The notes below the pieces were generated by a model, which saw nothing but the letters and a program-made list of their open reading frames with translations, was not told the origin of the DNA and ran no database searches. The position numbers and the translations under genes are program-made. DNA of 64,000 bases, taken from the IMG/VR virus record IMGVR_UViG_3300014204_013734, positions 64,001 to 128,000 of that record; one strand, given 5' to 3'. Positions 1 through 64,000 of the stretch are shown here, piece by piece. The number at the start of each line of letters is the position of its first letter. Within the stretch, counting starts at the first letter, position 1. This DNA comes from a virus (lineage: Duplodnaviria > Caudoviricetes).

Positions 1-558
1 TTCTTCAACGTTAGTGGGAATAGGCGGGACATCCCGATGGAAACGACGTGTCACCCGGGACCAAGAAGCTGCCAGGAACGGAGTTGGGTCCAACAGGACA
101 TCAGGAATTCGGGTTCCCAACGGAACTTCAACGGCAGTACCCCGAAACCCCACCTGGTACAGTTCCAGGTGAAGCATGGAAACCTTACCGTCAGGACGGT
201 CTTCTCTGATAACCCTCTTGACGTGACCGACCAACTGGCTCCGTCGGATACGGTCCCCTTCCTTCAAACCTTCAAGTTCCTGGATTTCCCCGTAGCAAAC
301 AACCCCGGTGGCACCTTCAACCATAACGCCCCTAGTCGGAAGCCACTGTGGGCATCCGGCATTTGGACCTGTGAAGTCTTCAACCCGAACCACAACCCCG
401 TCTTCTACGGCGTGGACTGGCTGTCCTTCCTGACAGTCAATGTCAACACCCGTGTGGACATCGTGTTTCCGTTCCAACCCGAAAGAACCTTCTTCTCCGG
501 CACGGGGGATATTCCAGGGGACACATCCGAGCAGGGGCCATGACCATTTGCTTTTCAT
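1..558 (-). CDS. M23 family metallopeptidase (runs off window edge)
   Basis: Not in the ORF track because there is no stop in the window. Hand translation from ATG 558: MKSKWSWPLLG...HTGVDID...VHAVEDGVVVRV...LKEGDRIRRSQLVGHV...MLHLELY...DPTPFL. Shows the HxxxD motif, LHLE and the C-terminal DPxxxL typical of M23; RBS AGGAG upstream. Confidence 0.8.
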   Translation of the reverse strand, partial: MKSKWSWPLLGCVPWNIPRAGEEGSFGLERKHDVHTGVDIDCQEGQPVHAVEDGVVVRVEDFTGPNAGCPQWLPTRGVMVEGATGVVCYGEIQELEGLKEGDRIRRSQLVGHVKRVIREDRPDGKVSMLHLELYQVGFRGTAVEVPLGTRIPDVLLDPTPFLAASWSRVTRRFHRDVPPIPTNVEE

Positions 559-570
559 TTGGAAAATCTC

Positions 571-1038
571 CTAATTGGAAGACCACAAGACGGTTTCTTT
601 CAGTTCCAGATGGACTACCCGGAAACCTTTGACCTTGAAATCCGTGTTCCCATGAAACCTATGCAGATTAACAGGGTATCTGCGTGCCCTTTCCATCATG
701 ATCTTACACATTTCAACCGGTGGAGAACATCGGAAGAAAATGGCTACACTGTTGTATTCATGATCCGAATACGGTCCCAACCATCCGGTAACCGGACGGA
801 AACAACCGTGATCATCGGGAACCCCGACGATATTGTCCGCACACCATTTCAGGAAATCGGCGGGGGCGTCTTTAATGGCAGCTTCGGCATGTCGGACCCC
901 TACTTCACATTCCCCAAGCTGACCCGTGACCCAAGCGCAGAGTTCCCTTTCAAAATTTCCAGCATAGCTGTCGGTATCAATCATAAACGCCCAAGGTGCG
1001 GGAACAAATTCGTCTGCTATATTAACCTCTTTGGTCAA
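571..1038 (-). CDS. hypothetical protein
   Basis: 155-aa ORF co-oriented with its neighbours. Confidence 0.6.
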   Translation of the reverse strand: MTKEVNIADEFVPAPWAFMIDTDSYAGNFERELCAWVTGQLGECEVGVRHAEAAIKDAPADFLKWCADNIVGVPDDHGCFRPVTGWLGPYSDHEYNSVAIFFRCSPPVEMCKIMMERARRYPVNLHRFHGNTDFKVKGFRVVHLELKETVLWSSN

Positions 1039-1143
1039 GACATTGAAACACGTTAGAACCTGTTGGGTTCGGGACGGTCTTGGAAACGCTTTCAGGTATT
1101 TTGCGAAGCTTTTTCAGCCATCCAAGAATCATAGGTATCTCCT

Positions 1144-1896
1144 TCAATCCCACCACACGTAAAGCATTGGGCGCAGGTCGTTCAAGAAACTGACAGGGTT
1201 GACCGCTAGACCAGACCACAGAACCAATGCGATAACCCCGGCCGGTAATTCCGGCCGAAAATCATTCAGATAATGTTGCCGGATTGCTTCGTCTTTTTCC
1301 AATGGCGAAAACTCCATGGGATGAGGATCAGACAAACCAACTCTCCGATTCCAAGAACAAGTGGAAATGCCAACAGGTCCTTTTTCATCAACCTGGACAT
1401 GACCTCGATCCGCTTTGACGGGTTCCTTGAAAAGGTTGGCAGGTGGATCACGGAACCGCACCATCCAATGATCATACGGACAAATACCTGTCTTGAAAAC
1501 AAGGGTCCGATTATTCTGTCCGTGCAGTTTGGTTTCTTCCATCCAATCTAGTGTGTTGTCGTATCGGAACCAATCCGGTTTGGACACAGGCCTAAACAGC
1601 AACATGTTCCGATGTTGTACGACACACCCATATGGGACTGTGCTTTCGTTTTTGTATTGGTAGAGAGCCCGTTGCAATTCAAAGTCAAAATTGGAAGTTG
1701 CAAACAGCATATCCATATCAGGCCACATTTTCATGGCTTCGGGGAGAAGCCAATTGCTGATAATCTGCTCCCGGTTTTGCTGAAGGAATTTTCCAAAATC
1801 CGGCAACAAATCCCAATCAACATCGGAATTGATTCTAGGATCGTTGGTTTGAACTTCCAAACCATACCCGAGCATTTTGTGAACCCGAATGCTCAT
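1144..1896 (-). CDS. hypothetical protein, paralogue of 1911-2678
   Basis: MSIRVHKMLGYGL...LLFRPV..PDWFRYD...YDHWMVRFRDPPA...LRPMLYVWWD. Confidence 0.8.
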   Translation of the reverse strand: MSIRVHKMLGYGLEVQTNDPRINSDVDWDLLPDFGKFLQQNREQIISNWLLPEAMKMWPDMDMLFATSNFDFELQRALYQYKNESTVPYGCVVQHRNMLLFRPVSKPDWFRYDNTLDWMEETKLHGQNNRTLVFKTGICPYDHWMVRFRDPPANLFKEPVKADRGHVQVDEKGPVGISTCSWNRRVGLSDPHPMEFSPLEKDEAIRQHYLNDFRPELPAGVIALVLWSGLAVNPVSFLNDLRPMLYVWWD

Positions 1897-1910
1897 GTTG
1901 ATCTTTCCTT

Positions 1911-2678
1911 TTAATCCCACCACACGTGGATCATGGGACGCAAATCATCCAAGAAACTGGCCGGATCAAGGGCCAGGTCGGACCAGAGAACCAGAGCGAT
2001 GACCCCGAAAGGAATCGCCGGACGAAAGTCTTCCTTCAGATGCCGAAGCCTTACCGCATTTCTCTCCAAAGGAGTCAACTTCGGGTCCCATCGGCCTACC
2101 AGTTGGTTATACCACCCAGTAGAAATACTCATGATTCCTTTTTCATCCCCAATGGATTCACCCAGTATGTTTTCTTCCGGTTTCTTCTGCCATCTCTTTA
2201 CGCAGGAGGCAGGGGGATCACGAAAGCGAACCATCCAATGGTCGTGCGGATACAGTCCCATTTTGAAAACGGTAGTCCGATTCTTCATTCTGCGTTGCCG
2301 TTCGGTTTCTTCAAAGAAATCCAAGGAATCATCAAATCTGTACCAATCCGGTAACGTCACAGGCCTGAATAGAAGAATCTTCCCGTGTTGTTCAATACAG
2401 GTGTCCGCTTTTCTTTCTTTCGCCAAGTCTTGCTTTGAAAGTCTGAATTGAAGTTCAAATTCCGATGTTGCATATTGGAGGGCGTTGGTTTTATCAGGAA
2501 TCATTTTTGCGATTTCACGGAAATAAAGGTCAATGATTGTTTCCCTGTTTTGTTCCATTGACTGTATGAAATCCAAATCGGTTGACTTGTCAAGGTCGGT
2601 TCCTGGCTTGAACCTGGGGTCCTTAACGCGGACATCCTTCAAACCCCATCCGGCCATTTTGTGAATTCGGATTCCCAT
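1911..2678 (-). CDS. hypothetical protein, paralogue of 1144-1896
   Basis: MGIRIHKMAGWGL...LLFRPV..PDWYRFD...HDHWMVRFRDPPA...LRPMIHVWWD. Confidence 0.8.
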   Translation of the reverse strand: MGIRIHKMAGWGLKDVRVKDPRFKPGTDLDKSTDLDFIQSMEQNRETIIDLYFREIAKMIPDKTNALQYATSEFELQFRLSKQDLAKERKADTCIEQHGKILLFRPVTLPDWYRFDDSLDFFEETERQRRMKNRTTVFKMGLYPHDHWMVRFRDPPASCVKRWQKKPEENILGESIGDEKGIMSISTGWYNQLVGRWDPKLTPLERNAVRLRHLKEDFRPAIPFGVIALVLWSDLALDPASFLDDLRPMIHVWWD

Positions 2679-2682
2679 GTTG

Positions 2683-3468
2683 TTATCCCTCATCCATTAC
2701 ACGTTGGTTGTATTCGTCAATCTCTTTTACGATACCTGTTCCTGTTCTCATAAGCCACGGCATATAAAGCATACCGTTAATCTTGCACGCCTTTAACACC
2801 GTGTCGTCAATGTCCTGACCTGATAACTGAAGGCTCTGATTTGACGCAAACATAAGCATACGCCCGCTACCGACACAAGGATCGTGAACGGTACGAACTG
2901 CCATATCCTTCCAATCCCCACCAACATCAAGCGTCTTCATTGTAATGCCAACCATCATTTTGCAGACATTCATGGGGGTAGGGTAGAACGCATTCGGATT
3001 CCAATGAGGTCCTTTGCCCTTCCCTTCGGCAATCAGATGTCCAAAGTAGTCGTAAGGATACTCAGTAAGCAATTGAAGTCCAAACTCCCGGCAAAATCTA
3101 TCCCTCGCCCCAGGCCAAGGTTCCACATTGCCGTGTCCGTCTTCAATATCAAGACCGAAAAGAATCTCGTCCATGATCCATTCAACAGACCGCCAAGGAC
3201 CGACATGCGATGAGCAAATGTCCACAAGCATGTTCAGGTGCTTCATGGTTTCGGGATTGGGGTAATCAAGGAAATCAAGCTGAGGAATAGGCGTGTCGGG
3301 GAGGTGGCCAAGTTCAAAGGTGTCACTCCACCACGCCCAACGCCCCTTAAGATGAAGGCCATCCAGGATCAACAGGTACGGAACAAGCCATCCTTTACTT
3401 CCAATGACAGGGGAAGTAAAGGAACTACCTACTTCCTCCAACTTGTCAAATTTATTGATGTCCGGCAT
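2683..3468 (-). CDS. N6-adenine methyltransferase-like protein (SAM-binding part only)
   Basis: FYPTPMNVCKMM, VHDPCVGSGRML (motif I) and LSGQDID; no NPPF/Y catalytic motif before the stop. Confidence 0.65.
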   Translation of the reverse strand: MPDINKFDKLEEVGSSFTSPVIGSKGWLVPYLLILDGLHLKGRWAWWSDTFELGHLPDTPIPQLDFLDYPNPETMKHLNMLVDICSSHVGPWRSVEWIMDEILFGLDIEDGHGNVEPWPGARDRFCREFGLQLLTEYPYDYFGHLIAEGKGKGPHWNPNAFYPTPMNVCKMMVGITMKTLDVGGDWKDMAVRTVHDPCVGSGRMLMFASNQSLQLSGQDIDDTVLKACKINGMLYMPWLMRTGTGIVKEIDEYNQRVMDEG

Positions 3469-3480
3469 GTGCCAAACCTT

Positions 3481-4098
3481 TCACAAAAGCCATTGGAAAA
3501 GAACGTCATTCTCTCCACAACGGGAGCGAAGTTTTGCAATCCAAGCATCAGACTTCAGCTTAAACATCAAGGGAAGTCCTGGGCTGACAAGACCACCTTT
3601 GCACACAACCCCTTCAAAGGTCATACCCTTTAGGGTTCCGTCCTTAACCTGCCGAATGAATTCAGCATCAATAGACCCGTGGTGCAGCATCGCTGCATGA
3701 GGAACATCCGCGTCGTTAACCAGTTCCATGAACTGGTTCGGAACAAGAATCCCTTTTCGGTGAACCGAAACGTCAATGAGGGAAACAACGTGTTCATCGT
3801 CCGGTTCATGCTGTCCCGCAAACGACCGGGGTCCATGGAATTCAAAAAACGCTACGACCCGTTCCCATTTACGGTCACGGAACAAATGGTCAAGCTTATC
3901 CGCAGCCGTTGCAATGATCAGGTCGGGAGCTCTCTTCAAGATCAGGTTTGTGTCGTCAAGCAAACCCGTTCGTTTCCCGAACTTATAGAATCCTCGTTTT
4001 TGATTCCATTCGGCCCGGATGTTGGAACCGTCAAGCTTGTCAAACGCCCAGAACACACCCGTCTGAACGATTCGTTCAATGGTCGGGTAGTCTTTCAC
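3481..4098 (-). CDS. RNA ligase-like nucleotidyltransferase (Rnl2-type adenylyltransferase domain)
   Basis: Motif I DKLDGSN, III FFEFHG, IV FEGVVCK, V MFKLK. Confidence 0.75.
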   Translation of the reverse strand: MKDYPTIERIVQTGVFWAFDKLDGSNIRAEWNQKRGFYKFGKRTGLLDDTNLILKRAPDLIIATAADKLDHLFRDRKWERVVAFFEFHGPRSFAGQHEPDDEHVVSLIDVSVHRKGILVPNQFMELVNDADVPHAAMLHHGSIDAEFIRQVKDGTLKGMTFEGVVCKGGLVSPGLPLMFKLKSDAWIAKLRSRCGENDVLFQWLL

Positions 4099-5052
4099 CT
4101 AATCCGACCTTTCCCCAACCTTGTTGTTGAAGTCCCGGCATACGTCCAGGCAGTTACCGCGGCAAATCGGGTCGGAAAAGCAGTTGTGGTTCTTCGCCCA
4201 ATTTACCCGTTCGGCACGCATATCAGGACCAACCTTCCCGATAGGTTTCCCACCTTCCCGCAAATAGATGATGCACGGGTAATGAGAATCCCCGACCACG
4301 GCACTGTCATCCATGACCAAGTGGCAACGATCAGAATCCCGTTCCGTCAACCCCCGGACACTTTGCCCAGATTTCATGTTGTTGATCCGGTAATTCAGGA
4401 TCCTATGTTTGCCCATGCCACGAAGGATTTCCGGCGGAAGTGCTTTTCCGAATTGGGCGGCCGGAATGACCCGAATGTCGTGAACACCCAAAGAATCCGC
4501 GAAGGACACGATTTTCGTGATTTCCGCAATGTTGTCTTCGGTCAAGACTACACCAACGGTGGTGTAGCATCTTTCCGACAAGAAGCGGATGTTGCCCGCC
4601 ACTTTGTCAAAGTGACAGTCTTCCAACCCGGCCATTTTGTTGGCGAAAGACGCGCAACAGGCATCCAACGAAATGGAGAAGTCGTTGGCGCCGGCGGCAA
4701 GCAGTTCTTCGTACACCTGCCGGTCCGCAGACCCATTGGAAGAAATAGCGATACGTTTCACCCCGCGAACCTTACACAAGGCCACGAGCCTTTTCAGGTG
4801 CGGATACAGGGTAGGTTCTCCCCCCGAAAAACGAACGTTCTGCAGACCATCGTTGATCCACAGATTCAAGATTTCCAAAGCCGAATCCAGGGGCAAGTGC
4901 CCCTTCAATCCTTTCACCCCACGGCAATAAGGACAACGAAAATTACACGCCGATGTGACCAGAAGTTCGCATCGACACATCGGAGACGTGCCGTTGATGC
5001 TTTTCGCCCTGTCATCCGACAGTGTGTAGAAGCCGATGTCTTCCAGTTTCAT
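4099..5052 (-). CDS. radical SAM protein
   Basis: CNFRCPYC (CxxxCxxC), FSGGEP, SSNG, SISLD and a Cys-rich C-terminus; ATG overlaps the rtcB stop (TAATG). Confidence 0.85.
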   Translation of the reverse strand: MKLEDIGFYTLSDDRAKSINGTSPMCRCELLVTSACNFRCPYCRGVKGLKGHLPLDSALEILNLWINDGLQNVRFSGGEPTLYPHLKRLVALCKVRGVKRIAISSNGSADRQVYEELLAAGANDFSISLDACCASFANKMAGLEDCHFDKVAGNIRFLSERCYTTVGVVLTEDNIAEITKIVSFADSLGVHDIRVIPAAQFGKALPPEILRGMGKHRILNYRINNMKSGQSVRGLTERDSDRCHLVMDDSAVVGDSHYPCIIYLREGGKPIGKVGPDMRAERVNWAKNHNCFSDPICRGNCLDVCRDFNNKVGERSD

Positions 5053-7496
5053 TAGTCCATCCCCTTGATGTTGGCCACAGGACGCATACGCCGAGCAATC
5101 TTGGCGATCCCTTCCCCTTCCAGGATGCGAAGAACTGCGTCCAGGTCCTTGTAGACGTGTCCACATTCGTCAAGAGGAGTCTGCCGGCTGTTCATCAGGA
5201 TTCCCTTGACGACAGTCCCGTCCTTGCAAACGACCTTGGCATTGTTCATTTCCGCATCAATATCACCCTGCAAGGCAGCAAATTCACGCTTGGCCTGACC
5301 ACGGCCAAGCAGACGCCCGGACCCGTGGTTGACCGAACAACCGGACTGGCAGGCCTTGTCAGATGGAAACAGGATTGCCGCCCCGGTCAACATGGAACCC
5401 GGAATAAGGACCGGATGACCGGTCTTTTCCCACATCGTGCCGTACAAAGCCGGATGCCCAGCCGGGAATGCCCGCGTAGACCCCTTGCGGTGGACGAAGC
5501 CACGGACCAACGACCCATCCGGGAGGTAGATTTCCTCTTCCTGGATCAGGTTATGACTGATTTCGTAAAACGTCTTGGAGGTCTTTCCGAAGACCATTTC
5601 GGTAGCCTCGGAAATGCCGTTGGCAATGACATGCCGGTTCACGATGGCGAAGTTGGCCGCACTGTTGTGGTGCGCCCAAAACTGCTTTCCGAGGGGTTCG
5701 TCAATATGCAACCAAGCGTCTTCCCGACGGTTCTTGGCCAAACCCCGAACTTCGGCACCGGCATACATGAAATGTTCCGCCGTCTGCCAACCGTAACCCC
5801 GGCTTCCGGTATGGATCATGACCCACACTGAGGAATCTTCCGGATCAATCTGCAATTCCACGTAGTGGTTTCCGGCTCCGAGGGAACCGAGTTGCCCGAC
5901 CATCTTGTTTCGGGCGCGTTCAACCCTATTCACGTCAAAGTAAGCAGGGTCAACCGGAAGGGACTTCCGTTCGCAGACATCCTTGGACAAACCCAAGGCG
6001 AAGGCACCTTCCGTCAGGACTTCCATCAGGAAGTTGTAGCTGAAAGAAGGCATCTTGTCGGGACGGTTTGACCCGATACCCGTAGCAACACGCCGGGAAA
6101 CTTCGTCAATCCACTGACGACGCTTTGCCGGATCGGCCACGTCGGCGGCAATCAACCCTTCAATCTTGGCGTGGAGAATTCCACAATTGTGAACGAAAAC
6201 ACCCGCATCCAATGCAAAATTACCGTACTTTTCAACCGTTAAGCAGTACACATCTGCAGTTTCCGTCAGCCACCGGACCGCAACAACCTTGTGATTATTG
6301 TGTTTGTGATAAATGTGCTCTTTAAGGCCCCATTTGCTCTTGTAGGAGCGGCCACAATGAGGGCAGAGAAATTCTGTTACTTTTTCTTTGTGTTGCGTTC
6401 TCTTTTTTCCTCTGTTCAGTAAACCGACTTCTCTGGATTTCTGGCGACCTACCTCACTTTGGTTATATTTGATAAGGAACTCACGGCCCCTCAGACCTGC
6501 TTTTGCATCAGATTCCTTGTATTTTCCTTTTTCTCTTGCCCGTTTGTGGTTTTCAACTATCATTTCATCCCTTCGGGCACAAAACTTCGGGTCTTTATGA
6601 AGTCTTTTCAAGTTCTCTGAAGCCATCTTAGAATACATTTCGGGATACAGCTTATGGGCCTTAGCCCCCCAAATCTCCCCTCTGGCAAGGCGCTCTTTCG
6701 CTGTGTCCGAATGTAGTTTCCAGTGTTCATGTTCATCCATTTCAACAAGGAAACGGGGATCATCATTGTCTTTGGAAGGATTGGGGTTCTGTGTATTGAA
6801 AATATCGTGGTGTATGATACTAGGCCATTTTGGAACATATCCGTGCAGCTCTCGGAAAGAAACTTTATACATTCGTTCTATGGTGTTATCCATAGGATGT
6901 TGGACATAAGAACGGTGCAAAGGCATGAGCGAATCCCCTGGTTTGAGGCACTCCGCTTTTTTGTAGCTTCCATCCCGAAGCATATATTCATGGTCAGGGG
7001 TATTTCGAATGCACTTCCCATTATTCAGTTCCACTTCTACGATGGAAGCAGCCCTTTTTGTTCTTCGTGGGCTGTGGGCTAAACCCGCAGTAACTTTTCC
7101 TTCGGGGGTCATGGAATAGGTGTAAAAAGTTCCGCCTTCCCCATAAAGACGGACAAGTTCTTCAAATGACAAAGTTCTGCCATCTACCAAGGCAACTTTA
7201 GTATCTCCCGTGAAACATGACAGATCGTAGCCCGCCGCTGCCTGTATCAACGTCCCGTCCGTAACGATGACGGATCCGATAGGGACACCATAGCCGAAAT
7301 GGGTGTCCGGCATCAGGAACACATGAGTCACACCCGGATAGGATGCCGCATTCGCAGCCTGTCGCCACACGTCTTCCTCAGAAGAAGCAAACAAGTCTTC
7401 GTTCAGGAATGCTTTGACTTCACATCCCATTTGCGCAACACGCGGCATGCTCAACGTATTGGGTCCGGTTCGAATCACAGTTTCTTTGAATGACAT
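5052..7496 (-). CDS. rtcB: RtcB RNA ligase with one intein
   Basis: LMPDTHFGYGVPIG, GYDLS[intein]CG, QLGSLGAGNHYVELQ, IHTGSRG, ISHN, VHRKGSTRA, IPGSM, SVNHGSGR, YKD, IKG. Confidence 0.93.
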   Translation of the reverse strand: MSFKETVIRTGPNTLSMPRVAQMGCEVKAFLNEDLFASSEEDVWRQAANAASYPGVTHVFLMPDTHFGYGVPIGSVIVTDGTLIQAAAGYDLSCFTGDTKVALVDGRTLSFEELVRLYGEGGTFYTYSMTPEGKVTAGLAHSPRRTKRAASIVEVELNNGKCIRNTPDHEYMLRDGSYKKAECLKPGDSLMPLHRSYVQHPMDNTIERMYKVSFRELHGYVPKWPSIIHHDIFNTQNPNPSKDNDDPRFLVEMDEHEHWKLHSDTAKERLARGEIWGAKAHKLYPEMYSKMASENLKRLHKDPKFCARRDEMIVENHKRAREKGKYKESDAKAGLRGREFLIKYNQSEVGRQKSREVGLLNRGKKRTQHKEKVTEFLCPHCGRSYKSKWGLKEHIYHKHNNHKVVAVRWLTETADVYCLTVEKYGNFALDAGVFVHNCGILHAKIEGLIAADVADPAKRRQWIDEVSRRVATGIGSNRPDKMPSFSYNFLMEVLTEGAFALGLSKDVCERKSLPVDPAYFDVNRVERARNKMVGQLGSLGAGNHYVELQIDPEDSSVWVMIHTGSRGYGWQTAEHFMYAGAEVRGLAKNRREDAWLHIDEPLGKQFWAHHNSAANFAIVNRHVIANGISEATEMVFGKTSKTFYEISHNLIQEEEIYLPDGSLVRGFVHRKGSTRAFPAGHPALYGTMWEKTGHPVLIPGSMLTGAAILFPSDKACQSGCSVNHGSGRLLGRGQAKREFAALQGDIDAEMNNAKVVCKDGTVVKGILMNSRQTPLDECGHVYKDLDAVLRILEGEGIAKIARRMRPVANIKGMD
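6186..7217 (-). mobile_element. intein in RtcB (344 aa) with HNH-like endonuclease and C2H2 zinc finger
   Basis: Starts CFTGDTKV; block B TPDH; ends VYCLTVEKYGNFALDAGVFVHN followed by C+1. Internal IIHHD...DNDDPRFL..M...EH..LH and CPHCGRSYKSKWGLKEHIYHKH. Confidence 0.9.
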
Positions 7497-7530
7497 GGTA
7501 CGTTTCTCCTTCCCCAAGACTACCGGAAAC
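7494..7530 (-). repeat. duplicated 37-bp promoter/RBS cassette, copy 1 (before rtcB)
   Basis: Minus strand GTTTCCGGTAGTCTTGGGGAAGGAGAAACGTACCATG; near-identical copy at 8012-8048. Confidence 0.85.
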
Positions 7531-7534
7531 TCTG

Positions 7535-8014
7535 TCAAACCAAGCCGTGTTGCCGCAGCAGCAGAATACCCAAGAACATCAGCAAGATATGCAGCGTGTT
7601 GTCCGTCACCGTGTAAACGATGGCAGCGAACGCCGTAATGACGGATGGGATATGCAGGTCTTCAGGAATCAGAAGGCAAGGTCCGTTTTTGACCCGAATA
7701 TGGTCAAGGGCGGCGTCCCAATCCTTCATCACATTCCTGCCCCCAATCAAGTCTAACCACTTCTGACCAAGGCCCCAACGGTCAATCGGGAAGTGGGACA
7801 AGAAAACCATTCCCCACATCCACGGATTCATCACGGTAGTCGTAACAAGGACGACGGCTACCGTATAGGCTACGCAATGGATCAAGCAAATCCCGAACCC
7901 CTTCCAGGACCGCACTGATTTCCCAAGGGCCATCCATACGGGTTGGAAGAGGTAGTCCCCGACGAAATGCCCGAGAATGGCTAGGATCAGCAAGGATTCG
8001 GATTCACACGTCAT
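7535..8014 (-). CDS. DUF3307-like membrane protein
   Basis: LAILGHFVGDYLFQ...K...HCVAYT...LSHFPID...DNTLH pattern with hydrophobic helices. Confidence 0.75.
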   Translation of the reverse strand: MTCESESLLILAILGHFVGDYLFQPVWMALGKSVRSWKGFGICLIHCVAYTVAVVLVTTTVMNPWMWGMVFLSHFPIDRWGLGQKWLDLIGGRNVMKDWDAALDHIRVKNGPCLLIPEDLHIPSVITAFAAIVYTVTDNTLHILLMFLGILLLRQHGLV

Positions 8015-8048
8015 GGTACGTTTCTCCTTCCCCAGGACTACCCGAAAC
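8012..8048 (-). repeat. duplicated 37-bp promoter/RBS cassette, copy 2
   Basis: Minus strand GTTTCGGGTAGTCCTGGGGAAGGAGAAACGTACCATG. Confidence 0.85.
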
Positions 8049-8052
8049 CCCA

Positions 8053-8109
8053 TTAAACCAAACCGTAATAATGCCCGAGGATGGCCAGGATCAACAGGTT
8101 TTCGGTCAT
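8053..8109 (-). pseudogene. 18-codon internally deleted remnant of the DUF3307-like gene
   Basis: MTENLLILAILGHYYGLV* joins the N-terminus (LLILAILGH) to the C-terminus (GLV*) of 7535-8014. Confidence 0.75.
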
Positions 8110-8852
8110 GCCTTAGGCTTTCCCGTTAAATAGCAGGGAAGGTGGAAAATCTCCGCCTGTCCAGAAGGTTCCGCTGGACGAACCCAGTATCCTTGTTCGC
8201 CCTTTGCAACCATCTGCTTACAGACGGGGCATTGTACGGATTGAACACACGTAATAGTTCGGTGGTTTTCGTCTTCTACCAAAGTTCGGGTCACGGGCTT
8301 CTTGGGCTTCGGGTTGTCTTTTTCCTTATCCTTGGCAAGAAGTTCTTGCGACAAGGCTTCCATGTTGTTTTGCCGTTTGGCTAAACACGAAACGGCAAAA
8401 CAACACTTCCTGCAAACCGGACTTTGTTCTGCCAAGAAACCAAAGCACTGCGTGTTTTCCCTAGCTAGTTCCCGGATATACGGATCCGAGTGATAGCTCT
8501 CCCCGTCAGTGTCTGTGCTGTTTTCTTGCAGCGGGCTGGGAGGAACGGAAATGGGAACGGAAATGGAAGCCAACCTGTTAGCTTCCGTCAAACCGGCAGT
8601 CGTTAACGTCCATTGCCCTTTAGCCAGCCGGTTTGCATAACCTTCCGTCACCAATTCCTTGAAAGCCCACTGAACCCATTTCTCAACCTGCGGTTTCCCA
8701 CTGGCCTCGTTCAGGCCATACTGGTCCAGCTCGATGCCCATCAACTCACAAACCTTTACGCACACCTTTTCCATAGCAATTCCAATGCCCGTCCCCTGCG
8801 TCAGGAAAAGCAAAGCCTTCAGCAGGGGGTCCTTGAAATCCTTGGCTGTCAT
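8106..8852 (-). CDS. winged-helix (Mrr N-terminal-like) protein with Cys-rich motifs
   Basis: DFKDPLLKAL...VEKWVQWAFKEL..EGY...KGQWTLT..G, followed by CxxC and CxxC...HxxC. Confidence 0.55.
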   Translation of the reverse strand: MTAKDFKDPLLKALLFLTQGTGIGIAMEKVCVKVCELMGIELDQYGLNEASGKPQVEKWVQWAFKELVTEGYANRLAKGQWTLTTAGLTEANRLASISVPISVPPSPLQENSTDTDGESYHSDPYIRELARENTQCFGFLAEQSPVCRKCCFAVSCLAKRQNNMEALSQELLAKDKEKDNPKPKKPVTRTLVEDENHRTITCVQSVQCPVCKQMVAKGEQGYWVRPAEPSGQAEIFHLPCYLTGKPKA

Positions 8853-8868
8853 TGTGTTTGAATCCTTT

Positions 8869-10077
8869 TCAGATAGTGGTTAGAGGATCTTCCTTGGACA
8901 CATGGCTGGTGTCGCCTTCGTCCAAAGTAGAAAAGTGAGGTTCCAACAGACCTATGGCTAAGTCCCGATTCTCCTTGTCGGGCAGGCCATCCAGCCATGC
9001 CTTACAAGCGACCTTCAGGATGTTGCCGGGAATTTTTTTCTGTACCGAAGTTTCCACTAGGTCCGTGGCATGCCCCAGAATGGTTTCCAAGGCCCGATGG
9101 GAGAATTCGGCGAAAAGACGCCCATCCGTGATAGCCTCCCGTAAAGAAACGGTTGCTCCACCCAATTGCTCAAACAGTTTGGGAACCCGACGCGCCAGCA
9201 TCGGGTACTTTGCCTTCAGGATGGGCTCTTCGTCCGTCCATGCCATGGGACGGAATTGGAAACGTCTTTGCCAACGTTCCATCAGGGATGCGTCCAACGG
9301 ATTGGACGACACCATACGTCCCCGGTCGTCCCCCGACCCGGCCGTGTTGCCGGTAGCGACAAGGCGGGTTCCAGGAAAAACCCGGTAGATCTTTCCTTCG
9401 GGGCCATCCACACGACCTTGGATGGAATCTGCAATTAGCCTCAGGTATTCCGCCTGCTCTTTGTCAGCTCTGTCGAAATCCGTGAACAGGACCAGATAAG
9501 GAATGACCCGACCACTTGAAGTGGTGTATCCGTCACGAAGTGCCTTCAGCACTTCGCCCTCTTCCCAAAAGGTACCGTTGGCGTTGAACGCCCGGATGAA
9601 AAACCAACTCTGAATGTCGGTTCCCGGCTTGATTTGCCGGATAATTGCTGGCGTTCTCGTTAGCGCCGACCATGCGTGATAGAGGGCGTCCTTTCCTGTT
9701 CCCGGAAGTCCCCATACATACGTATGTCTTCCCTTCATAAGGGCCACCAAGGCGTGACCCACGTCTTCACCCAATTCCTTCCCCATTGGGACCCGGTAAT
9801 GGGCCGGCAGAGGTAGACAATCGTCTACCGAAACATCGGGATTGAAAGGGAACCTGTACCGCCCGAACTGAACCATGAGGTTATCCGGTGTAGGTACTCC
9901 GTCACGCCGGACGTTCTTCGTCCGTTCCTTCCATGCTTCTTGGAAGCGCGGGCTTGCCACGGGCAGCCCAGGGTATTCCTTTTCGTATTCCGAAATACCC
10001 ATATTATGGGCTTCCCTGAGATGGGAGCCCAACCAATCCCCACAATCCTTTTTACATATTGCACATTCAATGCCCAT
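8869..10077 (-). CDS. MoxR/CobS-like AAA+ ATPase with N-terminal zinc finger
   Basis: CAIC...HLREAH; Walker A GLPGTGKD; ATGNTAG; LDASLMERW; FSHRAL. Confidence 0.8.
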   Translation of the reverse strand: MGIECAICKKDCGDWLGSHLREAHNMGISEYEKEYPGLPVASPRFQEAWKERTKNVRRDGVPTPDNLMVQFGRYRFPFNPDVSVDDCLPLPAHYRVPMGKELGEDVGHALVALMKGRHTYVWGLPGTGKDALYHAWSALTRTPAIIRQIKPGTDIQSWFFIRAFNANGTFWEEGEVLKALRDGYTTSSGRVIPYLVLFTDFDRADKEQAEYLRLIADSIQGRVDGPEGKIYRVFPGTRLVATGNTAGSGDDRGRMVSSNPLDASLMERWQRRFQFRPMAWTDEEPILKAKYPMLARRVPKLFEQLGGATVSLREAITDGRLFAEFSHRALETILGHATDLVETSVQKKIPGNILKVACKAWLDGLPDKENRDLAIGLLEPHFSTLDEGDTSHVSKEDPLTTI

Positions 10078-10217
10078 ATCAACCTCCAAGGCTAATGGTT
10101 TACATCCAAACACTTCGGACTACCCGACACAAAAAATTTCCAAGCCGGGAAAAGTTACGGCTTGGAATTCATTATGTCCCGGTAGTTAGAGCATGAACTG
10201 TGTGAAACGGAGGCAGA

Positions 10218-12620
10218 ATGCAAAAGACAGATAACTTGAATCCGATTATCAGGGGAGCTTCATACCGGACGATATACGAAGGCGTCGTCCGGGGGGTCCT
10301 CGGAAAAGATGCCCCTGAAGTCAGAAGTATGGGCGAACGGTTTTACAACCAGGACCGTTGGACGGGGCGGGAATTACTGGTACTTATGTGTACTTGGGCG
10401 GAAAAAAACCCAGGCTGCGTTCCGACACGAGCTGATGTATCGGAATGGGTTAAGAAGGCAAACAACGCCCCGACCCGCCGCCGCATGATTGTCATCGCCA
10501 ATACGCCTGACAAGCTTCCTTTACGTACCGCCATGGGATTGGTCGGTGGTGCGTATCACGAAGCTTTCCATTCTTTGTATTCCTGTCGGCGGCAACTTAA
10601 CGTTGACGAAGCGACAGCGATTATTTTGCCCCGATGGGCGAAAGTACCGGACTGGAGTCGATTGCCAAAGACTTTGTTGGATTGGTCCAATATCATTGAA
10701 GACACCAGAATTGAAAAAATGGGCAGGGAAGAATTTGAACCTGCCTTCATGAAGTTAGCGGATTTACAGGATTATATTATCATAAAAGAGAAAGAAAGTT
10801 GGGAGGGACAGCGTAGTTCAGGCAAACCCCCCAACGTGTTGTCCGTTGTTAGCAGGACCTTTCGGGATGTTGGCCTTGGTTATAACACGGACATCCAACG
10901 GGCGGCTTTGGAACAGTACAAGACCGACTCTCCCGAAGGTTACAGTTTGGTCATGGAGGGGCCTTTAACGCGTTTCCTCCGCGAAACCGTATCTCTGGGA
11001 GGAGACGATTTGGGTTGTATTCGTCTTGCCATGGACATCATAGCGGAACTTGTGAAACTGTCCAAAATGGACCAAGATGAACAAGAGGCTGAAGACGGAC
11101 AGGCCGGAGACGGCAAGACCAAGTGTCCGCAATGCGGTGCGGATGGGCACAACATCATCGTCCGACCCAAATCGGATGGCAACGGTGGAAAAATCAAAGG
11201 TGTTGGCATTGCTACCTGTACCGTTTGCGGATGGCAGGACGAAGTCAAGATCAAAGCTACGTCCAAACAAGCGGGTAGCGGATCATCCGATCCCAAAGAC
11301 ACCCCGCAGTTTGTGGGTTTTGACGTAGAAGATTTTGAAACTGGAATGGATCCTGGAAAGGACGGAGAAGGCAAGGAAAAGGGTGAAGAAGGAAAAGAAG
11401 AAGGAAAAGGAAAAGAAGGGGGGAGCGAAAGTGATACTGGGAAGGAACAAGGTGAAGGAAAAGAAGGTGAAGGTGAAGGAACAGAAGGTGAAGGAACGAA
11501 TCTAATAAAGGATGCCCCGCAGGCCTGCGGGGCAGGGGGCCACCATCAAGGCCCGGACCGAATTGCAGGAAATGATTGGTCGGAAGTTACCCAGGCTTTC
11601 CTGCAAGAAGTTGCTTCCGGTGCGGATGCCGGATTGCAAGACCTTGCCGCAACACTGGCGGAATCCGTTAAAGCCGCCTTAGATAAGGAATTGTCGGACG
11701 TAAATGCCGGGGAAGCCCCTTGGAATCCCTTGGATCTCGGTTTGGACACTGTCCAAGTCGTACTGCCTTCCCACAGGGGAAAGGAATGGGACCTACAACA
11801 AGCGGACAGCCTGTTGGCCTCGGTCAAACCGCAAACAGCTTACCTGCGAGCTAGGTTGAGGATGATCGTCCAGGCTATGACCCAAACGGCCGTTTACCAT
11901 GGGGTCAAAAAAGGAAGAAACCTTTCCGGTCGTTTTCTGGCGGACACCCACGTAGCCATTATGGGTCATAACAGCCCCAACCGGGCGTACTACACAAAAA
12001 CAACGCGGCTGGATATGTCAATGGCGGCTGCCATCGTCATGGACCAATCCGGCAGTATGCACTGCCGATTGGGATTGGCTACGCAAATCTTTTGCGCGTT
12101 GACGGAACCTCTTGACAGTCTTGGTTGCCCGACCCTAGCTATTGGATTCAGAAATGGGGAAAGGGGCGGCAACAGCCCCTGCCATGAAGATTCGGATAAC
12201 TATCACCGGACGAATGGGGTTACGTACGATATTTTCAAGGGATGGAATGAACGGTTCCGACCCATTCGTTGGCGCTTCGCCAACACCAGAGCAGATGGGG
12301 GAACCCCGATGGCAGACGGAATACAGTTTGCCATGACGGGGCTAAAAGGACGAACGGAAGCCAACAGGTTCCTGTTCGTCGTTACTGACGGGGGACCGGA
12401 CCCAAGCCACGCCCCCGTAGTCCGACGTCAATGTCGTATCGCAAAGGGAATGGGTATCCATATCATAGGGGTTGGAGTCGGTGACGGCGCCGAAGATGTA
12501 GTAACCCTGTTCCCGGACCACGTATGGTCCAAAAATGTTTCTGATATTCCAAGGCTGTTGGTAGCCAAGTTGAATGACTTGGTAGACATTCATTGCGGGC
12601 GAAAAAGGAATATAACGTGA
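10218..12620 (+). CDS. CobT-like vWA-domain protein (likely partner of the AAA+ ATPase)
   Basis: HEAFH and IIEDTRIE N-domain, acidic G/E-rich linker, MIDAS DQSGS, GGTP, VVTDG. Confidence 0.85.
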   Translation: MQKTDNLNPIIRGASYRTIYEGVVRGVLGKDAPEVRSMGERFYNQDRWTGRELLVLMCTWAEKNPGCVPTRADVSEWVKKANNAPTRRRMIVIANTPDKLPLRTAMGLVGGAYHEAFHSLYSCRRQLNVDEATAIILPRWAKVPDWSRLPKTLLDWSNIIEDTRIEKMGREEFEPAFMKLADLQDYIIIKEKESWEGQRSSGKPPNVLSVVSRTFRDVGLGYNTDIQRAALEQYKTDSPEGYSLVMEGPLTRFLRETVSLGGDDLGCIRLAMDIIAELVKLSKMDQDEQEAEDGQAGDGKTKCPQCGADGHNIIVRPKSDGNGGKIKGVGIATCTVCGWQDEVKIKATSKQAGSGSSDPKDTPQFVGFDVEDFETGMDPGKDGEGKEKGEEGKEEGKGKEGGSESDTGKEQGEGKEGEGEGTEGEGTNLIKDAPQACGAGGHHQGPDRIAGNDWSEVTQAFLQEVASGADAGLQDLAATLAESVKAALDKELSDVNAGEAPWNPLDLGLDTVQVVLPSHRGKEWDLQQADSLLASVKPQTAYLRARLRMIVQAMTQTAVYHGVKKGRNLSGRFLADTHVAIMGHNSPNRAYYTKTTRLDMSMAAAIVMDQSGSMHCRLGLATQIFCALTEPLDSLGCPTLAIGFRNGERGGNSPCHEDSDNYHRTNGVTYDIFKGWNERFRPIRWRFANTRADGGTPMADGIQFAMTGLKGRTEANRFLFVVTDGGPDPSHAPVVRRQCRIAKGMGIHIIGVGVGDGAEDVVTLFPDHVWSKNVSDIPRLLVAKLNDLVDIHCGRKRNIT

Positions 12621-12892
12621 AAGCAACGCACGAAGTTGCAACAGACAAGAGGGTACTTATCAAAGTCGTGTTTGAACGGGAATCCCCCAATGCGGATTCC
12701 CCGACCATTGAAGTAGTGTTTCAGGTGTATTTTCCGGAAACCTTTTCGGTAGATGGAAACATCAGGACGCTGTTCTGGTTGTCCGCAACCCGGGTCGATA
12801 CAAGGGAAGTCTTCTTCTTGACCGAAGAAGAAATCCAAGAGGTCATCCAAACCGCAGGAGACCATGCGGCTGAAATGGCTCCGGGATGGTGA
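12617..12892 (+). CDS. hypothetical protein
   Basis: GTG start overlapping the previous stop. Confidence 0.55.
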   Translation: MKATHEVATDKRVLIKVVFERESPNADSPTIEVVFQVYFPETFSVDGNIRTLFWLSATRVDTREVFFLTEEEIQEVIQTAGDHAAEMAPGW

Positions 12893-13266
12893 CCAAGATT
12901 CCAAAGTTTTTCTGTGTAGACAGGAACGGAATCAGCCGAACAGTCCTCCTTGTTGGCAGACACGCCGTCAAAATTCCCGTGCTTCGTTACGGTTGGAAAA
13001 AGTTCCTTCAGGGTCTTCTGGCCAACATGCAGGAACGGGAATTCTCAAAAGCAGGATGGCCAGAACTGTGTCCGGTCAAGTTCAGTCTACCGGGGGGATT
13101 CCTCCTGGTGATGCCCCGGGTCCAGGTCATGACCGACGAGGAATTTGACAGGTTTGATTATGTGGGATTCGTCTTCAAGGAAGACCGAAAAATCCCCGTT
13201 GAACCCAAATCCGATTCATTCGGGTGGCTTAACGGGTGTGTCGTCGCCATTGACTACGGAAATTGA
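12886..13266 (+). CDS. hypothetical protein (kinase-like remnant, C-terminal AIDYG)
   Basis: AVKIP...E...FGWLNG.VVAIDYG. Confidence 0.55.
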   Translation: MVTKIPKFFCVDRNGISRTVLLVGRHAVKIPVLRYGWKKFLQGLLANMQEREFSKAGWPELCPVKFSLPGGFLLVMPRVQVMTDEEFDRFDYVGFVFKEDRKIPVEPKSDSFGWLNGCVVAIDYGN

Positions 13267-13322
13267 TCGGGTATTCTGTTGGAAATGGTTCCACATCGGA
13301 ACCTGGAAAGAAGAAAAGAAAC

Positions 13323-14318
13323 ATGGACAAGATGGAAATCACCTGCTATGGACCCCGTGGGTCCCGTCCCGCCGCTTCCCGAAAGGGTTTTTCAACCGTT
13401 GAATTCGGTGGGGACACCAATTGCTACTACGTCAAAGCCGGCCCATTCCGGATCATCCTTGATGACGGCACTGGGGTCGCCATCCTGGGAGATGACCTGA
13501 TGAAGAACGGAATCATTGGGGAATCCTTCATCAACCTGATCACGCATTACCATTGGGACCACCTCGACGGAATGTCCTTCTGTATCCCGTATTTCATCGG
13601 GACGAATACATTCCACATCCACGGCCCCATTCCGTCTGGTTACGAAGCCACAGGTCAACCCAGATCGGCCGTTGAGATGATGCTGGCCATCCAGCAGTCA
13701 AACCCCCTCTTCCCGGTCGCACACGAATGTTTGCCCGCCCGCAAACTTTATACCGGGCATGCGAGGCAATTTTCCAACACCGTCCTGTACACCAACTTGG
13801 TGGGACCGACCGGCAAGCAAGAATACCGGCAAATTGAAAACATTTCCGACGTTTTTCTCAAAAAGGATTTGTTGAAGATCACAACCATCCCTTTGAACCA
13901 TCCCGATGGTTGCCTCGGATACCGGATTGATTGGATGGACATGTCCATCGCTTATTGCACGGACAATGAACCGTTCCGGAAACCCAATGCACAGATCACG
14001 AAACTGGCCAAGAATGTCAACTGGTTGTTACTGGACGGACAATACGACGAAAGCGAAATCGGAGGGATGCAGCAAGGGTTCGGTCATGGGACCCCGCAAT
14101 CCTGCATTGAACAGGCAATGGCCTGCGATGCCAAATTTCTTGTCGTATCCCACCATGAACCGAAACGAAATGACACTTCCTTATCCTTGATGGAACAGGA
14201 AGCCCGAGGGTTTGCCCACAGGACTGGATTTTCCTCCCCCTTGGAATTCGCCAGAGAAGGGCGTGTCTGGAACGTCACTGTGGATGGTGTTACTTGCTTG
14301 GAAGGAAGTAATCAATGA
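13323..14318 (+). CDS. metallo-beta-lactamase-fold hydrolase (RNase Z/phosphodiesterase-like)
   Basis: GPRGSRP, GGDTNC, THYHWDH (HxHxDH), NHP, TDNE, DGQY, GH, SHHEP. Confidence 0.85.
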   Translation: MDKMEITCYGPRGSRPAASRKGFSTVEFGGDTNCYYVKAGPFRIILDDGTGVAILGDDLMKNGIIGESFINLITHYHWDHLDGMSFCIPYFIGTNTFHIHGPIPSGYEATGQPRSAVEMMLAIQQSNPLFPVAHECLPARKLYTGHARQFSNTVLYTNLVGPTGKQEYRQIENISDVFLKKDLLKITTIPLNHPDGCLGYRIDWMDMSIAYCTDNEPFRKPNAQITKLAKNVNWLLLDGQYDESEIGGMQQGFGHGTPQSCIEQAMACDAKFLVVSHHEPKRNDTSLSLMEQEARGFAHRTGFSSPLEFAREGRVWNVTVDGVTCLEGSNQ

Positions 14319-15085
14319 AACTGGACCAAGAAACAATCAACGTCCTTGACAGGTGCCGGATTGAAGGGAAGACCCTGTTTCTTCCTCAAGGGCAGTTACC
14401 CCGCGACCTATACGTGAAGGTTGACAAGGTTCTGAAATCGTTCGGCGGGAAGTGGGACAAGAAGGCCAAGGCACACCTGTTTGACGAGGACCCTTCGGAA
14501 GGATTGGAAAACGTCCTGGCTACGGGGGAGATGACGGACTGGAAGAAGGAACTCCAATTCTTTGAAACCCCGCCCGAAATTGTAGCCCGAATGATCAAGA
14601 TGGCTGATGTCCAGGCAAAGGACAAGGTTCTGGAGCCTTCGGCCGGCAAGGGGGCGATTGTAACGAAACTGTTGGAAGGAGGTGCCACGGTGTGGGCCGT
14701 GGAAACAGACCTAAAAATGGCTTCAAACATGGCAGTAAACGTTCTTTCTACCTTCCATATGGACTTCCTGCAATGGCCCCCTGATAAATTGGCGATTCGA
14801 TCCGATGGAACTTGCTTCTTTGACAAGGTAGTCATGAATCCCCCGTTCCGCAAGCAACAGGACATTGATCACGTCCGTCACGCTTTCAAATTCCTGAAAC
14901 CCAGTGGAACCTTGGTCAGCGTCATGTCGGAAGGGACTTTCTACAGGGAAACCAAGAAAGCGCAGGATTTCCGAACCTGGATGGACGGATTGGAACACGA
15001 AATTGTGTCCTTGGACGAAGGTGCCTTCAAGGCTTCCGGCACCATGGTCAAAACGCGTCTGGTCAAAATCGTCCGAAAGAACTGA
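14315..15085 (+). CDS. N6-adenine DNA methyltransferase
   Basis: QFFETP, VLEPSAGKG, VVMNPPF. Confidence 0.85.
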   Translation: MKLDQETINVLDRCRIEGKTLFLPQGQLPRDLYVKVDKVLKSFGGKWDKKAKAHLFDEDPSEGLENVLATGEMTDWKKELQFFETPPEIVARMIKMADVQAKDKVLEPSAGKGAIVTKLLEGGATVWAVETDLKMASNMAVNVLSTFHMDFLQWPPDKLAIRSDGTCFFDKVVMNPPFRKQQDIDHVRHAFKFLKPSGTLVSVMSEGTFYRETKKAQDFRTWMDGLEHEIVSLDEGAFKASGTMVKTRLVKIVRKN

Positions 15086-15103
15086 TCCTGACCTTCAAAA
15101 CAG

Positions 15104-15139
15104 AAGAAGGCCCCGACACAATCATGTCGGGGCCTTCTT
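15104..15139. terminator. hairpin terminator between convergent units
   Basis: Perfect 15-bp inverted repeat AAGAAGGCCCCGACA-caatca-TGTCGGGGCCTTCTT. Confidence 0.8.
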
Positions 15140-15142
15140 ATT

Positions 15143-15208
15143 CCTAAGCAATTAGCCCTATTAGGTTACCGTCCGGCACCAACGTGGAGGTTGCTTAGGT
15201 TGTCGGAT
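15143..15208 (-). ncRNA. HDV-like (theta-type) ribozyme 1, 3' of tRNA-Ser(CGA)
   Basis: P1 AUCCGAC/GCCGGAC (two A-C mismatches), P2 CCUAAGCA/UGCUUAGG, P3 ACC/GGU, L3 UCCACGUU, P1.1 GG, short P4, J4/2 GCUAAU. Confidence 0.8.
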
Positions 15209-15297
15209 CGGAAGGAGAGGGAATTGAACCCTCAAGGGAGTGTTAGTCCTCGTCCGGTTTCGAACCGGGTGCAGTCAGCCAATCTGCTTGTCCTTCC
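15209..15297 (-). tRNA. tRNA-Ser(CGA), no encoded CCA
   Basis: Acceptor GGAAGGA/UCCUUCC + G73; anticodon loop UU-CGA-AA; long variable arm. Confidence 0.9.
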
Positions 15298-15302
15298 AAA
15301 AA

Positions 15303-15379
15303 TGGTACGTCCGGCCAGGCTCGAACTGGCGATCCCCGGCTTCGGAGGCCGGTGCTCTATCCATCTGAGCTACGGACGC
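15303..15379 (-). tRNA. tRNA-Arg(CCG)
   Basis: CCGGC-CU-CCG-AA-GCCGG; T-loop UUCGAGC; ends ACCA. Confidence 0.93.
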
Positions 15380-15870
15380 GGAAATTTTGCCATCAAGGCT
15401 TTGGCCACGGGGTCTGGCACAAACTGCTGAAAGGGTCCCCCAAGGGCGGCAAGTTCCTTGACCATGGACGACGAAACTTCGGACACGGCCGGATCCGTAA
15501 CCAGCATGACCGTTTCAATGGAGGGCTTAATCCGTCGGTTGATAGAAGCCAAAGAAAACTCGACGGGAAAATCCTGAACGGGACGAAGCCCGCGGATCAT
15601 GGCACAAGCCCCAAGTTCGGCGGCAAAGTCAACCAGAAGCTTTCCTTCAGGTAAAGCTTCCAGACGCACCTTGGATGAAAACCCAACCGGGAGTGATTGT
15701 TGGATCAAGTCCAACCTTTCTTCCAAAGTGAAGGTCGCTTTCTTGGCGGAATTCTGTGCAATCACTACTACCAACCTATCAAAAAGTTCCGCTGCCCTGC
15801 TGATGATGTCCAAGTGGCCATTCGTGATCGGGTCAAAAGACCCTGCATAAATTGCAACACGTTCGGTCAT
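15370..15870 (-). CDS. coaD: phosphopantetheine adenylyltransferase
   Basis: AIYAGSFDPITNGHLDII, FTLEERL, IRGLR..DF..E, ETV, VSSSMVKELA. Confidence 0.93.
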   Translation of the reverse strand: MTERVAIYAGSFDPITNGHLDIISRAAELFDRLVVVIAQNSAKKATFTLEERLDLIQQSLPVGFSSKVRLEALPEGKLLVDFAAELGACAMIRGLRPVQDFPVEFSLASINRRIKPSIETVMLVTDPAVSEVSSSMVKELAALGGPFQQFVPDPVAKALMAKFPRP

Positions 15871-16022
15871 GAAGTGCCTCCTTGAAAGGACATACCCTTT
15901 TTCGGGGTAACTTGTTGAAGATGGCTTCATCTTCTTGTCTAAACTACCCGAAGCCCTCCAGTTCCAAGCCGTAAAATTCATGGTTTGGAAAACCATGACC
16001 CTTTTTTGAGGAGCTTTTGTCC

Positions 16023-17246
16023 ATGGCTTTGAAAAAGATCCCGGCCATACCCGCTGATTCCGCTTTGACCAAAGCCCTTAATTTGAAGGAAGCATCAGGA
16101 AAGGAAAAATGGGACTTTTCTTTCATTGATCTATTCGCGGGTATCGGAGGGTTCCGACTGGCCTTGGAATCCCTCGGCGGAAACTGCGTGTTTTCGTCGG
16201 AATGGGACAAGCAATCCCAGGACACCTACGAAAGGAACCACGGGGAACGACCTCAAGGGGACATCACGAAAATCGACCCGTTTTCCATCCCCGACCACGA
16301 CATCCTGACGGGCGGTTTCCCGTGCCAGACATTCTCCCTTGCCGGAATAACCAGATTGTCAAGTTTGGGCAGGGAACATGGCATGAGGGACACAACGAAG
16401 GGAACCTTATTTGGGTACACGAAGGAAATCATTACCGCAAAGCGTCCGAAGATGTTCATCCTAGAAAACGTCAAGAACCTAAAATTCCATGACGAAGGCA
16501 GGACCTTCAGGACCATCGTGGAACACCTACAGGGCCTGGACTATGAAGTGTCCTCTTCAATCCAAACTAGCGTCTGGTGGGTCCCGCAACACCGGGAACG
16601 TATGTTTATCGTAGGGTTTGATCTCCAACGGTTTGATCCGAAATCGGTTCAGGAAAACTGGGCCTTCCCCGACCCGCCGAAATTGGTAGATGGTCGATTA
16701 CCTGTGATGAAGGATATTATGGAAAAGAATCCGGATGAACGCTACCGGTTGACTGATCTTCAGTGGAGCACTCTTCAGAATCGTTTCAAGGGACACCAGA
16801 AAGGATCCTCAAAGCCCTGGGGATTCAGCTACGATTTGAATTCCGAAGAAACAATTGCCAAGACATTGATGGCAGACATTAAAGGAGGGTCCGCCCTGCT
16901 CATTCAAGACGACCCAACCAAAAATCCACGGAGACCAACCCCAAGAGAATGCGCCCGATTGATGGGATTTCCTGATACTTTTCAAACATTGCAAGCACAA
17001 AGACTTGTACAGAAACAGTTCGGAAACGCCGTCGTTCCCCCTCTGATCCGCCACATTGCTACGGCAATGCTGCGTGCTACAGACAACTTTCTGCCTAACC
17101 TCAATCCGATGCCAAAGGACACCATCCTAAACGTGCAAGTTGTAGCCCCGGAAAAGAAGACTGGAAAGAATAGGAAAATAGTACAAAAAGAACCGGAAGT
17201 CTGTTGTGGGTTGGAACAGTTGTTCAATGAAGATCAGAAAACCTGA
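16023..17246 (+). CDS. C5-cytosine DNA methyltransferase
   Basis: FIDLFAGIGGF, GDI, GGFPCQ, ENV, PQHRER, RECARLMGFP, QFGNAVV. Confidence 0.93.
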   Translation: MALKKIPAIPADSALTKALNLKEASGKEKWDFSFIDLFAGIGGFRLALESLGGNCVFSSEWDKQSQDTYERNHGERPQGDITKIDPFSIPDHDILTGGFPCQTFSLAGITRLSSLGREHGMRDTTKGTLFGYTKEIITAKRPKMFILENVKNLKFHDEGRTFRTIVEHLQGLDYEVSSSIQTSVWWVPQHRERMFIVGFDLQRFDPKSVQENWAFPDPPKLVDGRLPVMKDIMEKNPDERYRLTDLQWSTLQNRFKGHQKGSSKPWGFSYDLNSEETIAKTLMADIKGGSALLIQDDPTKNPRRPTPRECARLMGFPDTFQTLQAQRLVQKQFGNAVVPPLIRHIATAMLRATDNFLPNLNPMPKDTILNVQVVAPEKKTGKNRKIVQKEPEVCCGLEQLFNEDQKT

Positions 17247-17504
17247 CAACAGGAAATCAAACCTTCCGTCTCCGATAAAAAATGGGCATACTAGTTGTAT
17301 GCCCGGATTCACCGCTAATGGAAAGCAACTTCCGGAGATAGGTGCTGTGTTTTGGTGAGGTAAACACGGCACTTCATCCGAACCGTCCACCAGCCCTTCT
17401 GCCGCTACTGTGATAAACACAGAAGGTGCAGAATTAACCCTAGTGTAACCGCGGTTCTTCTTCAAGTCAAGAAGAAAATAAACGTTATCAAGGGTCGGGG
17501 TCAT
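17127..17504 (-). CDS. hypothetical protein
   Basis: Good RBS (AAGGAGG) and GGTAG motif upstream; 3' end overlaps the methyltransferase tail. Confidence 0.4.
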   Translation of the reverse strand: MTPTLDNVYFLLDLKKNRGYTRVNSAPSVFITVAAEGLVDGSDEVPCLPHQNTAPISGSCFPLAVNPGIQLVCPFFIGDGRFDFLLSGFLIFIEQLFQPTTDFRFFLYYFPILSSLLFRGYNLHV

Positions 17505-17559
17505 GAAACCCTCCTTCCCCATAACTACCGGGAAAGAAGGGTTTCCAAGCCGTTTGAAA

Positions 17560-17635
17560 TGGAGCTGACGGCGGTGATTGAAACCGCAACTTTCGCCCTA
17601 CCGAAGCGACGCTCTACCAACTGAGCTACGTCAGC
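17560..17635 (-). tRNA. tRNA-Thr(GGT), C33
   Basis: Acceptor GCUGACG/CGUCAGC + UCCA; anticodon loop UC-GGU-AG. Confidence 0.88.
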
Positions 17636-17641
17636 AAAAAA

Positions 17642-17716
17642 TGGAGCCTCGGCAGGAAATTGAATCCTGTTCTGCGGTTTACAGGACCGCCGCATCACCG
17701 ACAATGCTTCCGAGGC
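17642..17716 (-). tRNA. tRNA-Thr(TGT), C33
   Basis: Acceptor GCCUCGG/CCGAGGC + UCCA; GCGGU-CC-UGU-AA-ACCGC. Confidence 0.85.
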
Positions 17717-17720
17717 ATTT

Positions 17721-17803
17721 TCCAAGTAATTGGCCCTGCCCCTTTTCGGGGGGAATGCAGGTTGACATCCGACACCTCGTGAAGGTTACTTGGATCGTCG
17801 GAC
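17721..17803 (-). ncRNA. HDV-like (theta-type) ribozyme 2, 3' of tRNA-Thr(CGT)
   Basis: P1 GUCCGAC/GUCGGAU (G1-U wobble), P2 UCCAAGUA/UACUUGGA, P3 ACC/GGU, L3 UUCACGA, P4 CCUGC..GCAGG, J4/2 GCCAAU. Confidence 0.88.
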
Positions 17804-17875
17804 AGCTAGCAGAAAGACTTGAACTTTCAACCTTCGGTTTACGGAACCGTTGCTCTACCATTGAGCTATGCTAGC
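17804..17875 (-). tRNA. tRNA-Thr(CGT), C33, no encoded CCA
   Basis: Acceptor GCUAGCA/UGCUAGC + U73; anticodon loop UC-CGU-AA. Confidence 0.88.
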
Positions 17876-17880
17876 AAAAA

Positions 17881-17964
17881 TGGTACGAGGGGAGGAAATT
17901 GAATCCTCAAGGGTTTCCCCACACGGGTTTAAACCGTGCGCGTTTCCCATTCCGCCACCCTCGC
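17881..17964 (-). tRNA. tRNA-Leu(TAA)
   Basis: CACGG-UU-UAA-AC-CCGUG; long variable arm; ends ACCA. Confidence 0.9.
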
Positions 17965-17970
17965 ATAAAA

Positions 17971-18762
17971 TCAATGCAGAAAAGGTTTCCCAATCAAATC
18001 CGCCGGACCTTCCAGTTGGGGGACCTGATTGAAGTGGTTTTTCTTCAAGGCAGCCCGAACTTCTGTGATCACCTGGGAGGTTGGTTTTTCCAACCCGTCT
18101 GGCCGAAGCAGGGCATCCAGAAGGAATCGGGTCAAAGCCCCGTTTGGACGCTTCTTGAACACGGCATCCGCTGCGGTTTGGTCTGCCCGGCAACCTGAAA
18201 TCAAGGCAATGTTAGGGACATCCAAGGGATTCTTTTCCAACCCTTTGGATCGGACACCTTCAAAACGCCACCTGATGTCAAGCGGGGGAATGAGACGGCG
18301 CGGTTTGGACCCGCCAAATCCGGCCATGTCCCGGTCCAACCCTCCGCTGTGGCAGGAATCGGAAATCCACCATGCGGCAACACCAGGAGGGACCCGTTTG
18401 AAGATGGTGTTGAATTCCTTGTCCCGAATCATGTTGGAATCGGACCAATCAAAATTTTGACAACATACCACTTCGTCAAGTCCGTCAACTTCACCTTTCT
18501 TGTCCCGGGTCGGAACTTGAGCTCCATGTCCGCTGTACTGGAATAGGATGCGGTCACCAGGCTTCAACCCGTCAACAAGCCAGAAGAGTCGGTTCTTGAT
18601 TGTCGTAGCAGTGGCCCTGGAATCCGTCAAGAGACGGACAGCCGCCGGATCAAAGCCGCATTTCCCTGTGATGAACAACGCCATATCTTCAACATCGTTG
18701 AGACATCCGGCGAGCGGGGCTTCAGGATACGAATTTATTCCAACCAAGAGTGCCTTGTCCAT
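17971..18762 (-). CDS. metacaspase / caspase-family protease (peptidase C14)
   Basis: ALLVGINSY...LAGCLND, YSGHG (His), SDSCHSG (Cys), SGCRADQTAAD, GALT, QVPQL. Confidence 0.92.
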   Translation of the reverse strand: MDKALLVGINSYPEAPLAGCLNDVEDMALFITGKCGFDPAAVRLLTDSRATATTIKNRLFWLVDGLKPGDRILFQYSGHGAQVPTRDKKGEVDGLDEVVCCQNFDWSDSNMIRDKEFNTIFKRVPPGVAAWWISDSCHSGGLDRDMAGFGGSKPRRLIPPLDIRWRFEGVRSKGLEKNPLDVPNIALISGCRADQTAADAVFKKRPNGALTRFLLDALLRPDGLEKPTSQVITEVRAALKKNHFNQVPQLEGPADLIGKPFLH

Positions 18763-18822
18763 GGAAACCTCCTTTTACGGAGATGGGGTGATACATCCCA
18801 ATCCTGTAAAGGGGTTTCCATG
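18760..18822 (-). promoter_or_regulatory. hairpin occluding the metacaspase RBS and start codon
   Basis: mRNA CAUGGAAACCCCUUUAC pairs with GUAAAAGGAGGUUUCCAUG, which contains the SD and AUG. Confidence 0.7.
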
Positions 18823-18847
18823 AAAGGACAACCGGGGGATTGAAAAA

Positions 18848-18932
18848 TGGTGAAGGTGGGGGTGGTCGAAACCCCATGCCTTTCGGCAAAAGCTTTTGAG
18901 ACTTCCGCGTCTACCAGTTGCGCCACACCTTC
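18848..18932 (-). tRNA. tRNA-Leu(CAA)
   Basis: Anticodon loop CU-CAA-AA; variable arm GCC-GAAA-GGC; ends ACCA. Confidence 0.9.
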
Positions 18933-18939
18933 AGAAAAA

Positions 18940-19027
18940 TGGTGGACGGGGAGAGATTCGAACTCTCTCACCCACAAGGAGAACGGATTTACAGTCCGCT
19001 GCGCCTCACCATCTGCGCCGCCCGTCC
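18940..19027 (-). tRNA. tRNA-Tyr(GTA)
   Basis: GCGGA-CU-GUA-AA-UCCGU; long variable arm; ends ACCA. Confidence 0.92.
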
Positions 19028-19159
19028 ATGTATAGACTACCAGAATGGAATCCATCCCAAGCCGGAAAACCTTCGTTAGGAGAAATCTGGTGTACTAGGC
19101 CATCTTTGGAAAACCAATTTTCCGTTTATTGAACCCTTCCGATAAAAGGAGGTGTCCTT

Positions 19160-19837
19160 ATGATCCCACTGTTTACTCAAGAAGAATTTGATTCTGTGAA
19201 GTCCCGGCAAAAGTTACCCCTTCAATGTAAGCATTGTGGGAAAACCTTCCACAGAACCAAACATGATATTCAAATTGGTAACATAAGAAGAGGAACTATG
19301 GATTTTTGCAGCATTTCTTGTACATCCCGATATCATGCCGCTGGTCATCGTCTTAGTTTGACTTGTGAACAGTGTGGAAACCATTTCAGCAAGATTTTAT
19401 CTCAAGTCAAGGTAACAAAACATCATTTCTGTTCCAAATCCTGTGCGGCCAAGTATCGGAATTCTCACAAAACTACAGGTTTCCGTAGGTCAAAGTTAGA
19501 AGCTTGGTTGGAAACCCAACTAACATCCCTTCATCCTGAATTAGAATTTCATTTCAACAGGAAAGACACTATTGATTCCGAATTGGATATTTACATCCCT
19601 TCCCTTAAGTTGGCTTTTGAACTAAATGGGATTTTCCACTTTGAACCTATTTTTGGAACCCACAAGTTGAATCAAATCCAATCCAACGATCAAAGGAAAT
19701 TTTTGGCTTGCGCTGAAAGAGGAATCAGCCTTTGTATTTTGGATGTTTCTCACATCAAGTATTTTAAAGATAGGACTTCCAAACCCTTCCTTGACATTAT
19801 TGAACGTATTATTTCCCAAGTAAGGGCAGGACAGTAA
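19160..19837 (+). CDS. free-standing putative homing endonuclease (Zn-ribbon repeats + Vsr/DUF559-like PD-(D/E)XK domain), copy 1
   Basis: CKHCGK..FCSISC, CEQCG..FCSKSC, ELDIYIPSLKLAFELNGIFH, NDQRK..C...GI.L. Confidence 0.75.
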   Translation: MIPLFTQEEFDSVKSRQKLPLQCKHCGKTFHRTKHDIQIGNIRRGTMDFCSISCTSRYHAAGHRLSLTCEQCGNHFSKILSQVKVTKHHFCSKSCAAKYRNSHKTTGFRRSKLEAWLETQLTSLHPELEFHFNRKDTIDSELDIYIPSLKLAFELNGIFHFEPIFGTHKLNQIQSNDQRKFLACAERGISLCILDVSHIKYFKDRTSKPFLDIIERIISQVRAGQ

Positions 19838-19840
19838 AAA

Positions 19841-19916
19841 TGGTGCCTGAAGCTAGGATCGAACTAGCCACCTCGTGATTTTCAGTCACGCGCTCTACCA
19901 ACTGAGCTATCCAGGC
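19841..19916 (-). tRNA. tRNA-Phe(GAA)
   Basis: CGUGA-CU-GAA-AA-UCACG; ends ACCA. Confidence 0.93.
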
Positions 19917-19928
19917 ATTGTCCATTTT

Positions 19929-21005
19929 TCACTTCTTCCGTTTGACAGGTTTTTTGGCAGGTTTTTTGGTCCCTGATGTCTTGCCCTTAACCTGCTTCCG
20001 GGAAGATTCTTCAATGTGAAGGGCCTTGATTTTCGGTCCCAGTTCTTGAAGGATTTCTCTGGTCTTGCCTTCCTTTGTATAGGTTTCAGCAAGTGATGCC
20101 AACACCTTGTTCATTGGTCCGGTCGTGACGGGCATTGGGACGTCAAGAGTGACAGTCATCGTCTTCCCTTTCTTGTGTATCGTCAGACCTTCCAATTTCA
20201 CCGTTCCATCGCGGTCAAAGTGGTAAAGCATGGCCAAATCAAAGAAGCCCTCGGAGCCTTCCGCTCCGCCCGTTTGGCGAAGCCGATCTATCACCTTTGC
20301 CAGATTGTCTTTCAACCAGGATGCCGTTTCCGCATCAAGGTCTTCAAACTTCTGGCTTTTGTTGTAAGCTTCCATAACCGCATGGTGAATGTTTTTGGGA
20401 ACCCTTTCACCCCCATCTTGGTCGCCACTTCGTGCGGCTTCTCCCTCTTCTTTCCAACCCCCTTCTTCGTCCCTTTCCCCGTTGTCATAAAGGAAGGCTT
20501 CCCACAAGAAACGGTTGACCAAACCCATGAAATAGTCCCTGGGTGGAAAGTCCTTGAGGGCCTTAAATCCGCCAGATACATTGGATTCATCAAAATCCGC
20601 AATTTGTGTCCGTTTTTCAGGTGGAACCGCCCACGAAGTCTCGCTCCATTCCATATCGTCCAGATCACCCAAATAGTTCTGATAGTCCCGATCATTCAGC
20701 AGATCGTCCAGATCATCGTCCAGATCATTCTGATCAGTCTGCAAAGAATTATGTTGGTCTTCGGACGGAATAGGTTCCAGAATTGTGGGATGGGGACCCT
20801 TATCCGCATCCATGCCGAACGCTTTGAAAACCGCCTGCATTGTAGCCGGGTCTTCCTGATCACCCCAAAGGTTGCAAAGATCAATTTCGGTTGGGGTCTC
20901 CTGATCTTCTTTCGATTCTTGGGGTTCCTTTACAGGTTCAACTTTCTTCGGTTCCAGGTTGAAGTAGGAAACAACCCGATGCCAGATGTTCTTGATTTTG
21001 GTCAT
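19929..21005 (-). CDS. hypothetical protein (acidic core, basic C-terminal tail)
   Basis: 358-aa ORF with strong RBS AAAGGAGGT and upstream GGGGTATACT. Confidence 0.75.
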   Translation of the reverse strand: MTKIKNIWHRVVSYFNLEPKKVEPVKEPQESKEDQETPTEIDLCNLWGDQEDPATMQAVFKAFGMDADKGPHPTILEPIPSEDQHNSLQTDQNDLDDDLDDLLNDRDYQNYLGDLDDMEWSETSWAVPPEKRTQIADFDESNVSGGFKALKDFPPRDYFMGLVNRFLWEAFLYDNGERDEEGGWKEEGEAARSGDQDGGERVPKNIHHAVMEAYNKSQKFEDLDAETASWLKDNLAKVIDRLRQTGGAEGSEGFFDLAMLYHFDRDGTVKLEGLTIHKKGKTMTVTLDVPMPVTTGPMNKVLASLAETYTKEGKTREILQELGPKIKALHIEESSRKQVKGKTSGTKKPAKKPVKRKK

Positions 21006-21053
21006 AGTAGTGACCTCCTTTCCTGGAACAGTATACCCCGGAAACTAAAAAAC

Positions 21054-21128
21054 TGGCAGATGCCGGAGGAATCGGACCTCCCAGACCGTCGGATTTGGAG
21101 TCCAACGCGCTTTCCCAGAGCGGCATCC
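21054..21128 (-). tRNA. tRNA-Trp(CCA), atypical D/T arms
   Basis: GUUGGA-CU-CCA-AA-UCCGAC; acceptor GGAUGCC/GGCAUCU + GCCA; T-loop UCCGAUU. Confidence 0.8.
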
Positions 21129-21137
21129 GTGAAAAAT

Positions 21138-21160
21138 TGGCGGAAAAGGTGGGGATTGAA
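21138..21160 (-). pseudogene. 3' remnant of a tRNA (probably Ser-type)
   Basis: UUCAAUC-CCCAC-CUUUUCC-G-CCA (T-loop, T-stem 3' strand, acceptor 3' strand, G73, CCA); the 5' part is replaced by the endonuclease cassette. Confidence 0.7.
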
Positions 21161-21198
21161 TTTTTGATTTATGACTCCTTCCGATAGGAGGTGCCCCT

Positions 21199-21888
21199 AT
21201 GATTCCCTTGTTTACGCAAGAAGAATTTGAATCCACAAAATCCCGGCAATTACTGCCCCTGAGGTGTAAGCATTGTGGGAAAACTTTTCACAGCGAAAAA
21301 TGTGATATCCAAAGAGGACTTCTGAAACACAGTTCAAAAACCAAAGATTTTTGTAGTCTCTCCTGTTTGGGGGAACACCGATCCATAGGGCGTCGTCTTA
21401 GCTTGACTTGTGAACAGTGTGGAAAACCTGTCAGTAAAAGGCCATCTGAAATTAAGCAATCTAAGCATTATTTCTGTTCCAGTTCGTGTTCCGCAAAATA
21501 CCATAATTCCAGAAAACATACAGGTTACCGGAGATCAAAATTGGAAGTTTGGCTGGAAACCCAACTAATTTCCCTTCATCCTGATTTGGAAATCCATTTT
21601 AACCGAAAGGATACCATTAATTCCGAACTGGATATTTTTATCCCTTCCTTAAAACTGGCTTTTGAACTAAATGGAATCTTTCATTATGAACCCATCTTTG
21701 GAGCTAAACAATTTGGAAGAATTCAATCCAACGACAACCGGAAAATTCTTGCCTGTGCTGAAAAAGAAATTAGCCTTTGTATTTTGGATGTTTCTCACAT
21801 CAAGTATTTTAAAGATAGGACTTCTAAACCCTTCTTAGATATCATTGAACGGATTATTTCCCAAGCGATTAGCCCTGAAACCCCTTGA
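21199..21888 (+). CDS. free-standing putative homing endonuclease, copy 2
   Basis: Close paralogue of 19160-19837 (MIPLFTQEEF...ILDVSHIKYFKDRTSKPFLDIIERIISQ). Confidence 0.75.
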   Translation: MIPLFTQEEFESTKSRQLLPLRCKHCGKTFHSEKCDIQRGLLKHSSKTKDFCSLSCLGEHRSIGRRLSLTCEQCGKPVSKRPSEIKQSKHYFCSSSCSAKYHNSRKHTGYRRSKLEVWLETQLISLHPDLEIHFNRKDTINSELDIFIPSLKLAFELNGIFHYEPIFGAKQFGRIQSNDNRKILACAEKEISLCILDVSHIKYFKDRTSKPFLDIIERIISQAISPETP

Positions 21889-21946
21889 TAAGGGTTCTCA
21901 GGTTACCATCCGGTACCAACGTGGAGGTTGCTTAGGTTTGCCGGAT
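21860..21946 (-). ncRNA. HDV-like (theta-type) ribozyme 3, 3' of tRNA-Ser(GGA)
   Basis: P1 AUCCGG/CCGGAU, P2 CCUAAGC/GCUUGGG, P3 ACC/GGU, L3 UCCACGUU, GG, long P4, J4/2 GCUAAU. Confidence 0.85.
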
Positions 21947-22033
21947 CGGAAGGAGTGGGAATTCAACCCACGGACCCGAAAGGGTCACCCGCTTTCCAGA
22001 CGGGCGCGACGAAGCAGCATTCGCCTCCCTTCC
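21947..22033 (-). tRNA. tRNA-Ser(GGA), no encoded CCA
   Basis: CCCGU-CU-GGA-AA-GCGGG; long variable arm; acceptor GGAAGGG/UCCUUCC + G73. Confidence 0.85.
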
Positions 22034-22039
22034 ACAAAA

Positions 22040-22118
22040 TGGCGGGGCATGTTGCGGGTACTGCCCCCGCCCCTCCCCCAATCGCGAATCGGGGGCATGC
22101 TCTATACACTATCACCCC
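22040..22118 (-). ncRNA. non-canonical tRNA-like RNA with encoded CCA
   Basis: GGGG.../CCCC-G-CCA ends; D-like arm GUGU-AUAGA-GCAU; 7-bp arm CCCCCGA-UUCGCGA-UUGGGGG; T-like arm GCGGG-GGCAGUA-CCCGC. Confidence 0.6.
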
Positions 22119-22127
22119 ATAAAAGAT

Positions 22128-22214
22128 TGGTGCTGGAAGCCGAATTTGAATCGGCACGGACTTTCGTCCACAAGGTCCTTAGCCTTGCGCGGCTGCCAGT
22201 TACGCCATTCCAGC
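22128..22214 (-). tRNA. tRNA-Leu(AAG)
   Basis: CAAGG-CU-AAG-GA-CCUUG; variable arm GGAC-GAAA-GUCC; ends ACCA. Confidence 0.9.
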
Positions 22215-22222
22215 AAAAAAAT

Positions 22223-22307
22223 TGGCGGAAGAACAGGAAGTCGAATCCTGACAGGCATTGCCTGGACGGGTTAGCAACCCGCTCCGCTACCATTACGGCA
22301 TTCTTCC
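22223..22307 (-). tRNA. tRNA-Ser(GCT)
   Basis: GCGGG-UU-GCU-AA-CCCGU; long variable arm; ends GCCA. Confidence 0.92.
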
Positions 22308-22321
22308 ATTTTTGATTGTTT

Positions 22322-22394
22322 TCCAAGCGATTAGCCCTGTATAAGCTACAGGTTGACATCCGGCACTTCGTGAAAGTTGCTTGGGTCGTCGGAT
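22322..22394 (-). ncRNA. HDV-like (theta-type) ribozyme 4, 3' of tRNA-Leu(CAG)
   Basis: P1 AUCCGAC/GCCGGAU, P2 CCAAGC/GCUUGG, P3 ACU/AGU (covaries with ACC/GGU in the other copies), L3 UUCACGA, P4 CCUGUA..UACAGG, J4/2 GCUAAU. Confidence 0.85.
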
Positions 22395-22477
22395 TGGGAA
22401 CGGAGGGGGTCGAACCCTCACGGCTGTTAACCACTGGTTCCTGAAACCAGTGCGGCTCCCAGTTACGCCACGTTCCC
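22395..22477 (-). tRNA. tRNA-Leu(CAG), no encoded CCA
   Basis: Acceptor GGGAACG/CGUUCCC + A73; CUGGU-UU-CAG-GA-ACCAG. Confidence 0.9.
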
Positions 22478-22504
22478 GTAAAAAAACGTTGTTTCACTAT
22501 TCGG

Positions 22505-22517
22505 TTGTCAAAGAATC
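22505..22517 (-). promoter_or_regulatory. boxA-like antitermination site
   Basis: GATTCTTTGACAA about 27 nt before the first tRNA; resembles the rrn boxA (TGCTCTTTAACA). Confidence 0.55.
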
Positions 22518-22521
22518 CCGG

Positions 22522-22561
22522 AAAACTAAAAACCCCTCACGGCTTTCACCGGAGGGGTTTT
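22522..22561 (-). terminator. intrinsic terminator (attenuator) in the tRNA-array leader
   Basis: AAAACCCCUC-CGG-UGAAAG-CCG-U-GAGGGGUUUUU-AGUUUU. Confidence 0.85.
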
Positions 22562-22582
22562 CGTTGGGAGAAACATCATAGT

Positions 22583-22711
22583 TTACTGTTTCAACGTGAA
22601 CCCTCGGTGCCGGTTTAACGACCAGCTCGTAAGCTGGAAGGACAGATACAACCGGCCTGTAAAGGCCGTGTCTGTCAAACTGGCAGTAAAGGTAACTTCT
22701 AAATCGTCCAT
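22583..22711 (-). CDS. 42-aa leader peptide of the tRNA array (putative attenuator uORF)
   Basis: MDDLEVTFTASLTDTAFTGRLYLSFQLTSWSLNRHRGFTLKQ*; RBS GGAGG at 22717-22721; below the ORF-track cutoff; codons match the array anticodons. Confidence 0.85.
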   Translation of the reverse strand: MDDLEVTFTASLTDTAFTGRLYLSFQLTSWSLNRHRGFTLKQ

Positions 22712-22759
22712 GCGTTCCTCCAAAAACCCCTTACCCACATCTTTGTGGGTGACTCTTTC

Positions 22760-22788
22760 TTTTTACCCAGCTTCCTAAAAAATGTCAA
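22760..22788 (-). promoter_or_regulatory. sigma70-type promoter of the leader/tRNA array
   Basis: TTGACA - 17 nt - (GGG)TAAAAA, with an A/T-rich UP-like tract upstream. Confidence 0.7.
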
Positions 22789-22823
22789 GGAAAAAATTAA
22801 AAAAATTTCAAGATTCTCTAAAT

Positions 22824-22839
22824 CGGTGAAATCCTTATA
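22824..22839 (+). promoter_or_regulatory. conserved 16-mer CGGTGAAATCCTTATA (putative phage late promoter), copy 1
   Basis: Exact copy at 36432-36447; variant at 27116-27131. Confidence 0.6.
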
Positions 22840-22866
22840 ATCTTCCGCTTTGTGGAGGTATTTGAA

Positions 22867-23493
22867 ATGAAACAATCTTCGTTTGAAAAAGTAGCGTCCC
22901 GATGGTTGAAGAAGGCTTCAGCCCAAGAAGAACTTCAATGGGGGACTTCAAAGCTTGTAGAAGCCCTGGAAGCCATGGACGACACGATAACCGTGTGGAC
23001 GGCCCGAGGGCACAACCCGTCAGGGCGTGCCTATGAAGGGTATGAATCCCTAGTTGATACGTATGCTGAAATCAAAACGTCAGTCAAAGAAGTGTCCACT
23101 ATCGCAGCCCAACTGCGCCGCACTATCCAGGACCTCAAAAAAGTTCGGATCCAGAAAGTAGCTGTTCAACAAGGTTTTCAGATTGACAGAAAGACAAGAA
23201 ATGGGGTTTCCGACTGGTTTGCCAAAGTCGGTCTTGATGGCAACGGTTCATTCAAGAAACCGCAAGACGGTTACCGTAAGGCATTGGACACGCTTGAACA
23301 CTTTGGAATCGTGTTAGCAGATTCCGTTGATTCCTACAAATTCACTAGGGATGAAGGACGGATCACGGTAGACTTGGGGGTGCCCAACAAGAAACCGATG
23401 ATGCCTCCGATACCCGTTGACAATTCCATGCTTGTCCTGTCCTTTCACAAACGGTCGGAAGAAAATTTTGAAGTTCTGGCATACCTTTCATGA
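22867..23493 (+). CDS. hypothetical protein with KVASRW motif
   Basis: MKQSSFEKVASRWLKKAS...; RBS GGAGGT. Confidence 0.75.
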   Translation: MKQSSFEKVASRWLKKASAQEELQWGTSKLVEALEAMDDTITVWTARGHNPSGRAYEGYESLVDTYAEIKTSVKEVSTIAAQLRRTIQDLKKVRIQKVAVQQGFQIDRKTRNGVSDWFAKVGLDGNGSFKKPQDGYRKALDTLEHFGIVLADSVDSYKFTRDEGRITVDLGVPNKKPMMPPIPVDNSMLVLSFHKRSEENFEVLAYLS

Positions 23494-23699
23494 CAACCCT
23501 TGCCGACAGATTGATTGACGCCATAAACCGGCACCCCGAACTGGTCCAGTGGAAAAAGCAGTTGCTTGGAAGCTGTTGCCGGCGTAGGCAACCTGACTCC
23601 ATGGTCAGGAATAGGATTTCCGAATTCATCACCCGATGGCCCAAATGGCGTTCCGTCCTGGAACCCCTCCTCAAAGAACCAGAACTTCCAAAAACCTAA
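23490..23699 (+). CDS. small hypothetical protein
   Basis: ATGA overlap; two similar halves (LADRLI..INRHPEL / VRNRIS.FITRWPKW..LEPLLK). Confidence 0.6.
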   Translation: MTTLADRLIDAINRHPELVQWKKQLLGSCCRRRQPDSMVRNRISEFITRWPKWRSVLEPLLKEPELPKT

Positions 23700-24295
23700 T
23701 GAAAATAAGTACCTTGGCAGTCTTTGATTTTGACGGGACCCTTTTCAGAAGTCCCCAGGAACCTGCGTGGTGGCCCGAAGGAGAAAAGGGGAACTTCTAC
23801 CTCCACCAAGATTCCCTTGGCCGACCTTGTGTCCCGGACCATCCGGATGATTCCTGGTGGATCGGTTCAGTCGTAATTGAAGCCCGCAAGGCACTTACCG
23901 ATCCCTTTGCAAGGGCCGTGCTTTGTACGGGAAGAGTAGACAACCTTTCCTTCCGCTGGCGTGTTCCTGAGCTTCTGAAACAAAAAGGATTGGATTTTGA
24001 CGGGGTGTTCCTAAACCGTAAATCCAGTGTCAAGGAACACAAAGCATCTACCGTCAAGCAAATTTTGGTGAAAATCCCCAGCATTAAAGTCGTCAAGATG
24101 TGGGATGATGACCAGAAAAATCTGGACGCGGTTGAAGCCGTCGTTACAACTTCCGGGATGCAGTTTGAATCCCATTTGATTCGGTCTACTCCCAAACCAC
24201 TTGCCTGCGGACCTGAAACATACCTTGAAGAAAACCCTTGGTCCAAAGACCCCGCCAAACGTGTCGCTTTACGTTGGATAAAAAGAAACGCCTGA
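23699..24295 (+). CDS. HAD-family phosphatase (resembles the HAD_SAK RNA-repair type)
   Basis: AVFDFDGTLFRSP, WW, LCTGR, K, MWDD; C-terminal KRVALRW. Confidence 0.75.
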   Translation: MKISTLAVFDFDGTLFRSPQEPAWWPEGEKGNFYLHQDSLGRPCVPDHPDDSWWIGSVVIEARKALTDPFARAVLCTGRVDNLSFRWRVPELLKQKGLDFDGVFLNRKSSVKEHKASTVKQILVKIPSIKVVKMWDDDQKNLDAVEAVVTTSGMQFESHLIRSTPKPLACGPETYLEENPWSKDPAKRVALRWIKRNA

Positions 24296-24326
24296 TCGGG
24301 GTAGATTTCGGCAAGGAGGTCGTGCC

Positions 24327-25895
24327 GTGCCGAAACATCCAAGAGACATCCTGATCGGACCCGATGCCCGAATGAAACTGCTTTCAGGGGCGTTACAAGT
24401 AGCCAAGGCCGTAGCTACTACGCACGGTCCTTTGGGCAGAACCGCCCTGATTCACAGAATGTCCGGTCTCATTGACACCAAAGACGGATTAACCGTCGCC
24501 AGAGAAATCTTCCTTCCTGACCCGGTTGAAAATCTGGGCGCCCGTATTCTCCAAGAAGCCTGTATTCGAGTCAATACCGAAGCGGGGGACGGCACAACGG
24601 CGACCGCCATCATGGCAGCTACCATGTTGAAGGAAGGATTTAAGGCTATTGCCGCCGGAGACAGCCCGACGAAACTTGTTGCCGGAATGGACGTTGCCGT
24701 ATCAGAAGCCTGTGCTTTCATACGAAATTTGGCTGTTCCCGTCAACGGCAAGAATGCCATTGAAAGGATTGCCTTAGTCGCAGGCAACGGAGACGAAGAA
24801 ATAGCCGGATTGATGGCGGATGCCTGCATGGCTATCGGTAAGGACGGAACCGTAGCGGTAGAGGATGGGCAGGGGGTTGATTCTTCTTTGGAATTTAAAG
24901 AAGGATTTGAATTTCCCAAAGGCACCGCAAATCCAGCTTTCCTGACAGGACAATCCGAAAGGGTTCTTGATGACGCCTTGGTCGCCGTAACGACCCTTCC
25001 TCTTCATACCATAAACGACGTGAAAGACATTCTTGAAACAGCCAGCCAATGGCCGCGGAACGGTTTAGTCGTGTTTGCCCCCGCTATTCTCGGAGATGCC
25101 CTCAGAACGATGCTCTTAAATGACACCAAGAATGTTGTAAAATGTGTTGCGGTCCAAGTGCCGGGGCATAGGACCAGAGAATTCCTGGATGATGTTGTGG
25201 CCCTTTCGGGAGCAACGTTGGTTGACCCTTCCGCCGGGATGTCCAATCAGGTTTGGAATGCGGAATGGTTCGGAACACTCAGGAAAGTTGTCGTCAAGAA
25301 GGAATCGGCTTTCCTGGAAGCTTACGACGAAAAGGCACAGAATACCAGAAATCAAATAGCCCGATTGAAAACCGAATCGGAAAGACTAACGTCCAGTTTC
25401 GATAAGGACCGATTCAAGGAACGGATCGCCCGTTTATCCGGTGGGTTGGCCATCTTAAAAGTCGGGGGCGTAACCGAGGCAGCGTTGAAAGAACGTCGGG
25501 CACGGGTTGAAGACATGCTAGGGGCGGTAAGAGCTTCGTTGAAAGGCGGAATTGTACCGGGCGGCGGTGTAGCCTGTTTCCTGGCCAGCAAGGTTAAGAA
25601 CAGGATAGTTTCAACCGCTTTGATGGCGCCGATCAAATCCTTGGCTCGGAACGCTGACATGCACTGGATGTCCATCACCCCCCTAGCAGGCATGGATCCT
25701 TGGACTGGATGGGACTTTGTCCAGAACCGATTGAGAAATCTGGCAGAGGACCCGCTGATAGCGGATGCCGCCTTGGCGGTAGAAGCCGGTATTCGGGCGG
25801 CCGGGTCTGTGGCCAGAACACTGCTTTTGGCGGATGCCACCGTGACGCACCCGGCTTGGAACGATACCTTCTCCGGTAGTCTGAGGAGGAGGTGA
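24327..25895 (+). CDS. groEL: GroEL-like chaperonin
   Basis: ATTHGPLGR, TKDGLTVARE, AGDGTTAT, ERIARLSGG, VGGVTE, RVED, GIVPGGG. Confidence 0.9.
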   Translation: MPKHPRDILIGPDARMKLLSGALQVAKAVATTHGPLGRTALIHRMSGLIDTKDGLTVAREIFLPDPVENLGARILQEACIRVNTEAGDGTTATAIMAATMLKEGFKAIAAGDSPTKLVAGMDVAVSEACAFIRNLAVPVNGKNAIERIALVAGNGDEEIAGLMADACMAIGKDGTVAVEDGQGVDSSLEFKEGFEFPKGTANPAFLTGQSERVLDDALVAVTTLPLHTINDVKDILETASQWPRNGLVVFAPAILGDALRTMLLNDTKNVVKCVAVQVPGHRTREFLDDVVALSGATLVDPSAGMSNQVWNAEWFGTLRKVVVKKESAFLEAYDEKAQNTRNQIARLKTESERLTSSFDKDRFKERIARLSGGLAILKVGGVTEAALKERRARVEDMLGAVRASLKGGIVPGGGVACFLASKVKNRIVSTALMAPIKSLARNADMHWMSITPLAGMDPWTGWDFVQNRLRNLAEDPLIADAALAVEAGIRAAGSVARTLLLADATVTHPAWNDTFSGSLRRR

Positions 25896-25900
25896 CAATC

Positions 25901-26059
25901 ATGATTACGTTCATCCTAGTCGTCAGTGTTTTGGTTGTTTTTGGAGGGGCTGCTTGTTTTGGTTTTCTTTTCTTGCTGCCGGGGGTAGTCTTGTGGTTGC
26001 TTGGCAAGTGTTTTTCTGCCGCTTCAAAGGAAGTCATTTATGGAAAGACCGACAACTGA
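25901..26059 (+). CDS. small membrane protein (52 aa)
   Basis: MITFILVVSVLVVFGGAACFGFLFLLPGVVLWLLGK...; RBS GGAGGT. Confidence 0.6.
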   Translation: MITFILVVSVLVVFGGAACFGFLFLLPGVVLWLLGKCFSAASKEVIYGKTDN

Positions 26060-26471
26060 AAGCATTCTGGAAATTTTGGAACGGGTGGAAGAAACCCTGG
26101 CAGGACTCGTCCATCTGGAAAAGCAAGGAATCTTAGACAACGAATCCCAAGTCAAGTGCGTCCTTACCCTTTCCGTAGCGGTCCTGGCGTTGGACCTGTA
26201 TTTGACGGGAAAAGTGGAAAACAGAGGGAAAAAGGACCACTTAGATGCGGCCCCTCTTCTGGCGGGACAACCTTGGATCGCGGAACTGTCGGACGGTTGG
26301 TCCGCCTTAGTCTTGCGAAAACCGACAAAGGAAGACCGTCGCATGGTCTTCCTGGATGAAAATACCTCGGACCGACCCCCAGACGAAAAAGTCAAAAGTT
26401 TGTGGGATACGTTGGTTTCACTGAAGAAGCCCCCGGTAAAATTTCCCATTAACGATGGTTTGTTTGAATGA
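26040..26471 (+). CDS. hypothetical protein
   Basis: ORF in a coupled operon. Confidence 0.6.
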   Translation: MERPTTESILEILERVEETLAGLVHLEKQGILDNESQVKCVLTLSVAVLALDLYLTGKVENRGKKDHLDAAPLLAGQPWIAELSDGWSALVLRKPTKEDRRMVFLDENTSDRPPDEKVKSLWDTLVSLKKPPVKFPINDGLFE

Positions 26472-26887
26472 ACGTGCCTCCAAAAGAATTGTTTGAAGGA
26501 GGGTCTAAGACCCTATCCGTTGAAGTCAGGGTTTGCATTGATGAATTCGGGACCGTCTGGTCGTTCCATCAGCTTTCCACAGAAGACGAAAAGAAAGCTT
26601 CTTCATATCCGGGGGGCGGGACCCAACAGATCGGTCATGCACTCTTGGTAGAAACAGTGCGTCGGGAAACCTTCAATTCCGCCTTGGTTTTGTTGGAATC
26701 CGAACCGACTTTCCTTCAGACATGGACTACCGCAGACGAAACGGTCAAGAAGGAACTGGAAGAAAAACTTGCCACTGCAATACATGGGGTAATTGAAAGA
26801 ACGACCAGAAGGTTGTGCCCTTCGTCCGTTAAAGAAATACTCAGTATGTTGGAACAACAGAAGATAGGCAAGAATGACGGAACTTGA
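26468..26887 (+). CDS. hypothetical protein
   Basis: ATGA overlap. Confidence 0.65.
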   Translation: MNVPPKELFEGGSKTLSVEVRVCIDEFGTVWSFHQLSTEDEKKASSYPGGGTQQIGHALLVETVRRETFNSALVLLESEPTFLQTWTTADETVKKELEEKLATAIHGVIERTTRRLCPSSVKEILSMLEQQKIGKNDGT

Positions 26888-27089
26888 AACGACTAAGAAG
26901 ACCTTATGGAGTCAGTTCCGAAACCTGATGCGACGCCGGACGCCGCCGGTGGCCGTTTCCAACCTTGCCCCTGAAACGGCTTTTGAACTAGGCTGGCGCC
27001 TGGGCTTACGAACAGGCTATGAAGAAGGCGTCAGCGACGGTATTGGCATTGATAAAGATACCCCCACCCCAAATCCGGAAATCCACTGA
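26874..27089 (+). CDS. hypothetical protein
   Basis: Coupled ORF, GW..G...GY.EG..DG repeat. Confidence 0.6.
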   Translation: MTELETTKKTLWSQFRNLMRRRTPPVAVSNLAPETAFELGWRLGLRTGYEEGVSDGIGIDKDTPTPNPEIH

Positions 27090-27175
27090 AAACGGTTTCC
27101 CCGTCGTCTACATCCCGTTGATTATCCTATGAAACCCTTTTGGGTGGGTGGTCTCATCTGAAAGGGTTATGAACC

Positions 27176-28237
27176 ATGGAAAATTTCCAAAATTCAGGCG
27201 ACAGGGATTTCTTGATTTTTGCGGAAAAATGGGAATCCTTACCGAAAGGTTGGACGGAACAATCCGCAAAAGATTTCTGGGATTCCCTGACCGGAGAAGT
27301 CAAGCACAAGGTGACGAAGTGCATCAAGGAAATGGAAGGGAATGTGGACGACCCCGGCGCATTTTGTGGCTCACTCGCCGATCTCGTAGACCCGGGATGG
27401 AGAAACCGCAAAGCACGGGTTGCTGCACAGGAATCCCTTTTCAAGCCGTGGTTGGGGAAAAAAGAACCCCTTATCCCTTTGATTTTCAAGAAAATCAAGG
27501 ATCAGCAGAAGGAACGTGATGACATCGGTTTACGGTCCTTCCAGGCGGGAATCAACGGTTTCATTTACAACCTTTTTGATGACTTTATCGGCGGAAAAAT
27601 CTTGGCACAAAAACTGTGGACTTTGTTTGAAGGAAGCGGCATCAGCCAGGACACATATATCGGCAAGGAAGTCTTTTACTACTTTGAAAGATACTTCACC
27701 GGGTCTTCGTCTCTCCGTCTTCTTCAAGCAGCAGCAGTAGCTTTGGAACTTCTACGTCGGGGACGCATGCCCCGCCTGGCGGCAAAGGCGGAAGCCTTGT
27801 TCCTGGCGAATCTGAAAGACGAAATGAAAAAGGAACAACCCATTGCCCCTGCAGGCAAAGGGAAGACCCCGACCCAAGTCTTGAAGGAACTGGTTACCGA
27901 ACGGCTGCCGAAGGCGAAAGAATACTTAGCAAACGCCCAACATGCTGGATTCCCAATCAGTGTGGATCTGGCCCGAACCTTGGTAGCGGAAGCTTTGGAA
28001 GATTCAAACTGGCCTTCCTTATCGTCCAAAATCAGGTCTATGACTACTGATGAACTCCAGGATCTTCCTGGTGCTTTGTACAATCCAATTTCCAAAGATG
28101 AAGGTTGGGCTGTCAATTATCTAGCCGTCATGGGAATTGCCATCCTGTCCTTGGTCAAGGACAAGGAAGGGATTGCCGTCTTGAAAAAGGCACTCCTTTC
28201 GGAATTTCCAGACACTTTGCAGGAAGACGAGGAATGA
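27176..28237 (+). CDS. modular hypothetical protein
   Basis: Short N-module (KWESLPKGWT...DDPGAFC) ending at KARVAA. Confidence 0.75.
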   Translation: MENFQNSGDRDFLIFAEKWESLPKGWTEQSAKDFWDSLTGEVKHKVTKCIKEMEGNVDDPGAFCGSLADLVDPGWRNRKARVAAQESLFKPWLGKKEPLIPLIFKKIKDQQKERDDIGLRSFQAGINGFIYNLFDDFIGGKILAQKLWTLFEGSGISQDTYIGKEVFYYFERYFTGSSSLRLLQAAAVALELLRRGRMPRLAAKAEALFLANLKDEMKKEQPIAPAGKGKTPTQVLKELVTERLPKAKEYLANAQHAGFPISVDLARTLVAEALEDSNWPSLSSKIRSMTTDELQDLPGALYNPISKDEGWAVNYLAVMGIAILSLVKDKEGIAVLKKALLSEFPDTLQEDEE

Positions 28238-28905
28238 CCCAACAAAGCAGAAAAGTAGCCGCCAGATGGCTGGCCCGAAAAGCAAGTTTGGAAAGTAGGG
28301 TCAAGGATCTGTTCTTTCCGTTCAAAGACAGCATCAAGAATTGGCCTGGGTTCATCGGGGAACTTGATTCCTTGTTCAGCATCTTCACGGAATACGCGGG
28401 AGTGAAAGCGGTATCCGTCAAACAAACCAAGACGGGATTGGAAACCGCCTTCGGGAAAGAAGTTGGCGGTTCTGAACCCCCTTCTTACGTTGAACAAGAA
28501 TTCCAGGTCCCGGAAGAAATCCGCGTTGATCTATTGGCGGTCGTTGATTTCAGGAATCTGGTTTGGGGATGGTCCAAAGCCTTGAAAACCTATGTCCTGG
28601 ATGAAAAGACGTTCAGGACTTTGTTCTTTGACCGGATGTTGAACGACAACTATTTCCGACAGGAATTCCTGAAATTGGCGGGGATAGCGTTGGAGAAAGA
28701 CCTGAAAGAACAAAGCATTGAATTCTGGGCAATGGATGCTGGTCTTGACGCATGGATTCCTGACAACACGGAAGCGTCCGTATCGAAATGGGACGGTAAT
28801 TTGAAATCAGTAGAGGTTGGACGACCAACGGTTTCAAGAACCACTGCACAGTTCCCCGTTTTGGCGGTCCTTGATTTGGACGTTTATGTGGAAATGCCCG
28901 ACTAA
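28234..28905 (+). CDS. hypothetical protein with KVAARW motif
   Basis: MTQQSRKVAARWLARKAS; ATGA overlap. Confidence 0.75.
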   Translation: MTQQSRKVAARWLARKASLESRVKDLFFPFKDSIKNWPGFIGELDSLFSIFTEYAGVKAVSVKQTKTGLETAFGKEVGGSEPPSYVEQEFQVPEEIRVDLLAVVDFRNLVWGWSKALKTYVLDEKTFRTLFFDRMLNDNYFRQEFLKLAGIALEKDLKEQSIEFWAMDAGLDAWIPDNTEASVSKWDGNLKSVEVGRPTVSRTTAQFPVLAVLDLDVYVEMPD

Positions 28906-28927
28906 TCTTAGTTTAGGAACCACAAGC

Positions 28928-30214
28928 ATGCAACGCAAAGCCAAAGCAACAGTCACCCCAGTTCGACAGCGTTCCCAGTACACATGTATGGCAACTTCGT
29001 TATCCATGTGTATCAAAGCATTAGGCAAGAAAGTGACTGAAGACGAGGTGAATGATGTTCTCGGGGCTACCCCGATGCACGGGGCTTCCTGGGAACAGGC
29101 TTTGGCTGCAGCACAGTATTTCGGGTGCCGGGGGACCCTGGTCGTTCCCGCTACCTTGAACATGGTGAAGAAGTGGACCGATGCCGGAATCCCCGTGATG
29201 ATTGCTTGGAATCCTGAAGGGCGCCCGTGGTCCCATGCGTCCGTAGTGTTTGATGTTGACGACAATGGAAACGTTCATGTCGCCGACCCGAACATCCCCG
29301 ACCCGGAATTGACGGTCAGGGTTGTTTCCAAAGACGAATTCTATCACAAGTGGATGGAAAAAGTCAGTGATTCCTTGATTGTCCGTCGCCCGGCCATGGC
29401 CATTGAATTGGAAGTAACCTCTGACGGGCATCAGGTTGTAGCTTCTAAATTTTTCATGCCTGCATATGCAGAAAAAATATTTGACCAAAAGATGAAACGG
29501 ATTCCAGGAACCTTTTCGTGGGTGTCTCAGGAAAAGAGTTTCGCCGTAACAGCCTTTCCCCCCAACAGATCATTTCCAGGCAGATACTGGGTTGAAACGT
29601 TTGTCCCAAGCATGACAGGCGATCACTACGACGAAAAAACCAATACAATTGGAATCGGACCTGCCTGGATGCACGATGGCAGGAGCTATCCGTCACTGGA
29701 GGGTGAGGGTTTCAAGGATGTGCTCCATAGCTTGGGTTATGCGAAAACCCTTGCACAGGAAGCGGATCATTATGCCGATTGGTTAGAACGGGAATTTCCC
29801 ATCAAGGTATCTGCCCAAGTTAGGGCAAAGATAACGTCTTTGATGAAAGGTTTGGCAACACGGAAATGGGAATGGGGAAAGAACCCCTTCAAAGCCCCGC
29901 AATTCAGGATTTCGTTAGATGACGGAACAGCAAAACTCAAACGAGCTTACCTTGAATCGCAAATTGCCAAGCGATGGCTAAGGAAAGTTGCCCGGGCGTC
30001 CGTCCACGGCATTGCCGTTTACAAAGGGAAGATTGACCCCCAGACGGGCAATCCTTTCCTGTCATTGTTGAACAGCGCAAATCCGAAGGATGTCGGATCC
30101 ATTTGGGTCATGCCGGAAGAGGCTTTGTTGAAAATCAGGAAAGATGTCCCGTTCCTGGTTGAATACGATCCGGATGACGACTTCCTGAATTACGTGCCCT
30201 TGACCAAAGTTTGA
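28928..30214 (+). CDS. C39-like (papain-fold) cysteine peptidase with additional modules
   Basis: PVRQRSQYTCMATSL (Q..C), WSHASVV (H), HVADPN (D), EF..KW. Confidence 0.75.
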   Translation: MQRKAKATVTPVRQRSQYTCMATSLSMCIKALGKKVTEDEVNDVLGATPMHGASWEQALAAAQYFGCRGTLVVPATLNMVKKWTDAGIPVMIAWNPEGRPWSHASVVFDVDDNGNVHVADPNIPDPELTVRVVSKDEFYHKWMEKVSDSLIVRRPAMAIELEVTSDGHQVVASKFFMPAYAEKIFDQKMKRIPGTFSWVSQEKSFAVTAFPPNRSFPGRYWVETFVPSMTGDHYDEKTNTIGIGPAWMHDGRSYPSLEGEGFKDVLHSLGYAKTLAQEADHYADWLEREFPIKVSAQVRAKITSLMKGLATRKWEWGKNPFKAPQFRISLDDGTAKLKRAYLESQIAKRWLRKVARASVHGIAVYKGKIDPQTGNPFLSLLNSANPKDVGSIWVMPEEALLKIRKDVPFLVEYDPDDDFLNYVPLTKV

Positions 30215-30223
30215 GGTTTAGTT

Positions 30224-33200
30224 ATGAAGAAAACAGCCATCGGACCGAAGGTGATCTTTAAGTCCGACAAACCCCTGTTCACGGAAGTAGCCCACAAATA
30301 CGAAGAACCTTACGGGCTTCGCCTTGTGTCTATGAATCTGGTCAGATTCACCCCTACTGGAAAATCTGAACCTTGGACAAAAGGTCAGAAAGGCGTGCGT
30401 AATCAGGTGCAAATCGCACTTGATTTTGATGCGGAACTATTTCCGACCTACGCCAAAGAAAAGTCAAACGTCAAAATGAACTTCCGTGCTGAAGGACCGG
30501 CATACGTGTATGTGAACGATAAGGTAAAGGTATGGTCTTTCTTGATGTCCCCAATGGCATTTTGGCACATCAATTTTGAACAATCTCTGAATAAAGAAGG
30601 TTTCATCACCTATGGTATGTATCACACACCAAACGGTGGAGGAACCTTGAATGAAGCCACGGTTTTGTCACAAATAAGCGACTTTTTGACAAGTTCCGCA
30701 TTCAAGCAAACGATTACCATGCTGCAACACGCTTGGGACAGCCCCACAGGAAAGACTTCCGGTTACAAAGGAAACCCTGACGGCAGGGACATCTATCCTG
30801 TTGAAGTCAAACACGGTTATGGAGAACCCTTGGCGGGAGGAACTGACGTGATGAGAAAACTCCAGAATTTGCTTCTGACCGAACAAGGGTCGGACCCCAG
30901 ACCGGAAAGCTCAAAAATTGCTGTCTTAGGGGAAGATATGCGAAACCTGAAACGCTTGGCAATGGAATTTCCGACGGAAAAAGCCAAGAAGAAATACCTG
31001 AAGGAACACCCAAAAGCAGATCCTTCCAATCATACTGTTGAGGAAAAGAAAGACGAAGACGAAGCCAAGGTAACAAAGCAAGGTCCCGGCGGACAAAAAG
31101 CCCAGAAAGCATGGAGGGATGCTGGAAAAGCATACAAGACGTTTGAAGACATGAATAAAGAAGAACAATCTCTCCGAAGGAAATTGAAAAAAGGCGACCC
31201 TTCTGCCACAGCGGAAGCTGCAGAGTTTTACAGTAAGTCTGTGGAATACGCCAAAAAAATGAACAGGTACAACAAAAAAATCCTAGATGAAATAGACAGG
31301 GAATCCCTTGACGACCCTAAGAAAAAGATTTTTGATGAAGCCCTGAAAAAATTCAACGAAGCTGAAGACCATATTGAAAAGAGCCCAAAGACTTTAGGCA
31401 AAGATTCTATGGGCTATGATCAGGATCCCCTTTTTCTTGGCGGATGGGTAGCAGCCATTCCCATACATGTTTTGGAAATACTTCATGACATTATGTACAA
31501 AGCGGGAAAGAAAGCTTTCCTGGAACGTCTTACAATGGAATTTCCGACGGAAAAAGCCTTAAAAGATTACCTGAAAGAACACCCAAAAGCAGACCCTTCC
31601 AACCATACAGTTACCAAAAAAGAAGAAACAGGTAAAAAGGACACTCCAAAAGGAAATCTGCTTGGAAAAGACGTCCAGAAACGTTGGAAGGACATAGGGA
31701 AGCACCATGCAGAATTGATGGACACCGCCAAGGAAAGCCAACAATTGCATGAAAAGCTGAACAAGGCACACCATGATCATGAGCACCAGGAAAAAGCAAA
31801 GGAATTGGAAAAAGAACTAAAAGGTCACGCGCAAATGTACTACAACCGAAACCGATCCAACGGTTTCAGGATGATGGAACACGTTGAAAAAATCATGAAA
31901 GACATTGACAGGGAAACCCTTGATGCTGAAGGAAAAAAACTCTACGACGAAGCAAAAGAAGGCAAAGTCAAGGCGGATGATTTGGTAGAAGGGGGTTATG
32001 AACCCCGGAAAGGTTACGAAGCGTCCGATTTCAACTACATGGCGGGAATGGTTGCCGGGGCCGTAATTGCCCCTCTACATGCCCTCCAGAAAATGATGGA
32101 CAGAGAACGAGATGCAGGAAAGAAAGCTTTCCTGGAAGGACCTGACATGAAAAACGCGGACTGGCAACCTGGGAAAAAAGATGAAGAAGGCTGGGAAGAA
32201 GGCAAACGCGTCCCCGACACCATCACGGAAGGGGAAGGTAGTTTGATCCCGAACATCCTTGAACGGTTAGCAATGCTGTCCGATGACTGTAACGGTTTGC
32301 TGGCCCGTTACGAAGAAGGCGTTCCGGCCGACCCGACGGAAAATATGTCACCCGAAGATGCCAAGGAATGGAAGGAACAGAACGAAGAACATCGGGACGA
32401 ATTCAAAAAGGCCTTTGACGCCCTTACCAGCAAGGCACAGGAAACGAACACCTTGGCTACTCTTGAACGTCTTGCCGCCAACAAAAAGGCCAAGCATCGT
32501 TCCTTGAGTGAAATTGCCGACGAAATCACTAGGGATTGGCCTTCCGTGAACTACGCCGCCAAACCGTATCTCAATGCAATGAAAAGTCTTGACCAAATTA
32601 CGGAAACCTACGGGCAGGACCCCGCGAAATCCATTGTTGCTTATTTTCTGTCCAACGCTACCTCGTGGAAAGGCGAAAAAGCAAAAGCCGTCAAAGCTGA
32701 GCTAAAAGCTCTCCTGAAAATACGGGGAGCGTCGGAAAAGACAGCTTCCGACAACACCGTTTCAATTATGAAGGAATTTCTTGACCGGGATTGGCCGGCG
32801 GTTGAAAAGGCAGTATCCGAATTGGATTGGGACGAAGCGACAAACACCTTGAAACGTATCCAAGGTGTTTACCATCATTCCGCCGGACTGGACAAAAATG
32901 TCATAGACATGCCGGATACGAAAGCATTAGGGCACATCCGAATGCTCTTGGATGCGTTTAAGACGAAAGACGAAAAAAAGATCAAAGAGGACATGGAAAG
33001 CCGCGGTCCGGTGATGGTCAAGGAATGGAAGACCAATATCGGGAAATACAAATGGCAAGCAGGATTCCAAGGAGAAGAAATCAAAAACCTGTCCGAACAG
33101 ATCGTTTCAAAGGCATTTTCCGAACTTGGCGGACCGAGCGGTTGGGATGTCAGACAGGTATTTTTCAAGGAAGGTCCTGAAGCAGCCCAAAAAGCGTTTG

Positions 33201-35167
33201 ATGCAGCTCTTATTCGCCGTCACAAGACTTCTTCCGAAGAAGATGGTGAAGATGGAATTGAAGCCCGATATGAAGAAGGGGTTCCCGCTGACCCAACGGA
33301 AAACATGACGGAAGAAGATGCCAAGGAATGGCGTCTTCAAAACCTGAAGAACAAAGACAACTTCAAGGGATCCTGCGTATCGGAAGAAACAGACGGTTTG
33401 CTGGCCAAGTACGAAGAAGGCAAACCTGCTGATCCAACGGAAAACATGACGGAAGAAGATGCCAAAAAGTGGAAAAACAACACGGAAGAACACAAGAATG
33501 AGTTCAAGAAGGCTGATTCTCACAACGTCATTTTTGTGTCTGTACGGGCCAAAAAATTGGAAGGGCTTGCTCCTGGTACAGAAATCAAATTCCCTTGGAA
33601 ATCGGAAGAAGGGGATCTTGTAACATGCTGCCCTTACGCAGCAGTTGTTCAAAGATCGGAATCTTCATACCTAACCCGCATTCAGGAACGACAAGGTTTC
33701 CAAGCGGAAATGATCCTTACCCTCCAACAACCACCTAACCTGAAGAATCCCGCCAGGTGGGAAAAAGACCTGAAAGCATATCTTGACAGTCCTGGGGGAA
33801 CCGTTGAAATCCTGAAGAATCCCAGGAAACCCACAATTTGGTCCAACGGGATTCCCATTACCAAAACCGCTGCCACGGGTCCGGACAAGACCGGACGTAA
33901 CTGGATGGAATTCAACGAAAAGTTGGGGCACTGGTGGGCATGGAACGGAAAACCAGGACCAACATTCAGGGTGACTGAGGTCCCTGGGCCAGGCATTCCC
34001 TTGTATCAGTTGCAAATGTTGATGGACGATGGGAAACTGTTGAAATTCCGCCATCAGGAAAAAGATCTGAAAAGGGCATTCACCTTTGCATCCGCTTTCT
34101 GGAAAACGCTCAACAGCGAAGCAGGGGGCTTGATAGATCTGACTCATCATTGGTCGCGCATTGCTTCCAACGAAGTTGAATCCCGGTTTGAAGAAGGCGT
34201 CCCGGCCGATCCAACCGAAAATATGACCCCCGAGGACAAGGCCAAGTGGGAAGCCATGAACGAAGAACACCGAGACGAATTCAAAACTTCGTCCAGGAAC
34301 GACACCCAAAAGAAAACCTTGTCCGACACCAGGACTTTACCTGAACGCAAGCCACAGGGGCAGCCAAGCACCTTTTCAACTGATTCCCGGCTAGCTTCTG
34401 CAGCCCCGTCTGGTCTCTATGGTCACACGAAACGAATTCAGGCGGATTGTGAAGCCTGCATCGGGAAACTTTCCAGGGCAGCGGAACGCATCGCCAAAAA
34501 TGCTTGGCGGAAAGACGAACAGGTTGCTCCGTTCCTTGCCGCCCACGCAAAACGGTCGGGAAGCCTTCCTGCCGCCATCTTGGTCGACGCTATGACAGGG
34601 ATCGGGCCGAAAATTGCGTCCAACACGGAAACCGTCATTGCTTCCGGGACTGCCCCTTCCGGTCTGAGTGATTCACAGGAAAGATTGTGGAACAGTTTGT
34701 GGCAGTTGGCCGTGAATGACGGGAATGCCTTCAGGGCAAATGAACCGAAAAAAGCGGTTAACGATTCCTATGATGCCTTCCGAGATCAAGCGGTTGAAGA
34801 CCTGATCTGGGAATTACGGGATGATTTCAAGAAGATACGTGCTCCGATGGTGCAAGCGTTACAGAACCATTGGCTGAAATCAAAGAAGGCGGGTTCAGCG
34901 AAGCACGGTCTTTACGGATTCAGCCTCAAGACTTCAACCCTAGGTATGTCTTCCTGCACAGCGATCCATGAACTGGCCGGCCATCTTGCAGCGGACCTGC
35001 ATTCCCGCCGAGCCGACCGGCACGCCAACATCACCGATTTCTTCAAGAAACACGGCAAAGAAACGAAATGTGCCAGATCAAGGCTTCTGCTGAGCTGTTA
35101 TCCTGATGCCGGAAAGACGGCGTCAGTCCCAAATTCGGTTGAGGGTTGGTTGAAATTTGACGTGTGA
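30224..35167 (+). CDS. 1647-aa modular repeat protein (polyprotein-like)
   Basis: MEFPTEKA..YLKEHPKADPSNHTV x2, (R/K)(Y/F)EEG.PADPTENM x4, GLYG module x2; modules separated by KTA/KIA/RLA/KKA. Confidence 0.85.
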   Translation: MKKTAIGPKVIFKSDKPLFTEVAHKYEEPYGLRLVSMNLVRFTPTGKSEPWTKGQKGVRNQVQIALDFDAELFPTYAKEKSNVKMNFRAEGPAYVYVNDKVKVWSFLMSPMAFWHINFEQSLNKEGFITYGMYHTPNGGGTLNEATVLSQISDFLTSSAFKQTITMLQHAWDSPTGKTSGYKGNPDGRDIYPVEVKHGYGEPLAGGTDVMRKLQNLLLTEQGSDPRPESSKIAVLGEDMRNLKRLAMEFPTEKAKKKYLKEHPKADPSNHTVEEKKDEDEAKVTKQGPGGQKAQKAWRDAGKAYKTFEDMNKEEQSLRRKLKKGDPSATAEAAEFYSKSVEYAKKMNRYNKKILDEIDRESLDDPKKKIFDEALKKFNEAEDHIEKSPKTLGKDSMGYDQDPLFLGGWVAAIPIHVLEILHDIMYKAGKKAFLERLTMEFPTEKALKDYLKEHPKADPSNHTVTKKEETGKKDTPKGNLLGKDVQKRWKDIGKHHAELMDTAKESQQLHEKLNKAHHDHEHQEKAKELEKELKGHAQMYYNRNRSNGFRMMEHVEKIMKDIDRETLDAEGKKLYDEAKEGKVKADDLVEGGYEPRKGYEASDFNYMAGMVAGAVIAPLHALQKMMDRERDAGKKAFLEGPDMKNADWQPGKKDEEGWEEGKRVPDTITEGEGSLIPNILERLAMLSDDCNGLLARYEEGVPADPTENMSPEDAKEWKEQNEEHRDEFKKAFDALTSKAQETNTLATLERLAANKKAKHRSLSEIADEITRDWPSVNYAAKPYLNAMKSLDQITETYGQDPAKSIVAYFLSNATSWKGEKAKAVKAELKALLKIRGASEKTASDNTVSIMKEFLDRDWPAVEKAVSELDWDEATNTLKRIQGVYHHSAGLDKNVIDMPDTKALGHIRMLLDAFKTKDEKKIKEDMESRGPVMVKEWKTNIGKYKWQAGFQGEEIKNLSEQIVSKAFSELGGPSGWDVRQVFFKEGPEAAQKAFDAALIRRHKTSSEEDGEDGIEARYEEGVPADPTENMTEEDAKEWRLQNLKNKDNFKGSCVSEETDGLLAKYEEGKPADPTENMTEEDAKKWKNNTEEHKNEFKKADSHNVIFVSVRAKKLEGLAPGTEIKFPWKSEEGDLVTCCPYAAVVQRSESSYLTRIQERQGFQAEMILTLQQPPNLKNPARWEKDLKAYLDSPGGTVEILKNPRKPTIWSNGIPITKTAATGPDKTGRNWMEFNEKLGHWWAWNGKPGPTFRVTEVPGPGIPLYQLQMLMDDGKLLKFRHQEKDLKRAFTFASAFWKTLNSEAGGLIDLTHHWSRIASNEVESRFEEGVPADPTENMTPEDKAKWEAMNEEHRDEFKTSSRNDTQKKTLSDTRTLPERKPQGQPSTFSTDSRLASAAPSGLYGHTKRIQADCEACIGKLSRAAERIAKNAWRKDEQVAPFLAAHAKRSGSLPAAILVDAMTGIGPKIASNTETVIASGTAPSGLSDSQERLWNSLWQLAVNDGNAFRANEPKKAVNDSYDAFRDQAVEDLIWELRDDFKKIRAPMVQALQNHWLKSKKAGSAKHGLYGFSLKTSTLGMSSCTAIHELAGHLAADLHSRRADRHANITDFFKKHGKETKCARSRLLLSCYPDAGKTASVPNSVEGWLKFDV

Positions 35168-35180
35168 AAGCACTTGGATT

Positions 35181-35219
35181 GAAAAAGCCCCGTCCAATTG
35201 AAATGGACGGGGCTTTTTC
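35181..35219. terminator. bidirectional intrinsic terminator
   Basis: GAAAAAGCCCCGTCCA-attgaaa-TGGACGGGGCTTTTTC between convergent genes. Confidence 0.88.
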
Positions 35220-35235
35220 ATATTTGGGAAACCGT

Positions 35236-36414
35236 TCAGAAGGATCCTTCTTCCATTGCCCTAAGGACACATTCTTTCGTAAAGGACATAAAGGCAGAAA
35301 CCCGAGCAGCGGGCATCCCTTGGTCCTTGGCAATTTCCGTGACGGTCCGTCCTTCCGCCTTTTGACGGACAATATTCATACACTTTGGACAGGATTCAGG
35401 ATCCCTTGCCCGAAGAACCCCTTCAATCCGAGTCCAGAACGATTCATATTCCATGACTTCCGCAGCGGTGACGGCGTTCCGATCCACAACGTCAAAACTG
35501 GCGAACTCCGCCATCCGATCACTGGCCCACAAGACTTGCAGGTCGGAATGCTCATACATGATGTCATCTCTGCCGACCCGTTCCCGTTCGGTCCTAGCCC
35601 CCAGAAGAGACCTGGAAACAGGTTCCGTACCGGAATCACGGCAATCGTTGTAAGCGGAACGAACAGCATACGTAGCAATAAGGCTGTCACTGATCTTCAG
35701 TCCGGCGAAAATACGTCCGGCAAGGGCATCCCGATGAATGAGCCGCATCAAACAGGTCTGGACGTGGTCATCCACAATCCCGATTGCAACGGACATCTGA
35801 AGCTTCGCGGAAACCGTTCGCCGAAGGGTCTTCATAAAACCCCCATTACAGCCCCCAGTTAAGGCTAGGCGACGTTCCAAGAACAAAGCTGTGGGATTTG
35901 CCGCCCCTTGAAAACAAGGGTCTGAAAGACGAATTCCGTCAGGGGTAAGCCCCCAGAATCCCGGATCCCCCTGAACGGTAATAGGAAAAGGGTTTCTCCG
36001 GTCTGTCCCGTTCAGGAAAGCTTCTGAAACGGTTTTATACAGCCCGCTTCGGGGGTTGCCAAAAAACCAGCCGATTTCGTGACTTCCAAAATCAGACAGG
36101 TTTTCGGGATTCATTCCGGTCCGGTGTAAGGTTTCCCGGATGACGGTTTCACAAGGAACAAATTTTCCGGGGCAACCTTTTGTTTTGTCCCGAAGGGTTT
36201 CAAGAAGAGGTTTGAAAAGGACTGTTGTTGTGGGGGGTTTGATTTCAAGGAAGGACGGGAAATCAGTGTCAAGGCGCATGACGGGATCTCCTTCAGGCAA
36301 CCACAAAAGGGTCACCTTGGTTGGGGAATAGGAACAAGCCAGCACGATGGACAGGGTTTTTTCAAACAGGTCCGGGTGTCGGCAGTCAACATTTTGCCAC
36401 AACCTTAAAGGCAT
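35236..36414 (-). CDS. sigma70/ECF-like factor (start uncertain)
   Basis: Region 2-like VDDHVQTCLMRL...ATYAVRSAYNDCR; region 4 HTH IVRQKAEGRTVTEIAKDQGMPAARV. Confidence 0.55.
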   Translation of the reverse strand: MPLRLWQNVDCRHPDLFEKTLSIVLACSYSPTKVTLLWLPEGDPVMRLDTDFPSFLEIKPPTTTVLFKPLLETLRDKTKGCPGKFVPCETVIRETLHRTGMNPENLSDFGSHEIGWFFGNPRSGLYKTVSEAFLNGTDRRNPFPITVQGDPGFWGLTPDGIRLSDPCFQGAANPTALFLERRLALTGGCNGGFMKTLRRTVSAKLQMSVAIGIVDDHVQTCLMRLIHRDALAGRIFAGLKISDSLIATYAVRSAYNDCRDSGTEPVSRSLLGARTERERVGRDDIMYEHSDLQVLWASDRMAEFASFDVVDRNAVTAAEVMEYESFWTRIEGVLRARDPESCPKCMNIVRQKAEGRTVTEIAKDQGMPAARVSAFMSFTKECVLRAMEEGSF

Positions 36415-36431
36415 TGTCAAGCAAAAAATCC

Positions 36432-36447
36432 CGGTGAAATCCTTATA
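36432..36447 (+). promoter_or_regulatory. conserved 16-mer CGGTGAAATCCTTATA, copy 2
   Basis: Identical to 22824-22839. Confidence 0.6.
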
Positions 36448-36482
36448 GAAATGTCTTGGCAGGACTTTTGAAGGAGGCTTCA

Positions 36483-37508
36483 ATGAAGCATTGCGAATTA
36501 CGGGCAATCAAGCGGGAACTGAAGATGAATAAGCTGGCTTCAGGACGTGTAGCCTTGCGCTGGTTCCTGGCGACGGTCAACACGACTGAATATGACCAGT
36601 TTCTTCGCTTACAGGTTCTGGAAGGCGCCGCAGGCGTTCCCGTGGATACTTGGTGGAGGGATGGTTGGAAGTCTGCAATCCGGCAGATGGAAGACAAATT
36701 TGCCGGAACCAACATAAATCCGGCCTGGTTGGACCCGAAAAATTCCGGTATGTTCGGAATTGTCGAATCCGCCCTCAATTCCGCCATCAGGAAATACAAA
36801 CTGAGTGCGGATCCGGATGAATTCCTTGACCATGCCCTTATGGGCTTGTCGCCGGACTTGACCAAAATCAGGGAAGTCCGTCCAGCTTGGCATGCAGGCA
36901 TGAAAGGTTCTGAAGGAATCAAATCAGGGAAAGAAACCCCAAGGTCCATCGGGGCAGGGCCCCTTGCTACGTACCTTATCCGTTTCGTAAAGCGGGAATC
37001 AGACAAGATTCACAGCTTGATGATAGATTCTCCTGAAACCGACGAACGTCCCATTGATTACGCGGACACCTCGGCCGAGGAATCTTCCGCCGGGTCTTTC
37101 CTTACGAAACTTGTGTTTGAAGACATGGATGACCCCATGGGGAAGAGAATCCGGGAATTCATGAAGAAAGTTTGGAAATCAAAATATCCCGACATGGTCA
37201 CATGGTTGACTATGTTGGAAAAGGGAACCCTTCCAAAAACCAAACAAGATTTTGCTAAATCCATCAACAAAGTCCCTGAACAACTTCAGGATATCTTTAA
37301 CCCGGCATGGAAAACCTTCGCAAAAGCCCTTTGGTCAGGATCAGGTGAAGCTAACAAGCTTTTGGAAGACCTTGAATTGTATTTTATGTCTAAAAGGGTC
37401 CCTTGGTTCTATTCTGAAGACCAGCTTCTTGAAGTCACCAGACAGAAAGTCCTGAATGAAGTTGAAAGACTTCGTCCAACCCACAAGAAATCTTTTTTGT
37501 GGGTTTAA
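36483..37508 (+). CDS. hypothetical protein with RVALRW motif
   Basis: KLASGRVALRWFLAT near the N-terminus. Confidence 0.75.
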   Translation: MKHCELRAIKRELKMNKLASGRVALRWFLATVNTTEYDQFLRLQVLEGAAGVPVDTWWRDGWKSAIRQMEDKFAGTNINPAWLDPKNSGMFGIVESALNSAIRKYKLSADPDEFLDHALMGLSPDLTKIREVRPAWHAGMKGSEGIKSGKETPRSIGAGPLATYLIRFVKRESDKIHSLMIDSPETDERPIDYADTSAEESSAGSFLTKLVFEDMDDPMGKRIREFMKKVWKSKYPDMVTWLTMLEKGTLPKTKQDFAKSINKVPEQLQDIFNPAWKTFAKALWSGSGEANKLLEDLELYFMSKRVPWFYSEDQLLEVTRQKVLNEVERLRPTHKKSFLWV

Positions 37509-38293
37509 AGATTTTTCTTGACTTTTTCTTGAAGGGATGACAACATCCCTTTTGTGTTTAGTTGTTTCACCCAGGTTCACTGAAAACTTTTCAGGTTGTC
37601 GTTGGAAACATCCCGGTAAGCTTTTCCTTTCTTTCAGGAAGGCCCGCACTCGGGACATAGGAAGGAACCTCCAAAGGGTTTGGAATCCTTTCTGGATCCA
37701 ATGATCGGGAAACCGATACGGAAGCCATTGAGCTAAGCAATCGCCGTCAAACAAACCTGGGTGTTGAAAATCAAACCTTTCCTTGGAAAACTTCACCTGA
37801 GTCCCAAGGAAAGAAAAGGATGCAAAGTCCACGGCGTGTCCTTCCGATCCTGTAGTTAGGATCAATGGACCCGGGGAAAGGTTTTAAGGAAGATCAGGTG
37901 GTCTTCCTAACCGTTAAAACCGTTTCCTTCAAACTCGTCGTAAACCCTTTTTCCTTCAACCCCCTTTCCCCCAAGAAAGAAAAGAAGAAGGAAGGAAAGT
38001 AGGGAGCCCGTAGGGCGACCGTGGCAAAAGAAATAGTTACCTAACGGTTAATGATTCTGATGATTCTGGTTTCTTTGATTCTGAAATTGAAGTTGTTACT
38101 GTTCCTGTAAGCTTTCTTGGTTAAATTAGTACGGATGATTGTTTACCTGTTTCTTCTTGTCGTTTCAGTCCTTAGAGTAAGGGATGGAACTAGACAATCT
38201 AAAATTGAGGATCCCCTGGATCCAAGGGTGAGGTGTATTTAAAAATAGTCCCTTGATGGATTTCCTATGGTACTTCCTTAATTGGAGGTCACT

Positions 38294-38740
38294 ATGGAAA
38301 TCCTGGTTGAAAATGAAATCAGAAATCTTGCCGTAGGGTGCCTGCATGTTATTTACGGAAGGGCTTCGGTAGAATTTCCTACGTCTACCAGAGCACATCC
38401 GTCTTATTGGGTTTTCGTAGGGTTAAACTTCTTTGGACCCTTGTCAGATGAATACCGAACGGTATTTCCTTTCCGTGTTTGGTGGAAAGTTTGGAAACAG
38501 GTTATCGTTCCGGTTGTTAAGGATTCCTGGAATCAAAACATATCTCTTCCAGGGACTTTGGATGACAAACTAGAAATCCTGATAGCAGAACTTACGAACC
38601 GATTACGTCTATCAGGAATGATTCCTGATAGCCCTTCCGTAGAAATCCCGGATAATCAAGTAAATCCTACTCAAGCAGGTTTTTATGGGAATGCTTGGTG
38701 GGTTAGACTCCACTTCAAGTTGGAAGACCTGTCTGAATGA
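38294..38740 (+). CDS. hypothetical protein
   Basis: RBS GGAGGT; 148 aa. Confidence 0.6.
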   Translation: MEILVENEIRNLAVGCLHVIYGRASVEFPTSTRAHPSYWVFVGLNFFGPLSDEYRTVFPFRVWWKVWKQVIVPVVKDSWNQNISLPGTLDDKLEILIAELTNRLRLSGMIPDSPSVEIPDNQVNPTQAGFYGNAWWVRLHFKLEDLSE

Positions 38741-38816
38741 AAATGAACAAGTTAGCTTGTCAGGTTCTTCCTTCCTTGATTGCTGGTTCCTCTTCTTTTG
38801 GGCTTGTTAGGAAGGT

Positions 38817-39023
38817 GTGAGCATTGTGAACGAAAAATCTCAAGAACCTAAGAAAACCGTTTGGATTGCCTGCCGAGCGACGGAAGGTTGTAACGGCAAT
38901 CTTGCCATTATTGAACAGACTTTTGATCACCTGCTTTCAAACGGGCAGAATTCCATAAACAGCGGCGTTTCTATCCGTTACGTCTGTCAGACGTGTGGGC
39001 GGGCATTCCACGTAACACGTTAA
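38817..39023 (+). CDS. small zinc-ribbon protein
   Basis: CRATEGC...YVCQTCG. Confidence 0.65.
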   Translation: MSIVNEKSQEPKKTVWIACRATEGCNGNLAIIEQTFDHLLSNGQNSINSGVSIRYVCQTCGRAFHVTR

Positions 39024-39064
39024 GGGTACGCTTTCCGGGTAACTTTTCCCGGAGGTGGTTAACC

Positions 39065-39673
39065 ATGTCTTCTTGCATACTCTTTCACGGTCCCGGAGCC
39101 CGTTCGGCCGCTTTATCGGAAGCATCCAAGATAGGGGTTCTGATAGCCCCTCCTTTCGGGGATGACGGGCTTAAAACCGGAACGGCACGGGAAATCGTTT
39201 TGCTTATGCAGGATACTCCTGTTGGGTCTTCTGTTGGGACTTTGGTAATTGGGCCAATGGATGCCGACAGAGCCAATCCAAAGGCATGTGATGTCCTGTT
39301 GAAGTGTTTGGAAGAATTTGACGATGCTTTAGTTCAGCCCATCTTGTGGGCTTCGGACTTGGGTAGTGTCATTCCTACGATCCGGTCCCGTTGTTTGGCC
39401 CGGTGGGTTCGGGATATTCCTGTTGTCGACGAAGAATTGGAAGACATCGTGGCTGAACTGGTAGAAGCAGTCTTGTCCGACCGTTTGGCTAAAGTTTCTG
39501 CTCTTGTTCGTAACGTGGATTCAAAAAAGTTACCCGACCTGATTGGGATGATTGCCGATCATCTGGTAGGGGACCCTGCTGGGGTTGCCTTATGGGAACG
39601 GGTCAGGAAAGTTGCCATTTGGAAGAACCCGACTGTTGTTGAATTGGTCGGGGCCTTGGTTGGGGGCGCTTAA
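39065..39673 (+). CDS. DNA polymerase III delta-prime-like clamp loader subunit
   Basis: ACDVLLKCLEE and VIPTIRSRC (SRC motif); degenerate P-loop. Confidence 0.7.
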   Translation: MSSCILFHGPGARSAALSEASKIGVLIAPPFGDDGLKTGTAREIVLLMQDTPVGSSVGTLVIGPMDADRANPKACDVLLKCLEEFDDALVQPILWASDLGSVIPTIRSRCLARWVRDIPVVDEELEDIVAELVEAVLSDRLAKVSALVRNVDSKKLPDLIGMIADHLVGDPAGVALWERVRKVAIWKNPTVVELVGALVGGA

Positions 39674-39675
39674 AA

Positions 39676-40647
39676 ATGGGGAAGGTTCCTGTTTTTGCCG
39701 TGTCCGGATCGGATGATTTCCATCGTTTGCGTAATTTGTTGCGATTGATTACCGATCATCAGGAAAATGGTTGGAAAATCGATCGTATTAACGGTACTTT
39801 GGCTTCTGATCTTCGGGCGGCTTTGTCGCAAAATTCCGTTTCCTTCATGGCTGCCGGTCCCATCCTGGTAGTTGTAGATTCACCTGAAAAGGCGGATTTA
39901 GGGATTCTTGAAGCCCACTCCAAAAAGAAGAGTTCCGATACGGTCATTCTCCTTCATTACGAAGGGGATCCGAAGGAAAACACAAAGTTTGGCAAGTTTT
40001 TGAAGGGGTTGGGAAAACAGCATAGGAACTACCCTTCACCCAAGGAATGGGAAGCTGACCAGATTGCCGCGGATTTCGTCGTGTCGGAATTAAAGACTCT
40101 TGGAAAGACAATTGATCCAAGGTTGGCGGCCGCCCTTGTTGCCAAGGTTGGTTCGGGTCTTGGGTTCCTTTCCTTTGAAATCAAAAAGATTTCCACGTTG
40201 GCGGATGCCGATGGAATCACGGAAATAGATGCTGTCAGGATTAAAGGAAGCATAGCTCCTTTGGCGGAGACGGCAATTCAGCCGATTGTTGCAGCTCTTG
40301 CTCGTCGGGATGTCAAAGCCTTGGCCGGGCATTTGGATCGGTTGAAGAACACCTGCAAGGATGACCAAACGATACGGTTATGCAGAATCTTGTTTGATGG
40401 GGCTTCCAAGTGGCTGGCGGTTGCTGAATTTCGGGATCGGGGCGTTGGGCAGGACGAATCCGCAGCCGAGATGGGGGTCAACCCGTGGTTTTGGAAGAAC
40501 AAAGTGGTTCCCCAGGCAGGCCACTGGACGCGCCAGGAAGCCGCTAGGCTGATTATCAAGCTGGGGGACGCTGAAAGGGCTGTCCTATCGGGACAAATCA
40601 ATCCTTGGGCTAAATTGGTGGCGGGATTGCTGGAATCTTGTCGTTGA
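39676..40647 (+). CDS. DNA polymerase III delta (HolA)-like subunit
   Basis: N-terminal FAVSGSDDF; LGKTIDPRLAAALVAKVG..L..EIKK; EMGVNPWF. Confidence 0.7.
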   Translation: MGKVPVFAVSGSDDFHRLRNLLRLITDHQENGWKIDRINGTLASDLRAALSQNSVSFMAAGPILVVVDSPEKADLGILEAHSKKKSSDTVILLHYEGDPKENTKFGKFLKGLGKQHRNYPSPKEWEADQIAADFVVSELKTLGKTIDPRLAAALVAKVGSGLGFLSFEIKKISTLADADGITEIDAVRIKGSIAPLAETAIQPIVAALARRDVKALAGHLDRLKNTCKDDQTIRLCRILFDGASKWLAVAEFRDRGVGQDESAAEMGVNPWFWKNKVVPQAGHWTRQEAARLIIKLGDAERAVLSGQINPWAKLVAGLLESCR

Positions 40648-40711
40648 AATCTTAATTGAGATTCCCTTTCGGGATTCTGCTTTTTGTCTATCACCAAACG
40701 GAGATCAGAAC

Positions 40712-43700
40712 ATGATTTTTTCCCAGTCTGCCGATGACCGGAAGGTGCGTCAGTTTTCTCTCAGCCCGACATTTATTGAACAATTCCGAGGAAAGCAGCC
40801 TGAATGGGGATTCGGGGGTTTGGGTTATTTCACGTATAAGCGCACGTATGCCCGTGCTCTTCCTGAAGGTGGGACGGAGGAATTTTGGCAAACGGTGCAG
40901 CGGGTCGTTGAAGGTTGTTTCAACATCCAGAAGATTCATTGCAGGCAAATGGGACTTCCTTGGAAGGAAGACAAGGCTCAGAATTCCGCCCAGGATATGT
41001 TCCACCGTATTTGGGACTTCAAGTTCACGCCTCCAGGACGTGGTTTGTGGACCATGGGTACGGACCTCGTTTACGAACGAGGGGCAGCCTCACTTATGAA
41101 CTGTTTCGCTGGAGAAACAGAAATCATCACAGCCGACGGCACGAAGCCGATTGGAAGTCTGGTAGGTACAGTCCAGAATTTACTTACCAGAGGGGGGGAG
41201 TGGGTCGATGCTCCGATCCGGTCCTTTGGGGTTCAAAAGTTGTGGCGTCTTGTCCTGACACGTCAAGGGGTGAAGAAAACCTTGTTTGTTACGGGCGATC
41301 ACAGATGGTTTTGTAGGGACCGTAGGAATGCGAATCGGAACCGTGGTTTTTTGGAATTCAGGACTTCGGAACTGCGCCCTGGGGTTCACCATCTCCAATA
41401 CATCTTCGGGCAGGGTGTGAAGCGTGTGAAACCTTCTCCGTTCGGTGTGGCCCATGGATTTACTTTTGGGGATGGGACATGCCAGAGGAACCGAAATGCA
41501 GGTGCCGTGTACATGTTTGGGGAGAAGGATGCCGCACTGAAACCTTACTTTTCGTTATGCCCTCCTCACGAAATCAAAAATGGGGCTGGATTTGGGGCGT
41601 TGCCTAATTTCTTCAAGGATCGTCCTTCCTTACGGGAAACAAAAGCCTATTTGCTTGGGTGGCTTATGGGATATTTTGCTGCCGACGGGTCAGTAGAAAA
41701 AGCTGGCCAGACGGTTCTTTCCAGTGCCGACCGGGGAAACATCGAATTCATTCGGGACGTGTGTGTTGCCCTCGGAATCGGCATTTATTCAATAGGGAAG
41801 AATTCTTGCATATCCAACCTAACAGGTAAACCACATGTCATGTATCGTTTGGCACTGATGCGGAACACCCTACCAGAAGATTTTTTCCTCATTGACGAAC
41901 ACCGAAACAATTTCCTTAAAAATGGCGGGGGGGATGTTCTTCAGAGAAAGTGGACAGTTCTTTCGGTTGAAGAAACCGACAGGGAAGAAGAAGTTTTCTG
42001 TGCCGTTGTGGAGGGCAAAGGTGCTTTTGCGTTGGATGGAAATATCCTGACTGGAAATTGTTCCTTCATCTCCTCGGAAAATTTGGCGGACGATTTTTCG
42101 TCTCCTTTCTGTTTCCTGATGGACATGTCAATGCTCGGAGTTGGGGTCGGAGGAGATACCCGAGGAGCCGGAAAGGTGAAGCTGTGTCCTCCGAAAATAA
42201 CGGACCAACCGTTCGTTGTTGAAGACAGTCGAGAAGGTTGGGTCAACCTTCTTCGCATGGTTCTGAATTCCTTTGTAGGTAAGGCTTCTTTCCCGACGGT
42301 TATTGATTATTCCGGGGTCCGGGGCCGTGGGGTGCCGATCAAAACATTCGGGGGGGTAGCTTCCGGTCCGAAGCCCCTTCATGTCATGGTTGAAAGTATC
42401 ACTAGGTTGCTCCTTCCCAAAGGCATGACGGTTTCGTTTCACGTGGAACAGGATGAAACGGCAGGTAAGATTTTCAAGGTCGGTGTAGTAATGGAAGGTT
42501 CCGGCGAACCTTACAAAATCACGTCATCAATCATTGTTGACATCTTCAACATGATCGGCAAATGTGTTGTATCCGGAGGAATTCGACGTACCGCAGAAAT
42601 CCTATTCGGGGAACCTGACGACCAGGAATTCATCGCTTTGAAACAGGATCAGGAAGCTTTGAATTCCCACAGGTGGGCTTCCAACAATTCCATCTTTGCC
42701 AAGGTCGGGATGGATTATTCTTCCGTGATGGATTCCGTGGCAGTGAATGGAGAACCGGGCCTTTGCTGGTTGGACAACATGCGACGGTACGGGCGCATGA
42801 TGGACCCCCCGAATGACAAGGACCGTAAGGCCATGGGGGCAAACCCGTGTTTTTCGGGGGATACTTTGATCGCCGTTGCCGACGGACGTGGGTCGGTTCC
42901 TATCCGCACCCTTGCTGAAAACGGGAATGATATTCCCGTTTATGCTGTTGACAGAAAAACCGGCAAGGTTGACATCAAGTGGGGTCGTAATCCCCACAGG
43001 ACTCGGGAATCCAGTCCATTGGTTGAAGTTTTGTTTGAAGACGGCGGTTCCTTGAGGGTGACGCCTGACCATGGGATGCTGCTTTTGGATGGAACCAAAG
43101 TGCATGCCGAAGACTTGAAACCGGGGGACAGTCTGCCCAGGTTCATGAAGCGGAAGGAAAAGATTTCCAAGGCCAATCTGAGTGATTACTGGCAAGTATG
43201 TACAGACACCAGGGACGCGAAAAGCAAGGCCATGGAACACAGGCTTGTGGCCCGCTTCAATGACCCTGAAGCGTGGGATCGTCTGTACAACCAACAAAAG
43301 ACAAACGGTTGGATTAAGGGAGGAGTTGTCGTACACCACGAGGACTTCAACTCTTTGAACAATGCCCCAGAAAACCTTTCCATCATGACTTTCAGGAATC
43401 ATCGGGCACTTCATGCCAGAAGTCTTGTGGGAAACAAGAATCCCATGTGGGGGAAGGTGCATTCGGAAGAAGCGTGCCGTAAGATCGGGGACAAGACGTT
43501 GGAACGGTGTTCTGATCCTGTTTTCCTGGCCAAGTTGTCCGCTTCACATACGGAAGTGGAACGGGAAGCTTTGTCAAATAGGCTTTCGGAACAACAGCAA
43601 CAGAACTTGTTGGAATACTGGAAAGACCAAGCATCCAAGACGGATCTGGATACGGTTTGGGTAGAGGGTCGGTTGCATGCCGTCAAAAAGTGTGAAACCT

Positions 43701-46700
43701 GTGGGGAAGAATTTGTAGTCCCGTGGGGAAAGCGTGGCAGGTGTTATTGTTCCATTGCCTGTACGAACGAAATGTTGGCGTCCCTTCCTGTCCGCAAAGA
43801 AGCGCAACGTGTTGTATTTGAAGACATGCAGCATCAGACGTTGCATGATCAGGTCATGATCCACAAGGATTTGATTCAAACGTTGGGGCGAAAGCCACTG
43901 AAGAAGGAATGGGAAGCGGCATGCAAAGTACGTGGCGTGCCTTGTCGGATACGATTTGGGGAAGCCGGCAAATCCGCTTCTAACCCGTGGGTAGTGAAGT
44001 CTTGGGCCGAGCTGGAATCCCGTTCGGCAACTTACAATCACCGTGTCAAGGAAGTTCGCAAGGTTGAAGGTGAAGAACCTGTGTACAACCTGACTGTGGA
44101 TGATTATCATACCGTGGCGGTGATTACCGAAAGCGAGAGGGGCGGTGTAGTTTCAGGTGTCTTCACTGCACAGTGCTTGGAACAGACTCTTTTTGATCGG
44201 GAATGCTGCTGCCTTGTTGAAACGTATCCGGCGCATCATGATACCTACGAAGACTTTCAGAAGACGTTGAAGCAGGCGTATCTTTACGCCAAAACCGTCA
44301 CGTTGGTTCCGACCCACGACCTTCGGGCGAACGCCGTCATGATGAAGAACCGCAGGATTGGTTGTTCCATGAGCGGGATTACGCAAGCCATTGCCAAATT
44401 TGGGCGCCGGGAATTTCTGAACTGGTGTGATAAGGGTTATGGTTACATCCAGGAACTTGATCGCACCTATTCCGATTGGTTAGGGATTCCCTTGTCAATC
44501 AAGACAACCAGTGTGAAACCGTCAGGTTGTCGTCCATGGTATGCCCTTACCTGTACCAACCGGGGTATTTTGACGTTGGAAGAACTGTTCAAGGATCATC
44601 CTGAAGGTAAGGATTGGGCCAATCTTGTTGACAAAACCGTAGCTGACGGGTCGGGGCAGATTATCAAAACATACGTCAACGGAACGGTTCCTGTCAACCG
44701 AATTACGTTGTCCTATCACTTGGTATTGGAATCTACGTTGAACCATAGGTGGAGAGTTATTGGGAAGGAATTGGCTAACCCACGCAAAATAGACGGTGTG
44801 TCTTCCCGTTTCTTGAAGTTTCCTACTCCTGAATGGGTAGAAACGAAGGATTTGCTTCCCGGACATGTTCTAGATGTTCTTCCTGGGGTGTACAAACATT
44901 CTGAAATGCAACGGACGCTTTCTCCTTTATCTTCTATTGCTCTCAAGATGAGAGGGGACGCCGACGAAATCCGGCAACCTGAAACTATGACACCGGATTT
45001 GGCGTGGATGTTGGGTTATATGTGGGGTGATGGGGCTATGTCGCCTAGTAAATGGCGGCTCCGGTGGACAGATGGCATCCGTGAAAATCTGGATAAGTTG
45101 GTCCGTCTCTTTCAGGATATCTTCGGAATATCTGCTTCAATCAATCCGATCAGCAGCGAAAATGCGTCAACGGTAGAAGTTGGCTCTAAAATGCTGTGGC
45201 ATTGGTTGATCAAGAACGGGGTTTTCAAGTATGATGCTGATCAGTTGGATTTGATCCCTGAAGTCGTTCGGGGTTCGGGTTGCGAATCCATTATCGCTTT
45301 CGTGGCTGGTTTGTTGGATGCAGACGGTTCGGCAGGTCTTTCAGGCAAATGGGGCAAGGCGGTTGTCACTACGGCTGACGAGCGGTTTGCTCGGCACCTG
45401 CAAGATGTTTGTTGGGCGGTTGGCCTGTGTTTTGGGAGAAGTCATCAAACACAAGGTTCCGGTTTCCAGAAGAAAAAGAGTATGTGGCATCTGACATCTT
45501 CGGCGGTGATGAATTCGGAAGCTTTTGATTTGCTGGTTCGCCATTCAGTTAAGGCTAGTATTTACGCTGCGTCTGAAGGTTTTCCTGGATGGCTTCATAA
45601 CCATGCGGTTAGATCCTTGCGTGTTGGAAAGGTGTTGTCCAACGAACCTGTCGGGGAAATGCCAACTTTTGACGTAGAAGTAGCGAAAGAACATTGGTAT
45701 TATGCTGGAGCAGTCCCGAGTCATAACACCGTCAGTCTGTTGTGTGGGGCCACTCCCGGTATTCACTATCCCCATTCCGAATACTACATTCGGCATGTAC
45801 GGGTCGCAAACACCAGCCCACTTGTTGAAGCTGCCCGGAAAGCAGGTTATGAAGTCTATGCCGATGTTTACGCCGGTGACACTTCGGTCGTTGCCTTTCC
45901 GGTAGCAGAAAAGAACTACCTCAAAGGTAAGGACCAAGTCACGGTTTGGGAACAGTTTGCTAATGCCGTCGACATGCAGCGGCATTGGGCCGATAACCAG
46001 GTATCCTGTTTGACGGGAGATACCCTTATCCGTACTAATTCCGGTTTTCGTAGGATGTCGGACATCCCTTCATTGTTGGGGTTACCTTCAGTTCCAGGCA
46101 CTTATCCATGCAATGTTCCCTTCCAAGTGTTGAACACCGACAACGGTTGGAGTTCCGTGTCAGCAATCCTTATCAACCCTGCAAAACCACTTGTGGAGAT
46201 AGAGATGGAAGGGTTGTTGACGGTGAAAGGAACCCCTGACCATCGTATGAGGGTTTTGGGGGAATCTCTTGAGTTGGAATGGCGAAATCTGTCGGATATC
46301 AAGAAGGGGGATTATTTGGTTGAATTTTTGAATTCCCCTTCTTGTCCTGACAGTAAGTCTTTGCTTGATTTTCGGTTGAAGAGTTTCTGTCATGTGGATC
46401 GGACTTCTTCTAATCGGGATTTGTTTGTTCCGGTTACTATGACGGAAGCTCTGGCGGAATTGTTGGGATATATGGTATCCGATGGTCATTTGGTTCGGGA
46501 CTGTGGTTCCTTCGGTTTGACGCAAAGGGCTAACAATGTTGTTCCGAAGTTCAAGGGTTTCATCAAGAATCTCTTTGGACTTGATCTTAAAGAAACCTTG
46601 GATGTTCGGGCTCCTTCGGGGGATCTGTTGATTGTGAATGGCTCTAGTGTCAAAATTCACCGCTGGTTTGAATGGGTAGGGCTTTATGACGCTGAGTTAC

Positions 46701-47638
46701 AGAAAAGGGTCCCTTGGCCTATTTCAATGTCCAGTGGAAAAATGTTGAAAGCGTTTCTTCGCGGGATCACTTTGGATGGGCATGTGAGCAAACGGAATGG
46801 ACGCATTATTGTGATGACTACCGAATCATTCCGTTTGGCGGAAGAGCTAGTAGATGTTTTGAGGTTGCTGGGATTCCAGGCATTGATCACGTCAAATCAG
46901 AAGGAAGGTAAAGTACGGGTTTTCAAGTCATTTGGAAAACCGTACATTACGTCTAATACGTGGTGTGTTTCGCTATCCCCCGAACAATCAAACAGGTTTT
47001 TCCGCATGGTTGGGTTTGCGGAAGACAGAAAGATGGAAACTTACCATAAGTTTGGGGATAAGAAGCGGAGAAGTCTTTTCGGTTGTGTTCCGGATAAAGG
47101 ACTTCGGCAAATGATGCGGGAACTTTCGCATCGGTGCAAGAGTTCTTTTATGAAGGACCATTTTCATAGCCATTCCTGTCATTTTGGAAAGGCTGTGTCT
47201 AGGCAGACGTTACTGCAAATGTCTGATATGGGTGTTCAGATTCCGAGTCATTTGATTGATCCTTCTTTCACATTCAGGGTCGTGAAAGAAGTTCAGTTTT
47301 GCAATCCGGAACCTACTTACGACATGACCGTTGACGACGGGCATAGTTATGTTGCAAATGGGTTTGGTGCACACAACTGTACTATCACTTTCCGTCCCGA
47401 AGAAGTGAATGACGCCAAGACATGCTTGGAAACGTTTGACGACCAGTTGAAGGGGGTTTCCCTTTTACCTATGATGGATACGGACCACGGTTACGCTTAT
47501 CCGCCCTATGTCGCGATCAGTCGGGAACAGTATGATGAAATGACCAAGAAACTCCGACCGATTGAATTGGGGGCTTCTATCCATGAAGTTACGGAAGTTT
47601 TCTGCACCAATGACACGTGTGAACTGAAAAAACTCTGA
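40712..47638 (+). CDS. nrdJ: class II (B12-dependent) ribonucleotide reductase with four inteins; about 690-aa mature protein
   Basis: YKRTYAR, PPGRGLW, MNC, VVSGGIRRTAE, ANPCLEQ, RRIGCS, TSVKPSGTVS, C-terminal FCTNDTC. Confidence 0.93.
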   Translation: MIFSQSADDRKVRQFSLSPTFIEQFRGKQPEWGFGGLGYFTYKRTYARALPEGGTEEFWQTVQRVVEGCFNIQKIHCRQMGLPWKEDKAQNSAQDMFHRIWDFKFTPPGRGLWTMGTDLVYERGAASLMNCFAGETEIITADGTKPIGSLVGTVQNLLTRGGEWVDAPIRSFGVQKLWRLVLTRQGVKKTLFVTGDHRWFCRDRRNANRNRGFLEFRTSELRPGVHHLQYIFGQGVKRVKPSPFGVAHGFTFGDGTCQRNRNAGAVYMFGEKDAALKPYFSLCPPHEIKNGAGFGALPNFFKDRPSLRETKAYLLGWLMGYFAADGSVEKAGQTVLSSADRGNIEFIRDVCVALGIGIYSIGKNSCISNLTGKPHVMYRLALMRNTLPEDFFLIDEHRNNFLKNGGGDVLQRKWTVLSVEETDREEEVFCAVVEGKGAFALDGNILTGNCSFISSENLADDFSSPFCFLMDMSMLGVGVGGDTRGAGKVKLCPPKITDQPFVVEDSREGWVNLLRMVLNSFVGKASFPTVIDYSGVRGRGVPIKTFGGVASGPKPLHVMVESITRLLLPKGMTVSFHVEQDETAGKIFKVGVVMEGSGEPYKITSSIIVDIFNMIGKCVVSGGIRRTAEILFGEPDDQEFIALKQDQEALNSHRWASNNSIFAKVGMDYSSVMDSVAVNGEPGLCWLDNMRRYGRMMDPPNDKDRKAMGANPCFSGDTLIAVADGRGSVPIRTLAENGNDIPVYAVDRKTGKVDIKWGRNPHRTRESSPLVEVLFEDGGSLRVTPDHGMLLLDGTKVHAEDLKPGDSLPRFMKRKEKISKANLSDYWQVCTDTRDAKSKAMEHRLVARFNDPEAWDRLYNQQKTNGWIKGGVVVHHEDFNSLNNAPENLSIMTFRNHRALHARSLVGNKNPMWGKVHSEEACRKIGDKTLERCSDPVFLAKLSASHTEVEREALSNRLSEQQQQNLLEYWKDQASKTDLDTVWVEGRLHAVKKCETCGEEFVVPWGKRGRCYCSIACTNEMLASLPVRKEAQRVVFEDMQHQTLHDQVMIHKDLIQTLGRKPLKKEWEAACKVRGVPCRIRFGEAGKSASNPWVVKSWAELESRSATYNHRVKEVRKVEGEEPVYNLTVDDYHTVAVITESERGGVVSGVFTAQCLEQTLFDRECCCLVETYPAHHDTYEDFQKTLKQAYLYAKTVTLVPTHDLRANAVMMKNRRIGCSMSGITQAIAKFGRREFLNWCDKGYGYIQELDRTYSDWLGIPLSIKTTSVKPSGCRPWYALTCTNRGILTLEELFKDHPEGKDWANLVDKTVADGSGQIIKTYVNGTVPVNRITLSYHLVLESTLNHRWRVIGKELANPRKIDGVSSRFLKFPTPEWVETKDLLPGHVLDVLPGVYKHSEMQRTLSPLSSIALKMRGDADEIRQPETMTPDLAWMLGYMWGDGAMSPSKWRLRWTDGIRENLDKLVRLFQDIFGISASINPISSENASTVEVGSKMLWHWLIKNGVFKYDADQLDLIPEVVRGSGCESIIAFVAGLLDADGSAGLSGKWGKAVVTTADERFARHLQDVCWAVGLCFGRSHQTQGSGFQKKKSMWHLTSSAVMNSEAFDLLVRHSVKASIYAASEGFPGWLHNHAVRSLRVGKVLSNEPVGEMPTFDVEVAKEHWYYAGAVPSHNTVSLLCGATPGIHYPHSEYYIRHVRVANTSPLVEAARKAGYEVYADVYAGDTSVVAFPVAEKNYLKGKDQVTVWEQFANAVDMQRHWADNQVSCLTGDTLIRTNSGFRRMSDIPSLLGLPSVPGTYPCNVPFQVLNTDNGWSSVSAILINPAKPLVEIEMEGLLTVKGTPDHRMRVLGESLELEWRNLSDIKKGDYLVEFLNSPSCPDSKSLLDFRLKSFCHVDRTSSNRDLFVPVTMTEALAELLGYMVSDGHLVRDCGSFGLTQRANNVVPKFKGFIKNLFGLDLKETLDVRAPSGDLLIVNGSSVKIHRWFEWVGLYDAELQKRVPWPISMSSGKMLKAFLRGITLDGHVSKRNGRIIVMTTESFRLAEELVDVLRLLGFQALITSNQKEGKVRVFKSFGKPYITSNTWCVSLSPEQSNRFFRMVGFAEDRKMETYHKFGDKKRRSLFGCVPDKGLRQMMRELSHRCKSSFMKDHFHSHSCHFGKAVSRQTLLQMSDMGVQIPSHLIDPSFTFRVVKEVQFCNPEPTYDMTVDDGHSYVANGFGAHNCTITFRPEEVNDAKTCLETFDDQLKGVSLLPMMDTDHGYAYPPYVAISREQYDEMTKKLRPIELGASIHEVTEVFCTNDTCELKKL
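41102..42058 (+). mobile_element. NrdJ intein 1 (319 aa, LAGLIDADG)
   Basis: CFAGETEI...TGDHRW...GFTFGDG...GYFAADG...ILTGN/C. Confidence 0.9.
42848..44173 (+). mobile_element. NrdJ intein 2 (442 aa, HNH; C-terminal Gln)
   Basis: NP/CFSGDTLI...TPDH...VVHHEDFNSLNNAPENL...VYNLTVDDYH...VFTAQ/CLEQ. Confidence 0.9.
44528..45727 (+). mobile_element. NrdJ intein 3 (400 aa, LAGLIDADG)
   Basis: KPSG/CRPWYAL...TLNH...LGYMWGDG...AGLLDADG...PSHN/TVS. Confidence 0.9.
46007..47377 (+). mobile_element. NrdJ intein 4 (457 aa, LAGLIDADG)
   Basis: NQVS/CLTGDTLI...TPDH...LGYMVSDG...RGITLDG...GAHN/CTITF. Confidence 0.9.
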
Positions 47639-47680
47639 TTATTTTGATTCCGGGTTCCATGTTTTCGGGTAAGTGACGAC

Positions 47681-48211
47681 ATGGAACCTGGAATTAAAAC
47701 GGAAATCTTGACAGGGATTTTTTGGAAGCGGGACGGGAAGTCCTTGTTTGTGTCCCCCGAAGAGGACGGCAGAGACCCCGTAGAAGTTTCCGTCGTTCTT
47801 GAACCCTTCTTGGATTCCAAAATTCAGATTGCCCTTCACCACTGGCCGAGTGCCCCGCAACTTGGTTTGTGGGGCGGGGGTTGTTGTTTGTGGCAGTCCC
47901 ACGGTAAATGTCCGGCCGGTCATCACGACAATCCTGCTTTTCTATTGAATGTTGGTGGGAAAGGTTTCCTTCGCCGAGCTGGTGATTCCTGGTGGGTAGA
48001 GCTAGAAGGCGGAACTGTTGAACCGCTTCCTTTGGAATTGATGGATGGACACAGGGGTCGGTTGACCGTTGTCACGTTGGTTGACATGGAAGAATTTCAC
48101 AAGGGATTTTCATCCGAGGATGCCCTCACACAGACTGCAATCTTAGGGTCGCAATTACAGGATATCAAAGCATTGTTGGATCGTTTCAAAGTGTCTTTGA
48201 AGGAGGGCTGA
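47681..48211 (+). CDS. hypothetical protein
   Basis: 176-aa ORF with a CC..C..HH cluster. Confidence 0.7.
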   Translation: MEPGIKTEILTGIFWKRDGKSLFVSPEEDGRDPVEVSVVLEPFLDSKIQIALHHWPSAPQLGLWGGGCCLWQSHGKCPAGHHDNPAFLLNVGGKGFLRRAGDSWWVELEGGTVEPLPLELMDGHRGRLTVVTLVDMEEFHKGFSSEDALTQTAILGSQLQDIKALLDRFKVSLKEG

Positions 48212-50533
48212 GTGTATTTTTCTGGCCGTGTCCATTCTATTACGTTTGAAGATCCTTCGCAGGGTTTTTACATCCTTCGTATGGTTCTTGACAACGGGGC
48301 AGGTTTGGCGGTAGTTCGGGGTTATGTTTCCGGTTTGGGAATACAAATCGGGACTTGGTTTGGATTTGATGCTGATTGGGTCACCCACAAGGAATATGGC
48401 AGGCAGTTGGCTATCAAAAAGGCTCCTATTTTTAAGGGTCTTTGGGATGCAGACACGGTAGTTCAGATCCTTTCCAGCAATGGGGTTGGCGGGTTGGTTT
48501 TGGATCAGCTTCGTAAAGGGGCTGACGGTGATGACGCGTTCGTCAAAATGCTTGATGACGTCCAATCCATGGGGAAGATACTTAATGATGTTTCCATTGC
48601 TCAGCATGTTGCTGAACAGTGGCGGTTTGTAAGGGTTTATTTTCAATCCATCATGTTTCTCGGGGATTTGGGGCTTCCTGCCGGGCGTATCCGGCAGGTT
48701 TGGGCTATGTTCGGGGATGAAGCACAGCAGGTATTAAGTGTCAATCCTTGGGCATTGGTCCGGGTAGAAGGTATCACATTTGAACAGGCGGACGAAATTG
48801 CTTCCAGATTAGGTTTAGACCCTAGTAATCCTGAGAGGATTAAAGGGGCTGTCTTTTATGCTTGTCGGAACAGTTTGAATTTCGGTCATCTTTTCCTTAC
48901 TGCAACCCAGGTGCAGGCTGATGTTATTTCCCGTATTCCGGATGTGGATTCGCAAGCAATAGCTGTTGCGTTGTCTGAACTCCACAAAGCAGGTTTGTTG
49001 GTAGTAGACCGTTCTACTAGGCCTGGGATGACCGCAGTCTACGACCCCAAGGCATTGGATATTGAAAAAGGGGCATCCAATCTGTTGGGGGTGCGTGTAA
49101 TTAAGGCAGCTTTTGTTAAGAAAACCGGCATTGATCCGGTACCTTATATCAAGGCGTTGGCATCGGTTGGGCCAGCAACTGCTTTGGAAGCGGGAAGGAA
49201 ACGCCCAAATCTTCGGAAAGTTGTAGAAGCCGCCGTTCGGGATTGGGCTAGTTCTGAAAAGTTGGAATTGGAACCGGATCAGAAGGTAGGTGTCGTTAAT
49301 GCCCTTTTAGAACCCGTATCTATTTTGACAGGGTTGCCCGGTACGGGGAAGACTTTGTCAATGCGGGCTGTTGTTCGGATTCTTCAGGAGGCCGGGATCC
49401 CATTTCTCCTTTGTGCTCCTACGGGTATTGCCGCTAAGAACATTGCTTCTGTGACTGGCGCAAACGCTTACACTATCCACAGGGCATTTGCTGCCCGTGG
49501 TTCTTCGGACAACCATCGAGAATCTACTTATGCCGGTATTGTTGGTGAATCCGAATCTGGAGTTGGGGGATTTGATGAATCTGGATCGTGGGGGTACGGA
49601 GATGGAAATACACATCCTGCTCAGGTAGTCGTTATTGACGAATGTTCAATGTTAGATGGTCACTTGATTTGGAGAATGTTGACTTGTACATCTGAACATT
49701 GCCGTGTCGTCTTTGTTGGTGATGCTGCACAGCTTCCTTCTGTGGGTCCTGGTAACGTTCTCCGGGATTTGATTGCGTCAGGAAGATTTCCGACGGTTAA
49801 CCTTCAGAAGATTTTTCGTCAGAAAGATACTAGTGCTATTATTTATGCAGCACACGCCATTTTCCGTGGTGCTATTCCTGATTGTGAACCCCCATCTGAT
49901 TTTTCCTTGGTTCAGATGCCTAATGAGGAAGGTGTTTTGAATCTCATCCTCCAACTTTCCAAAAAACTGTATGATTCCAGACATAATTTTCAGATATTGT
50001 CACCAAGGCACCAGGGTGTAGTTGGTGTCACTAACCTGAACATTCGGTTGCGTGAATTGTTGAATCCTTGCAAACCAGGGCTTCAGGAAATACGCTTTGG
50101 CGAGGAAACGGTTCGGGAAGATGATCGCATTATGGTCGTAAAGAACGACTACAAGTTGGGGGTATATAACGGAGATGTAGGTAAGATTTCAAAGATCAAC
50201 CGACGGTTGAAGGAAGTAGAATTGAAGATTTTCGGGCCTTCCCCTCTTTACATAAGGGTTCCCTTCAAGGATGTAGGAAAATTGGTTAGATTGTCGTATG
50301 CTTGTACTATTCACAAATGCCAGGGCCTTAGCTATGACATCATTGCTATGCCTTTGGTGGAAGGTTTCCGGCAGCAGCTTCAACGCAACCTGCTTTATAC
50401 GGCTGTGACACGGGCGAGGAAAAAAGTGATTTTGGTTGGGACTATGGGTGCATTGGCGACTGCCGTAGCTAATGATAGGGAGGATCTCCGTAACACGCTT
50501 TTCCGAGACAGACTTGTGAAGGATTTCGGGTAA
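48212..50533 (+). CDS. recD2: RecD2-like SF1B helicase
   Basis: NPWAL...GITFEQAD, GLPGTGKT, APTGIAA, IDECSM, VGDAAQLPSVGPG, IFRQ, YACTIHKCQG, LLYTAVTRA. Confidence 0.93.
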   Translation: MYFSGRVHSITFEDPSQGFYILRMVLDNGAGLAVVRGYVSGLGIQIGTWFGFDADWVTHKEYGRQLAIKKAPIFKGLWDADTVVQILSSNGVGGLVLDQLRKGADGDDAFVKMLDDVQSMGKILNDVSIAQHVAEQWRFVRVYFQSIMFLGDLGLPAGRIRQVWAMFGDEAQQVLSVNPWALVRVEGITFEQADEIASRLGLDPSNPERIKGAVFYACRNSLNFGHLFLTATQVQADVISRIPDVDSQAIAVALSELHKAGLLVVDRSTRPGMTAVYDPKALDIEKGASNLLGVRVIKAAFVKKTGIDPVPYIKALASVGPATALEAGRKRPNLRKVVEAAVRDWASSEKLELEPDQKVGVVNALLEPVSILTGLPGTGKTLSMRAVVRILQEAGIPFLLCAPTGIAAKNIASVTGANAYTIHRAFAARGSSDNHRESTYAGIVGESESGVGGFDESGSWGYGDGNTHPAQVVVIDECSMLDGHLIWRMLTCTSEHCRVVFVGDAAQLPSVGPGNVLRDLIASGRFPTVNLQKIFRQKDTSAIIYAAHAIFRGAIPDCEPPSDFSLVQMPNEEGVLNLILQLSKKLYDSRHNFQILSPRHQGVVGVTNLNIRLRELLNPCKPGLQEIRFGEETVREDDRIMVVKNDYKLGVYNGDVGKISKINRRLKEVELKIFGPSPLYIRVPFKDVGKLVRLSYACTIHKCQGLSYDIIAMPLVEGFRQQLQRNLLYTAVTRARKKVILVGTMGALATAVANDREDLRNTLFRDRLVKDFG

Positions 50534-50574
50534 AGGAAAGTGTGTTGTTTCTAACCGCTAAGGAGGCTGGAAAG

Positions 50575-50988
50575 ATGGATGAAAGCAAGAAGGAAAAGTT
50601 GACACGTGCAGTACAGAACGTGAAGGATCACCTTCGTATCACGAAGGTGGTTTGTACCAGAACCGTTAAAGGCCCCAGAGGGGATCACTATGTTGGTTTT
50701 GCAGGGGCGTGGGATTCCATTCAAGATGATGCCGGAGGGGCTTCTGAACTGATTGGCATCTTGGATGCAGAGGGTAAGGCAACGGGTTGTCATCAGCAAG
50801 GTATGACCTTGAAGGAAGCAAAATTAGCATCTTTGATTCTTGGTCTTCAGGCTGATATTGCTGCTCACGACAATGCAGTTGCTGGGGGGAATCTTTCCAT
50901 TCCAAACCACGAAGAAGCAGTTAAAACCATTCGTCACAACTATTCCCGGTTATTGGCGGATTTGCTTGGTGAAGATGGGGATGTCTAA
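50575..50988 (+). CDS. hypothetical protein
   Basis: RBS AAGGAGG. Confidence 0.7.
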   Translation: MDESKKEKLTRAVQNVKDHLRITKVVCTRTVKGPRGDHYVGFAGAWDSIQDDAGGASELIGILDAEGKATGCHQQGMTLKEAKLASLILGLQADIAAHDNAVAGGNLSIPNHEEAVKTIRHNYSRLLADLLGEDGDV

Positions 50989-51863
50989 TGTTGGACCAGA
51001 ACCCGCCAACTTCGTCAGATAAGTTTTTCAGTCAGGCGGATGCAGATCGCATCTTTAATGAATTGAAAGACCTTCAGGTGGATCTTGACGATGATCCCCT
51101 GGCTTTTGGACCGAAGCGGTTGAACAACAAGGTGTCGGAAGTTCGTCGGATGCTGGCTAGGTGCGAACGAATTTTTTTAGACATGTCCCAAAAATTCCAT
51201 TTTTGCCGGCGACAGCTCAAGATCGCAACGTTGAACTTGGAACTTTCCAAGAAACACCTTCTAGCGAATGATCCGGACGTGCGTGCTGGTCGCAGTGTTG
51301 CTGACCGGGATGCTATTGCAGCAGGAAAACTGGCTTCTGAAATACACATTGTCCATGAATTGGAGATGTCTGAACAGGATTTAGGTTCTGTCCTACAAGT
51401 AGTCAAGGCAAAAAGGACGGACCTTAAGGATGCTGAAGGGCGTCTTAGGGATCAGATCCGAATTTGCCAAGAGGAAATTGGGCTTGGTGCCAGATGGGGT
51501 TCCCGCGCTTCCAAAGCATCGGACATTGATTTGACACCAGGAATTGCTACACCGGCTGATTTGTCCAGTATGAATGACTTACTTGTTGGTGTAGATGGGG
51601 AAATACACCTGTCTGAAATCAAAGAGGAAGAGAGGGAAAAAAAGGCCCTTTCCGAATCCTTGACAGAAGAGGTGGATTTGGAAAATGTATTGCCTTCTAC
51701 TACCACAGCGGCAGATACAGATTCCTTTCTGGAATTGAATATTTCAGAAACACCAGTTCTGCGGAAATCCCGAAAGGACGTTCCTGTCCTAGACGACTCT
51801 GTTTTGGATGATTTGTTGAAGGTGTTTGAGAACCCTGCTTTGGGGGTAGATAAAGTGTCGTGA
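50988..51863 (+). CDS. coiled-coil protein (recombination-mediator-like), acidic tail
   Basis: Helical heptads; location between recD2 and the putative SSB. Confidence 0.6.
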   Translation: MLDQNPPTSSDKFFSQADADRIFNELKDLQVDLDDDPLAFGPKRLNNKVSEVRRMLARCERIFLDMSQKFHFCRRQLKIATLNLELSKKHLLANDPDVRAGRSVADRDAIAAGKLASEIHIVHELEMSEQDLGSVLQVVKAKRTDLKDAEGRLRDQIRICQEEIGLGARWGSRASKASDIDLTPGIATPADLSSMNDLLVGVDGEIHLSEIKEEEREKKALSESLTEEVDLENVLPSTTTAADTDSFLELNISETPVLRKSRKDVPVLDDSVLDDLLKVFENPALGVDKVS

Positions 51864-51929
51864 CGAGGACCTGTCCAAAAGATGACCTGTCCCGTCTTTT
51901 TCAACCAAAGGAAGGAAAAGGAGAAGAAG

Positions 51930-52664
51930 ATGTCAGTGAACAAAGGATTCAAGGAATTTGCGTTTGATGCAGGCGATGAACACGTTGGCAACAAGTCCAT
52001 GCGTTGGAAGGGAACGGCAGGAAATACCTACCGGTTTTCTTTCATTTCTTGGCCAGGGCTGGAAAAAGGCACCCCTGATTTTGAAGCCCCAAGTCCCAAA
52101 TTCCTCGGGGCAAGCACGAACTACATTCAGGGGGCCGGATTCGTGGTCAACAACGGTCCTGAATTCACGAAGCTGGCTGGTGACCGTCCTCGCAGCCGTA
52201 TTGGTACGGTCATTGTTGAGTGGCCTATGGACAAACGGGGTAACATCGACAATGCCCGAATCATTTCCGGCGACATTGATGTTTTGGTCTGGGTGTTTTC
52301 AGGGGACAAATACAAAACCCTGAAAATGCTCAGCAAGGAATTTCCCTTCGGGACTCACGACATCAAGGTGGAGGTGACGGACACCAACTACCAGAAGATG
52401 ACAATTACCCCCTGTCAGGAAAGCTTGCTGCGCAAGCTCATGGAAAACCCGAAGGGAAAGGAAGTTGTCGCGGGACTTCTGGCTAAAGCCCAAGACTTGG
52501 CGTCTAATCTCTCCAACGAGATTGGTGTTGAGATGACGATTGAACAGGTTCGCGCCAAGATGTCGGGTCTTCCTGCGTCAGGCAATCGGGCGGCGGTAGG
52601 CACCCCCGACGCAGCTACGACTGGGGATGTAGACGGTTTGCTTGACAACCTGTTGGGCGGATAA
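51930..52664 (+). CDS. putative single-stranded DNA-binding protein (gp32-like)
   Basis: Beta-rich core (WVFSGDKY, HDIKV, YQKM) and C-terminal DVDGLLDNLL tail; replication context. Confidence 0.55.
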   Translation: MSVNKGFKEFAFDAGDEHVGNKSMRWKGTAGNTYRFSFISWPGLEKGTPDFEAPSPKFLGASTNYIQGAGFVVNNGPEFTKLAGDRPRSRIGTVIVEWPMDKRGNIDNARIISGDIDVLVWVFSGDKYKTLKMLSKEFPFGTHDIKVEVTDTNYQKMTITPCQESLLRKLMENPKGKEVVAGLLAKAQDLASNLSNEIGVEMTIEQVRAKMSGLPASGNRAAVGTPDAATTGDVDGLLDNLLGG

Positions 52665-52668
52665 CCGC

Positions 52669-53355
52669 ATGGTTTTGCTGGGGCTCGATCCGTCCCTCAC
52701 GAATTTCGGCTGGGCCTTACACGATACTGACGGTGTAGGGCCTAGCCGTTGTTTGAAGAGGGGGCGGTTTCACACTTCGTCCAAGACGTTGTTCGTTGAC
52801 CGTTATTGTGACATGCGGTCAAAAGTGGTTTCTCTCGTTGAAGATTGCGGGGTGCAGCGTCTTGGCATCGAATACCCGATCTTCAATGATCTCTGGTCCG
52901 AAGGCATGTATGGGTTGTTCCTTTTCACATGCGAAGCTTTACGATCAATGAAGGTTGATGTTGTGTTCTTTTCCCCGGGGCAAGGCAAGGCGCAAGCCAG
53001 GGATTTGTTGGTTGAAGTCGTTGACCCTGATACGGGTTCAACTACCTTCCAGCCACTGCGGCCGAAAAAGTGGAAGATGGAAAAGCCAGACATGGTAGAA
53101 GCGGCCCGTTTTGATACTGGCGGCAAGGGGAAGTGGGATCACAATGAAGCGGATGCTTATTGGATAGCCAGGACTGCAGGTCGGTTCTGGTTATTCCATG
53201 ATGGCGTTTTGAAACTAGACGATTTGACGGTTCTTGAACGCAAGCAATTCGCTGAGATCAGGACCGTCAAGCGTGGGTTGCGGGCCGGTCAGGTTGAGAT
53301 GAAGGGTATTTCATACCGGGAAAACGAACGGTTTTTTCTGTGGTCCAAAGAATAA
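52669..53355 (+). CDS. RuvC-like Holliday junction resolvase
   Basis: LLGLDPSLTNFGW, IEYP, K, HNEADAY. Confidence 0.8.
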   Translation: MVLLGLDPSLTNFGWALHDTDGVGPSRCLKRGRFHTSSKTLFVDRYCDMRSKVVSLVEDCGVQRLGIEYPIFNDLWSEGMYGLFLFTCEALRSMKVDVVFFSPGQGKAQARDLLVEVVDPDTGSTTFQPLRPKKWKMEKPDMVEAARFDTGGKGKWDHNEADAYWIARTAGRFWLFHDGVLKLDDLTVLERKQFAEIRTVKRGLRAGQVEMKGISYRENERFFLWSKE

Positions 53356-53388
53356 CCGTTTCACAAGAAAAAGCACAAGGAAAAACAC

Positions 53389-54645
53389 ATGGCAAAGAAA
53401 GCTGACGTTAAGAAAGACACCCGTCCGGCCAACGCCCTGACGGAATCCGTTTCTCTTCTGGAAAAAATATTCAGTTCCAAGAAAATGTCGAATCCGTTCG
53501 TGACTTTGAACGAAGACGACTTTACAACATCGCTTCCACATATCCCTACCGGGTCCATCACGATTGATTACTTGATGGGTGGGAAGCTGAATCGTTACGG
53601 GGTTCCTCCCTGCCCTGGGTTTCCTAAAGGGCGTGTCGTCAATCTCTATGGCCAAGAATCGTCTGGTAAGACGACACTGGCCTTGACGGTTGCTGCTAAT
53701 GTTATCGCCATGGGCGGTACGGTGGCTTACATTGACTTTGAAAATGCAATTGTGCCCAGCTACGCCAAGACGCTTGGGGTTCCCATCGAAGACAAACATC
53801 ATTTCATGCTCATGCAACCTGAAACTTTGGAACAGGGAATTACGATTCTCTACGCCTGTGCCATTCGGGGTGTGGACCTTATCGTAATTGATTCCGTGGG
53901 TGCAGGTATTCCGAAAGCGGTCATGGAGCAAGGTCTTGATGAAAAGGGCAGTTCGGGTCGTGTTGGGGCATTGGCCCAAATGTGGTCCAATATCCTGCCT
54001 CAGATACGAACCCGGATCATGAAATCCGGGTCTTGTGTGGTTGGGATCAGTCAGCTTCGAAAGACCATCAATACGTCTGGTTATGGGGATGCTTCCGGGA
54101 CTACTACCCAGGGGGGAGAAGCTTGGAAGTTCTATTCCGATATTCGTTTCGGTCTCAGGAGAATCAAGACCGAAAAGAATAAGGAATTTGATGCCCTGTC
54201 TCATTCTTCCAAAGATGAAATTTCAACCGGAACGAAGATCAAGGCCAAGGCCGATAAGTGTAAGGTTTCGGCCATGCAAGGTCGTGAGGTTGAGTTTTAT
54301 ATCCGCTTTGGGGAAGGGATTGACGATCTTCGTTCTGTCGTGGAATTCGCGGAAAAGGTTGGCATCGTTCACCGTGATTCTGGGAGTTCTTGGTATTCTT
54401 GGGAACGTCCCGACGGGGAAGTCCTGAAAATCCAAGGGATGGAAAAGTTCAAGGAAGCTGTGCGGTCTACCCCCAACGGTATTGAAGAATTGCGCCGGGT
54501 CACAAAAGAACGTTTGTATGCGTCTGATATCCCCTTGGTGGCGGAAGACGACAAGACGGAAGAGGAAGAACTCTTGGACATTGAAAGCATTCTTTCTGCT
54601 GGTAGCGTTAAACCTGCGGAAACTTCAGAAGAAGCAGGTTCTTGA
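53389..54645 (+). CDS. recA: RecA recombinase
   Basis: IPTGSITID, GQESSGKTT, YIDFEN, IVIDSV, ISQLR, GGEAWKFYSDIR. Confidence 0.95.
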   Translation: MAKKADVKKDTRPANALTESVSLLEKIFSSKKMSNPFVTLNEDDFTTSLPHIPTGSITIDYLMGGKLNRYGVPPCPGFPKGRVVNLYGQESSGKTTLALTVAANVIAMGGTVAYIDFENAIVPSYAKTLGVPIEDKHHFMLMQPETLEQGITILYACAIRGVDLIVIDSVGAGIPKAVMEQGLDEKGSSGRVGALAQMWSNILPQIRTRIMKSGSCVVGISQLRKTINTSGYGDASGTTTQGGEAWKFYSDIRFGLRRIKTEKNKEFDALSHSSKDEISTGTKIKAKADKCKVSAMQGREVEFYIRFGEGIDDLRSVVEFAEKVGIVHRDSGSSWYSWERPDGEVLKIQGMEKFKEAVRSTPNGIEELRRVTKERLYASDIPLVAEDDKTEEEELLDIESILSAGSVKPAETSEEAGS

Positions 54646-55736
54646 TGCCGGTTCAAATCCGGGTTCGTGACTTCCAGTCCATCCACGATGCCACAATCAT
54701 CGTGGATGGACTGACGGTTGTCACCGGACCAAACAACGCTGGTAAATCAGCTCTTCAACGTGCGGTCCGCGCGGCATTTCAGAATGCCCGCGGATCGTCG
54801 TTTGTTCGTAGAGGGACTACAAAGTCTGTTGTTGATATTGATTTTTGTGATGGTCATTCCGTTCATTGGGAAAAAGGTTCCGGCAAAGATACAAAACCAA
54901 CTTATATTATTGATGGGGGTTCTCCGCTGCATCCGGGTCAGGGTGTTCCTGATGAATTGGGGGATCTTGGCGTTAAGTCCGTTGTGGCCGGCGGGAAGAC
55001 ATTGTGGCCACAGTTCGCACCCCAGTTTACAGGCCAGGTGTTTCTTCTTGATGAATCGGGAGCTGTGCTTGCGGAAGCGGTTGCAGACGTAGACCGGGTT
55101 GGACAGCTTAATCAGGCCTTACGGTTGGCAGAATCTGATAGGCGGGCAGGGATATCGGAAAGGAAAGTTCGGCATTCAGACGCCGAACGTTTAGAACAGG
55201 ATTTGCAGCGTTATGACGGGGTTGATGACCTTGGGGTCGTCTTGGACGGCTTGGAAAAGGACCAAAGTCAGGTAGTACGGATGACGGCGGCGATATCCGG
55301 GTTGGAAAAGCTGAAGTCCGATTATGATAGGTCAGTTTCCCTTGTGTCTTTGCTGTCCGGGGTTTTGACTGTAGAAGTGCCGAATGTGGGGGAACTTCAG
55401 GCACTTGGTGAGGGAATTGCAGTTTTATCCGCCTTGCACAGCAGATTTCAGAATGCAGATGTGCAGGTGAAACGATTGTCCGGTTTGGAGGATGTGGACA
55501 CCGTTGTTGATACAGAGTCAATCGTGAAGGTAGGTCTGGCACTTGATATTCTGGACGGGCTTGAAACCCGTTGGAAGGCGGCAACTGAAAGAGAACAGGC
55601 CGCAGAAAAAGAGGTCAGCCAATTGGTAAAGGAAGCTGAAGAGGTAGAACAATCGGTGGCGGCGTTCTTGGAAGAAATCGGAACCTGCCCTTATTGCGGG
55701 TCCTCAACGGCAAGCACAGGAGGTTCATTGTCATGA
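54645..55736 (+). CDS. SbcC/Rad50-like ATPase, N-terminal half
   Basis: VRDFQSI, GPNNAGKS, Q-loop, coiled coil; ends at the zinc hook CPYC. Confidence 0.8.
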   Translation: MPVQIRVRDFQSIHDATIIVDGLTVVTGPNNAGKSALQRAVRAAFQNARGSSFVRRGTTKSVVDIDFCDGHSVHWEKGSGKDTKPTYIIDGGSPLHPGQGVPDELGDLGVKSVVAGGKTLWPQFAPQFTGQVFLLDESGAVLAEAVADVDRVGQLNQALRLAESDRRAGISERKVRHSDAERLEQDLQRYDGVDDLGVVLDGLEKDQSQVVRMTAAISGLEKLKSDYDRSVSLVSLLSGVLTVEVPNVGELQALGEGIAVLSALHSRFQNADVQVKRLSGLEDVDTVVDTESIVKVGLALDILDGLETRWKAATEREQAAEKEVSQLVKEAEEVEQSVAAFLEEIGTCPYCGSSTASTGGSLS

Positions 55737-56344
55737 AAGCACAATCAGGTAAAGGGTCTTCAGTTCACCGTTGTGTTCAGACCGCTTTGTTGGTCATGAT
55801 CTTGGTTGTCTTGGTCATCCGGGGTTTCGGTTCCGCTGAAGAACCGGTTTTGAAACCCGCACCTATGACTGACCAGCAACAAGTGGATTTGGTTCTTGAA
55901 GCTATGCAAATCATGGCGGCAACGGAAAACCCAGGAAATTTGGATGCCTTATTGGCGCGTCGGGGCGTCAACCCCAGGGATTTGGCAAACAGCATTCTGG
56001 CTAATGCCAAGGAAGCAAAGATTGATCCGCTTCTTCTGGTCGTGATGGCCTGGATTGAAACCCGTTTCAACCCGAAGGCCGTCAGCGATTTTATTAACCG
56101 TCCACAAGAAGGGAAAAACTGTGGGCTTCTTCAAGTTCGTACAGATATTCCCGGTCGTCCGTCATGCGAAAAGATGATGAACGCAGATGAAAACTTGAAG
56201 TGGGCAACCGCACACCTCCAAGAATTGATTTCTGGGTGCGGGGGGGAATTGTGTTTGAAGAAGTACAACGCGGGCGACTATTCAGACCGCGTTTGGAGGA
56301 AACTGGACTGGTTGCAGAGGAAAATGCAGTGGCGGAAGGTTTAA
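55733..56344 (+). CDS. lytic transglycosylase (SLT) with N-terminal membrane anchor
   Basis: IDPLLLVVMAWIETRFNPKA, GLLQV, YNAG. Confidence 0.8.
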   Translation: MKAQSGKGSSVHRCVQTALLVMILVVLVIRGFGSAEEPVLKPAPMTDQQQVDLVLEAMQIMAATENPGNLDALLARRGVNPRDLANSILANAKEAKIDPLLLVVMAWIETRFNPKAVSDFINRPQEGKNCGLLQVRTDIPGRPSCEKMMNADENLKWATAHLQELISGCGGELCLKKYNAGDYSDRVWRKLDWLQRKMQWRKV

Positions 56345-57303
56345 TCTTAGTTTGGCGGACGGATGCTCATCTGTCCGATTTCGCCCCTGAATCCAGGGTA
56401 GACGACTGGGCCTTGGCCATCCTTGGTAAGCTCGCACAAGTCGGCGAGATAGCCAGGAAGGCCAAGGCTTCAGGCATCCTGGACGGGGGGGATCTGTTTC
56501 ACGTGAAGACGCCTTCACGTAACTCACACGGGTTGGTAGGGAGGGTTGCTGCTGTTCATGCAGCCAATCCTTGCCCGACATGGGCTACCATTGGGAACCA
56601 CGATGTCAAATACGGAAATTCTGAATTTCTGGAAGAAAACCCTTTGGGGGTGTTGTTTGAATCTGGGGTATTGAGACGTCTATACGGTCCCCACGAAGCA
56701 TTCTTTGAAAAGGGGGGTGTGACAGTCAGGGTCGTCGGCATTCCTTATCACGGGACTGAATATGACATGTCCAAGTTTTCCACTCTTCAGAAGGGGGCGG
56801 AAGATTATCTTGTGGTAGTAGCCCATTGCTTGGCCAGTCGTACCGGTAGATCAATGTACGAAAAGGAAGATGTCCTTAAGTATTCGGATCTTTTGGCATT
56901 TGCCCCTGATGTGTTTTGTTTCGGTCATTCCCACTCCAACCAAGGCATAGAAGAAATAGCTCCGGGTAAGTGGATCATCAACACAGGCAGTTTGTCCAGA
57001 GGAGCCTTGAATCAGGATGATATAAATCGTGTTCCTTCTTGTGTTGTTTTGAAGTTCACAAAAACCGAAATCAAGGTAGTCCCAATCCCGTTGAAAGTAG
57101 CCCCTGCGTCGGAAGTATTCAACTTAGAAGGACATCAGCGTTCCTTGGAACAGGATATTTCCATGGAACAGTTTGTTGATTCTCTGAAAGAGGTTCTGTC
57201 GGATAGGAGTAAGGGTTCTGTCCTTGAATCGGTTCGGGATATGCCTGGTATTGATGACGAAGTCAGGGAACGGGCGGTGCATTATCTGGAAAGGTCCTTG
57301 TGA
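56329..57303 (+). CDS. SbcD/Mre11-like metallophosphoesterase
   Basis: TDAH, GGDLFH, GNHD, AH, GHSH, NTGSL. Confidence 0.85.
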   Translation: MAEGLILVWRTDAHLSDFAPESRVDDWALAILGKLAQVGEIARKAKASGILDGGDLFHVKTPSRNSHGLVGRVAAVHAANPCPTWATIGNHDVKYGNSEFLEENPLGVLFESGVLRRLYGPHEAFFEKGGVTVRVVGIPYHGTEYDMSKFSTLQKGAEDYLVVVAHCLASRTGRSMYEKEDVLKYSDLLAFAPDVFCFGHSHSNQGIEEIAPGKWIINTGSLSRGALNQDDINRVPSCVVLKFTKTEIKVVPIPLKVAPASEVFNLEGHQRSLEQDISMEQFVDSLKEVLSDRSKGSVLESVRDMPGIDDEVRERAVHYLERSL

Positions 57304-57830
57304 TGATTCAGGAACCGAAGTTGTCGATTGAATTGGTTCCAAAAACAACTTGGGGCAGGAATCTTCGGCAGCTTCTTTCAACTTCCAATTGGGACATTTT
57401 GAGGAAACGGCAGTATGTCTTGGCTGGTGGTGTGTGCGAAATCTGCGGGGAATCGGGCAAGGATCAGGGATTCAGGGAAGCTCTTCACTGCCATGAAGTT
57501 TGGGATTATGATGAACCAAACGGAATTCAAAGACTTGTCCGGGTCATTGCACTTTGTCCTTTGTGCCATGACGTGAAGCATTTCGGGTTTGCTACCGCCT
57601 GGAAAGGTCCCGAAGCAGCGAAACGGGCATTTGCCCATCTTTTGAAAGTTAACGGTTGGACTAAGGCACAAGGGGAAGCCCATATAGGGGAAATGTTCAA
57701 GCGGTTTGTTTTCAGGTCCGGCCAGGAATGGATCCTTGATGTCAGTTGGCTTGAACAATCGGGCATCCGTCTTTCCAAAGTGAAATCTAAAAAGCAGGGT
57801 AAGAAACGTGGGGAAGCAGGAAGAAGGTAA
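57300..57830 (+). CDS. HNH-like endonuclease
   Basis: CEICG...LHCHEVW...LCPLCHDVKH. Confidence 0.7.
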   Translation: MMIQEPKLSIELVPKTTWGRNLRQLLSTSNWDILRKRQYVLAGGVCEICGESGKDQGFREALHCHEVWDYDEPNGIQRLVRVIALCPLCHDVKHFGFATAWKGPEAAKRAFAHLLKVNGWTKAQGEAHIGEMFKRFVFRSGQEWILDVSWLEQSGIRLSKVKSKKQGKKRGEAGRR

Positions 57831-57890
57831 ACGGGTGAAGCGAACCTTGGGGTATTATGTTTTGGTTTCGGTCTTTGCAGCGAGGTTAGA

Positions 57891-58877
57891 ATGCCTAAAA
57901 AAGAATTCACGTTGTACTGGTCAAGCTTTGATTCTTACGAAAAATGTCCACAGCAATTCCTTTGGAACAAAGGATGGGGGATGATTGATGTTGGTGGAGG
58001 TATGGGTCGGCCCAAACCGAAGCCTCTCAAGAAATCCGAACACCATGCGGTTATGGGGACTGTAATACAGGCTGTCATTGAACGGTTTTATAACGACGAG
58101 CTATGGAATGCCATGGCCCCGTTGATGTTGAGAGACCGTTTAATGGAATTGGCGGACGAGCATATGAAGTTGGAACTGGCTCGCCGATTTGTTGATTGGC
58201 GTTTAGCTGGAATGACCCCCGAGGAGATGAAGCAAGGGATCAAAGACGGCATTATGGGTTATATGCGGACGATGAAACAGCACAGATTTCTTGGTCCTTA
58301 TGCCAAGGCCGAAGTGGATCTTGTCGCTTACGTCAATAACTGGACCCCCATTGGCGGCCGTGCTGATGTGATTTTCCGTCGGGACGACACTGGAACTACT
58401 ATTCTTGACGGCAAGAATTCCCGTCGGTACAAGGACGGGAAGGGTGGTCTTATGACCTACACGGATCCAGACCAGCTTCGGTGGTATGCCCTCTGTTTTT
58501 ATCTTGCCTACAACAAAAATCCAGATCGTTTGGGTTTCGTTTATTATCGCTATCCGTTCGGAAATCCAGTTCTTGATGGGGACGGTAATCCGACCGGGGA
58601 GACTGAACCCGGTGTAGATTGGGTTCCTTTTACTAGGGATGATCTTAAGGGTTTGGCTGAACGGGCTGTAGAGGCCCGGAAGGGAATGGACAGAGAAAAA
58701 TTCCCGGCTACTCCGAATTACAAGATCTGTCGTTTTTGCGATTACGAATCAGTGTGTCCGGAACGTCAGACACAGAGGGACCAGAATCGCAGAGCCCCAA
58801 AAAACGTAGATACTCTTTTGGATGGCATCTCTGGAATCGTTGAATTTACCATGGACAACGAAAATCCGGGTAAGTAG
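57891..58877 (+). CDS. PD-(D/E)XK nuclease (RecB/Cas4-like, Cys cluster)
   Basis: CP, GRADV...ILDGK, QLRWY, CRFCDYESVC. Confidence 0.8.
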   Translation: MPKKEFTLYWSSFDSYEKCPQQFLWNKGWGMIDVGGGMGRPKPKPLKKSEHHAVMGTVIQAVIERFYNDELWNAMAPLMLRDRLMELADEHMKLELARRFVDWRLAGMTPEEMKQGIKDGIMGYMRTMKQHRFLGPYAKAEVDLVAYVNNWTPIGGRADVIFRRDDTGTTILDGKNSRRYKDGKGGLMTYTDPDQLRWYALCFYLAYNKNPDRLGFVYYRYPFGNPVLDGDGNPTGETEPGVDWVPFTRDDLKGLAERAVEARKGMDREKFPATPNYKICRFCDYESVCPERQTQRDQNRRAPKNVDTLLDGISGIVEFTMDNENPGK

Positions 58878-58908
58878 AAACGAACGTCCTACAGGGAGCG
58901 TTGAACGA

Positions 58909-59184
58909 ATGTCTTTGGAAGAAAACAAAAAGAAGTTGGACGACCTGACAAAACGTCGGGATACTTGTAAGGCGAAAATGGAACGGGCGAAGGGACGGTT
59001 GGACAGTGCACGTCGGGAATTGGATTCCGTCGTTGCTGAGTGTCGAAAGAAAGGAGTTGAACCCGATCAGATTCCTGATGCCTTGTCCAAACTCCAGGAC
59101 AAGTTTGCCTCTTTGGTTGTGGATTTGGAACGGCGTGTTGAAGATGCCGAAAGATCTATCATCCCCTATTTGGAGGAAAAGTAA
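58909..59184 (+). CDS. small coiled-coil protein
   Basis: 91 aa, two heptad helices around GVEPDQ. Confidence 0.7.
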   Translation: MSLEENKKKLDDLTKRRDTCKAKMERAKGRLDSARRELDSVVAECRKKGVEPDQIPDALSKLQDKFASLVVDLERRVEDAERSIIPYLEEK

Positions 59185-59185
59185 G

Positions 59186-60385
59186 ATGAAGTTTACGGTT
59201 GCGAAGAAGGACTTGTCTTCGGCTTTGGAAGTCGTGACGCCTGCTATGGCCAATACGGGGGACATGACTGCCCATTACTTGTTCCGCAAAGCTGCAGAGG
59301 CTGATCGGATGGAAGTCCTAACCCATTCCGGGAGGATTGTGGCTCTGTGCCCATTTATTGCTCGGGTGGAAGATGTTTCGTCTGAAGAAGCCTTCCAATT
59401 TACCATTGAGGGGTGGCGACTCCGCACGTGGTTGGAATCCAAACCGGATTCCGCTTTGATGTTTAGCTTTGATCCGGTTACCAAGCAGGTTTCTGCTGAA
59501 GCCTCTGGTCAGAGTTCGCATTCCGCCGCAATCTTTGATTCTTTGGACCCTGCCAATTGGATTTGTTGGGACAAGACGTACAAAGAAGCAAAAGAAGTGT
59601 CCTTGATTTCGGCTGCACGACTCCACCATGCTTTGGGCCATGCCAAGAGCTTTGCATCGGTTCAAGAGAGCCAGGCGCCAGAAATCTGCGTGTGTGTGAT
59701 TCAAGACGGAATCATGAAATCAACGGACAAGGTGTCCGCAACTTTCCTTAAGGTCCAAGGACTTGAAAATTCCACGTTGAAAGTTCATGTCCGGGACGTT
59801 GCAGGGCTTTTGTCTTTCTTGGCCTTGCTGAAGGAAGAAGATGTTGGGATTATGGAACATCCTCGCATGATGTTTTTCCGTCGTCAGGATGGGGCGGTTT
59901 ACGGGGAAAGTCGTTTTACGGCGGCATTCCCAAGTTTCAAATGCCCTCCTGAAACGGATGCTTATTCGTGGACGTTTGATGTGGACGCTTTGCGAAAAGG
60001 CACGAAGCATCTTTTTGCCAGTGCAAAGAAAGATGATGTGAGGGTTAGGTTTCAGCGTCCCGACTTGGATGGACCGGTTATTATGTCCATGCCGGTCGCC
60101 GACAAGCCGGTCTTGACGTCCGTCAAGCTTGATGTTGTAGAAGGTGAGTCTTCTGCTGACGCACCTGCTCTTCCGGCAGAAGGTTTCCAAGTTTCGTGTC
60201 CTCGAATGTTGGACATCATCAATTTGCAGAAGGCGGATACCATTCGGTTGGGGGTCAACCTTCGTGTTGACAATGGGGAAGTTCTGGGCGGATACCTTCG
60301 CTTCCGGGATATTCGTTTTTCCGATAAGGACGGCAACGGGGGTGACGAATACATCACCGTGCTGGTGTTCTTGGAAAACACTTGA
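59186..60385 (+). CDS. DNA polymerase III beta-clamp-like protein
   Basis: MKFTVAKKDLSSALEVV N-terminus, STD motif, AFP; about 400 aa; context with holA/holB/dnaX. Confidence 0.6.
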   Translation: MKFTVAKKDLSSALEVVTPAMANTGDMTAHYLFRKAAEADRMEVLTHSGRIVALCPFIARVEDVSSEEAFQFTIEGWRLRTWLESKPDSALMFSFDPVTKQVSAEASGQSSHSAAIFDSLDPANWICWDKTYKEAKEVSLISAARLHHALGHAKSFASVQESQAPEICVCVIQDGIMKSTDKVSATFLKVQGLENSTLKVHVRDVAGLLSFLALLKEEDVGIMEHPRMMFFRRQDGAVYGESRFTAAFPSFKCPPETDAYSWTFDVDALRKGTKHLFASAKKDDVRVRFQRPDLDGPVIMSMPVADKPVLTSVKLDVVEGESSADAPALPAEGFQVSCPRMLDIINLQKADTIRLGVNLRVDNGEVLGGYLRFRDIRFSDKDGNGGDEYITVLVFLENT

Positions 60386-61041
60386 TGTCAACGGAATCCA
60401 TCAGCAGCCGAATCGTGTCGTTGCGTTCACGGTTTGACAGGGTCTTGGGAAAGCGGGATGGTTTGAAGTCCAGTCTTTCCCGGACCCTTGCTGATGTCCG
60501 TCGGTTGGAAGCGGAAGAAGTTCTTCTTGAAAAAGTCGCTGAATTATTCAGGCAAATTCTTGACCAGGAAGTTACCGTTGGAGTGCAGGCTGTGGAAAGG
60601 CTCCAGACGGAAGGACTTCGGGCCGTGTTTGAAGGTCAAGATTTGCAGGTCAAAGCGTCCGTAGAAGTGTCAAGGGGAAAGGTGTCTGTTGATCTTGTTA
60701 CCGTCCAAAAACAGGATGATGGATCGGAAATTGAAGGTTTGTGTAACGATTCTTTCGGTGGGGCCGTAACCACGGTCCAATCCGTCCTTCTTAGGATCAT
60801 TCTCATTATTCGTCGGGGACTTCGTCCAATTCTGTTTCTGGACGAGACACTTCCTGCCTTGGACGATAACCACACCATCAATACTGGTAGATTTCTTTCC
60901 ACGTTGTGTAAGCGTCTTGGAGTTGATGTACTGCTTGTCACACACAATCCTGTTTTGGTGGAAGCAGCGGATAAGGCCTACCGGATCGTTAGAAAAGATG
61001 GAATTGCGACCTTTGAACAGGTTGGGAAGGGTAAGTCATGA
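60385..61041 (+). CDS. SbcC/Rad50-like ATPase, C-terminal half
   Basis: Coiled coil, signature SFGG, Walker B/D-loop ILFLDETLPALD, H-loop LLVTH, AADKAY. Confidence 0.8.
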   Translation: MSTESISSRIVSLRSRFDRVLGKRDGLKSSLSRTLADVRRLEAEEVLLEKVAELFRQILDQEVTVGVQAVERLQTEGLRAVFEGQDLQVKASVEVSRGKVSVDLVTVQKQDDGSEIEGLCNDSFGGAVTTVQSVLLRIILIIRRGLRPILFLDETLPALDDNHTINTGRFLSTLCKRLGVDVLLVTHNPVLVEAADKAYRIVRKDGIATFEQVGKGKS

Positions 61042-61451
61042 AAACGGAAGGGCAAGTGCGTCAGCAATTGAAGCAAGTGCTTTTCCGCCATCTTCAGCGG
61101 AAACTCAAGGGGATTTTCAGGAAGATCCCGGAAACTTGCGTCCATAACGAAACCATGGGCAAGGTTTGTTTTTGCGGCTTGAACAGCTTTGATCAAAAAT
61201 CCATTGTGGTTTGTGATAGTTCTGTTACGGGATGTATTGAAAAAGCGAAATCCTGTCCTGCATGGAAAGCACGTCGCACCAAGATAGAAATAAAAGAAGA
61301 GTTTAGAACCCTGGTAGCGGGTAATTTCGGTCGTATTGCCATTGAATATCCTGATGTGGCGGCTCTTTTGTGGGTGCTTGGTTCAGAAGGGTTGGAACAT
61401 GATTTGGACGAAGTAGTTGGAAGCCACTCAGATCAGGATGTCACGCCATGA
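61038..61451 (+). CDS. Cys-rich hypothetical protein
   Basis: ATGA overlap. Confidence 0.65.
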   Translation: MKTEGQVRQQLKQVLFRHLQRKLKGIFRKIPETCVHNETMGKVCFCGLNSFDQKSIVVCDSSVTGCIEKAKSCPAWKARRTKIEIKEEFRTLVAGNFGRIAIEYPDVAALLWVLGSEGLEHDLDEVVGSHSDQDVTP

Positions 61452-62005
61452 GTAATTTGTTGGAAGTAGTACGATTCCGTGATTCAGGTAAGATGCCACT
61501 TCTGATTGACGATATTTTGGTCAATCCTGAAACGGCTCCTTATTTGGTGTCGTCAACCCAGGGTTTGGTGTGGGTAGAAAAGGCAGGGACCGGGAATAAG
61601 ATTCGGGCTGCCGTCAACCACGATAAAATTCCTCCTGGGCATCTGTTTTTTTCCGTAATTCAGGAAGTCGCCGCCAGAAGCCGTTCCGATAGTTGGGGAA
61701 GTGTGCGGCCATTCACACGGGAAGGTTTGAAGGAAGCCGTAGCATATCTTAATTTTTACGAATTGTTGGATTTTGAATTGCTTGTTTCCAGTTGGTCAAA
61801 AGATGAAAATTCAGGTTTTGGTTTGGGAGAAGATTCGTTGGATATCCCTGTTTGTTCGTGTTCGTGGCTTCCAAAGGGATGGGCTGTTTTGGTTCCTCGG
61901 GATAGGTCTTTTGTCGGAACCTTGGGGCATTTATCCAACTACAGGACCATTGTCATTGTACATAACGCGAGCCGCGGTATTGCAATTCTTAACAATGGGG
62001 ATTGA
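61448..62005 (+). CDS. hypothetical protein
   Basis: ATGA overlap. Confidence 0.65.
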   Translation: MSNLLEVVRFRDSGKMPLLIDDILVNPETAPYLVSSTQGLVWVEKAGTGNKIRAAVNHDKIPPGHLFFSVIQEVAARSRSDSWGSVRPFTREGLKEAVAYLNFYELLDFELLVSSWSKDENSGFGLGEDSLDIPVCSCSWLPKGWAVLVPRDRSFVGTLGHLSNYRTIVIVHNASRGIAILNNGD

Positions 62006-62007
62006 TT

Positions 62008-62715
62008 ATGGGTTGGCTTTCAGAAGCAGTAGCAAAATGTGCCCTGACATCTGACATGGAGGAATACTTGTATGGGCGAGGCGCCCAGGAAGCTACCATA
62101 TTGGATGAAGGTTGTGTGACGTGGCACAGATTGGAAGAACCGTCCCCGGACCCGGTGTTTGCGAAACGGTACGGTAACTTTGGGGAACGTTTGGAAGGAT
62201 TTTTGGTTATTCCCGTCCGATCTCCGAAGGGATCCTTTATCGGGATGGAAGCTCGTAACATATCAGTGAAGTACCTTTCAGATTGGCGGGAAGTTGAAGC
62301 TGAATGGAACCCATTCATGATCGGGACCAGGCGGGCTGTTGAAAAACTGTGGGCTGGTGGGGATGCCTGGATTGTGGAAGGGTTTTTTGACAAGTGCCCT
62401 TTGGAATGGGTCGTCCCTTCTGGAGATGCCGTTTTGGCGACAGTAACTGCTAAACTGGCTATTCGACACGTTGAATTTCTCCGCAGACATTGTCGGGGTT
62501 GGGTTCATATGGTCTACGACCGAGACGAAGCAGGTAGACGTGGGTCAGAGGGATATGCGGATTCAAGCAACAAGCGGCATTGGGGGGCATTGGATGCCCT
62601 CCGCCGGGTAGGATTGAAGTGTCGGGATGTCCCCTATTCCGGGGGAAAGGATCCTGGTGAGCTTTGGGATCGGGGAGGCGTACAAGCGTTGAAAGCGGCT
62701 TTCCCCACTATTTGA
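62008..62715 (+). CDS. DnaG-like primase catalytic/Toprim domain (no zinc-binding domain)
   Basis: YLYGRG, LVIPVR, IVEGFFD, YDRDEAG, GKDPGE. Confidence 0.8.
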   Translation: MGWLSEAVAKCALTSDMEEYLYGRGAQEATILDEGCVTWHRLEEPSPDPVFAKRYGNFGERLEGFLVIPVRSPKGSFIGMEARNISVKYLSDWREVEAEWNPFMIGTRRAVEKLWAGGDAWIVEGFFDKCPLEWVVPSGDAVLATVTAKLAIRHVEFLRRHCRGWVHMVYDRDEAGRRGSEGYADSSNKRHWGALDALRRVGLKCRDVPYSGGKDPGELWDRGGVQALKAAFPTI

Positions 62716-62732
62716 CAAAGGAGGTTCTTGTC

Positions 62733-63179
62733 ATGGCTGAACTGTTTAAGGCAAACGATACGATCATGGCTACCGTTAAGGATCTGGTGGCTAAGTATCA
62801 TCCCAATTTGATTGGGATAGTTGACGAAATTGCTGTTGTTTTCAAGGAAAAGGCATCGCAAGTCGGTGACGTTGTGGTCATCGGTAAGACGGCCAAGGCA
62901 TCACCCCTGTTCAACATCCTTGGAGATGTTCCTTGGAAGTTCATCATCACCCTTGCCAGCGATGAATTCAACGCCATGACCGAAACGGAACGTGTGGCTT
63001 TGCTGGATCATCACCTCTGTGCTTGCGGCGTAGAAGAAGATGAACAGCAGAATCTGAAGACTTTCGTTAAGATTCCTGACGTGAGCTTCTTCAAGGAGGA
63101 AGTGGAACGTCATGGATTCTGGAGGACGACCGGAAGTAAGGCGAAGCCGGAAGTGATCCAAGATTTGTTTGGGACGTGA
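62733..63179 (+). CDS. phage metallopeptidase-like protein
   Basis: FIITL...ALLDHHLCAC...PDV..F.EEVERHG (variant of the HELxH motif). Confidence 0.55.
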   Translation: MAELFKANDTIMATVKDLVAKYHPNLIGIVDEIAVVFKEKASQVGDVVVIGKTAKASPLFNILGDVPWKFIITLASDEFNAMTETERVALLDHHLCACGVEEDEQQNLKTFVKIPDVSFFKEEVERHGFWRTTGSKAKPEVIQDLFGT

Positions 63180-63196
63180 TACGAGGAGGCATTCCC

Positions 63197-64000
63197 TTGA
63201 GCCTTGACACGAAATACAGGCCCTTGAAATTTGACGATGTTTTGGGGCAGGAAACCATCATCAAAATCCTGCGCCGCTTCGTTGCCACCAAAACCGCTCT
63301 GCGACAATCGTATTTGTTTGCAGGACCTTTTGGATCCGGAAAAACCACTTTGGGTCGGATAATGGCAAGGGCTTTGCTGTGTGAATCTCCGACGGAAACA
63401 GGCGATCCTTGTGATACTTGTCCGTCTTGTCGGGCATTGCTTGAAGGGAATTCCTTAGACTTTGTGGAAGTGGATGCTGCTACCAATTCAGGCAAGGATG
63501 AAATTCGCCGGATTACCGAGGAAATTCAGTACACTACATTTTCCGGGAGACGGCGGATATATCTCTTCGACGAATCTCACCAGCTCTCCAGAGATGCCCT
63601 GGATGCCATGCTGAAACCCCTTGAAGAAAATCTCCCGGGGTCTCAAGACAAGAAGCTGGTCTGTATATTCTGTACGACAGAACCTGAAAAAATGCGGGCG
63701 ACGATTCTTTCCAGGTGCGCATCAGCATTTGTTGTTCAGCCTCCAGCTCCTGAAATCATTGCGAAGCGTTTGGAATTGATTTGCCGGGAAGAGAACATCC
63801 CTTATGAATTCAACGCCCTGGTTACGATGGCGGAAGTGACGGAATGTCATATCCGTGACGCCATCAAGGCGGTTGAGGGGATTTCAATGTTGGGGTCTTT
63901 GAACTCGGAAAACGTAGGGGTTTATCTCAAGCTGGACCTTAACACAGCCTACTTGGAGGTCCTGGAAAATATTGGGATGGATTTGGCCACTGCCATGAAG
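63197..64000 (+). CDS. dnaX: DNA polymerase III gamma/tau (runs off window edge)
   Basis: Not in the ORF track. TTG start after GAGGAGG: SLDTKYRPLKFDDVLGQE...YLFAGPFGSGKTT...CDTCPSC...EVDAATNSG...FDESHQLS...LKPLEE...TILSRC. Confidence 0.92.
   Translation, partial: MSLDTKYRPLKFDDVLGQETIIKILRRFVATKTALRQSYLFAGPFGSGKTTLGRIMARALLCESPTETGDPCDTCPSCRALLEGNSLDFVEVDAATNSGKDEIRRITEEIQYTTFSGRRRIYLFDESHQLSRDALDAMLKPLEENLPGSQDKKLVCIFCTTEPEKMRATILSRCASAFVVQPPAPEIIAKRLELICREENIPYEFNALVTMAEVTECHIRDAIKAVEGISMLGSLNSENVGVYLKLDLNTAYLEVLENIGMDLATAMK

Follow-up and report, generated by a model that had tools for sequence, protein, structure and literature searches.

The DNA analysed here is a 64,000-nucleotide stretch (the window) of a phage record with a GC content of 50.6%. 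It contains 14 tRNA genes according to ARAGORN, all on the minus strand, and four of these are followed directly by an element that folds like a hepatitis delta virus (HDV) ribozyme. The elements, R1–R4, are likewise encoded on the minus strand and were delimited by a covariance model together with structure parsing. R1 (15143..15208, 66 nt, 73.7 bits), with a P4 of 3 bp and a putative catalytic C15155, starts with A15208, next to the discriminator G15209 of tRNA-Ser(CGA) (15209..15297), whose acceptor stem reads GGAAGGA/TCCTTCC in the sequence. Three nucleotides past the end of R1 lies a strong intrinsic terminator (15104..15139, minus strand) with a 16-bp stem and a T run. R2 (17721..17803, 83 nt, 77.9 bits, putative catalytic C17733) starts with G17803, which forms a G.U pair; it adjoins the discriminator T17804 of tRNA-Thr(CGT) (17804..17875), where the Rfam tRNA match also stops. 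The end of R2 is 4 nt from tRNA-Thr(TGT). R3 (21860..21946, 87 nt, 84.6 bits, putative catalytic C21872) has a long P4 and starts with A21946 after the discriminator G21947 of tRNA-Ser(GGA) (21947..22033). R4 (22323..22394, 72 nt, 76.6 bits, putative catalytic C22334) starts with A22394 after the discriminator A22395 of tRNA-Leu(CAG) (22395..22477), and its end is 15 nt from tRNA-Ser(GCT). The first-pass annotation had placed HDV-like elements at these same four discriminators and had three of them begin with A rather than G; the model starts (15208, 17803, 21946 and 22394) agree on both points.

None of these four tRNAs encodes a CCA tail; the terminal CCA of tRNA-Leu(CAG) consists of C71, C72 and A73. 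Presence of CCA was judged by direct reading of the sequence, and ARAGORN over-extends both tRNA-Ser genes by one base at each end. In the window's 10 remaining tRNAs CCA is encoded and the ribozyme is absent, a perfect split with a chance of 1/1001. A covariance model built from the copies, a search that had been suggested with the original annotation, recovered them and gave exactly 12 matches in the whole 381-kb genome (66.8–84.8 bits, E 1e-14 to 2e-19), with no further match at E<=1. All 12 start at +1 after a tRNA discriminator (offset 0). The complete partition claimed for the window thus extends to the genome, where 12 tRNAs without CCA carry the element and 24 CCA-encoding tRNAs do not, there being no exception (chance 1/C(36,12), ~8e-10). 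The first-pass annotation had covered four of the 12 copies, and the homing-endonuclease cassette described below is missing from it.

The fold is a nested HDV double pseudoknot in canonical order. In an alignment of 15 copies, 91.5–92.2% of the cells are paired, as opposed to 26–42% when the partner strands are slid, and compensatory changes on both sides occur in 16–17 of 24 pairs; none of 500 shuffles attained the observed values. Paired cells amount to 95% in P1, 90% in P2, 100% in P3 and 98% in P4, so that the covariation previously noted for P2, P3 and P4 is seen in P1 as well. The P4 stem, said before to be retained, is a real helix of 3–13 bp, and the stretch from P1.1 to the putative catalytic C measures 13–35 nt. 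Within J4/2 (G-C-Y-A-A) the G, the C, which is the putative catalytic base, and both A residues are invariant in 15/15 copies. P1.1 joins L3 to the bases that immediately follow the P1 3' strand; its first pair is C-G in 14 copies and, by a compensatory change, U-A in one, and its second is present in only 3 of the 15. Two subtypes defined by these positions had been proposed and can be told apart within the window; the eight copies elsewhere in the genome, however, mix L3 and P1.1 states (e.g. UCCACGAC with GU, or UCUCCGU with AU), and the strict scheme was dropped.

Elements of this architecture resemble HDV, CPEB3 and the full-size HDV-like ribozymes (RF00094, RF01787 and relatives) in their nested double pseudoknot with P4 and in the position of the catalytic C in J4/2, and share with CPEB3 an L3 of the UUCACGN type and a second P1.1 pair that is mostly unformed. 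They differ from that family in several respects. No Rfam ribozyme family is matched at its gathering score, although matches below that threshold fall at the exact coordinates of the elements, with 17.8 bits for RF01787 (cut-off 37) and 24.6 bits for RF00094 (cut-off 50); the 17.8-bit match, to drz-agam-1, coincides with R1. The G.U wobble at the cleavage site, which in HDV positions the catalytic metal, is mostly absent: over the 15 copies the +1 pair is A-U in seven, G-C in four, G.U in three and A.C in one, R2 being the only copy in the window with G.U, and +1 is an A in 7 of the 12 genome copies. Among the four window copies, R1, R3 and R4 have an A.C or C.A mismatch in P1, with two A.C mismatches in R1. 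Since these cleavage-site pairs break the G.U rule, they offer a natural series for testing the role of the +1 pair. Finally, the job proposed here is the formation of tRNA 3' ends rather than the processing of viral genomes, introns or retrotransposons.

A related job has been described for theta ribozymes, minimal HDV-like ribozymes associated with tRNAs of gut Caudoviricetes (Kienbeck et al. 2024, PMC10879173). Theta phages come from the mammalian gut and have Bacteroidota or Bacillota as hosts; ribozyme-made tRNA 3' ends were, according to that paper, so far limited to such minimal ribozymes of mammalian-gut phages (PMC10879173). As theta ribozymes do, the present elements have HDV-like architecture, place the cleavage site at the tRNA 3' end (offset 0 in 12/12 copies, where the theta criterion was ±5 nt), share the J4/2 motif CYAA and are linked to many tRNA isotypes. 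The linkage to sense tRNAs in a standard-code phage had been regarded as special, but it is already normal for theta ribozymes: sense tRNAs make up 80% of theta-linked tRNAs, and ~41% of the tRNA-theta phage genomes use code 11 (PMC10879173). The link to CCA-less tRNAs was also known at the population level, as 95.5% of theta-linked tRNAs lack an encoded CCA and only 4.5% have it, compared with 12/12 lacking it here (PMC10879173). Between R1 and theta-0001, the most common published sequence, P3 is identical and L3 differs by one inserted base (TCCACGTT in R1, TCCACGT in theta-0001). In the theta supplement sequences compared, by contrast, the linker is 5–8 nt and all begin with G, whereas here it is 13–35 nt with a covarying helix and A stands first in three of four window copies; none of the present copies was found among those supplement sequences. 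Moreover, the 12 copies cover one in three tRNAs of a 381-kb phage that uses the standard code, Watson-Crick pairs predominate at +1, and the theta paper (PMC10879173) mentions neither an endonuclease cassette, as seen here, nor a link to tmRNA, as seen in a relative. Judged from their sequences, the elements are theta-like in job but lie outside the published theta motif, as the P4 helix is kept and +1 is an A or in a Watson-Crick pair in most. Full-size, P4-bearing HDV-like ribozymes would then do the same job on a large scale (12 of 36 tRNAs), in a form that the published motif cannot find.

We favour the reading that self-cleaving ribozymes of the HDV family serve as 3' trailers of the CCA-less tRNAs of this phage, and we give it, as the best explanation of the whole including processing, healing and cassette origin, a probability of roughly 0.8. 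Fold, placement, partition and the cassette layout with its duplicated tails come directly from sequence comparison, and catalysis, end healing and mobility are inferred. Each element in a polycistronic tRNA transcript would fold into the nested double pseudoknot (P1, P1.1, P2, P3 and P4), and the J4/2 cytosine, with Mg2+, would cut between base 73, the discriminator, and position +1 of the ribozyme. The tRNA would thereby be left with a 2',3'-cyclic phosphate and the ribozyme with a 5'-OH. The cyclic phosphate would have to be opened or removed before CCA could be added, likely by phage modules of the 2H-phosphoesterase and CCA-adding types or by host enzymes, while the CCA-encoding tRNAs would mature by the ordinary route with no ribozyme required.

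Several phage genes may bear on such end healing. The N-terminus of a 3098-aa protein consists of a 2H-phosphoesterase module (HxTx motifs at residues 46 and 137; weak TIGR02258 match) and, fused to it, a module of the CCA-adding type with a CCA/PcnB nucleotidyltransferase head domain. The phage also has a DRB0094-type ligase and a CCA-adding-family gene, both of them gene types enriched in theta phages (PMC10879173). An RtcB RNA ligase gene with an intein (5052..7538, minus strand) would be an accessory with a presumed role here. The RtcB family joins 2',3'-cyclic-phosphate and 5'-OH ends. The combination of 2H and CCA-adding-type modules points to a route of the phage's own by which a tRNA with a cyclic-phosphate end could be made chargeable. 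This route is incomplete, because a 2'-phosphate usually remains after the action of 2H enzymes and a genome search gave no Tpt1 (PF01885); searches of the genome for 2_5_RNA_ligase2 (PF13563) and AAA_33 gave no match and a single 13.7-bit match, respectively. The 2H module could also have another purpose, such as degrading immune-signalling nucleotides.

With healing enzymes of its own, a phage might use active ribozymes as timers or gates, some copies being slowed by mismatches in P1 and by sub-optimal pairs at +1 and the tRNAs with a cyclic phosphate unusable until healed, which would result in a private, staged tRNA pool. That the copies differ at +1 and in how well P1 is formed would fit this, as would the RtcB gene and the 2H and CCA-type modules of the 3098-aa protein. 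We nevertheless consider it improbable, as elements copied only recently could differ through neutral drift, and HD-domain CCA-adding enzymes of the host may be able to heal cyclic-phosphate ends unaided. Still less probable is that the elements are conserved 3' trailer structures in which cleavage was lost or never present, with RNase Z or another RNase of host or phage forming the tRNA ends and the HDV look being a relic. The Rfam scores under threshold, the +1 pairs that are not wobbles and the A.C mismatches in P1 of R1, R3 and R4 would suit a relic. A relic would lose its core first, however; across the 15 copies the putative catalytic C and the L3 and J4/2 core do not vary, the helices change by compensation, and the start keeps precisely to +1, as it does in other phages.

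HEG2 (21199..21888, plus strand), a homing-endonuclease-like gene antisense to the tRNAs, overlaps the last 29 nt of R3. It encodes 229 aa with two zf-FCS/TRASH fingers (Pfam zf-FCS, E 3e-8) and a C-terminal domain, and matches PHROG families phrog_559 ('HNH endonuclease', E 1e-14) and phrog_3339/9084 ('homing endonuclease'). Beyond it lies the displaced old 3' end of tRNA-Ser(GGA) (21138..21160, minus strand), which runs from T-loop to discriminator with 15/20 positions identical to the live tail and is followed by CCA; neither ARAGORN nor Rfam found a complete tRNA around it, and relaxed ARAGORN runs gave only implausible additional tRNAs. A paralogue, HEG1 (19160..19837, plus strand), encodes 225 aa with 73.5% identity to HEG2, and 3 nt separate its end from the CCA of tRNA-Phe. 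There is no working ribozyme behind this CCA-bearing tRNA, and the decayed 3' part of a ribozyme (~19808–19834) lies on the strand opposite the last HEG1 codons. The assignment of a nuclease function comes solely from the PHROG family names: Pfam found no domain, and so no nuclease domain, in the C-terminal halves even at E up to 10, and a PD-(D/E)xK or DUF559-like motif considered there found no support. An intact endonuclease gene adjoins only one of the 12 ribozyme copies; a fragment of an endonuclease C-terminus lies downstream of the Arg-TCT ribozyme, and no displaced tails were found for the other 11 copies within 1.5–2.5 kb.

The same layout of endonuclease and ribozyme occurs in relatives from another metagenome, once behind a tmRNA. 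In two independent phages, the element stands at +1 after a tmRNA (L121; Rfam 125.5 bits) and at +1 after tRNA-Gly(CCC) and again after tRNA-Ile (L122). An endonuclease gene beside a ribozyme, with a duplicated tRNA 3' portion flanking the insert, is seen at R3 in the window and in three cassettes of L121 and L122, and displaced CCA-bearing tails follow the endonuclease gene in this phage, in L121, in L122 (twice) and in L139. Homologs of the endonuclease were found within tRNA arrays in 66 IMG/VR loci, and wherever a ribozyme could be parsed in these (9/9) it belongs to the tRNA next to the 3' end of the endonuclease gene. With our own descriptor the fold was found at 13 of 394 tRNA/tmRNA ends, as against none when the downstream sequence was reversed as a control. 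Four further endonuclease loci (L177, L189, L146 and L148; 20–32 bits with the covariance model) were kept out of these counts because neither ARAGORN nor Rfam detected a tRNA directly upstream.

The shared layout suggests that the ribozyme is, or was, part of a cassette with an antisense homing-endonuclease gene. Such a cassette would insert at tRNA or tmRNA 3' ends and supply a new, CCA-less tail together with the ribozyme, so that the tRNA still matures, while the old CCA-bearing tail is displaced downstream; the endonuclease gene would since have been lost from most of the 12 copies. Endonuclease genes within tRNA arrays are known as free-standing genes of the T4 SegB type, and a self-processing RNA would spare the host gene harm from the insertion, in the manner of the self-splicing introns and inteins that carry homing endonucleases. 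The present arrangement differs from these systems in that the helper would be a self-cleaving ribozyme downstream of the gene and not a splicing intron, that the endonuclease gene is antisense and overlaps the ribozyme 3' end, and that the insert duplicates the tRNA 3' portion with loss of CCA. It is about an even chance, in our estimate, that ribozyme and antisense endonuclease form a new mobile element homing into tRNA and tmRNA 3' ends, in which the ribozyme keeps the invaded gene working as introns and inteins do, and that the ribozymes, once they had reached one in three tRNAs, were retained as the regular means of forming 3' ends, with the end-healing and CCA-adding modules of the phage in their service. 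The antisense endonuclease, the displaced CCA-bearing tails and the tmRNA target in a relative would then provide a concrete origin for both the ribozymes and the CCA-less tRNAs, and such an origin, if true, would explain where many tRNA-linked HDV-like and theta ribozymes came from and why the tRNAs beside them lack CCA.

A megablast of the region against GenBank phages gave no match, and neither did a strict DNA pattern in IMG/VR; a loose pattern gave at least 115 stretches, 80 of which were run against the covariance model with no real copy among them (one match, 16.8 bits, E 0.35). A pattern of medium stringency gave two IMG/VR matches, one of them by chance; the other (L092), from a 373-kb phage with a suppressor tRNA, is a real though weak theta-like element that follows tRNA-Trp directly.

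All 14 tRNA genes that ARAGORN finds in the window lie on the minus strand between 15208 and 22477, and ten of them encode the CCA end, in most cases with a T run behind it, as read from the sequence. By the same reading the remaining four, also on the minus strand, stop at the discriminator base: tRNA-Ser(CGA) at g15209, tRNA-Thr(CGT) at t17804, tRNA-Ser(GGA) at g21947 and tRNA-Leu(CAG) at a22395. The ARAGORN calls for the two serine genes (CGA and GGA) are one spurious base too long at either end, and the seeming CCA of tRNA-Leu(CAG) is C71-C72-A73. In each of these four cases (4/4), the base next after the discriminator opens an HDV-like element (R1–R4, at 15143–15208, 17721–17803, 21860–21946 and 22323–22394, minus strand), confirming the fusions proposed in the first-pass annotation.

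The partition that had been described as complete within the window holds for the entire virus record (381,280 bp, 50.6% GC), of which the window covers positions 64001–128000. Its tRNA complement consists of 35 genes called by ARAGORN and one odd tRNA-Asp(GTC) found only by Rfam (38.9 bits), and a second array at genome 49–59 kb adds eight tRNA-element fusions (His, Asp, Pro-GGG, Met, Ala-TGC, Arg-TCT, Gly-TCC and Cys). Genome-wide, 12 of 12 linked tRNAs lack CCA while 24 of 24 others encode it, a perfect split with a chance probability of 1/C(36,12), about 8e-10, for 12 vs 24 genes. The tRNA-Asp(GTC), at genome 49489–49562 (L004:1490–1563, on a part of the same genome), is the only one in the genome; it is ribozyme-linked and departs from the canonical form by C33 and an odd T-loop.

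The four elements of the window are 66–87 nt long, with the order P1 (7), J1/2, P2, P3 (3), L3 (TYCACGN-type), P3', P1', P1.1 (two bases), YAA, a P4 hairpin whose length varies between elements, GCYAAN and P2'. A covariance model based on all 12 copies of this genome returned exactly these 12 matches (66.8–84.8 bits), all beginning at +1 after the discriminator, and nothing further at E<=1. Scored over an alignment of the 12 copies, the double-pseudoknot structure has 92.2% of its cells paired vs 26–42% with slid 3' partners; both sides had changed in 17 of 25 pairs, and none of 500 shuffles reached the observed values. With three further copies from another metagenome, the 15 sequences are 91.5% paired, with changes on both sides in 16 of 24 pairs. 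Covariation was claimed initially for P2, P3 and P4; all five helices are supported. Fourteen copies have C-G as their first P1.1 pair, and the His copy has U-A; in J4/2 the G, the C and both A's are invariant, and the putative catalytic C lies at 15155, 17733, 21872 and 22334 in the window. No Rfam family matches the elements at gathering score; at laxer thresholds, the HDV-family models drz-agam-1 (17.8 bits) and HDV_ribozyme (24.6 bits) both appear at the exact element coordinates. On this sequence evidence the elements are full-size HDV-like ribozymes, for which cleavage is predicted.

The +1 pair is A-U in seven of the 15 copies, G-C in four, G.U in three and A.C in one. Within P1, an A.C or C.A mismatch occurs in three of the window copies, R1 having two. 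The division into two subtypes describes the four window copies correctly and fails for the other eight, which mix the states.

The element is real, and its kind was already described in 2024 under the name of theta ribozymes (Kienbeck et al. 2024, PMC10879173): minimal HDV-like ribozymes whose cut site lies at tRNA 3' ends. Four of these were shown to self-cleave in vitro, only 4.5% of theta-linked tRNAs encode CCA, and 20% are suppressors; the tRNA 3'-end function was called "currently limited" to Caudoviricetes of the mammalian gut (PMC10879173). The emphasis placed earlier on sense tRNAs and a standard code does not describe anything new. The most common theta sequence has the same P3 as R1, but its L3 is one base shorter and a 6-nt linker stands where the phage elements carry P4; moreover, +1 is G in all those sequences of the supplement that were compared, whereas the phage elements include non-G starts. 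Because of the theta linker in place of P4 and the theta G start, the phage elements fall outside the theta motif although they are theta-like in their predicted working. P4 and the non-G start are what is new relative to theta ribozymes. The original observation is confirmed and its reading supported.

Close copies were found neither in GenBank phages nor in IMG/VR outside this record. The three related copies all come from one JGI metagenome: two on contig L122, starting at +1 after tRNA-Gly(CCC) and after tRNA-Ile(GAT), and one on contig L121, at +1 after a tmRNA gene (Rfam 125.5 bits). This phage-type tmRNA gene (L121:469–894) lacks CCA and encodes the tag ANVPQRLAA. A descriptor written for the HDV-like fold, which in this genome picks up 10 of the 11 ARAGORN-linked copies and not one of the 24 CCA tRNAs, detected the fold at 13 of 394 tRNA or tmRNA ends in other loci, and had no matches when the downstream sequence was reversed. 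A separate 373-kb IMG/VR phage encodes an amber-suppressor tRNA; directly at the tRNA-Trp end of this phage begins an HDV-like element with a short P4 (L092:12041–12177), to which our covariance model gives only 17.5 bits.

Two paralogous genes (73.5% identical) lie among the window tRNAs on the plus strand, HEG1 (19160–19837) and HEG2 (21199–21888); both encode zinc fingers, and their PHROG matches (E down to 1e-16) are to families that bear the name HNH or homing endonuclease. R3 runs into HEG2 with its last 29 nt; just past the start of HEG2, 699 nt beyond R3, the tail of tRNA-Ser(GGA) recurs as a 20-nt copy (15/20 identical) with CCA and a T run behind it (21138–21160) and no tRNA body around it. 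HEG1 stops 3 nt away from the CCA end of tRNA-Phe, and a decayed ribozyme 3' part lies antisense to its last codons. The Arg-TCT ribozyme is followed by a 25-codon fragment of an endonuclease C-terminus, and in several other copies the first bases of the endonuclease-side flank survive. Behind every ribozyme on L121 and L122 lies an antisense endonuclease homolog, full length or truncated, and behind each homolog the displaced tail of the tRNA or tmRNA in question, with CCA (0–1 mismatch in 12 nt); L121 reads CCA-less tmRNA, ribozyme at +1, antisense endonuclease gene and displaced tmRNA tail with CCA. Homologs of this endonuclease type occur in 66 IMG/VR loci, nearly all within tRNA arrays and on the strand opposite to the tRNAs; all nine descriptor matches inside endonuclease loci are at the tRNA adjoining the 3' end of the endonuclease gene, one such tRNA being a suppressor. 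The insert would exchange the tRNA tail for a CCA-less copy plus a ribozyme, and cassette insertion is the best explanation for the perfect CCA/ribozyme partition. We found no paper tying homing endonucleases to HDV-like ribozymes at phage tRNAs. What sets the system apart is the endonuclease cassette, ribozymes of full size with non-wobble pairs at the cleavage site, use on such a scale, and the tmRNA case.

After HDV-type cleavage, base 73 would carry a 2',3'-cyclic phosphate. The genome encodes a DRB0094-type RNA ligase, and theta phages are strongly enriched in genes for this ligase family and for tRNA nucleotidyltransferase (PMC10879173). An RtcB RNA ligase (828 aa, RtcB profile) is encoded at 5052–7538 on the minus strand. 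A 3098-aa protein has a PolyA_pol/CCA-adding-type head domain (residues 205–468), and the module just N-terminal of it carries two HxTx motifs (H46, H137) and weakly matches an RNA 2',3'-cyclic phosphodiesterase (E 1e-4). No Pfam match to Tpt1 or LigT was obtained in the genome. The ligases and modules that are encoded could act on cyclic-phosphate tRNA ends, and such ends may plausibly be converted to CCA ends. The RtcB gene is intein-interrupted, profile positions 1–50 and 49–426 being separated by about 340 residues with intein N- and C-terminal splicing motifs. The 3098-aa ORF, outside the window (L127:144–9440, plus strand; genome 146143–155439), comprises in order the 2H-phosphoesterase-like module (residues about 20–190; HTTF at 46, HATI at 137), an RVASRF peptide, the CCA/PcnB-type nucleotidyltransferase head and, further on, the core of a type IB topoisomerase.

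R1 is followed 3 nt on by a 16-bp terminator, and the next tRNA starts 4 nt after R2 and 15 nt after R4; given this close spacing, the ribozymes would separate each tRNA from the next item in one long transcript. Also among the tRNAs are genes for a CoaD-type pantetheine-phosphate adenylyltransferase (15370–15996, minus; TIGR01510, E 4.5e-49), a C5 cytosine DNA methylase (16017–17246, plus) and a caspase-family peptidase C14 (17971–18762, minus). Between tRNA-Leu(AAG) and tRNA-Ser(GGA), a spacer of 93 nt (22035–22127, minus) folds as a GC-rich multi-hairpin (-35 kcal/mol) ending in ...CCCCGCCA plus a T run; it resembles a tRNA-like 3' end and matches no tRNA model. In the other array, two tRNA-sized spacers, neither called as a tRNA by ARAGORN, have acceptor-like ends (genome 56227–56303 and 56552–56641; L004 about 8228–8304 and 8553–8642), and one of them ends in ...CAGGGTTACCA.

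Follow-up and report, generated by a model that had tools for sequence, protein, structure and literature searches.

Enterobacterial attenuators (trpL, hisL, leuL, thrL, ilvL of ilvGMEDA, and pheL) have a promoter-proximal short ORF with a Shine-Dalgarno (SD) sequence, regulatory codons upstream of segment 2, and a 2:3 antiterminator that excludes a 3:4 terminator with a U tract. The leader of the phage tRNA array described here has the same arrangement. In pheL, a ribosome at the stop codon favors termination (PMC3082878). Enterobacterial attenuators control biosynthetic enzymes and use a stretch of one or two amino acids as the sensor, whereas the genes putatively regulated here are tRNA genes, and the putative sensor contains about 14 codon types with one or a few codons of each. 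The present leader also differs in being a phage element, in having a boxA downstream, and in that most members of its family lack a conserved 1:2 anti-antiterminator. Because the downstream genes are 14 tRNAs and not biosynthesis or synthetase genes, we place it outside the classical attenuator set.

The pheST attenuator of E. coli (pheM leader) responds to tRNA supply, and its target belongs to the translation apparatus. The present leader would share this type of response, but the pheST attenuator senses a single tRNA species (Phe), and its target is a synthetase and not tRNA genes. The E. coli tRNA-Phe gene pheV was considered as an attenuator precedent and rejected; in K-12, the pheV promoter immediately precedes the tRNA, with no leader ORF or attenuator. 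No earlier case of trp-type attenuation of tRNA genes was found in the literature searched, and attenuator plus boxA control of phage tRNA genes would be the first use of trp-type attenuation for tRNA genes that we could find.

T-box riboswitches use a terminator/antiterminator switch that answers tRNA status, like the proposed leader, but they bind one uncharged tRNA directly and without translation, and Rfam returned no T-box match for the present leader. The bacterial rrn antitermination site (boxB-boxA-boxC; recognized by NusB/NusE together with NusA, NusG, and SuhB) has the same boxA sequence as the phage leader, and in both cases boxA heads a long, untranslated, structured transcript. 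Unlike the rrn site, the phage boxA precedes tRNA genes and lies downstream of a putatively regulated terminator.

The reason for tRNA carriage by phages and the timing of phage tRNA expression are debated, and to our knowledge little has been described of how this expression is controlled. Where host defenses cleave tRNAs, infection can be rescued by phage tRNAs (PMC10264068, PMC11555353). The leader described here is likely to be a trp-type leader-peptide attenuator that gates the phage tRNA array and is followed by rrn-type boxA Nus antitermination.

The tRNA array and its leader

The window analyzed is a stretch of 64,000 nucleotides from a 381-kb giant phage genome with two tRNA clusters. 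The array in the window consists of 14 tRNA genes with a few ORFs between them and runs down to position 15208 on the minus strand, a span of about 7 kb that is mostly untranslated and highly structured. On the minus strand, the order is sigma70-type promoter, SD, 42-codon ORF, terminator, boxA-like motif, and tRNA-Leu(CAG), and the leader sequence is unchanged between independent assemblies. The features and the basis for each are as follows.

22760..22788, minus strand: sigma70-type promoter, with TTGACA at 22788-22783, a 17-nt spacer, TAAAAA at 22765-22760, and an A/T-rich stretch upstream (read directly)
22733..22751, minus strand: 5' stem-loop CACCCACAAAGAUGUGGGU at the transcript start (predicted folds)
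22709..22734, minus strand: 5' UTR, SD (GGAGG, 22721-22717), and AUG, called segment 0 (folding)
22583..22711, minus strand: leader ORF of 42 codons, MDDLEVTFTASLTDTAFTGRLYLSFQLTSWSLNRHRGFTLKQ, with stop TAA at 22585-22583 (open reading frame, codon content)
22622..22637, minus strand: hairpin within the ORF, CCAGCUUACGAGCUGG, codons 26-31 (folding)
22592..22612, minus strand: segment 2, the antiterminator 5' strand, CGGCACCGAGGGUUCACGUUG, ORF codons 34-40 (minimum-energy fold)
22540..22566, minus strand: segment 3, CAACGAAAACCCCUCCGGUGAAAGCCG, shared between the antiterminator, as its 3' strand, and the terminator, as its 5' arm and loop (folding)
22522..22561, minus strand: intrinsic terminator AAAACCCCUCCGG-UGAAAG-CCGUGAGGGGUUUU, then UAGUUUU, with tail UUUUUAGUUUU (folding)
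22497..22516, minus strand: boxA-like site AUUCUUUGACAACCGAAUAG (motif occurrence and conservation)
22395..22477, minus strand: tRNA-Leu(CAG), first gene of the array (ARAGORN and Rfam)

The same leader occurs in nine related huge phages. All ten have a syntenic array, and their common leader plan is a promoter, an ORF of 29-42 codons, a terminator, and boxA. This family is made up of Cpn60-encoding huge phages from landfill and groundwater runs and from further metagenome assemblies. None of the sequencing runs listed for the DNA in the window is an RNA run. A search with a Cpn60 alignment returned one further member (L141), and the remainder were mostly distant GroEL-like matches. Single-protein searches of IMG/VR for related loci returned no relatives, and distant blastn matches to GenBank phages ran through tRNA-Leu only. 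The ORF is open in all ten leaders, its stop is always 14-27 nt ahead of the terminator, segment 2 lies beside the stop within the last approximately eight codons, and the terminator and U tract hold the same position; the ten leaders are homologous and hence are not ten independent inventions.

The SD (GGAGG) is 5 nt upstream of the ATG at 22711. Nine of the ten homologous leaders have a promoter matching TTGAC(A/T)-N16-18-TAnnnN 36-82 nt before the leader ATG, and the promoter block is common to the leader of the second tRNA cluster. In the stretch from the terminator to the tRNA, a promoter scan listed no promoter-like site. The TTGACA within boxA was considered as a promoter and rejected on sequences read by eye, which in most relatives lack a -10 element at a spacing of 16-18 nt. 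Relative L013 has a weak AGTAAT as a -10 for this TTGACA.

As a whole, the leader is strongly structured (z -5.6, 0/200 shuffles), and several relatives have weak SD sequences. The weak SD sequences count against the attenuator reading, and both properties would fit a riboswitch-like leader that binds a protein or RNA, such as a T-box-like direct sensor of tRNA with an untranslated ORF. We regard such a leader as extremely improbable. A T-box or other known leader family was sought and rejected; at the gathering threshold Rfam returned tRNAs only, E <=10 added chance-level matches to unrelated families, and the best non-tRNA matches had E >3. The position of the open ORF, which ends shortly before the terminator in every leader, also argues against it, and a single specifier cannot explain 14 codon types.

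Terminator and alternative pairing

The sequence-only reading had placed a terminator ahead of the first tRNA and had proposed that codons 34-40 pair with its 5' arm and loop. Folding located the terminator at 22561-22522, with a 14-bp stem containing one bulge, a 4-nt loop as folded (6 nt with the top U:G pair open), a U tract at 22529-22522, and an energy in isolation of -21.8 to -23.9 kcal/mol. The proposed pairing was recovered with the same positions and helices. From segment 2 to the terminator loop, without the 3' arm, the helices CACCG:CGGUG, GGGUU:AACCC, and CGUUG:CAACG form at -24.0 kcal/mol. This 2:3 helix is the local minimum-energy fold, and its strength equals that of the terminator (-24.0 vs -23.9 kcal/mol). 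When the upstream part was shuffled, 1 of 200 shuffles was equally stable (z -3.2), and no other 21-nt window of the leader pairs as well with segment 3 as segment 2 does.

Folding recovered the 2:3 helix as long as the 3' arm was left out. Equilibrium partition-function folds with ribosome masking gave the terminator a P of about 1 at every modeled ribosome position, a result that does not discriminate between models. Once the 3' arm is present, equilibrium P for the terminator is at least 0.8 in nine of the ten leaders. Because equilibrium always favors the terminator, the switch would rest on kinetic competition between the helices, outside the folding model.

In the present phage, folding without a ribosome joins segment 3 to the 5' UTR and segment 2 to codons 7-13, which makes the scheme in this phage more complex than 2:3 versus 3:4. 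In these folds segment 3 prefers a third strong partner, the 5' UTR/SD (-27.8 kcal/mol), and segment 0 is an alternative partner of both the anti-SD and the terminator 5' arm. This pairing between the 5' UTR and segment 3 had been missed by the sequence-only reading. The hairpin that folding places at codons 26-31 is a candidate RNA polymerase pause hairpin. For the window just 5' of segment 2, the fraction of equally stable shuffles is 0.003-0.043 in the nine relatives, and the same window in the present phage is undistinguished from shuffles (0.25).

Comparison of the ten leaders can indicate which pairings belong to the family. In folds made before the 3' arm is added, the 5' arm pairs in all ten leaders with positions -37 to +6 around the stop, mostly within about -25 to 0 (z -2.3 to -6.1), and the 2:3 versus 3:4 geometry first proposed for the present phage recurs in every one. 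Column-wise analysis of a MAFFT/CM alignment gave weak results; 63% of cells were paired, a count reached by 16/500 shuffles, and the covariation score was reached by 102/500 shuffles. These weak counts are attributed to register shifts between homologues in G- and C-runs. Since MAFFT/CM leave the register shifts unsettled, per-sequence folds were used instead, together with an alignment-free test that compares cognate and non-cognate duplex energies among the ten leaders over 20000 permutations. Segment 2 co-varies with segment 3, which carries the terminator 5' arm (cognate -26.3 vs non-cognate -19.2 kcal/mol; 0/20000 permutations as good), as does segment 3 with segment 4 (-23.8 vs -16.4 kcal/mol; 0/20000). 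The 5' UTR:segment 3 duplex, which served as the negative control, shows no cognate advantage (-11.5 vs -11.9 kcal/mol, p 0.66), and this pairing was rejected as a family feature.

The sequence of segment 2 is informative in a second way. In the relatives it encodes Pro-Glu-Val (CCG GAG GUG), and the present phage has CCGAGGG in a different frame. Segment 2 is kept despite the frame change, which indicates selection at the RNA level.

Codon content of the leader ORF

An attenuator of this type would require that the sensor codons lie where a stalled ribosome leaves segment 2 free. Codons of the leader match all 14 downstream anticodons (simulated p 7e-4), and 26 of 41 leader codons are read by array tRNAs (simulated p ~1e-5). 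For array-codon match, the leader ORF ranks first among 894 six-frame ORFs of similar length. The leader of the second cluster matches 18 of its own 20 anticodons, and cross-matches between each leader and the other cluster are depleted (6/47 and 10/41). Leaders of the relatives miss at most one of the 9-16 anticodons visible. Over the ten leaders, array-read codons make up 174/243 in the ORF body versus 23/80 in the final eight codons. This concentration upstream of segment 2 fits the proposal that a stall would free segment 2. In the present phage, however, four array-read codons are inside segment 2 (CGG34, UUC38, ACG39, and UUG40), where a stall would favor termination; this counts against the attenuator reading.

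A general gate on translation capacity could also open such a switch. Any slowing or loss of translation, as in host shut-off, ribosome shortage, or stress, would then be sufficient, and the codon content of the leader would reflect just common descent or composition. Ribosome-free folds pair segment 2 with segment 3 as the antiterminator in 7-8 of the ten leaders, and most relatives have no conserved anti-antiterminator competing for segment 2; both are consistent with this explanation, since an untranslated leader would read through by default. The codon match is too specific for it, with every one of the 14 anticodons covered. The split of the Ser and Arg tRNAs between the clusters is mirrored exactly by the Ser and Arg codons of the two leaders, and GAG occurs within the leader body only in the three phages whose arrays have tRNA-Glu(CUC). 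We therefore consider a general gate unlikely.

Leu, Ser, Thr, Phe, Trp, and Tyr are abundant in the leader peptide, which has a conserved core, LTSW(S/Y)L. Small membrane peptides can have such a composition, and the ORF could be an ordinary small gene for a hydrophobic peptide with its own terminator, which is thermodynamically dominant. The tRNAs would then come from leaky read-through or another start, and the 2:3 pairing would have no regulatory role. Several findings make this distinctly improbable. Segment 2 co-varies with the terminator arm and is kept as RNA in a changed reading frame, and the enrichment of array-read codons is in the ORF body and not in its final eight codons. The second cluster's leader is rich in Gly/Pro/Val/Ala/Asn, a different composition that fits its own, different tRNA set. 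The promoter scan also offers no other start between the terminator and the tRNA.

The boxA-like site and proposed control of the array

boxA is part of the bacterial rrn antitermination site, and its published consensus is GYTCTTTAANA (PMC5725501). The sequence-only reading had pointed to a boxA-like motif after the terminator, and wider comparison bears this out. The motif, AUUCUUUGACAA, is at 22516-22505 on the minus strand and is present in nine of the ten family leaders. As TTTGACAACNGAATAG it occurs only twice in the 381 kb, once ahead of each tRNA cluster, at a distance of 27 nt from the first tRNA in one and about 65 nt in the other. ATTCTTTGACA agrees with the published consensus at 9/11 positions and with TCTTTGACAAYTGAATAG at 17/18 positions. 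Among bacterial occurrences of TCTTTGACAAYTGAATAG, at least 61 of 125 are 34-310 nt upstream of a 16S or 23S start. Many bacterial phyla have the consensus motif ahead of 16S and 23S genes, and bacterial matches to it number >120 versus about 35 expected by a rough estimate. An exact-motif scan of viral contigs found one unrelated 41-kb phage, where the motif is intergenic and without tRNAs. No boxC motif was identified near boxA. By sequence, the phage motif is the same as the bacterial rrn boxA, and it would be expected to recruit host NusB/NusE and other Nus factors.

With attenuation as the preferred reading, the phage probably makes the array tRNAs only when ribosomes are slow on matching codons. 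Host RNA polymerase would initiate at the sigma70-type promoter, and a ribosome would load at GGAGG and translate the 42-codon leader. When decoding is fast, the ribosome at the stop would mask segment 2 (codons 34-40), the 3:4 terminator would form, and the transcript would end at the U tract (22529-22522). When any array-type tRNA is short, the ribosome would stall upstream, 2:3 pairing would block the terminator, and polymerase would continue. boxA would be present in read-through transcripts only, and polymerase modified by Nus factors could resist Rho and later hairpins over the approximately 7-kb array. The net outcome would be negative feedback on tRNA supply.

We also put forward, as a real but tentative possibility, that the leader acts as a multiplexed sensor for the loss of tRNAs, an on-demand counter-defense built on attenuation and rrn antitermination. 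The leader would poll, codon by codon, each tRNA species that the array can replace. Loss could be triggered by anticodon nucleases or other tRNA-targeting defenses, by phage-induced decay of host RNA, or by codon-usage mismatch. Stalled ribosomes would then lead to the antiterminator, and a boxA-modified, termination-resistant polymerase would transcribe the replacement tRNAs. The second, complementary leader would serve the other 21 tRNAs likewise. No description of such a circuit was found in the literature searched.

If true, a leader that reads the decoding speed of exactly those codons that the downstream tRNAs serve would control tRNA supply by direct feedback. Coupling of an attenuator to boxA would indicate a way for a phage to transcribe a long untranslated RNA operon with the host's polymerase. 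The family offers ten natural variants whose helices co-vary, and it may also provide a compact, programmable sensor of how fast particular codons are translated.

The second cluster's leader has a hairpin beside its ORF without a U tract and a terminator-like hairpin after boxA. This architecture differs from that of the leader in the window and is counted against the attenuator reading. Its ORF end, hairpin 1, and hairpin 2 have similar arms that may form a relay. Ahead of boxA, the second cluster and several relatives also have a hairpin, which is boxB-like in some relatives; in the present copy, the only hairpin there is the terminator.

Setting and anatomy of the leader

The window covers positions 64001-128000 of a virus record of 381 kb, and identical sequence occurs in one 444-kb ENA contig and two Logan assemblies. 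DNA runs containing this sequence come from landfill and groundwater metagenomes; no RNA run is among the runs listed. The genome contains 35 tRNA genes in two clusters, and Rfam searches of the window at the gathering threshold returned tRNAs only. The region analyzed here is the 390-nt gap between Leu(CAG), the first tRNA of the 14-tRNA cluster, and a divergent protein gene.

Features of the tRNA clusters and their leaders (window coordinates unless stated)
Genome 49211-59189, plus strand: cluster of 21 tRNA genes, just upstream of the window (tRNA gene calls)
22477-15208, minus strand: cluster of 14 tRNA genes (tRNA gene calls)
15370-15996, minus (tRNA) strand: pantetheine-phosphate-adenylyltransferase-like ORF, interleaved in the array
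16017-17246, strand opposite the tRNAs: Dcm-type DNA methylase within the array
17971-18762, minus (tRNA) strand: caspase-like Peptidase_C14 ORF (Pfam match), interleaved in the array
19160-19837 and 21199-21888, plus strand: two paralogous ORFs (225 and 229 aa), antisense inside the array
22788-22760, minus strand: promoter TTGACA-17 nt-TAAAAA (sequence reading)
22751-22733, minus strand: 5' stem-loop downstream of the promoter
5 bases ahead of the ATG at 22711, minus strand: Shine-Dalgarno sequence (SD) GGAGG
ATG 22711 to TAA 22585-22583, minus strand: leader ORF of 42 codons
22561-22522, minus strand: intrinsic terminator, hairpin and U tract (fold)
22516-22497, minus strand: boxA-like motif AUUCUUUGACAACCGAAUAG
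Downstream of the boxA-like motif, minus strand: U7 run, then tRNA
Genome 48789-49211 (L019:790-1212), upstream of the window: leader of the second tRNA cluster, ahead of its 21 tRNAs
L019 860-1006: second leader ORF of 48 codons (MESVGTTFGGRKPNGGHTAIVNPAVASAERDPNSFPHVDGDDPGVPGM), with SD GAGGAAAA and a similar promoter

The paralogous 225- and 229-aa ORFs are Cys-rich at the N-terminus, with zf-FCS as a faint match only. Because PDDEXK_5 nuclease genes occupy comparable places in the arrays of related phages, these ORFs are suggestive of mobile or homing-type insertions between tRNA genes. Gaps of 70-90 nt follow tRNAs in the array (e.g., 22308-22394 behind Leu(CAG)). Read on the plus strand, the 5' stem-loop is a terminator-like site (22731-22752) in the site scan, a hairpin followed by CTCTTTCTTT, and it might stop antisense transcription leaving the array.

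Related phages were reached through the divergent neighbor gene and a nearby phage Cpn60 gene, which yielded nine huge-phage contigs (L008, L011-L018) with Cpn60 proteins 47-65% identical to that of this phage where measured. All nine have the same minus-strand tRNA cluster adjoining the same gene block, and all nine have a homologous leader. Their leader ORFs are 29-34 codons long, rich in Leu, Ser, Thr, Phe, Trp, Tyr, and Arg, and share a conserved LTSW(S/Y)L core. A sigma70-type promoter is present in eight relatives (nine of the ten leaders including this phage), an intrinsic terminator lies 14-27 nt past the relatives' stop codons, and a boxA-like motif precedes the first tRNA in eight relatives (again nine of ten leaders). 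In the relatives, boxA and the first tRNA are separated by a strong hairpin that this phage's copy lacks. In a more distant relative, L007, a tRNA is just 123 nt from the gene, with no leader. One relative carries a tmRNA gene in its array (L008:4569-4929, minus strand; tag peptide ATAPVAMAA), between Leu and Thr tRNAs.

Alternative pairing and its co-variation

The sequence-only reading proposed that ORF codons 34-40 (segment 2, 22612-22592) pair with a segment (segment 3, 22566-22540) that includes the terminator 5' arm and loop, excluding pairing of segment 3 with the 3' arm (segment 4). Exactly these 2:3 helices (CACCG:CGGUG, GGGUU:AACCC, and CGUUG:CAACG) were recovered when codons 32-42 through the terminator loop were folded with the 3' arm omitted (-24.0 kcal/mol). 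The terminator folded alone has -21.8 to -23.9 kcal/mol. When the upstream part was shuffled, 1 of 200 shuffles folded as well as the native sequence. No other 21-nt window of the leader pairs with segment 3 as well as segment 2 does, and the whole leader is much more structured than its own shuffles (z -5.6). The sequence-level observation is confirmed and exceeds chance.

The geometry is also kept in the relatives. When the final 16 codons were folded together with the sequence up to and including the terminator loop, the terminator 5' arm paired close to the stop codon of the ORF in all ten leaders (positions -37 to +6 overall, approximately -25 to 0 in most), with z-scores against shuffles of -2.3 to -6.1. 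The sequence of segment 3 varies between phages (e.g., AAAUCCUUCGG, AAACCCCCUCCGG, and AAGCCCUCCCCGG), and each segment 2 tracks its own partner. In an alignment-free co-variation test, duplex energies were computed for all combinations of segment 2 and segment 3 among the ten leaders. Cognate duplexes averaged -26.3 vs. -19.2 kcal/mol for non-cognate duplexes (0 of 20000 permutations as good), and in 7 of 10 rows the cognate segment 3 ranked first. The two arms of the terminator behaved likewise (-23.8 vs. -16.4 kcal/mol; 0 of 20000). A column-wise pair count on the MAFFT/CM alignment was weak (63% paired, matched by 16 of 500 shuffles); this is attributed to register shifts in G- and C-runs and remains a caveat. 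Segment 2 encodes Pro-Glu-Val (CCG GAG GUG) in the relatives, and this phage retains CCGAGGG in another frame (His-Arg-Gly), which argues for selection at segment 2 acting on RNA rather than peptide.

A further pairing, missed by the sequence-only reading, joins the 5' UTR with the SD (22734-22709) to the anti-SD-like UUUCUCC and AAAACCCC of the terminator 5' arm in this phage (-27.8 kcal/mol). In its ribosome-free folds this pairing, not 2:3, occupies the 5' arm until the 3' arm has been transcribed, and segment 2 then pairs with codons 7-13. The same comparison of 5' UTR with segment 3 across the ten leaders found no cognate preference (p 0.66); therefore, this pairing is a peculiarity of this phage, or chance.

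The ribosome was modeled as a 30-nt footprint masked at each codon. Masking at any codon left the equilibrium outcome unchanged (terminator P ~1 once the 3' arm exists), so thermodynamics alone cannot show switching. In classical attenuators the decision is kinetic, and by analogy it would be kinetic here.

Codon panel and boxA

The leader ORF contains a cognate codon for all 14 downstream anticodons, and 26 of its 41 codons are read by the array (p 7e-4 for anticodon coverage and 1e-5 for array-read codons in simulations with the phage's own codon usage). It ranks first among 894 six-frame genome ORFs of 35-55 codons. In the relatives, at most one of the 9-16 anticodons visible in the fetched part of each array lacks a codon in the leader. 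Across the ten leaders, array-read codons make up 174/243 in the ORF body vs. 23/80 in the last eight codons, the latter being background level. GAG occurs in the ORF body of only three phages, those whose arrays carry tRNA-Glu(CUC). The predicted sensor codons are placed upstream of segment 2, as the attenuation model requires.

The second cluster (including His, Asn, Pro x3, Lys, Glu, Ile, Met, and Ala) has a leader whose codons cover 18 of its 20 anticodons. Cross-matches between leaders and clusters are depleted (6/47 and 10/41), and Ser and Arg codons divide between the two leaders as Ser and Arg tRNAs divide between the clusters. The leaders share a promoter block, a pre-SD block, and boxA. 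The second is wired differently: after its ORF comes a strong hairpin lacking a U tract, with a 5' arm to which the end of the ORF (GUUCCUGGC) can pair. Farther downstream are another hairpin, the shared boxA motif, and, directly preceding tRNA-His, a terminator-like hairpin with UUUUCUAUU. An overlapping 22-codon ORF in another frame has CAA and ATA codons absent from the main frame.

The 381-kb genome has exactly two copies of the motif TTTGACAACNGAATAG, one ahead of each tRNA cluster, and relatives retain CTTTGACAA(C/T)TGAATA amid otherwise divergent sequence. When 185,579 species genomes were scanned for TCTTTGACAAYTGAATAG, at least 120 loci matched (approximately 35 expected by chance, an estimate). 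Among the 125 occurrences in the matches listed, at least 28 are 52-305 nt upstream of a 16S start, at least 32 are 34-307 nt upstream of a 23S start, and one more is just past a 16S end. Upstream of 16S and 23S is the classical position of rrn boxA. Taxa of the rrn-adjacent matches listed include Acidobacteriota, Nitrospirota, delta-proteobacterial lineages, Bdellovibrio, Planctomycetota, Rhizobiales, and others. The boxA call, likened to rRNA operons, is supported: the consensus form precedes 16S/23S genes in many bacterial phyla, and both phage clusters carry the motif. Compared with GYTCTTTAANA, the consensus published for gamma-proteobacteria, the motif differs mainly at a single position (A to G; PMC5725501). 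TTGACA within the motif was rejected as a promoter; most relatives have no -10 element behind it on sequence reading, and the promoter scan lists none there. Nearly the same boxA-plus-extension string, TTCTTTGACAACTGAATAGGGCAACAAC, occurs at L002:866-890 and L003:7208-7232 (one 41-kb IMG/VR phage). This phage is smaller and unrelated; the site is intergenic, lies upstream of a gene, and has no tRNAs nearby.

Proposed mechanism and similar arrangements

A trp-type leader-peptide attenuator with the tRNA array as its output is the reading best supported. With fast decoding, a ribosome at the stop codon would cover most of segment 2, and the terminator would form. If any sampled codon were decoded slowly, segment 2 would be free to capture segment 3, and polymerase would read on. 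Since boxA is downstream of the terminator, it is carried by read-through transcripts only; it could recruit the host Nus complex and thereby protect transcription across the array, approximately 7 kb long and yielding RNA that is structured and mostly untranslated, against Rho and internal hairpins. We infer leader translation, ribosome stalling, the kinetics, and Nus binding. With the ribosome absent, the antiterminator is the default in folds of 7-8 of the ten leaders, suggesting that the switch may be ON unless efficient translation turns it off.

In full-text literature searches, no phage or bacterial tRNA genes were described as controlled by leader-peptide attenuation, and no publication addressed boxA ahead of tRNA operons. 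Escherichia coli pheV, considered as a possible attenuated tRNA gene, was rejected because it has no leader. What would be new here is the combination of classical attenuation and rrn antitermination, with a new target (tRNAs) and a multiplexed codon panel.

Similar arrangements occur in bacterial-binned contigs. In a 1.2-Mb Bryobacterales MAG contig (L084:3696-4180, reverse strand of the locus), an array of Trp, Asp, Met, Lys, Arg x4, Glu, Val, and Ile tRNAs is preceded by a 21-codon ORF (MVRGSREWKDACASGESPLAE) and an intrinsic terminator. Pairing is possible between the end of this ORF and the 5' arm of the terminator (CCGGGG:CCCCGG). An exact rrn-type boxA is 14 nt ahead of the first tRNA, and the ORF-to-array codon match is only moderate (approximately 8/20 codons). 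L064 (Acidimicrobiales MAG) and L139 have a terminator, boxA, and then Gly/Thr tRNAs, with no obvious matching ORF. These three loci could be prophages or mis-binned phage contigs.

Follow-up and report, generated by a model that had tools for sequence, protein, structure and literature searches.

Leader-peptide attenuation is a textbook mechanism of transcriptional control, and the ilvGMEDA and thr operons carry multivalent examples of it. In these attenuators, as in those of trp, his, leu and pheA, a short ORF led by a Shine-Dalgarno (SD) sequence is enriched in codons relevant to the product, an intrinsic terminator follows at a fixed short distance past the stop codon, and alternative 1:2, 2:3 and 3:4 pairings employ the 3' end of the leader as the antiterminator strand. 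The phage locus described here resembles them in its architecture and in its predicted pairings. It differs in that it would control tRNAs and not biosynthetic enzymes, and in that its leader spans up to 14 isoacceptors and 7 amino acids, whereas the enterobacterial leaders have runs of codons for 1-3 amino acids. It is also phage-borne and followed by an rrn-type boxA, and in the genome analysed here an SD-sequestering long-range helix is added. Attenuation that acts on a component of the decoding machinery, and not on amino-acid synthesis, has a counterpart in E. coli pheST, where the leader-peptide attenuator (pheM) of phenylalanyl-tRNA synthetase senses one amino acid; pheST controls a synthetase, whereas the phage cassette would control tRNA genes. 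T-box elements likewise sense tRNA status and use a terminator/antiterminator switch, but they bind one uncharged tRNA via a specifier codon, without translation, whereas the phage element has an SD-led ORF.

Phage tRNA genes are usually viewed as constitutive codon-usage patches, and to our knowledge control of their expression is essentially undescribed. More recently they have been discussed as decoys or replacements directed against anticodon nucleases (PMC10264068, PMC11555353, PMC11464382). In a limited full-text collection, no account was found of phage tRNA genes being controlled by attenuation or by a leader peptide. The antitermination leaders of rrn operons combine boxB-boxA-boxC with NusB/E/A/G and SuhB (PMC4807359, PMC10250234). 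The phage cassette shares with them a boxA-like 18-mer that matches the one found ahead of 16S/23S genes across many bacterial phyla, although rrn operons have no translated leader and attenuator in front of their boxA.

The window, meaning the whole stretch of DNA that was analysed, is 64,000 nucleotides long and corresponds to bases 64001-128000 of a single virus contig of 381,280 bp and 50.6% G+C (IMGVR_UViG_3300014204_013734). It contains tRNA array A, whose first gene is Leu-CAG at 22477 (ARAGORN) and whose interspersed protein genes include a C14 peptidase, a cytidylyltransferase-like protein, a C5 DNA methylase and two zf-FCS paralogues (Pfam). Array B of the same genome lies outside the window, at 49.2-59.2 kb on the plus strand, and has 21 tRNA genes plus an extra non-canonical Asp-like gene detected by Rfam only, giving 21-22 tRNAs in total. 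A preliminary description of the locus had held that the leader ahead of array A polls every tRNA the phage can replace; the 21-22 further tRNAs outside the window contradict this as a statement about the phage as a whole. Its anatomy of the cassette (promoter, GGAGG, 42-codon ORF, attenuator and 14 tRNAs) was reproduced in coordinates and strand, and ARAGORN returned the same 14 tRNAs with the anticodons it had listed. Table 1 gives the positions of these and related features.

Table 1. Features of the leader cassettes and their positions (coordinates with no prefix are those of the window)
Feature	Position	Strand	Basis or remark
Array A, 14 co-oriented tRNA genes with interspersed protein genes	15208..22477	-	ARAGORN, Rfam, Pfam
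rrn-type boxA-like element TTCTTTGACAACCGAATAG	22497..22515	-	Motif search
Intrinsic terminator, bulged G+C-rich stem-loop (22557-22533) and U-tract (22532-22522)	22522..22557	-	-17.4 kcal/mol
Post-stop anti-SD segment, predicted to pair with 5'UTR, SD and AUG (22731-22708)	22553..22581	-	Duplex energy
Leader ORF A, 42 sense codons, TAA at 22585-22583	22583..22711	-	Codon count
Segment 2, codons 32-37, candidate antiterminator strand, core CACCGAGGG at 22609-22601	22600..22619	-	Duplex energy
Sampler core, codons 20-32, 12 array isoacceptors in 13 codons	22616..22654	-	Six-frame scan, synonymous recoding
In-ORF hairpin CCAGCU-UACG-AGCUGG	22622..22637	-	MFE
Segment 1, codons 7-13, predicted to pair with segment 2 if the ribosome is absent	22674..22693	-	MFE helices
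SD GGAGG, 5 nt to ATG at 22711	22717..22721	-	Sequence reading
5'-UTR hairpin, 7 bp, loop AAAG	22733..22750	-	MFE folds
Promoter-like site, TTGACA (22788-22783), 17 nt, TAAAAA (22765-22760)	22760..22788	-	Sequence reading
Cassette B, promoter	L001:2798-2826		Ahead of plus-strand array B; cassette L001 2798-3200
Cassette B, leader, GAGG, 8 nt, ATG and 48-codon ORF	L001:2859-3005		
Cassette B, hairpin	L001:3040-3068		
Cassette B, boxA-like element	L001:3131-3146		
Cassette B, strong terminator	L001:3164-3200		Then tRNA-His at 3211
Orthologous leader ORF	L118:9711-9806	-	
Orthologous leader ORF	L121:3073-3174	-	
Orthologous leader ORF	L123:9699-9794	-	L123 = L125
Orthologous leader ORF	L140:1610-1708	-	Contig G002
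B-type cassette of G002	L063:5187-5345		Upstream of 34-tRNA array

Leader ORF A is co-oriented with array A and ends 105 nt upstream of the first tRNA, and its sampler core is 138 nt upstream of the same gene. The TAAAAA -10 box is without the final T. Cassette B has the same CTTGACA -35 box with a T-rich stretch upstream of it, and the -35 box was found in all five related cassettes. The terminator starts 25 nt past the stop codon, and its hairpin is followed by UUUUUAGUUUU. A Rfam search of 14-24 kb at E <= 1 returned tRNA-clan genes and chance-level matches (E 0.076-0.53, all below the gathering score), and a T-box was absent among these matches. The in-ORF hairpin, a counterpart of which is retained in L121, L123 and L140, constrains some of the codons of the sampler core; a DNA pattern built on it recovered an already known contig only.

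The codon content of leader A matches array A, and this match is not due to chance. Under a decoding rule in which G34 reads C and U and every other anticodon reads its exact match only, 26 of 41 codons are cognate to array-A tRNAs and 14 of 14 anticodons are represented, as had been counted previously. Codons 20-32 cover 12 distinct array anticodons with one codon each, and the order reported before (Arg-CCG, Leu-CAA, Tyr, Leu-CAG, Ser-GGA, Phe, Leu-AAG, Thr-CGT, Ser-GCT, Trp, Ser-CGA, Leu-TAA) was found again, as was the absence of TCA, CTA and CTC. In a six-frame scan of the 381,280-bp genome (762,000 windows), this run of 12 anticodons in 13 codons was the unique top window; the four windows scoring 11 all overlap the sampler core, and the next independent locus scores 10. 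With windows of 10, 13, 16, 20, 25 and 30 codons the leader has the highest score in the genome, alone or jointly, so that the 13-codon length is not the cause of its prominence. Among 100,395 in-frame 13-codon windows drawn from 241 crudely called genes, the maximum was 9 distinct array anticodons, and the coverage of 12 pointed out earlier thus exceeds that of any such gene window.

Part of this signal resides in the peptide, of which Leu, Ser, Thr, Phe, Tyr and Trp make up 59% of residues compared with 30% in the proteome. A further part resides in codon choice. When the peptide was held fixed and synonymous codons were redrawn from the phage's own usage in 200,000 trials, a best window of at least 12 anticodons arose with P = 0.0006, coverage of 14/14 anticodons with P = 0.015, and at least 26 cognate codons with P = 0.048. 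The signal of leader A therefore has two levels, amino-acid composition and synonymous choice. Each array tRNA is sampled by just 1-3 leader codons, which implies low sensitivity when set against the codon runs of classical leaders.

Cassette B, ahead of the second array of the same genome, shares its -35 region, its boxA and the stretch of UTR adjoining the SD with cassette A, and the two ORFs are dissimilar. The codons of leader B specify Gly, Pro, Ala, Val, Asn, Asp, His, Glu, Lys and Ile, which are amino acids of array B. Codons read by array A versus those read by array B only number 26 versus 5 in leader A and 6 versus 28 in leader B (Fisher p = 7.8e-8), and this reciprocity is repeated between the A-type and B-type leaders of contig G002 (p = 1.5e-6). 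A six-frame coverage scan with the 20-anticodon B set gave nothing prominent and has little power, the set spanning most common amino acids. An unrelated IMG/VR contig, found solely via the boxA motif, carries a 32-codon ORF (L095:2267-2365, minus strand) with a promoter and terminator, and this ORF covers 11/11 of the downstream anticodons. The split of amino acids between arrays and their leaders may offer a simple computable signature for such operons in metagenomes.

The 208-aa gene divergent from leader A belongs to a small family whose members pointed to relatives, and four syntenic uncultivated phage contigs with orthologous cassettes were found via this conserved neighbour. Sequences L114-L116 are identical to the window and were excluded as comparative evidence. 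A search of phage GenBank records for close relatives gave matches at the tRNA level only, and the neighbour protein and a chaperonin, each used as a single query against IMG/VR, did not return relatives. Each orthologous cassette has CTTGACA, an SD, a 31-33-codon ORF, a terminator, TCTTTGACAA and tRNA-Leu(CAG). The orthologous arrays begin with Leu(CAG) and Ser(GCT), continue with more tRNAs for Leu, Ser, Phe, Tyr and Thr whose order differs between arrays, and in 3 of 4 cases include a Trp tRNA. The A-type leader peptides are alignable though diverged, with Leu, Ser, Thr, Phe, Tyr and Trp accounting for 53-65% of residues against 30% of the proteome; these leaders are homologous, and their shared composition does not therefore represent five independent events.

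Coverage p-values were computed for the five leaders whose arrays are fully visible. Besides the window leader (14/14, p = 0.016), the G002-A leader covers 13/15 of its own anticodons (synonymous-choice p = 0.009), the G001-A leader 15/17 (p = 0.010), the G000-B leader 16/20 (p = 0.019) and the G002-B leader 23/28 (p = 0.073). The Fisher-combined value for all five, among which the A leaders are homologous, is 1.7e-5. Sampling at the level of isoacceptors, as originally suggested, is thus supported by an excess of anticodon coverage given the peptide in 4 of 5 leaders. In scans of 40 kb, the G001 leader is the six-frame maximum at both 13- and 20-codon windows; the G002 leader is the maximum at 20 codons and at 13 scores 9 against a top score of 10. 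The idea that a leader polls every tRNA of its array holds for the window (14/14) but not for the relatives, whose 13/15 and 15/17 fall short, with Leu-UAG never sampled and some other array tRNAs also missed. Nor do leader codons follow the gain and loss of individual tRNA genes in related phages: codon for codon, Ser-UGA, Glu-CUC, Leu-UAG and Trp are not consistently mirrored.

Spacing and complementarity downstream of the core suggest how decoding could be coupled to termination. The gap between the stop codon and the 5' arm of the terminator is 23-32 nt in 7/7 cassettes, and in all seven the tail of the leader (its last ~ten codons) is complementary to that arm, with duplex energies of -13 to -21 kcal/mol. 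The complementarity exceeds that of random genome windows (P = 0.0007-0.014) in 5 of 7: L121, L123, L118 and both B cassettes. The antiterminator of the window is the weakest among the seven, its segment 2 forming a duplex of -14.4 to -15.5 kcal/mol with the arm, with P = 0.12 relative to random windows for the short arm and 0.036 for the arm plus two bases. The tail peptide of leader A has diverged from that of the relatives; complementarity to the arm is nonetheless retained. In ribosome-free folds of the full leader of the window, L121 and L140, the tail is base-paired to the first half of the ORF, corresponding to the classical 1:2 pairing. Column-wise covariation in the terminator and antiterminator was not above controls, in an alignment of 5 sequences only that shifting bulges put out of register.

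The effect of ribosome position was modelled by folding transcripts up to the terminator loop with a 27-nt ribosome footprint masked. In L121, L123 and L118, a ribosome within the core is predicted to leave the arm and tail paired (0.80-0.97), and a ribosome in the last 7-10 codons to release the arm (0.35-0.64). In leader A with the ribosome binding site (RBS) occupied, A-site positions at codons 2-32 give an arm paired with P ~0.74, and at codons 34-42 pairing falls to ~0.3. The predicted limit of antitermination-competent stalls thereby coincides with the end of the 12-isoacceptor core. A ribosome exactly at the stop codon of leader A would re-expose segment 2 (P of arm pairing 0.64), because this segment lies five codons farther from the stop. 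With equilibrium folding under ribosome masks the terminator always wins, and any switch would therefore have to be kinetic, as in trp.

The window genome has an additional predicted pairing that is specific to it. The region of the SD and the post-stop segment of leader A could form a helix of 24 bp and -32.8 kcal/mol, as good as which there was none in 3000 random windows (0/3000), and which overlaps the CCCCU of the terminator arm. Judged from the folding model, this helix would sequester the SD after one round, and would be a second antiterminator while the RBS is unoccupied.

Downstream of the terminator, the boxA-like 16-mer TTTGACAACYGAATAG occurs in exactly two copies in the genome, one upstream of each tRNA array. 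The 18-mer TCTTTGACAAYTGAATAG is present in at least 120 contigs of bacterial genomes, spanning many phyla, and among the matches listed 42/125 have a 16S/23S 5'-end motif 68-326 nt downstream, which identifies the element as the boxA region of rrn leaders and spacers. The motif was also seen within or upstream of tRNA arrays in many IMG/VR contigs. By analogy with rrn and lambda nut, boxA should protect polymerases that have cleared the attenuator from terminating anywhere in the 7-kb array. The preliminary description had cautioned that internal promoters may drive the distal tRNAs. This caveat is weakened by the frequency of promoter-like sites, which at 6 in 14.5-23.5 kb is no higher than the 7.3 expected from shuffled sequence, and for the same reason boxA would account for the distal tRNAs better than internal promoters do.

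From the arrangement of these elements, the locus is probably a ribosome-mediated, trp-style transcription attenuator that senses the decoding of array-A codons and heads a phage tRNA operon. A leader-peptide attenuator matched to its array, as first proposed, finds support in the SD-led ORF, the terminator, the tail:arm pairing, the reciprocal paralogue and the four orthologues. We infer promoter use and translation of the leader: a host-type RNA polymerase would start at the TTGACA promoter and a ribosome would load at GGAGG-AUG. The ribosome would then traverse codons 7-32, almost wholly array-cognate and packing 12 isoacceptors into 13 consecutive codons. Slow decoding of any array codon would hold it upstream of codon 33, so that segment 2 (codons 32-37) could base-pair with the terminator's 5' arm; the uncovered 5'UTR and SD may also capture the post-stop segment, and either pairing would pre-empt the terminator and let the polymerase read through. 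With fast decoding, the ribosome would cover segment 2 as the terminator forms and transcription would stop at 22532-22522. Read-through transcripts would carry the rrn-type boxA, which probably recruits Nus factors such that the 7-kb, largely untranslated array is transcribed fully. The net result would be feedback, in which the tRNA set is made only when the capacity to read its codons is short. The physiological signal, such a shortage, could arise from host-phage codon mismatch, from tRNA loss during infection or from defence nucleases.

If correct, this would be the first feedback control by attenuation described for tRNA genes and would extend textbook attenuation to a new class of regulated product, and giant phages would appear to keep watch on the host's translation machinery at the level of single codons. 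The cassette design would also amount to a compact natural sensor of individual tRNA availability, with possible use as a reporter.

A more specific reading of the attenuator, which we regard as doubtful, takes the leader as a sentinel against tRNA-targeting host defence. It would act as an OR-gate at isoacceptor resolution in a 'guard' circuit, with a second sentinel for the 21-22 tRNAs of the other array. An anticodon nuclease cleaving or depleting any one of ~14 host isoacceptors would then stall the ribosome and turn on a nuclease-resistant replacement set. The use of one codon per isoacceptor is compatible with such a trigger, since a single hungry codon stalls a ribosome only if its tRNA is nearly absent. 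The anticodon-nuclease trigger itself is conjecture, and supply/demand feedback on decoding and autoregulation of tRNA dosage fit equally well.

The same attenuator hardware might instead respond to amino-acid supply (how fully the tRNAs for Leu, Thr, Ser and Phe are charged) or to general translation status, which seems improbable. The 7 Leu, 7 Thr, 4 Ser and 4 Phe codons of leader A do resemble those of multivalent leaders, and a signal from global translation could exploit the SD/post-stop helix, which would permit read-through whenever no ribosome loads. The logic of an amino-acid signal is poor, however, in that extra tRNA does not relieve amino-acid starvation, and codon choice given the peptide spreads over isoacceptors beyond expectation. 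Ser and Arg, which have tRNAs in both arrays, are also telling here: leader A uses array-A codons for them in 6/7 cases and leader B array-B codons in 4/5, a preference that speaks against amino-acid identity as the signal.

It is very unlikely that the ORF and terminator form a separate unit for a small functional protein, the array being transcribed independently and the codon match being incidental or inherited. The leader peptides of the relatives are partly conserved around an L-T/S-S-W-S motif, the terminator is strong, and the boxA-like element includes a perfect TTGACA from which the array could be transcribed. But a -10 element 16-18 nt after that TTGACA was looked for and is absent, and the motif is the bacterial rrn leader/spacer element. 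No Pfam or Rfam family was matched when the leader region was scanned. Two non-homologous leaders match their own arrays, as does the leader of the unrelated contig, and the bias is present at the synonymous level. Finally, the tail:terminator complementarity and the spacing are conserved despite the change in the tail peptide.

Least likely of all is that the region serves the tRNA precursor as a structured, non-coding leader, a platform for processing or folding comparable to rrn leader-trailer helices, with the ORF a by-product. In favour of this, the whole leaders fold with high stability (leader A, z = -5.6; leader B, z = -7.4) and an rrn-type boxA comes next. Against it, the SD, ATG and stop stand at a fixed terminator distance in seven cassettes with differing ORFs, and the codon signal depends on the frame and is the highest in the genome. 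Nor would a platform made of RNA alone predict that leaders A and B differ reciprocally in amino-acid content.

A possible third cassette, before the tRNA-Ile of array B, was considered and rejected, the strong hairpin there following a 653-aa gene with no leader. The divergent neighbour gene of leader A likewise has GGAGG as its SD. The phage is recorded only in landfill and groundwater metagenomes.

Downstream of the attenuator terminators at the head of the window's tRNA array and of the second array of the same genome (L001), boxA-like elements are found (coordinates in the table). The 18-mer recurs in at least 120 bacterial genome contigs of many phyla, and among the matches listed 42 of 125 copies have the 5' end of a 16S or 23S rRNA gene 68-326 nt downstream. 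By sequence match, what follows the terminator of the attenuator is the boxA region found in rrn operons across many bacterial phyla. Many IMG/VR phage contigs also carry the same motif inside their tRNA arrays. In most cassettes (L001 and the orthologues in L121, L123, L140 and L118), a second strong terminator-like hairpin separates boxA from the first tRNA; the window cassette has none there. This hairpin may be a checkpoint passable only to a boxA-modified polymerase, or else may be a processing stem.

Leader-like ORFs appear on other viral contigs. In L095, found through the boxA motif, 11 tRNA genes are preceded by a 32-codon ORF that comes with a promoter and a terminator and contains cognate codons for 11/11 of them; the Leu/Ser/Tyr/Cys tRNA block preceding the ORF is almost without representation among its codons. 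On IMGVR_UViG_3300017963_000190 (260 kb; L071 and L138), a 47-codon ORF with promoter and terminator sits upstream of a Ser/Tyr/Thr/Gly tRNA block, and its peptide includes all 20 amino acids; it may be a whole-repertoire leader. In array B of the phage itself, Rfam calls a tRNA missed by ARAGORN, with anticodon loop CCGTCAA (GUC, Asp, with C33) and a non-canonical D-arm, which would render the four GAT codons of leader B cognate.

In the window, the Shine-Dalgarno sequence and start codon of the leader pair with the segment immediately 3' of its stop codon in a long-range helix that overlaps the 5' arm of the terminator. The four orthologues lack this 24-bp helix.

Features in the window, the second array (L001) and an unrelated contig (L095)
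Feature	Location	Strand	Remarks
boxA-like element, window cassette	window 22497-22515	-	3' of attenuator terminator
boxA-like element, second cassette	L001 3131-3146		same genome
Second hairpin	L001 3164-3200
Long-range helix	window 22708-22731 with 22553-22581	-	24 bp, -32.8 kcal/mol
tRNA (Rfam)	L001 3489-3562 = genome 49489-49562	+	38.9 bits
32-codon ORF	L095:2267-2365, IMGVR_UViG_3300048772_000090	-	unrelated 59-kb viral contig
Cytidylyltransferase-like protein	window 15370-15996	-
C5 DNA methylase	window 16017-17246	+
C14 caspase-like peptidase	window 17971-18762	-
Two zf-FCS paralogues	window 19160-19837 and 21199-21888	opposite strand	about 80% identical
Divergent neighbour gene	window 22867-23493	+	208-aa protein

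The same phage sequence is carried by ENA contig k141_2421636 (L114; 444,386 bp), with complete identity across the 10 kb compared, and because of this the 381-kb record may be incomplete, or the 444-kb contig may be a concatemer.

Protein genes (15370-21888) are embedded in the window's tRNA array. The divergent neighbour protein, for which no Pfam family was found, has an invariant C-terminal FEVLAY motif, and in distant relatives its gene still adjoins the head of the array, with a Cpn60-like gene next in order.
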